Part shown: positions 1-20,000 of the stretch, piece after piece | Position numbering within the stretch: position 1 is the stretch's first letter | Layout: the number at the start of each line of letters is the position of its first letter | Assembly (NCBI GenBank): GCA_040387495.1 | Contig: JAZKDQ010000010.1 | Coordinates: forward strand, 50,749-70,748 | Length of the DNA stretch: 20,000 nt | Source of the DNA: Pseudomonadota bacterium | GTDB taxonomy: Bacteria > Pseudomonadota > Alphaproteobacteria > Paracaedibacterales > CAIOTO01 | Direction: 5' to 3' | Notes under the pieces: generated by a model | The model's input: the letters and a program-made list of their open reading frames with translations, nothing else | Told to the model about the DNA's origin: nothing | The model's database searches: none | Made by a program: the position numbers and the translations under genes

Positions 1-2
1 GT

Positions 3-245
3 TTTCAAGATTTGGTTCAAATATCTTGTTTCAGTTCAAAGGATGCGAAACAGCAAATTTGTAAATCAAAGGTATTGCTCCTAGACATTCGTCACATTAT
101 TTTATATCAATCTTTTGATTATGACCTGCGTGAGAAAATAATGATGCGTGCAGATGCTGTTGTAAACTATATAAATTCTTTTATGAATACTCTATACAGA
201 GATGAATCAAATGTGCTTACACAGCAGCTTGTTGCGTGTGCATAA
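3..245 (+). CDS. Partial hypothetical protein (3' end; frame runs off the left edge)
   Basis: Frame is open from position 3 (TTT CAA GAT TTG...) to TAA 243-245 and is followed by a terminator-like hairpin at 315-348. No recognisable motif. Confidence 0.5.
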   Translation, partial: FQDLVQISCFSSKDAKQQICKSKVLLLDIRHIILYQSFDYDLREKIMMRADAVVNYINSFMNTLYRDESNVLTQQLVACA

Positions 246-314
246 TATATGGATGAGCTTAAGCAGTAGTGTAGCTATTTCCCTGTAATTTGACTGATCC
301 TACTAATACCCTCT

Positions 315-348
315 CCCTCGCAATTATGCAATTGTAGAGGGTTTTTTT
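315..348 (+). terminator. Rho-independent terminator candidate
   Basis: Imperfect stem CCCTCGCAATT/AATTGTAGAGGG followed by T7 (342-348). Confidence 0.7.
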
Positions 349-518
349 GCGTGTACAGTCATGATGAATGTTATTTTAGCATATTCTTTTTTAATTACTC
401 TGGGCATTAAAATGAGAGTAATGGCCATTCTTCTGCTCGTGCTCTTTAGGGCTTTATACAGGTAAGGAAAAGTAGGAACAATGGATTGGAGGAGGGGGGG
501 CGGTAATAGTTTTTGTGT

Positions 519-565
519 GGATCCTCGGGGGTGCTTGGTGCAGTATATCCTTTGACGCCCGAGGA
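519..565. repeat. GC-rich palindromic (REP/RPE-like) element
   Basis: Perfect 8-bp inverted repeat TCCTCGGG (522-529)/CCCGAGGA (558-565). The arms resemble, from memory, alphaproteobacterial GGATCCTCGGGTCAAGCCCGAGGA-type palindromes, here with a longer central segment. Confidence 0.45.
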
Positions 566-637
566 AAATTAAAGTGAAGATGGATTAGAAAAGCACTATC
601 TTTGAAAAAATGCTTGGAGTGTGCATTATATTAAGTG

Positions 638-1372
638 TTATGCGAGCAATCCTTGTGATCGACTAGGTAAAACAACGGATTGAGCCCAATAACGTGCTAA
701 GGCATCAATGCTATTTTGAAAAACATCAAAGTCAAAGGGTTTGCAAATATAACCTGCAGCATACGCTTTGTAACATGAAATCATTTCTTGGAAATTAATG
801 CTATTCGTCATGATAATAACGGGGATATCGCTAATATCTCGGTCACGTTTGATTTCGCGTAATACGGTGGCACCATCACGCTTTGGGATGTTTAAATCAA
901 GTAAGATAATATCAGGTCTTGGAAAATCGACGGAAGTGCATTTGTTACGTAAAAAGTCCAAAGCTGCCACACCATCATGTACCGTAAACAAGTTTACAGC
1001 GACTGAGCTCTCAGAAAAAGCACGCCGTGTAAGAAGTTCGTCAGCTGCATCATCCTCAACAAGCAGAATGTGAAGCGTGCTTTCACGATCAGGTATTATG
1101 ACGTCCCCAGATAAGCGTTCAGTTTTCTTTTTAAATGCGGAGAAACCTTGAAAAAAATAACTTGGTTCAACGCCAAGTATTTCTCCTAGTTGGTAAAGTG
1201 TTATTGCAGCAATCCGTGACTGAGCTTGCTCATATTTCTGAATTTGCTGATGCGAAACACCTAGCTTTTCAGCGAGATCTGTTAATGTTAAGCTTAGCTT
1301 TTGACGTTTCTCACGGAGACGTCTCCCGATATAGCTATCAAGATCTTTTTGCTGATCGTTTGAATCTATCAT
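638..1372 (-). CDS. XRE-family HTH fused to a C-terminal response-regulator receiver domain
   Basis: N-terminus IGRRLREKRQKLSLTLTDLAEKLGVSHQQIQKYEQAQSRI is HTH_3-like. C-terminus has ILLVEDD, PDIILLDLNIP (phosphoacceptor Asp), VIIMTNS and YICKP, an Rcp1-like receiver with intact catalytic residues. Confidence 0.92.
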   Translation of the reverse strand: MIDSNDQQKDLDSYIGRRLREKRQKLSLTLTDLAEKLGVSHQQIQKYEQAQSRIAAITLYQLGEILGVEPSYFFQGFSAFKKKTERLSGDVIIPDRESTLHILLVEDDAADELLTRRAFSESSVAVNLFTVHDGVAALDFLRNKCTSVDFPRPDIILLDLNIPKRDGATVLREIKRDRDISDIPVIIMTNSINFQEMISCYKAYAAGYICKPFDFDVFQNSIDALARYWAQSVVLPSRSQGLLA

Positions 1373-1805
1373 ATTTTATCCTTTGTAAGTCAATATTAAG
1401 TTCGAAATAATTATTGAGTTAATTTGTAATAAATAATGTTGTATTTTAATATTCCAAAGCAATTTATTTTTTATTTGAGATAAAATTATAAAATCTTATT
1501 TCATACGTCCAGTAACAATCATAGTTAGATTACACACTCAAATTCTAAAAACATATGTATGTAATCGGTAGAATATATCAATTTGCTCTGTGGCTTAAAA
1601 AGAAATACTTATTTTTTTTCAACCAACTCAATAAAAAGAAGGATAATTTTTAACAATCAAGGTCTCTATTAGTAATTTTTCCTGGAATTTTATGTGTTCT
1701 GATTAAATCTTATAAATATTTCTAATTTAATATATTCATACTTAGTGGTATTTTTTATTTAAAGAATTTTATTTTTAATAAAGCAGTCATTAAGGAGTGT
1801 GTATC

Positions 1806-2549
1806 ATGAATATAACATCACAAACAGCTGCCTACACGCACTATTTTCAGAACATTCAAGAATCATATGGAAATGGAAATTTTCTTGACGCCATTATTTT
1901 TGATTGTGACGGTGTTCTTGTTGACAGCGAAGAGAGCGGCAATCGTATTGAGGTAGAAGAATTGAGGAGCCATGGCTGCTCAATTAGTGTCGAAGACTAT
2001 AATGCTCGCTTCGCGGGGAGAACAACGAAAGATGCTTTTGAGATTCTAGCCAATGAAAACAATGTTATTTTTCATCCAGGCTTCGTGAAGTCCGTTGAAA
2101 AGAAAACATTGGCAGTGCTGGAAAAAGAAGCATTTTGTATACCTGGTATTAGAGAAACGTTGGAAAAGATTAACTTGCCTAAAGCAGTTGTATCAAATGC
2201 TTATAACGAAAAGCTACATGCATTATTAAGGATAAATAATCTATTGCCATATTTTGATGGTCATATCTATAGCGCCGACCTTGTTGAGCATCCAAAACCA
2301 TATCCTGATGTTTATGAGCTTGCTGCACGTGAAATGAGCATAATACCAGAAAGATGTCTTGTTATTGAGGATAGTGAGGCAGGAGTTAAAGCTGCAAAAG
2401 CAGCAGGAATGCATGTGTTTGGGTTTTTTGGTGGCTCTCACCATGATGCCAACTATGCGAAGGTACTGGAGGAAGCCGGTGTGGAAGTTGTATTTAATGA
2501 CATGTCAGTTTTGCCCAAGTTAGTGGCATTTTATATTCCCACTATCTGA
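1806..2549 (+). CDS. HAD-IA family hydrolase/phosphatase
   Basis: Motif I IIFDCDGVLVDSE, motif II VVSN, motif III KPYPDVY, motif IV VIEDSEAGVKAA. SD AAGGAG at 1792-1797 favours ATG 1806 over the track's GTG 1797. Confidence 0.92.
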   Translation: MNITSQTAAYTHYFQNIQESYGNGNFLDAIIFDCDGVLVDSEESGNRIEVEELRSHGCSISVEDYNARFAGRTTKDAFEILANENNVIFHPGFVKSVEKKTLAVLEKEAFCIPGIRETLEKINLPKAVVSNAYNEKLHALLRINNLLPYFDGHIYSADLVEHPKPYPDVYELAAREMSIIPERCLVIEDSEAGVKAAKAAGMHVFGFFGGSHHDANYAKVLEEAGVEVVFNDMSVLPKLVAFYIPTI

Positions 2550-2656
2550 AGAAATATATTTCGTATTTAAGCGATATTTTAAGTATTAATTCAACTAGAA
2601 AATGAGTTTATTTGATGGTAGTTCTGATTTATTGGTCTTAGAAGAGATATTTAATC

Positions 2657-4111
2657 ATGTCTGAAATAAAGTCTTTTGATGTAACAAAAAAGCAGTATGT
2701 GCAGGACGAAAGCAAATTCGCTCCTGGCGAAAAAAAAGCAATTGCAATTGTATTAACTGGTAATTTTCTTGAATATTTTGATTTGATGCTTTTTAGCCAT
2801 TTGGCCTTTGTTATCTCGCCATATTTTATGCCAAAAGAGGATCCTCTTGTTGCAAAGATGCTTAGTATACTTACGTTTTGTTCTGCATTTGCAGTTAAGC
2901 CATTAGCTGCGTATTTTTGGGGTTATTTGGGAGATAATTTTGGTCGTGTTGTTGTTTTATCTTACACAACAATTATCATGGCGCTGACGTGTATGTTGAT
3001 TCCTAATATACCGCCGTATGCTGAATGGGGAATTTATTCCACAGTAGCGATAATTATGTGCCGTATGCTGCAAGGGTTTAGTTCGGCTGGCGAGTCGAAA
3101 TGTGCCGAGGTATTTATTGTTGAGATTCTGCCTAATCTCCCTAAGATTTTTATAGCATCAGTTCTTGTGCCTATTACATGCGATTTAGGTGGGTTCTTTG
3201 CGGCTATTATTGGCAGCCTATGTCTTGCATTCTCGCCAGAAGAAGGGTGGAAAATTGCATTTTATGTGGGTGCAGCCATTGCATTTTCATCATCACTCTC
3301 GCGATTGAAGTTACGTGAGACGAAAGAGTTTCTTAACAAAATAAATCATTCAAAGAAAACAGAAACGCCGCTAAGGCAATATTTTGAACGTCGAAATTTT
3401 ATTGCTTTGTTAGGTTTGAATTTAATTTGTCCAACTGCATTTTATTTTGCATATAGTGTGTGTTCAGATCTTCTTAAAGAAAAAGTTGGTCTTAGTGCAA
3501 GTACCATTGTTTTCAACAATTCATTTCTTTTATTATCAGAGATCTTTTTTTTATTATTTTGCGCCCGCCTTGCTTCTCGTCATCACCCCTTTTTGATTTT
3601 AAAAGTAAGAACTTATGCATCGTTTGTTTTGATGCCCTTAAGCTTTATTGCCATTTTATTTTATCCGAATCACTTTACGATTTTTATGACACAAGTCATT
3701 GCTATTCTTTCTACGGCTAGCTTTGACCCTGCAGCACCTATTGTTATAAAGTCCTTTGGTATCAGCACGCGTTTTTCAAAATACGCAAAAGCCTCTGCGT
3801 TTGCAAAAGCAATTATGTATCTTTCAACAGGGTACTTAACATTTTACCTTGAAAAGTTATTTGGTCTATGGGGTGTTCTTGGGTTGTTACTTTTCTTCTC
3901 AGGTATTTTTCTCGTGTCATTATATGTGTTTGTGCCCGCCGATAAAATGACAGAGACATATAAAAATTATTTAAACAAAAAAGGACTGTATTTTAGTCAA
4001 TTAGACGATGATAGTGTAGATTTGTCAGAATTTAATAATGATGAAAAAGCTAAAAGCCCCGACTTCAATAAACATCAGCAAAATCTTTTAAAACGTTGGC
4101 TTGCTCAGTAA
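2657..4111 (+). CDS. MFS transporter, metabolite:H+ symporter (ProP-like), divergent paralog
   Basis: GNFLEYFDL in TM1, GYLGDNFGR motif A, CRMLQGFS, RLKLRETKEF after TM6, about 12 hydrophobic segments, acidic C-terminal tail. Confidence 0.9.
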   Translation: MSEIKSFDVTKKQYVQDESKFAPGEKKAIAIVLTGNFLEYFDLMLFSHLAFVISPYFMPKEDPLVAKMLSILTFCSAFAVKPLAAYFWGYLGDNFGRVVVLSYTTIIMALTCMLIPNIPPYAEWGIYSTVAIIMCRMLQGFSSAGESKCAEVFIVEILPNLPKIFIASVLVPITCDLGGFFAAIIGSLCLAFSPEEGWKIAFYVGAAIAFSSSLSRLKLRETKEFLNKINHSKKTETPLRQYFERRNFIALLGLNLICPTAFYFAYSVCSDLLKEKVGLSASTIVFNNSFLLLSEIFFLLFCARLASRHHPFLILKVRTYASFVLMPLSFIAILFYPNHFTIFMTQVIAILSTASFDPAAPIVIKSFGISTRFSKYAKASAFAKAIMYLSTGYLTFYLEKLFGLWGVLGLLLFFSGIFLVSLYVFVPADKMTETYKNYLNKKGLYFSQLDDDSVDLSEFNNDEKAKSPDFNKHQQNLLKRWLAQ

Positions 4112-4307
4112 TTTTGTCCTTTTAGCTCACTTTTCAGTTTTCTATGAGCCATTCTGTTGCTCTACAGAGTTTTGCTGGGGAGAACAAGCCTTAACCTTAA
4201 TTAACTATTCTCCTTTTAGATGAATAACACTACGTGTTTTCAACTTTCATATTGTGCCGGATATGTACTAAATGAAATCTATGAAGCCTGAAAGATGAGG
4301 GTTTAAA

Positions 4308-5699
4308 TTGAGCATTTTTAAATCATTAAGTCGCGAACAAAAAGAAGCCGTTGGATTGCTACAAATCGGCACTTTTCTAGAATATTTTGATTTGATGCTA
4401 TATGTACATATGGCTGTTGTGCTGAATGAGATATTTTTTCCAAAAACTGACCCTCATACCGCATCACTTATCGCGGCTTTTGCTTTTTGTTCTACCTTTG
4501 TGTTAAGGCCATTTGGTGCACTGCTTTTTGGTTATATTGGTGATCGAATTGGACGTAAGACAACGGTTATTATCACCACTATGATGATGTCAACATCATG
4601 TATTATTATGGCAAATTTACCTACTTATGCGCAGATTGGAATTGCAGCAGCTTGGATTGTAACCATTTGTCGTATCGCTCAAGGGGTGTCATCCATGGGT
4701 GAAATTATGGCAGCTAAGGTTTATATGACTGAAATCACAAAGCCACCTGTTCAGTATCCAGCGGTTTCCTTTATAGGTGTTGCTGGCTCAGTAGGCTCTG
4801 TGGCAGCACTTGGTATTGCGACTCTTGTTACAACTGTTGGCTTTAATTGGCGTATTGCATTTTGGATTGGTGCTGGTATTGCGCTAGTTGGATCGATTGC
4901 ACGAACACGACTTCGGGAAACACCTGAATTTGTTGAGCAAATAAATACATTCAGAATGAAAAGAAAAAATAATGAAAATAAAAAAATAAATACAGAAGCA
5001 TTGTTAGATGAGAATTGCAAAATAAATGACAGTCGAATAAATAAAGCGACAATGGGTGCTTTTTCACTTATTAACTATGGATGGCCAATTTGTTTTTATC
5101 TTGTTTACATGTACTTTAATCCCATTTTGAAAAATAAATTTGGGTACACATCTGAAGATATTATATTTCATAATTTCTTATTATCATTAATTCAGCTTGC
5201 GAGAGTCATTGTGATATCTCTGCTCTCTTATCGAATTCATCCATTAAAAGTCTTAAGATTCTTTGGTATAGTATTCTTCTCTTTTGCTGTTTTTTTTCCA
5301 TATCTTTTGAATAGTGTAACTGAGTGGTATCACATCTTTGCTTTACAAACAATAATATCAATTTTCACCATTGGATCCGTTCCTGCTGATGCGATTCTTA
5401 TTAAGCATTTTCCTGTCCTTAGACGAGTTATGTTGGCAGGTGTTCTATTTTCTTTTGCAGGGGCCATTGCATACATAATCACATCGTTTGGACTCGTCTA
5501 TTTGACAGAATTCTTTGGTCATTATGGCCTGTTGGTTATCACCTTGCCTGTCGCGTTGAGTTATCTCTGGGCGGTTAATCATTATGCAGTCCTTGAAGGT
5601 GTTCCGGTACTGAAGATTTCATCGATGTTTTGCTATAGCCATGAGAAAACTTTAGCGGTTAATCAGACGGAATCACAGAAAATTAAAAACAAAGAATAG
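4308..5699 (+). CDS. MFS MHS-family (ProP-like) transporter, array copy 1
   Basis: GTFLEYFD, GDRIGRK, RIAQGVSSMGE, RTRLRETPEF. TTG start aligns with the ATG starts of the paralogs, with GAGG upstream. Confidence 0.93.
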   Translation: MSIFKSLSREQKEAVGLLQIGTFLEYFDLMLYVHMAVVLNEIFFPKTDPHTASLIAAFAFCSTFVLRPFGALLFGYIGDRIGRKTTVIITTMMMSTSCIIMANLPTYAQIGIAAAWIVTICRIAQGVSSMGEIMAAKVYMTEITKPPVQYPAVSFIGVAGSVGSVAALGIATLVTTVGFNWRIAFWIGAGIALVGSIARTRLRETPEFVEQINTFRMKRKNNENKKINTEALLDENCKINDSRINKATMGAFSLINYGWPICFYLVYMYFNPILKNKFGYTSEDIIFHNFLLSLIQLARVIVISLLSYRIHPLKVLRFFGIVFFSFAVFFPYLLNSVTEWYHIFALQTIISIFTIGSVPADAILIKHFPVLRRVMLAGVLFSFAGAIAYIITSFGLVYLTEFFGHYGLLVITLPVALSYLWAVNHYAVLEGVPVLKISSMFCYSHEKTLAVNQTESQKIKNKE

Positions 5700-5738
5700 C
5701 TTGATTTGATTAATTTACTTTAAAAAAGGATGAAAAAA

Positions 5739-7121
5739 ATGAGCATTTTGAAATCACTAAGTCGCGAACAAAAAGAAGCAGTTGGACTTCTTCAAATAGG
5801 TACATTTCTTGAGTACTTCGATTTGATGTTATACGTGCACATGGCTGTTTTATTGAATGAACTCTTTTTTCCAAAAACAGATCCACATACAGCAGCTCTT
5901 TTATCTTCTTTTGCATTTTGTTCTACGTTTATCTTGCGACCATTTGGCGCGCTTGTATTTGGGTATATCGGTGATAACATTGGTAGAAAAGCAACTGTCA
6001 TTATAACAACGATGATGATGTCGACGTCATGTATTGTTATGGCTACTCTTCCTACGTATGCACAAATTGGTATTTCAGCCGCGTGGATTGTTACAATTTG
6101 CCGTATCGTGCAAGGGCTTTCATCCATGGGTGAAGTAATGGGCGCGTATGTTTACATGACTGAAATCACGAAGCCTCCAGTTAGGTACCCTGCCGTTTCT
6201 TTTATTAGCCTTGCGTCGACGTTAGGTGCTTCGGCAGCCCTTGGTGTGGCGACCTTGGTAACAAAATTTGATATTAATTGGAGAAATGCGTTTTGGATTG
6301 GTGCGGGTATTGCTCTTGTTGGCTCTGTGGCTAGGACAAGATTAAGAGAAACACCTGATTTCATTGAAAGCAAAGCAAAAGCAGAAATTAAAAGACAGAA
6401 AAAACTTGATCTCTTAGTGGCCGAGAGTGGTGAAAAAAGAGAAACAGTCGACAGAAAGACTATACTTGCTTTTTTCTTGATCTACTGCGGAAATCCAGTT
6501 TGTTTTTATCTTTTGTATATATTTTTCAATCCAATTTTAATGTCTAAATATGGATTTTCAGCGAGTGATATAATATTTAATAACTTTTTATTAGCAACGA
6601 TAGATATATTCTCATGTCTTTTTCTTACATTTTTAAGTTATAGTATTTATCCACTTAAAATACTAAAATTAAGGTCATCTTGTTTTATTGTTATGTCCTT
6701 ATTGCTTCCTTTTATGATTTCAAATACGACAAGCTACTATCAGATTTTTGCAGTTCAACTTTTTGTGTTAGCAACATCTTTAGATCCTTACCCAGCCAAT
6801 GGTGTGTTTATCAGGCATATCCCTGTTTTAAGGCGTATGACGGCAACTAGTTTTATCTATGCATTAAGTCGCGCCATTATGTATGTCATCACTTCTTTTG
6901 GTCTTGTGTACCTAACGGACAGCCTTGGTTATTATGGTCTTTGGATTGTTGTTATACCCGTTACTGTTGGCTATATGTGGGCTGTAAGGTATTTTGAAAA
7001 ACTAGAAGGCATAAGCACGTCTGGAACTTTTCCAATAGATGGATATGAAGATAAGTATGTAGATTCGGCGCACACAAGCCAGGAATATGCTCCTCATATT
7101 GAAGGCAAGCAAATTGCATGA
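5739..7121 (+). CDS. MFS MHS-family (ProP-like) transporter, array copy 2
   Basis: Same motifs. AGGA at 5727-5730 and paralog alignment (MSILKSL) favour ATG 5739 over 5730. Confidence 0.93.
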   Translation: MSILKSLSREQKEAVGLLQIGTFLEYFDLMLYVHMAVLLNELFFPKTDPHTAALLSSFAFCSTFILRPFGALVFGYIGDNIGRKATVIITTMMMSTSCIVMATLPTYAQIGISAAWIVTICRIVQGLSSMGEVMGAYVYMTEITKPPVRYPAVSFISLASTLGASAALGVATLVTKFDINWRNAFWIGAGIALVGSVARTRLRETPDFIESKAKAEIKRQKKLDLLVAESGEKRETVDRKTILAFFLIYCGNPVCFYLLYIFFNPILMSKYGFSASDIIFNNFLLATIDIFSCLFLTFLSYSIYPLKILKLRSSCFIVMSLLLPFMISNTTSYYQIFAVQLFVLATSLDPYPANGVFIRHIPVLRRMTATSFIYALSRAIMYVITSFGLVYLTDSLGYYGLWIVVIPVTVGYMWAVRYFEKLEGISTSGTFPIDGYEDKYVDSAHTSQEYAPHIEGKQIA

Positions 7122-7155
7122 CCCAAATTCATAAATAACACAGGGAGATTAAAAA

Positions 7156-8547
7156 ATGGGGATATTAAAATCACTAAGTCGCGAACAAAAAGAAGCAGTT
7201 GGTCTTTTACAAGTTGGCACGTTCTTAGAATATTTTGATTTGATGCTATATGTGCATATGGCTGTTTTGCTGAACGAGCTTTTTTTCCCTAAAACCGATC
7301 CGCATACCGCATCTCTTATTGCAGCTTTTGCTTTTTGTTCTACCTTTGTGTTAAGACCATTCGGTGCACTACTTTTTGGTTATATTGGTGATCGTATCGG
7401 GCGAAAAACAACGGTAATTTTAACCACAATGATGATGTCTGTGTCTTGCGTCATTATGGCAAATCTTCCTACCTATGCCCAAGTTGGTATTTCTGCAGCG
7501 TGGATTGTAACCATCTGTCGCATTGTGCAAGGTTTATCATCAATGGGTGAAATTATGGGTGCACAGGTTTATTTAACGGAAATAACAAAACCGCCTGTTC
7601 AATATCCTGCTGTTTCTTTCATAAGTGTTTCTGCCTCATTAGGTGCTGTGGCGGCGCTTGGTATTGCAAGCCTTGTGACGACTATTGGTTTTAATTGGCG
7701 AATAGCATTTTGGATTGGCGCAGGTGTTGCAGTTGTTGGCTCGATTGCACGAACACGTTTGCGCGAAGCGCCTGAATTCCTTGAAAAATTAAATACGCTT
7801 AAAAATAAGAAAAAAGCAATAATTGAAGCAAAAAAAAGTAACAACGAACCAGCTCTTTCAGGGGAAGCAGCATTAGTATCTGAAAAGATCACTGTTGAGA
7901 ATAATGATAATATTGAAAAAATAGGAAAAAAAACAGCTCTGTCTTTTCTTCTTATCTTTTGCGGATGGCCACTTGGTTTTTATTTAACATATATGTATTT
8001 TAATCCAGCTTTGAAACAAAGTTTTGGTTATTCGGCAGAAGATATTATTTTTCATAATCTTATATTGGCATTGATCCATTTTGCACGTTCATTATTTATG
8101 TGCATTATCTCTTATAGGTTTCATCCTTTAAAGATACTAAATTATACTGGGAAATTATTTCTTATTCTAATCATTTTTATGCCATTTCTTCTAAATAGTG
8201 CTACACACTATTATCATATTTTTGTTATACAAACAGCAATTGTATTATTTTCTATTGGGTCTATGCCTGGCAATGCCATCTTTGTTAAGCATTTCCCTGT
8301 TCTCAAACGAGTCACGGCAACGAGTGTGCTATCTTCGATGACGCGCGCGGTCGTGTATATCCTTACATCATTTGGTCTAGTTTATTTGACAGAGTTCTTT
8401 GGTTATTATGGATTGTGGGTAATTACGTTGCCTGTCACATTAAGTTACTTATGGGCAATAAATCACTATGCAGCTCTTGAGGGTATGCAGCTTACAAAAA
8501 TCTCATCATTGTTTGCACGCAAGGATAAAGATATGCATCTCATGTAA
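7156..8547 (+). CDS. MFS MHS-family (ProP-like) transporter, array copy 3
   Basis: Same motifs, GGAG SD upstream. The frame continues 15 codons beyond the TAA to a second stop at 8593-8595. Confidence 0.93.
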   Translation: MGILKSLSREQKEAVGLLQVGTFLEYFDLMLYVHMAVLLNELFFPKTDPHTASLIAAFAFCSTFVLRPFGALLFGYIGDRIGRKTTVILTTMMMSVSCVIMANLPTYAQVGISAAWIVTICRIVQGLSSMGEIMGAQVYLTEITKPPVQYPAVSFISVSASLGAVAALGIASLVTTIGFNWRIAFWIGAGVAVVGSIARTRLREAPEFLEKLNTLKNKKKAIIEAKKSNNEPALSGEAALVSEKITVENNDNIEKIGKKTALSFLLIFCGWPLGFYLTYMYFNPALKQSFGYSAEDIIFHNLILALIHFARSLFMCIISYRFHPLKILNYTGKLFLILIIFMPFLLNSATHYYHIFVIQTAIVLFSIGSMPGNAIFVKHFPVLKRVTATSVLSSMTRAVVYILTSFGLVYLTEFFGYYGLWVITLPVTLSYLWAINHYAALEGMQLTKISSLFARKDKDMHLM

Positions 8548-8623
8548 GGAAGCCAGAGCAAACCTTATCAAAATGAAGATAAAAGAATTGCATAAAAATA
8601 ACTTAATTTTAAATAAGGATTAA

Positions 8624-10015
8624 ATGATGAGCATTTTTAAATCACTAAATCGCGAGCAAAAAGAAGCCGTCGGTTTGCTGCAGATAGGCACATTTCTCGA
8701 ATATTTTGATTTAATGCTGTATGTGCATATGGCTGTTTTGCTAAATGAGATATTTTTTCCAAAAACGGATCCTCATACAGCATCGCTTATAGCGGCCTTC
8801 GCCTTTTGCTCAACGTACGTTTTGCGCCCCTTTGGCGCTATTTTATTTGGTTATATTGGCGATCATATTGGGCGAAAAACAACTGTTATTATTACAACGT
8901 TAATGATGTCGGTATCGTGTGCCGTTATGGCGAATTTACCCACCTACGCGCAAATTGGTATTACCGCAACGTGGATTATTACCATATGTCGCATTGTGCA
9001 AGGATTATCATCAATGGGTGAAATCATGTGTGCAAAGGTTTACCTGACTGAAATAACAAAGGCGCCAGAGCAATATCCTGCTGTTTCAATGATTACTGTT
9101 GCTTCATCATTAGGTGCTGTGGCGGCGCTTGGTGTTGCAACACTTGTTACAACAGTCGGGTTTAATTGGCGAATTGCTTTTTGGATTGGGGCAGGTATTG
9201 CAGTTATAGGATCTATCGCCCGAACGCGATTACGTGAAACACCTGAGTTTCTAGCGAAGATGTATGAACGCAAGAATAAAGCAGAAGCAAAAGCAGAAGC
9301 AAATGGAATAGAAAAATCTGTCTTTTCTAATGATAAAATTAAAAAAAGAACAATGTTTGCCTTTTTTGTAACATCATGTGGCGGACCTTTAACCTTTTAT
9401 ATTGTGTATATGCATTTCAATCCTCTCTTAAAACATTCATTTGCATACTCTTCTGAAAATATCATTCTGCATAATCTATATTTATCTTTGATACAAGTAT
9501 CAGTATGCATACTTTTCGCTGTGATGAGTTATCGAATTCATCCATTAAGAATAATGAAACTTGGAATTTCGTGCCTTGTAGGCTTGATTCTTATGCTTCC
9601 AATTATAATCCCTAACATAACGCATCCATATCAACTGTTTGCTTTGCAATCAATGTTCCTGCTTCTTTTCTTGTCAGATACGCCAGCCGCATCTATTTTT
9701 ATAAAACAATTTCCAGTACTAAGGCGTGTAACAGCAACAAGCTTTTTATATGCACTCGCGAGAGCGCTTATGTATCCAATCACATCATTTGGTCTTATTT
9801 ATTTAACAAATTTCTTTGGGATTTATGGGCTCTGGTTGATTATGTTGCCAATTGCTGGCGGATATTTATGGGCTACCAATCACTATGCAAGTCTTGAAGG
9901 CGTTACAGGCTTTGAAATTTTTTCAATGTTTGGAGAAAAGGATAAACCCTCAGAAGGTCTCAAACAAAACCATAAAGAAGAAAATAATCAGACCGTAAAT
10001 AAAAAATTGGCTTAA
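8624..10015 (+). CDS. MFS MHS-family (ProP-like) transporter, array copy 4
   Basis: Same motifs. AAGGA upstream of ATGATG (start 8624 or 8627). Confidence 0.93.
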   Translation: MMSIFKSLNREQKEAVGLLQIGTFLEYFDLMLYVHMAVLLNEIFFPKTDPHTASLIAAFAFCSTYVLRPFGAILFGYIGDHIGRKTTVIITTLMMSVSCAVMANLPTYAQIGITATWIITICRIVQGLSSMGEIMCAKVYLTEITKAPEQYPAVSMITVASSLGAVAALGVATLVTTVGFNWRIAFWIGAGIAVIGSIARTRLRETPEFLAKMYERKNKAEAKAEANGIEKSVFSNDKIKKRTMFAFFVTSCGGPLTFYIVYMHFNPLLKHSFAYSSENIILHNLYLSLIQVSVCILFAVMSYRIHPLRIMKLGISCLVGLILMLPIIIPNITHPYQLFALQSMFLLLFLSDTPAASIFIKQFPVLRRVTATSFLYALARALMYPITSFGLIYLTNFFGIYGLWLIMLPIAGGYLWATNHYASLEGVTGFEIFSMFGEKDKPSEGLKQNHKEENNQTVNKKLA

Positions 10016-10046
10016 CTTTAAGCTGCTTTAAGAAAGGAAGAAAAAA

Positions 10047-11393
10047 ATGGGCATTTTAAAATCACTAAATCGCGAACAAAAAGAAGCCGTAGGTTTACTG
10101 CAAATAGGCACGTTTCTAGAATATTTTGATTTGATGTTATATGTGCATATGGCTGTGTTGTTGAATGAATTATTTTTTCCTCAGACTGATCCTCATACAG
10201 CAGCGCTGCTCACTGCCTTTGCGTTTTGTTCAACCTATGTATTACGTCCCTTTGGCGCTCTTGTCTTTGGATATATTGGCGATAACGTTGGTCGAAAAAC
10301 AACAGTGATTTTGACCACTATGATGATGTCGGTATCATGTATTATTATGGCGAATCTGCCAACGTACGCTCAGATTGGAATTACAGCAACGTGGGTAATT
10401 ACCATCTGTCGTGTCATGCAAGGACTATCGTCTATGGGTGAAGTTATGAGCGCTCAAGTTTATATGACGGAGATCACAAAGCCACCTATTCAATATCCTG
10501 CGGTTTCTTTTATATCTGCGGCTTGTGCAGCTGGTGGGGTTGCGGCACTTGGCGTTGCAACCCTTGTTACAACAGCAGGTTTTAACTGGCGCATTGCTTT
10601 TTGGATCGGGGCAGTAATTGCACTTGTTGGCTCCGTTGCGAGAACGCGGCTTAGAGAAACACCTGAATTTGTTGAAAAATCAAATGCATATAAGAACAGA
10701 AAAAGCGTAAGACTTGCGGCGGAAAAAAGTGGAAAAACGTTTGCAGAATCATTTAATGATACTGAGCATGAAAAGATAAAAATAAAAAATGTGGTTTCTT
10801 TTTTTGCAGCTAATTGTGGCTGCCCACTTTGTTTTTATTTAATATATATATACTTTAATCCAACGTTAAAAAACACCTTTGGATATGCATCGGAAGATAT
10901 TATATTTCATAACTTTATATTGGTAATACTTCATTTTGCAACTTTGTTGTTTTTAGCTATTACTTCCTACAAAATTCATCCCTTGAAAATATTGCGAATT
11001 ATTGGTTGTATTTTCCTTGGATTAGCTGTTTGCTTGCCGTCTCTCGTGAATTGGGCAACAAGTTATTATCATATTTTTGCCCTGCAGGCGGCAATTGTGT
11101 TCTTTTGTCTTAATACCAGTCCTGCCGAAGCTATCTTCATCAAGCATTTCCCCGTCCTTAAACGGATGACGGCGACCAGTCTTCTTTACTCTCTTACCCG
11201 TGCAATTACATATATAATCACGTCCTTTGGCTTGGTTTATTTGACAGAGTATTTTGGTCATTATGGTCTGTGGCTGATCATGCTGCCGGTTACATTAAGC
11301 TATTTGTGGGCAATTAATCATTACGCACTTCTTGAAAATGTTAACTTACCAAAACTTACAGCAATCTTTCGCAAGAAGAGTTTTGTGGGGTAA
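10047..11393 (+). CDS. MFS MHS-family (ProP-like) transporter, array copy 5
   Basis: Same motifs, AAGGA SD upstream, shorter C-terminal tail. Confidence 0.93.
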   Translation: MGILKSLNREQKEAVGLLQIGTFLEYFDLMLYVHMAVLLNELFFPQTDPHTAALLTAFAFCSTYVLRPFGALVFGYIGDNVGRKTTVILTTMMMSVSCIIMANLPTYAQIGITATWVITICRVMQGLSSMGEVMSAQVYMTEITKPPIQYPAVSFISAACAAGGVAALGVATLVTTAGFNWRIAFWIGAVIALVGSVARTRLRETPEFVEKSNAYKNRKSVRLAAEKSGKTFAESFNDTEHEKIKIKNVVSFFAANCGCPLCFYLIYIYFNPTLKNTFGYASEDIIFHNFILVILHFATLLFLAITSYKIHPLKILRIIGCIFLGLAVCLPSLVNWATSYYHIFALQAAIVFFCLNTSPAEAIFIKHFPVLKRMTATSLLYSLTRAITYIITSFGLVYLTEYFGHYGLWLIMLPVTLSYLWAINHYALLENVNLPKLTAIFRKKSFVG

Positions 11394-11421
11394 TGCCAGT
11401 TACAAAATCATTTTAAATTGG

Positions 11422-11467
11422 ATGCTGCTTGGTTTTGTTTATATGCCAGGTAGCATTTCTATGTTTT
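11422..11467 (+). terminator. Hairpin, possible terminator of the transporter array
   Basis: ATGCTGCTTGG (11422-11432) pairs with CCAGGTAGCAT (11446-11456) using two G-U pairs; T-rich tail; 28 bp after the copy 5 stop. Confidence 0.5.
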
Positions 11468-11469
11468 CA

Positions 11470-11828
11470 TTATTTAGAACTATCCATTAATATTGCTTCA
11501 ATTTCATCATGGCCTAATCGTGTTACCTGAGCCCTTGCAGCGTAGCCGAAAATATCTTTTTTGCGTGCGTCTGCGCTTGCTTTAATCAAGCTAATCGCAA
11601 TATTTTTATATCCTTTAATAGCCAGCCACCATCAACGCAGTGAGGCTCATATGAATTAACTCTGGGTCATCTTATGTGTGTTTCATTAGAGCTCACTCTA
11701 AGCCTTACATTAGCGTTAACTGGTGCATTTAGAACTAAACCTGAGTTGCAATTGTTATGTTTTTCTAGCACAGGAAATAATAAATCCATTTTGTTGGGTG
11801 GTTTCGGTTTATATAATTCTATCTTCAT
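11470..11828 (-). pseudogene. Frameshifted ankyrin-repeat protein remnant
   Basis: Manual minus-strand translation gives LTALM, a 1-nt frameshift near 11625, then AIKGYKNIAISLIKASADARKKDIFGYAARAQVTRLGHDEIEAILMDSSK* (TAA 11472-11470), matching the ankyrin consensus. Upstream short frame 11828-11667 contains LLFPVLEKHNNCNSGLVLNAPVNANVR, a possible degenerate repeat. Confidence 0.72.
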
Positions 11829-12053
11829 CTTATTTATCTATTCATGCCGGTGGTTTTATAGGCTATTGCCCGTTGATTATTTGAAATTAAGTTAAACTCA
11901 TACCTGCTAATAGTAGGGCAATTCCACTAGTTGTTAATCTGCGTAGAAATTACCTAGATGATTGCATGTTTATGCCATATGAAAATGAGGCTAATATTCA
12001 ATTTTGATTTAATTTAAAATTATGTCATCTTTCGCTATGCAGTATTAAATAGT

Positions 12054-15000
12054 TTGCTCACTTTAAAGTTTATAGCAAGACGTATATATAAAGGTGGCAT
12101 CATAATAAGCGTTAGAAAATTGCAAAATCTGAATTCTAATCATTTGGCTGCAATAAAAGGCAAAAGATTTACACGCCCAGAAATTGATATTATTGCATGT
12201 TTGTTATGCGGGCGTGCTGCTATGATTCCTTCTCTTTTATCAATTTCTTCACGTACGTTTGAAACGTATATACATAATATCATGCTTAAAATTGAATGTG
12301 ATTCGTATGAGGGGATTGTTGATTTTATTGAACAATCAGGCAAGGTGTTGTTTACAAAAGCACATTATCAAAAACTTGTTGTCAATGTCTTGTTTGAAAG
12401 ATGTTTAAAATCCATTGCAAATTTCACGCGAGAGCAATCGGGTATATGTACAATCTGGTATGAACCAAATGCATCTATACACCACATGGATATTATTCAT
12501 AAATTAATAAAACATATTAAGATGGCTGGCATTGAAACAATATTAAAGAGAAAAAGTGAGGATGAATTTAGGCATTTTGGTTCGACCGCAGTTCAAGCGA
12601 ACAATGAATTAAACCAGTACTCACTCACGGTGCTAAGCAAAGAAGAACATCAATCATTGTATCTAATAGATAATCTGGAAATTAGTGAGCAAGAAGAATA
12701 TGCCTCAGAGGATTCTATTTTCATTCGCTTGGATAGCCTAATCAATGATGTACCCATGCAAAATCTAAAGACACATAAGACTAATGTTTATGCTTTGTCT
12801 GTTTATTATCAAGGCGTTTTTGGAATTTTGAGAATGATATATTCCAACGAAAACTTTGAGGCGCAAATTAGTGAGTTTCATGTACAGTATGCGTCTTTAT
12901 TACGCAACGACCTAAAACCTGTAAGTAATTATGAATCATATAAAAAGTTGAAAATCAAAAAAATGAGAAGTCAATCTAGCTACGTTAAAAACCACTCGAT
13001 AAAATCAAAAACATATGCATTCTTACGACACAAAAGTGTTCAGGCAGTTTTTTTTGCTATTACCTTTTTTGGGATGTTATTTTTATTTTCTGGCTATAAG
13101 GGTGATGATGCAGAGAATGGAGAATATAATAATAAGTATATACGTTCAAATCTACGCATACCTGCGGAGTCAGTGTTCTTAGGCAGACCAACGCTTGTAA
13201 GAAGGATAAAAGAGCATTTTTCACAACATATAAATAGTAAGCCAATAATTACTGTCGTTGGTCTTGTTGGTATTGAGGGATCAGGTAAAACCACTCTTGC
13301 GCGTGCCTATGCAAAAACCTTAAGCAATGCTTCTGTTGTATGGGAAATTAATGCAGAAACACACGATAGTCTGGTGGATTCATTTAAGAACCTAGCGCAC
13401 GCTTTGGCTCAAACAAAAGAAACTAAAAGTGAATTATCGAGTATTCAGCGCATACAAAATGTTGATGAGATGGTAAGAAGAACAGCTATATTTGTTGCAA
13501 AGCATCTTCAAAAGCGCCCGAATTGGTTGCTTATTTATGATAATGTTGAATCATTTTCAAATCTTGAACATTTTTTCCCGCATGACGTAGATTGTTATGG
13601 GGCTGGAAAAGTTATTATTACAACGCGGGATCAAAGTGAAGGACGTGCTGAATATTTTAATGCAGATTCAATTGTTTATGTTGATGCATTAAACATGAGT
13701 GAAACTTTAACGTTATTCACTAAAATGACATATAACACCGAAGCATATGTTTTTTCACGAGAAAAAGAGAAGAAACTTATTCGTTTTCTTTCTAATATTC
13801 CGTCATACCCGCTTGATGTATCTATTGCATCATATTATATCAAGAATTCTAATATCACATGTGAAGCGTACTTAGAACGTATGAAGGATAATACGAAAGA
13901 TTTTGAGAATGCACAAACTGAATTTCCAAAAGACTCAAGCACATACACAAAAACACGATATAACATCACTACTCTTTCTATTAAGCGGCTTATTGATACA
14001 GAGCCTGAGTTTAAGAATTTACTAATGTTGCTAAGTCTTGTTGCGGCTGAAGATATCCCTAGAGCATTATTTGAATCGTATCAAGATCCCGTTCTTATTG
14101 ACCGTTTTATTTTTTGTCTTAAAAAATATGCATTTGTGCTGGGGAAGATTTCATCAAAGCATGATTGTGAAGCAACATTCTCGATTCATCGAAGCACACA
14201 GAAAATTATTAAGGATTTTTTATTAAGTACAAATGAGAAAGGTGATACAGAAAAAACGATACACGCATTTGCGCATCTTATTCAGAACTTTTCAGAAACT
14301 TATATTTCGAAAAAACCAGGAGAAATGCTTAATTTAGTTACGCACATTAATGAGTTCCTGCAAAATACTAATAGAATGAAGTTGGATGCTGCTAACAAAG
14401 AACAAATTAAACAAAATTTATATTATGCGCTAGGATATGCATACAAACGATTCTCACGGAATCTATTATTAGAAAAAGAATGTTTTGCAAAAGCATATGC
14501 AAGTCAGGCGCAAACACAACATATTCCAAACCATAAATTGACTGTGATGCTTAATGATTTAGCATCGATCTGTGTTGATTTGTCTCATAATGATGATGCT
14601 ATTTTATATGCACAAAAAAGCATTGATTTATGCAAGTCTCTGCCTGAAAAAACACTTGTTTCTGCGGATTGCCTGCGTATTATTGGGCTAGCATACCTTC
14701 TTAAAAATGATTTTGACAATGCAAAACTTCATTTTAATAAGGGCATCTATTTGCTGTCATCTCTAGATGCGGCCGTTCGAAAGGAAGCAGAGGCATCATT
14801 ATACGCCTTGCTTGGATCGCTTTACAGTGTGACGTATATTAATGGGGAGCGTGCTGAAGACGGAATTGGCTACGGACACAAAGCAGTTAATGTTATGAAT
14901 GCTGAATTGCAGTTGTATACGAAAACAGCACCGAAAGTAAAACCAGAAAAGATCTCATGTGAAGTAGCGCGTGTAAAAGCATCGCTTGGGGATGTGTATT

Positions 15001-15659
15001 GTCATTTTGGTGATTATAAAAGGGCGTATGAGCTGGGGTATAGAGACGTTCAATATATCATCGATAATCAGTTAGATACATGTTCACATGATTTGTTGAA
15101 AATCTACATGGCAATTGGTATGGGAGAAATTCATTTACGAGAAAAGTATCTTGTTAAATCAAAAAAGAAATTAACAACAGTCATTAAAGACGCAGAAGAT
15201 TTAGTGGGAACTACCAATATGCTGCTTTTATTTCCACGTGTGTTTAGTGCGGAAACACATATTCGGTTGAATGAACTTGATGCCGCATATAATGATTGTT
15301 TAGCTGCATTTAAGACTGAACAAAAAGAATGTCCTAATTATTCAAAACTGATCTTGGCAACGGCGTATTATCATGCAGCCATTATAAAATATAAACAGGG
15401 TGATTTTTCGAAATCATTTGAACATTTTTCGACGTTTTTTGAACATGCTAAAATGGTATGCAAAGCAATTCTAAGTAAAAAGGCATACAAAGTGCTTGAA
15501 AAAAAGAAGGTTTTTGATATGGATCGTGTTGCGAATAACAGCATGAATGATGAGGCAATTAAACCTTACTTCAAGCACGCTGCGGTGGCATTTAAGGCTA
15601 TTTATGGGGATGAGCATGCTTTCATTAAGGATTATGTGAATATTTACGGTCACATCTAA
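12054..15659 (+). CDS. LuxR-like HTH / transmembrane helix / NB-ARC (STAND) NTPase / TPR-like repeat protein
   Basis: FTRPEIDIIACLLCG...LSISSRTFETYIHNIMLKI (about 12168-12300) is GerE/LuxR-like; hydrophobic VQAVFFAITFFGMLFLFSGY (13038-13097); FLGR...; Walker A GIEGSGKT (13269-13292); Walker B WLLIYDNVE (13524-13550); VIITTR; YPL; TPR-like helices (YYALGYAY, LRIIGLAY, ASLGDVY). Start codon uncertain. Confidence 0.88.
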   Translation: MLTLKFIARRIYKGGIIISVRKLQNLNSNHLAAIKGKRFTRPEIDIIACLLCGRAAMIPSLLSISSRTFETYIHNIMLKIECDSYEGIVDFIEQSGKVLFTKAHYQKLVVNVLFERCLKSIANFTREQSGICTIWYEPNASIHHMDIIHKLIKHIKMAGIETILKRKSEDEFRHFGSTAVQANNELNQYSLTVLSKEEHQSLYLIDNLEISEQEEYASEDSIFIRLDSLINDVPMQNLKTHKTNVYALSVYYQGVFGILRMIYSNENFEAQISEFHVQYASLLRNDLKPVSNYESYKKLKIKKMRSQSSYVKNHSIKSKTYAFLRHKSVQAVFFAITFFGMLFLFSGYKGDDAENGEYNNKYIRSNLRIPAESVFLGRPTLVRRIKEHFSQHINSKPIITVVGLVGIEGSGKTTLARAYAKTLSNASVVWEINAETHDSLVDSFKNLAHALAQTKETKSELSSIQRIQNVDEMVRRTAIFVAKHLQKRPNWLLIYDNVESFSNLEHFFPHDVDCYGAGKVIITTRDQSEGRAEYFNADSIVYVDALNMSETLTLFTKMTYNTEAYVFSREKEKKLIRFLSNIPSYPLDVSIASYYIKNSNITCEAYLERMKDNTKDFENAQTEFPKDSSTYTKTRYNITTLSIKRLIDTEPEFKNLLMLLSLVAAEDIPRALFESYQDPVLIDRFIFCLKKYAFVLGKISSKHDCEATFSIHRSTQKIIKDFLLSTNEKGDTEKTIHAFAHLIQNFSETYISKKPGEMLNLVTHINEFLQNTNRMKLDAANKEQIKQNLYYALGYAYKRFSRNLLLEKECFAKAYASQAQTQHIPNHKLTVMLNDLASICVDLSHNDDAILYAQKSIDLCKSLPEKTLVSADCLRIIGLAYLLKNDFDNAKLHFNKGIYLLSSLDAAVRKEAEASLYALLGSLYSVTYINGERAEDGIGYGHKAVNVMNAELQLYTKTAPKVKPEKISCEVARVKASLGDVYCHFGDYKRAYELGYRDVQYIIDNQLDTCSHDLLKIYMAIGMGEIHLREKYLVKSKKKLTTVIKDAEDLVGTTNMLLLFPRVFSAETHIRLNELDAAYNDCLAAFKTEQKECPNYSKLILATAYYHAAIIKYKQGDFSKSFEHFSTFFEHAKMVCKAILSKKAYKVLEKKKVFDMDRVANNSMNDEAIKPYFKHAAVAFKAIYGDEHAFIKDYVNIYGHI

Positions 15660-15693
15660 ATATTAAATGTTATTAATAAGCTATTAATATTTA
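15657..15693. promoter_or_regulatory. AT-rich inverted repeat containing TTAA-N7-TTAA
   Basis: TAAATATTAA (15657-15666)/TTAATATTTA (15684-15693); TTAA-taagcta-TTAA at 15673-15687. Confidence 0.25.
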
Positions 15694-15737
15694 TGTTTTA
15701 TTGATAATTAAATGAAATGTAATATTGGAATTGTGAA

Positions 15738-17429
15738 ATGCATATGTTCACTTTAAATCTTCCCCGGACTTTGCTTCTTGGAGGCACTCTAATTATCCTC
15801 AATGAGAATTCTCTATATGCGAAAGTGGAGCTCGGTGCGAAATTAATTGCACAAGCTGAACAAAATGATCTTGGCTCTACAGCAAAAGCAGGAAATTCAG
15901 AGAGCACACCTGTTTTAAACGAGAAAAACCCAATACAAGTTGTGGATGCAAAAGCAACGAGTGATGATCCGGAAAAGATGGTTAGCACAGATACAGCGCC
16001 TGATTCGACAGCAATTTCAAAGCTAAAAATAGCTGATGACCATCGAAACTACCGTACAAATTTTGGGTATAAAGCTTCGCAAAAAGAAGCGCTTCGTTTA
16101 TATGAAGAAATAATGAATGATAAAAAAGTCAGCCCAGATGTTCGTGCGCGCGGAAAAATTAATTATGCAGATATATATATAAATGCTGGTTGGCTTAATG
16201 ATACCGTAAAACGTGAGCAGCGTAATGCTGAAGCTTTGCGTCTTTTCAATGAAGTGATTCATGAAATGGATATATCGCCTGATCTAAAAGGATGGGCAAA
16301 ACGCCATTTGTCAGATCTTTATTCAAGTAATAATTTTGATATGGACCCTGTTGAGGCGCGAAAGAAATCTGTTTCTTTGCTTGAGGAAGTATGTGTCGAT
16401 CCTGGTGTTGGGGCAGAAACAAAAGGACGCGCCAAACTATCGCTTGCCGGTCGTTATGTTTCTAAGGATGGACGGAAAGATTTAGGATTAACAGAGGAAG
16501 AAGGTAAAGCAAAGGCAATCGTTTTAATGAATGAAATTGTTAGCGATACAAAAGCGCGCCCTGATTTGCGGGCAGAAGCCAAAATAGGTTTGGCTAATCA
16601 TTCATCTGAAGAAGATTATTTTTATAAAGAAAAGAAACTAAAATTATATAAAGAAGTTATTGCTGATAAAGCAATTACACCTGTGATGCGTGCAAATATA
16701 AAAGCAAGACTTGCTAATTTGTACGTTTGGAGGAATTTCAATGTGAAAAAAAGCGAGGGAAGTACGATTGGTTTAAATTTGATGGAAGAAGCAGCTAATG
16801 AACCATCTTTGCCTATTAAGGAGAGGTTGGAATATAAAAGACAGTTGAAAAATTGGTATCGTCAGTTTTCTGACATGTTGCCAAGTGAAGCGAATGCAAA
16901 AGCACTTAAAATTTCGCCTGAAATTGTTGAAGAAAGCCGCGTTGATGCAAAAGAATATTTTAAGGCTAGGTTGGATTTAGCAAATGATTATTCACTCAAT
17001 AGTTACAAGCAAAAACGGGCCGTTGCTACAGCTGCGGCGCATAAGATTTTTAATGAATTGTTAACAGACAAAACGTTGCCTGTGGATGATAGGATAAAAG
17101 TTAGAAAAGATTTGGCGCAAAGCTATCTTTGGGGCTGGGGTGGTTTTGAACCAGAAGCTGGCAAAGATGTAAAAATAACTATTCTTAACCTTTATAATGA
17201 AATTTTAAACGATCCAGAACTAAAACAAGAAAAATGGTTTGAAACGAAATGCACTATAGCAGATATGTATCGTGAACATCAGGCCGAACGATTAGGCATG
17301 AAAAAAAGCGAAGCAAAAACTGAAAAGTTGCGCTTATATAATGAATTGATTGAAGACAAAAAACTAACGCCAGAGCAGAAAAAGAAGGTGAAGAAAATTA
17401 TAGAAGAGTTGGAAAAACCTGGTGCTTAG
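15738..17429 (+). CDS. Helical repeat protein (ten 40-49 aa repeats, TPR/Sel1-like), possibly exported
   Basis: Recurring 30-aa core, e.g. ALRLYEEIMNDKKVSPDVRARGKINYADIY and KLKLYKEVIADKAITPVMRANIKARLANLY. Weak signal-like N-terminus (RTLLLGGTLIIL...LYA) followed by a polar linker. Confidence 0.85.
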   Translation: MHMFTLNLPRTLLLGGTLIILNENSLYAKVELGAKLIAQAEQNDLGSTAKAGNSESTPVLNEKNPIQVVDAKATSDDPEKMVSTDTAPDSTAISKLKIADDHRNYRTNFGYKASQKEALRLYEEIMNDKKVSPDVRARGKINYADIYINAGWLNDTVKREQRNAEALRLFNEVIHEMDISPDLKGWAKRHLSDLYSSNNFDMDPVEARKKSVSLLEEVCVDPGVGAETKGRAKLSLAGRYVSKDGRKDLGLTEEEGKAKAIVLMNEIVSDTKARPDLRAEAKIGLANHSSEEDYFYKEKKLKLYKEVIADKAITPVMRANIKARLANLYVWRNFNVKKSEGSTIGLNLMEEAANEPSLPIKERLEYKRQLKNWYRQFSDMLPSEANAKALKISPEIVEESRVDAKEYFKARLDLANDYSLNSYKQKRAVATAAAHKIFNELLTDKTLPVDDRIKVRKDLAQSYLWGWGGFEPEAGKDVKITILNLYNEILNDPELKQEKWFETKCTIADMYREHQAERLGMKKSEAKTEKLRLYNELIEDKKLTPEQKKKVKKIIEELEKPGA

Positions 17430-17527
17430 GTGTTTGTAGCCATTTAAGTGTTATCTTTAGGCGTTGGATGATGTCAAGGCTATGCCGAGACGCGTGATCT
17501 GGAAGGCTTCTCTCCCAAACCTTTGTG

Positions 17528-17635
17528 CGTATTCACCGGGCTTGTGACCCGGTGATTTAGTTCGATTGAATGATATGCCTCCCGAGTCACCTGTCCGCCC
17601 GAAACCACTGGGTGAAGGAGGATGCCCGGGATACG
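17528..17635. repeat. Composite GC-rich palindromic (REP/RPE/MITE-like) element
   Basis: Hairpin TCACCGGG (17533-17540)/CCCGGTGA (17548-17555); second pair TCCCGAG (17580-17586)/CCCGGGA (17625-17631) enclosing an inner imperfect hairpin; imperfect terminal inverted repeats CGTATTCACCGGG...CCCGGGATACG. Confidence 0.55.
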
Positions 17636-17646
17636 TATGTGTGTTA

Positions 17647-17669
17647 GGTGTGTTGGTGGGCAACACACC
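17647..17669. terminator. Perfect hairpin between convergent genes (terminator or 3' stabiliser)
   Basis: GGTGTGTTG-gtggg-CAACACACC, 9-bp stem, 27 bp past the stop of the minus-strand binding-protein gene. No clear U-tract. Confidence 0.45.
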
Positions 17670-17696
17670 ATTAAGTCGCTGGATGCTCTTTAGCTT

Positions 17697-19739
17697 TTAA
17701 AATAACCGGCTGAACCATGTGCGAATTTTACAGAAAATACTGCATGGCTTACTGCATGACGCATCATCGCACGACGCATTTTTACTCGCAGCAGTGATAG
17801 TGCTTGTTGCTTTGTCAGTGGCAGCAGTTATTGGTGCGTTTTTTTCATTCATACGGGGGTTAGTAATCGCTTTTGGATCCCAGCCACGATTCATCACGTT
17901 CACGTCAAACTTTGTTAGAATTTCAGGAATAGCGAGCGTATCTTTCCAATAGGCAAACCGTAATGTGTTATCATACTGAAATGGAACTTGCAAACAGAGG
18001 TGCATCACATAACGATCAAGCGCATGTACACGTGCCTTTAAATCCTCAAAATCAGTTGCAAGGGCTACTTCTTTCGAAAGTGCTTCCGCCACTGGATCTT
18101 TAAGGCCAATATAATTGCTACTACCCTTTATATCAGCTGTTTTAACACCAAAATAATATGATTGGTCAGCGCCTGGCGATAACGTGTTTGTCCAGGTATG
18201 AATGATCATGTCAAAATCAGATTCAACCACGCGTGCTTCATAGCTGTTGGCGTCAAATTTGCGGACAGTTAAATCAATCCCGATTGCTTTTAAGCTTTCT
18301 TTTAAGCTAAGCGCAATTTTTTCAAGACGATCATCTTTAACCATGATGCTAAATTGTACTGGTGTTCCATCAGGCGTAGTACGTTTGCCTTTAACTATTT
18401 TGTAACCAGCGGCATCGAGAATCTCTGCAGCCTTTTTTAGATTCTTGCGTTGATCGCCTGCGCCATTGGTATGTGCTGGGGAAAAGGGCTCAGCCAACAT
18501 GCGCTTTAACAGCTTAGGCTCAATGCCTGATGCATGCTTGAGTAGAAGTTCTTTCTCGCGTCCTTCAGCTGGACCCTGATGTGCTAATGCTGTGTTTGCA
18601 AATAAACTATGTGGAACATTCATAGTGCCATCAAACACCATACGATTGAGCGAGTCTGCATCAAACGCCATCACGATTGCACGACGTAATTCGATGTCTT
18701 GAAATATCGGACGACGCATATTCATAATGATTGTTTTCACAACAACAGGACGTTCATGATGAAGATCTTTACGCACAATATCACCACGACGTACAGCGTC
18801 AACATTGTAGCCATTTTCCCATTGCTTTGGATCAGGTTCAAAGAAAATATCAAATTCTTTAGTAAGAAATGCTTGGAAATGTGCCGTTGCATTTTTAAAA
18901 TACTCAAGTCGAATTTCATCGAAGTTAAATTGCCCTTTAGCAATTGGCAAGTCAGCCGCCCAATAATTTGGGTTACGTTTAAAAGAAACGCTGCGACCTT
19001 GTTGAACTTGATCAATCATATAAGGTCCCGTTCCCATGAGGGGCGTCAAACCTGAGTTTGCTAAATCAATTTGATCGAGTTGTTTCTTGGACAAGACCGG
19101 CATTAATGCCACGATCATTGGTAGCTCTTTGTCGTACACGCCATTTTCATCTGGTTTTAGTTTAAATTGAATGACGAGCGGTGAATGAATAACAATTTCA
19201 ATGTTTCCATAAAACTTTTTGTATCGTGGAGCACCCTTGCTAATCAATGCTTCCATTGTTGTTTTAAGGTCTTCTGTTGTGACAGAATCGCCATTATGAA
19301 AACGTGCTTTTGGATTTAGATAAACCGTCATATGGGATCTATCATCAGCAAATTCAACTTTCTCGGCAACGAGAGCATATAAAGCAAAAGGTTCTGCTGG
19401 TGAACGTACCATAAGGGTTTCAAGTGTAAGCGCCACGCCTTGTACCGCAATTCCTTTTACAATTTTGTCATTCAACGTGTCGAATGTGCCGACCGTTGCA
19501 AGACGAAACGTGCCGCCTTTAGGTGCATCTGGATTGACAAGTTTTGTATGTTCATATGTTGGTTTACCAAAACGCGAAATTGCAGTGACAGCTTTAGCTG
19601 GATTTGGTGCTGGAAGAGCTGAAGATGCTTTTTCTGCTATAGCAGCAGGTGCGGAGGAAGTCGCCGGAGCAGATGACGTTGCGAATGCTACATTTACAAG
19701 TAATGCCAAGGCAAGTGAAACAGAAAGAATTTTTATCAT
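17697..19739 (-). CDS. yejA: Peptide ABC transporter substrate-binding protein (family 5, YejA-like)
   Basis: VNPDAPKGG, GTFDTLN, LNPKARFHNG, PLMGTGPY, RNPNYWAADLP...GQFNFDEI, GSSNYIGLKDP, ALDR. Signal peptide MIKILSVSLALALLVNVAFA indicates a start at 19739 (or 19754) rather than 19841. Confidence 0.88.
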   Translation of the reverse strand: MIKILSVSLALALLVNVAFATSSAPATSSAPAAIAEKASSALPAPNPAKAVTAISRFGKPTYEHTKLVNPDAPKGGTFRLATVGTFDTLNDKIVKGIAVQGVALTLETLMVRSPAEPFALYALVAEKVEFADDRSHMTVYLNPKARFHNGDSVTTEDLKTTMEALISKGAPRYKKFYGNIEIVIHSPLVIQFKLKPDENGVYDKELPMIVALMPVLSKKQLDQIDLANSGLTPLMGTGPYMIDQVQQGRSVSFKRNPNYWAADLPIAKGQFNFDEIRLEYFKNATAHFQAFLTKEFDIFFEPDPKQWENGYNVDAVRRGDIVRKDLHHERPVVVKTIIMNMRRPIFQDIELRRAIVMAFDADSLNRMVFDGTMNVPHSLFANTALAHQGPAEGREKELLLKHASGIEPKLLKRMLAEPFSPAHTNGAGDQRKNLKKAAEILDAAGYKIVKGKRTTPDGTPVQFSIMVKDDRLEKIALSLKESLKAIGIDLTVRKFDANSYEARVVESDFDMIIHTWTNTLSPGADQSYYFGVKTADIKGSSNYIGLKDPVAEALSKEVALATDFEDLKARVHALDRYVMHLCLQVPFQYDNTLRFAYWKDTLAIPEILTKFDVNVMNRGWDPKAITNPRMNEKNAPITAATDKATSTITAASKNASCDDASCSKPCSIFCKIRTWFSRLF

Positions 19740-19888
19740 TATTATCAAGACCATTAATATTGAGTTCTGATCTAGTTTTAAATCAATGGAGAGCACACCG
19801 CAATAGAAATGTAGGGTTGTTTCTATAGGGCAGTAAAGCACGAAGCTTTTCTCGTGAAGATTTAATTTTTATGCGAAACCTGAAATAG

Positions 19889-19918
19889 AAAAAACCTCCC
19901 GTGTTTGTGCACGAGAGG
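19889..19918 (-). terminator. Rho-independent terminator of an upstream minus-strand transcript
   Basis: Minus strand reads CCTCTCGTG-cacaaa-CACGGGAGG (one G-U pair) followed by T6. Confidence 0.7.
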
Positions 19919-20000
19919 CCTTTGCTTCAAGATATCATTAGCTTGTAACCTCAATTCGGGATTAAAATTGCACCATAACTGATTTTAGATTTTAATCAGA

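Follow-up and report, generated by a model that had tools for sequence, protein, structure and literature searches.

A candidate membrane-spanning STAND regulator with a LuxR-type DNA-binding domain and an NB-ARC/TPR sensor in bacteria living inside protists

Here, we describe a gene in a 20,000-nucleotide window (the whole stretch of DNA that was analysed) which may encode a ToxR-like membrane-spanning one-component regulator whose NB-ARC/TPR sensor would have access to host ATP in the periplasm, a reading to which we give an even chance. Its product carries, in this order, a LuxR/GerE helix-turn-helix (HTH), a degenerate TIR-like alpha/beta domain, a basic linker, a hydrophobic helix, an NB-ARC module and TPR repeats (Table 1). 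The order HTH, hydrophobic helix, NB-ARC and TPR had been proposed in a first-pass annotation of the window, and Pfam matches, fold matches and conserved motifs all agree with it. The family of which the gene is a member is very large and undescribed, comes from bacteria living inside protists and comprises at least 904 clusters at 50% identity. The first-pass annotation had mentioned similar proteins in Holosporales-type symbionts and no characterisation of them; the matches indeed include organisms named Paracaedimonas, Odyssella, Paracaedibacter and Caedibacter, and our literature search found no published description of the family.

Table 1. Features of the gene and its product (nucleotide positions in the window; residues counted from the first TTG)
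Feature	Residues (aa)	Position	Strand	Basis or details
Whole ORF (P0001)	1-1201	12054..15659	+	1201 aa, stop within coordinates; TTG start
LuxR/GerE-type HTH	33-104	12150..12365	+	Fold match, family profile, weak GerE match
Degenerate TIR-like alpha/beta domain	125-268	12426..12857	+	AF2 beta-alpha fold, relative L031, ESM Atlas
Disordered basic linker	269-326	12858..13031	+	pLDDT 37-55; last 30 aa 10 K/R, 0 D/E
Single predicted transmembrane helix	327-349	13032..13100	+	KD-19, AF2, family-wide position
NB-ARC module (NBD, HD1, WHD)	367-740	13152..14273	+	Pfam, NCBIfam, motifs, Foldseek
NB-ARC motifs	hhGR 375-379; Walker A 403-414; Walker B (hhhhDN) 490-499; TTR 523-525			
NB-ARC motifs, C-terminal	GxP-like 582-590; MHD-like IHR 709-716			His at 712
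TPR sensor region (kinesin-light-chain type)	741-1201	14274..15656	+	Pfam, profile matches, AF2

The true start of the reading frame is probably TTG 12120 (residue 23), which gives a protein of 1179 aa that agrees in length with the closest homologue (P0003, in which Walker A comes 22 aa sooner) and begins where the ESM Atlas record does. The AF2 model of the protein has a pLDDT of 85.4, with residues 1-20 below 50. Judged by the mean frequency of the major residue, the HTH (0.65) and the NBD (0.62) are the two best-conserved parts; the TIR-like domain (0.33) is the least conserved folded part, and the helix stands at 0.30. Since the HTH and NBD are best conserved and the nucleotide motifs are kept, DNA binding and nucleotide binding both appear to be under selection.

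Structurally, the N-terminal domain is predicted to adopt the four-helix fold of the GerE/NarL type. Its model (pLDDT >90) aligns with VqmA (7dwm) at Z 10.6 and an rmsd of 1.5 Å over 68 residues (VIA-align), as well as with 7x1k (Z 10.6), GerE (1fse, Z 9.7) and NarL bound to DNA (1je8, Z 9.4), and DegU is among the matches at Z 9-10.6. GerE (PF00196) matches aa 40-89 with 17.7 bits when the whole protein is searched and 21.2 bits with the N-terminal part, both below the 23.5-bit Pfam cut-off. Among N-terminal regions of relatives, 19/20 have a GerE match (E ≤ 1), exceeding 23.5 bits in 17 of the 19 scanned singly, and the family profile matches GerE 1fse at E 2.3e-8. Despite the score below the cut-off, we regard the LuxR/GerE identity as settled because of this fold and family evidence, and the LuxR-like HTH of the first-pass annotation stands.

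C-terminal to the helix, the protein carries a module of the NB-ARC / AP-ATPase clade of STAND. Pfam NB-ARC (PF00931) matches aa 381-565 with 33.8 bits (cut-off 23.5), and NCBIfam FxSxx_TPR matches aa 372-738 at E 1e-31. Across 89 aligned sequences, the G/K/T of the P-loop, the D-N of Walker B, TT(R) and the MHD-like His are invariant or at least 90% conserved, in keeping with the intact Walker A and B motifs noted earlier. Foldseek with the NB-ARC/TPR part retrieved 6mfv (E 3.2e-12), Apaf-1 (3sfz and 1z6t, ~1e-8), CED-4, ZAR1 and Avs3 (8dgc). The TPR region, modelled mostly at pLDDT >90, matches TPR_12 (PF13424) with 35.4 bits against a cut-off of 30.1, and its profile matches include KLC, LGN and the TPR region of AfsR (E 1e-16).

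Between the HTH and the helix, the first-pass annotation had placed an unknown region of ~230 aa. The region exists (aa 105-326) and consists of a long helix, an alpha/beta domain and a disordered linker of ~58 aa; it is no longer unknown, holding as it does a degenerate TIR-like domain. Matches to this fold include SEFIR (5y8f, Z 7.5) and TIR-STING (9lmq, Z 6.4), which is the level of common folds. The best ESM Atlas matches are TIR_2 clusters (0.90-0.91), and the aligned domain of one relative (L031) exceeds the Pfam TIR_2 cut-off (PF13676; 33 vs 28 bits). The query itself gave no Pfam TIR match, either as whole protein or as N-terminal part, and hhalign of the region with N-termini of the outgroup returned a probability of 0.3. 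Within the domain no polar residue is invariant or at least 90% conserved, the catalytic (NADase) Glu, its position judged by eye, is not conserved, and some family members are missing the domain altogether.

The helix is the feature on which the topology turns. Its KD-19 peak is 1.95 at 329-347, within an uncharged run at 328-348, and AF2 models it at 327-347 (block pLDDT 74-93), isolated between low-confidence linkers and unpacked against any domain. The query has only two regions with KD ≥1.6, the other being the HTH core. In 117/121 homologues (query counted twice), a hydrophobic 19-mer is located 46-72 aa N-terminal of Walker A, and the helix recurs in 26/27 distinct ORFs of the family taken from genome loci and in ~107/116 further representatives of 50% clusters (≥330 aa). 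Given only two such regions in the query and a family-wide fixed distance from Walker A, the helix is beyond chance, and what had been noted earlier as one hydrophobic helix proves to be a family trait. Neither outcome named beforehand as refuting the first-pass annotation was observed, whether a segment that does not look like a span or is absent from homologues, or an N-terminus unlike LuxR/GerE. Its position is conserved and its sequence is not, as would be expected of a lipid-facing span. Family-wide, the segments comprise 19-25 uniformly hydrophobic residues (KD up to 3.4), are non-amphipathic and have charged flanks; no second conserved hydrophobic segment was found across homologues.

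The flanking charges, read by the positive-inside rule, favour an N-in, C-out orientation with the HTH inside and the ATPase/TPR part outside. In the query, the 30 aa before the helix contain 10 K/R and no D/E, against 4 K/R and 5 D/E in the 30 aa after it. Across 116 helix-bearing homologues, K/R average 3.84 in the 15 aa before and 2.40 in the 15 aa after the helix, and net charge is +3.25 upstream vs +0.66 downstream. Upstream K/R exceed downstream in 85, fall below in 11 and tie in 20 of these homologues, a bias whose p-value is overstated, the sequences being related to one another.

About 3% of family members have no helix. Six with the same domain chain (P0111, P0137, P0162, P0188, P0194 and P0230) are scattered in the NB-ARC tree, requiring at least 3-4 changes, and four more are borderline (P0013, P0041, P0192 and P0229). 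Judging from these members, the NB-ARC/TPR part can apparently also function in the cytoplasm, or at any rate survive there. In the part after the helix, Cys makes up 0.92% of residues, with counts of 0-21 per sequence and a parity of 50 even vs 66 odd. Nothing in this composition suggests that the part is adapted to an oxidising compartment, although DsbB and DsbA-like genes are present. The control had no power, however: proteins of the own genome put in a crude signal-peptide class likewise have no even bias (102 even vs 120 odd).

If the protein is indeed a membrane-spanning regulator of the ToxR type, its N-terminal 326 aa (HTH plus TIR-like scaffold) would remain cytoplasmic, the helix would act as a signal anchor, and the NB-ARC/TPR part (~850 aa) would lie on the periplasmic side. 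A TPR ligand together with ATP bound by the NB-ARC could lift autoinhibition and drive oligomerisation as in soluble MalT, GutR and AfsR, here outside the inner membrane, and clustering of the membrane helices would gather the TIR-like scaffolds and LuxR HTHs on DNA at the cytoplasmic side. What alone makes periplasmic ATP conceivable is the lifestyle of these bacteria, which reside in host cytoplasm and take up host ATP, by way of the periplasm, with the ATP/ADP translocase TLC. ATP itself could therefore contribute to a signal meaning "inside a host cell". The on-switch of STAND regulators is ATP binding and not hydrolysis (PMC10936776), and an MHD-type latch works in the regulator AfsR (bioRxiv 10.64898/2026.09.02.748808). 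A bolder form of the proposal, somewhat doubtful in our view, is that the NB-ARC/TPR part is the first extracytoplasmic NLR-type ATP switch, reading host ATP and a TPR ligand as "inside host cell" and relaying this via the helix to the TIR-like scaffold and LuxR HTH. Against a periplasmic NB-ARC, P-loop STAND proteins are not known to occur anywhere but in the cytoplasm.

The host-ATP reading was put to a falsification test with 401 genomes sampled evenly across the class. The family is present in 13 and TLC in 51 of them; all 13 family-bearing genomes, which span 11 GTDB families, have TLC, and none of the 350 TLC-negative genomes has the family. With every family genome TLC-positive, the test was passed. 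The own genome has 4 TLC matches, and 59/62 genomes of the order have TLC. Two family genes (L008 in G459 and L010 in G460), on contigs of 8.3 and 6.5 kb, speak against the reading, as their MAGs yielded no TLC, possibly through mis-binning or incompleteness. The association may also reflect no more than common descent, or an exchange of genes between intracellular alphaproteobacteria. A ToxR-like topology and the sensing of host nucleotides had both been raised in the first-pass annotation; the flanking charges agree with the former, both passed the TLC test, and we continue to infer both.

The distribution and modularity of the family bear on function as well. Family genes were found in 33/62 genomes of the order; matching places number from 0 to 17 in a genome, and tandem paralogues occur; in a sister genome the gene is cut down to helix plus NB-ARC, and in two others it is missing beside a syntenic neighbour. 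The gene is accessory and dispensable, not core. Five relatives (P0130, P0154, P0155, P0221 and P0193) combine GerE, the N-terminal module and the helix without an NB-ARC. P0130 carries TPR_16/TPR_19/TPR_2 after the helix and P0155 is TPR-like by Atlas features; P0154, P0221 and P0193 gave no Pfam match C-terminal of the helix. From these sequences, the N-terminal module and helix appear to form a unit to which other C-terminal sensors can be joined too. Such swapping is the usual pattern of transmembrane one-component regulators and supports that reading. No neighbour gene is conserved in 10 loci, which fits a self-contained sensor-regulator. Upstream of 25 family genes no shared operator-like motif was detected, which, like the dispensability of the gene, speaks against the regulator reading.

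The protein could instead be a conflict or defence STAND derived from TIR-NB-ARC-TPR immune sensors, in which the TPR senses an invader, oligomers activate the TIR-like domain or the helix damages the membrane, and the HTH only autoregulates. Beyond the family, the nearest relatives found in a 401-genome sample of the phylum are soluble proteins of the type (HTH_3)-TIR_2-NB-ARC-DUF7779-TPR, and this kinship, together with the above-cut-off TIR_2 score of L031, speaks for such an origin. So do the patchy occurrence and paralogue numbers, which resemble NLR expansions, and some defence neighbours, namely AbiEii (L008), REase_II (L007) and MzaA (L002). Defence and non-defence STAND clades are interspersed, according to a recent report (PMC13581612, Nature 2026). 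Nevertheless, strong defence matches number only 3 among 63 neighbour proteins, with none in the window, and PADLOC returned P-loop noise only (E ≥0.013), so the defence NLR that the first-pass annotation offered as an alternative finds no support in a PADLOC model or a consistent defence neighbourhood. A poorly conserved, sometimes absent TIR-like domain without a conserved polar residue also speaks against this account, the HTH is the best-conserved part of the protein, and the predicted topology turns the sensor away from the cytoplasm, where phage proteins are. We consider a defence role unlikely.

Two further accounts differ in what the helix does. With the same C-out topology, and hence the same evidence for it, an outside ligand and ATP might trigger cleavage in or near the helix, freeing the HTH/TIR-like part as a soluble LuxR regulator; the disordered linker before the helix and short stand-alone N-terminal ORFs in relatives would suit this. 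Yet no protease gene is conserved beside the family, linker and helix hold no conserved cleavage motif (entropy ~3 bits), and ToxR and CadC-type regulators act while tethered, which makes regulated proteolysis quite unlikely. Alternatively, both halves could be cytoplasmic, the helix being a non-spanning anchor or oligomerisation helix that localises a GutR/AfsR-like soluble regulator at the membrane. This would remove the ATP problem and accommodate both the helix-less members and the cytoplasm-like Cys content, but the segment is uniformly hydrophobic, non-amphipathic and too short for a hairpin, and the charge asymmetry across it would be left without explanation. We regard this account, too, as quite improbable.

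Returning to the membrane-spanning regulator, its parts have precedents in several known systems. AfsR, a large SARP of Streptomyces (PDB 8k60, 8jke), likewise has an N-terminal DNA-binding domain followed by NB-ARC/NOD and TPR, and is described as an NLR-like transcription factor turned on by ATP binding (PMC10936776; bioRxiv 10.64898/2026.09.02.748808). GutR of Bacillus subtilis and MalT/LAL are STAND activators needing inducer and ATP (PMC10936776). AfsR differs from our protein in being soluble, in its SARP domain (OmpR-type wHTH plus BTAD) and in having neither a TIR-like domain nor a membrane helix. The HTH of MalT/LAL proteins (E. coli, actinomycetes) is likewise LuxR-type but lies at the C-terminus, and their NTPase is of the MalT clade, so that their order is reversed relative to the query; they and GutR are soluble. 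Membership of either class was rejected: for large SARPs, the query has no Trans_reg_C or BTAD (Pfam, E ≤ 1) and NCBIfam AfsR scores 12.9 vs 1430 bits; for MalT/LAL, its HTH is N-terminal, its NTPase is NB-ARC and TPR_MalT scores 20.2 vs 45 bits.

ToxR, CadC and TcpP have a cytoplasmic N-terminal DNA-binding domain, one helix and an extracytoplasmic sensor, and signal by tethered self-association, the same layout as predicted here. They differ in their OmpR-type winged HTH and small nucleotide-free periplasmic sensors, whereas the query has a DNA-binding domain of LuxR/GerE type and an 850-aa ATP switch plus TPR. Bacterial TIR-NB-ARC-TPR STAND proteins (outgroup L033-L035; Avs-type) share the order (HTH)-TIR-NB-ARC-TPR and the NB-ARC clade, but they lack a membrane helix (KD maximum 0.88-0.97), their HTH is of XRE type or absent, their TIR is Pfam-recognisable and they occur in genomes of 3.8-5 Mb. 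The best structural matches to the NB-ARC/TPR part, PH0952-type STAND with its TPR sensor (6mfv), Apaf-1, CED-4 and plant NLRs, are cytoplasmic and have neither an N-terminal LuxR HTH nor a span before the NTPase.

In every domain of life, STAND/NLR proteins are regarded as switches that work in the cytoplasm, and a family of at least 900 clusters with a span between output domain and ATP switch calls this rule into question. If the topology is true, ATP-dependent signalling in the bacterial periplasm becomes directly testable, and obligate intracellular bacteria would have a candidate way to tell "inside a host" from "outside". Should it prove otherwise, the few known STAND transcription factors (MalT, GutR and AfsR) would nonetheless be joined by a membrane-anchored class. 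Toll-like receptors have a repeat sensor outside, one helix and a TIR-type domain inside, and signal by induced self-association. Were the periplasmic reading true, the protein would present a Toll-like-receptor layout with an NLR engine, possible only in energy-parasitic intracellular bacteria, and thus a natural fusion of TLR-like and NLR-like innate-immune receptor layouts serving transcription control. The likeness is one of analogy, with homology claimed for the TIR-like fold alone: Toll-like receptors have the opposite chain order (type I vs type II), use LRR and not TPR, and are without NTPase or DNA-binding domain.

The open reading frame at 12054-15659 (+) is a real gene of 1201 aa, the first TTG of which lies immediately 3' of a stop codon. 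Its true start is probably TTG 12120 (residue 23), since Walker A of the closest homologue, P0003 (72% identical), is found 22 residues earlier, the ESM Atlas record starts at residue 23, and residues 1-20 are modelled by AF2 with a pLDDT below 50. This is the only family copy in the source genome (1.66 Mb, 20 contigs, 99.9% complete), the family being proteins that, like the query, typically carry an N-terminal LuxR/GerE HTH, a TIR-like domain, a basic linker, one hydrophobic helix, NB-ARC and TPR. Beyond the Pfam matches tabulated here, the top NCBIfam match, at aa 372-738, was to the NB-ARC section of FxSxx_TPR (E 1e-31, under cut-off). PADLOC models returned only P-loop noise for the query, phmmer with the full-length protein matched no PDB sequence, and a scan of the window with Rfam identified no RNA families.

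Features of the STAND protein and its flanking genes
Feature	Position	Strand	Details
Six tandem MFS paralogues	window 2657-11393	+	484, 463, 463, 463, 463 and 448 aa; MFS_1, Sugar_tr; directly 5' of the STAND gene
563-aa exported repeat protein gene	window 15738-17429	+	78 nt 3' of the STAND gene; no Pfam family
GerE	aa 40-89		Pfam 17.7 bits, under the 23.5 cut-off
NB-ARC	aa 381-565		Pfam 33.8 bits, cut-off 23.5
TPR_12	aa 832-896		Pfam 35.4 bits, cut-off 30.1

In line with the first-pass annotation, which had placed a LuxR-type HTH at the N-terminus, fold, profile and the GerE matches of relatives all agree on this domain. When aa 1-370 were modelled with AF2 (89-row alignment, pLDDT 79.9), aa 33-104 superimposed on VqmA 7dwm with Z 10.6 and an rmsd of 1.5 A over 68 aa, followed by DegU 7x1k (Z 10.6), GerE 1fse (Z 9.7) and NarL-DNA 1je8 (Z 9.4). 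GerE was matched in the N-terminal regions of 19/20 relatives (best E 2e-16), and a profile built from such regions found GerE 1fse with E 2.3e-8. The low GerE score of the query is divergence of this copy rather than a false match. As measured by mean major-residue frequency, the HTH is conserved at 0.65, compared with 0.62 for the P-loop domain; a DNA-binding domain held to this degree must be cytoplasmic.

The stretch of about 230 aa that follows, previously noted as an unknown region, is indeed present, and can now be resolved in the AF2 models (aa 105-326): it opens with a long helix, continues as an alpha/beta domain (125-268) and ends in a basic linker that is disordered. Fold searches with the alpha/beta domain yielded PurE (Z 7.8), prokaryotic SEFIR 5y8f (Z 7.5), B12-binding domains and TIR-STING 9lmq (Z 6.4), all generic three-layer sandwiches with Z values in a range rated common, and Foldseek of the N-terminal model against the PDB returned nothing at E <= 1e-3. 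A TIR origin is suggested by the aligned homologous domain of L031, a locus from another GTDB family, which matches Pfam TIR_2 at 33 bits (cut-off 28), and by a language-model search with aa 120-300, whose best named matches were TIR_2 clusters (0.90-0.91, rated a lead). The domain has the lowest conservation of the folded parts (0.33), shows no conserved polar residues, and is missing from P0022, P0027, P0036, P0096 and the protein of locus L008; hhalign of family against outgroup N-termini gave a probability of 0.3. We read aa 125-268 as a putative degenerate, non-catalytic TIR-like scaffold. When one sequence of the N-terminal module was used to look for short relatives, a single match came up, a 224-aa fragment.

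Between this module and the ATPase lies the hydrophobic helix, whose conservation among homologues was to be surveyed according to the first-pass annotation; we found it to be kept almost throughout. In the query, hydropathy over 19 residues (KD-19) reaches its maximum of 1.95 at 329-347, within an uncharged stretch at 328-348, and the sole other stretch with KD>=1.6 is the buried HTH core. A segment with KD>=1.6 lies 46-72 aa upstream of Walker A in 117/121 stored proteins (query counted twice), the exceptions being P0013, P0025, P0041 and P0111, and at the same place in 26/27 distinct family ORFs at loci from the order, the class and named MAGs (exception L010, KD 1.38). A profile search with the N-terminal module across 1.84 billion cluster representatives retrieved 904 proteins at E <= 1e-30, and relaxing the limit to E <= 1e-10 raised the number to 1735. 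We classified 125 of the best 150, the other 25 being already in the first set; nine were under 330 aa, leaving 116. Helix and Walker A together were scored in 98/116 (97 after removal of P0137, a false call within NB-ARC), a helix without the Walker A pattern used here in 10, Walker A but no helix of KD>=1.6 in six, two of them borderline (1.57, 1.40), and neither in two. The helix sequence itself is not conserved (0.30), and in a full-length AF2 model (pLDDT 85.4) the helix is isolated at model residues 306-325, flanked on both sides by linkers whose pLDDT is below 50.

The charges around the helix are asymmetric. Across 116 helix-bearing homologues, K/R per 15 residues averaged 3.84 upstream and 2.40 downstream (higher upstream in 85, lower in 11, tied in 20), with net charges of +3.25 and +0.66; the Wilcoxon p of 5e-14 overstates this evidence because the homologues share kinship. 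The 30-residue flanks of the query contain 10 K/R and no D/E before the helix, and 4 K/R and 5 D/E after it. Neither a second conserved hydrophobic segment nor an N-terminal signal peptide was found. By the positive-inside rule, these flanks predict a cytoplasmic HTH/TIR-like part and an exported NB-ARC/TPR part. Cysteine parity was dropped as a periplasm test, as the crude signal-peptide class of the source genome also lacks an even-Cys bias. We likewise rejected a secreted effector with a role in the host, as the signal peptide is absent and conservation of the LuxR HTH equals that of the P-loop domain.

Whichever compartment it occupies, the NB-ARC domain is, by its residue conservation, under selection for nucleotide binding. 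Across 89 sequences, conservation is complete or >=90% at G406, G409, G411, K412, T413 and T414 (Walker A), D496 and N497 (Walker B), T523/T524 and the MHD-like H712, and fold matches include the STAND-TPR protein 6mfv (E 3e-12), Apaf-1 (about 1e-8), CED-4, ZAR1, RPP1, Sr35 and Avs3. The reading with the most support, to which we give even chances, is that the query is a ToxR-like single-span regulator with an NLR-type switch as extracytoplasmic sensor. In soluble STAND regulators, inducer and ATP binding lift autoinhibition, and activation depends on ATP binding, not hydrolysis (PMC10936776); an MHD-type latch is at work in AfsR (bioRxiv 10.64898/2026.09.02.748808). If this scheme is carried over to the proposed layout, oligomerisation of NB-ARC/TPR outside would cluster the membrane helices, so that TIR-like scaffolds and LuxR HTHs would assemble on DNA in the cytoplasm. 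The layout would parallel that of a Toll-like receptor, whose sensor is outside and TIR inside. In main-text literature that included few subscription journals, we found no account of a LuxR-TM-NB-ARC-TPR family; the accessible portions of two STAND surveys (PMC7159879, PMC13581612) do not describe it, and that of a Holosporales review (PMC11909080) has zero mentions of NB-ARC, LuxR or tetratricopeptide.

Relatives bear on this mechanism in both directions. Three phylum-level outgroup proteins (loci L033-L035, genomes of 3.8-5 Mb) are soluble, have the order (HTH_3)-TIR_2-NB-ARC-DUF7779-TPR and lack any hydrophobic segment (KD maximum 0.88-0.97), and by their architecture the family looks to be an HTH-TIR-NB-ARC-TPR descendant that gained a LuxR HTH and a membrane helix. 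Five members (P0130, P0154, P0155, P0221, P0193) keep the LuxR/TIR-like module and helix and lack NB-ARC, with TPR-like or unassigned sequence after the helix, an arrangement usual among transmembrane one-component regulators, where a conserved cytoplasmic output and helix are joined to varied C-terminal sensors. Conversely, P0137, P0162, P0188, P0194 and P0230 have GerE at ~25-80, NB-ARC from 324-331 and no hydrophobic stretch between, and the helix-less P0111 resembles them. Of all observations, these members speak most strongly against a sensor that must be extracytoplasmic. In a FastTree of the NB-ARC region (72 rows: 60 random from 190 helix-bearing, all six helix-less, three borderline and three outgroup; midpoint root, low support at many forks), helix-less rows were dispersed, requiring at least 3-4 changes, so that they look like repeated losses of the helix. 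An anchor that does not cross the membrane, leaving both halves in the cytoplasm, is favoured by the helix-less members and opposed by the flank charges; it is decidedly improbable in our judgement. A C-out sensor that signals via proteolytic release would share the predicted orientation and the disordered linker before the helix; we hold it to be just as improbable.

A conflict or defence STAND is unlikely. Defence genes are not consistently near family genes; strong PADLOC matches numbered 3 among 63 neighbour proteins and 0 in the window.

The single-span sensor reading had raised the earlier idea that a periplasmic NB-ARC/TPR half could meet host ATP, on which co-occurrence with ATP/ADP translocase (TLC) bears. 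The source genome has four TLC family matches, and the second of two adjacent TLC genes (G000:C8:54749-56164) contains one in-frame TAA and may be a pseudogene. TLC occurs in 59/62 genomes of the order (49/49 high-quality ones), so the order has no discriminating power. In an even class sample of 401 genomes (TLC at E <= 1e-20), the family was present in 13 and TLC in 51; all 13 family genomes, spanning 11 GTDB families, were TLC-positive, and 0/350 TLC-negative genomes carried the family. A phylum sample (401 genomes) gave just three weak NB-ARC-only matches (E about 1e-10), the outgroup proteins described above. Against the association, TLC was not found in two bins despite a family gene, those of L008 (8.3-kb contig, MAG labelled Gammaproteobacteria) and L010 (6.5-kb contig, MAG labelled Lactobacillales), which may be mis-binned or incomplete MAGs. 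The association could reflect mere ancestry and gene exchange among intracellular alphaproteobacteria. Within the order, the family is accessory (33/62 genomes, 13/20 genera, 0 to 17 matching places per genome).

No conserved neighbour genes were found across 10 loci. The six MFS genes encode ProP-like importers that have expanded locally, as is typical of host-dependent bacteria, and an SBP_bac_5 gene on the opposite strand comes next beyond the 563-aa protein gene. In the sister genome G004 (same genus), a locus syntenic with window 10047-17429 (L013 / L036, G004:C53) has, between the same MFS and 563-aa genes, an orthologue reduced to a 436-aa ORF corresponding to query aa 297-724, that is, helix and NB-ARC only; the locus holds no HTH/TIR-like or TPR remnants. 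In G001 and G003, there is no trace of the STAND gene beside the 563-aa orthologue. Three family paralogues stand in tandem on one strand of a Caedibacter sp. 38-128 contig (L011 15-10402), interrupted by one unrelated 255-aa ORF on the opposite strand. At L008 51-3890, an AbiEii-type nucleotidyltransferase gene (PADLOC E 5e-88) adjoins the family member, alongside a gene whose 1029-aa product is Lys/Glu-rich, of low complexity, and has a hydrophobic segment at the N-terminus.

K-mers common to the upstream regions of 25 family genes did not exceed shuffles by a crude method, and promoter-scan scores were no higher than shuffles. Among the public sequencing runs listed, none held RNA. Short inverted repeats lie 5' of the STAND gene. 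The 660-nt gap before it (window 11394-12053) has no long ORF, only one of 73 aa (11674-11895), and holds an imperfect 21-nt inverted repeat (11876-11896 / 12003-12023). The 78-nt gap after the stop codon contains a CtrA-box-like TTAA-N7-TTAA at 15673-15687, a motif that is not above chance in the window (4 vs 2.2 expected). At 638-1372 (-), the window also encodes a 244-aa protein in which an XRE-type HTH_3 at the N-terminus precedes a C-terminal receiver domain, the reverse of the usual response-regulator order.
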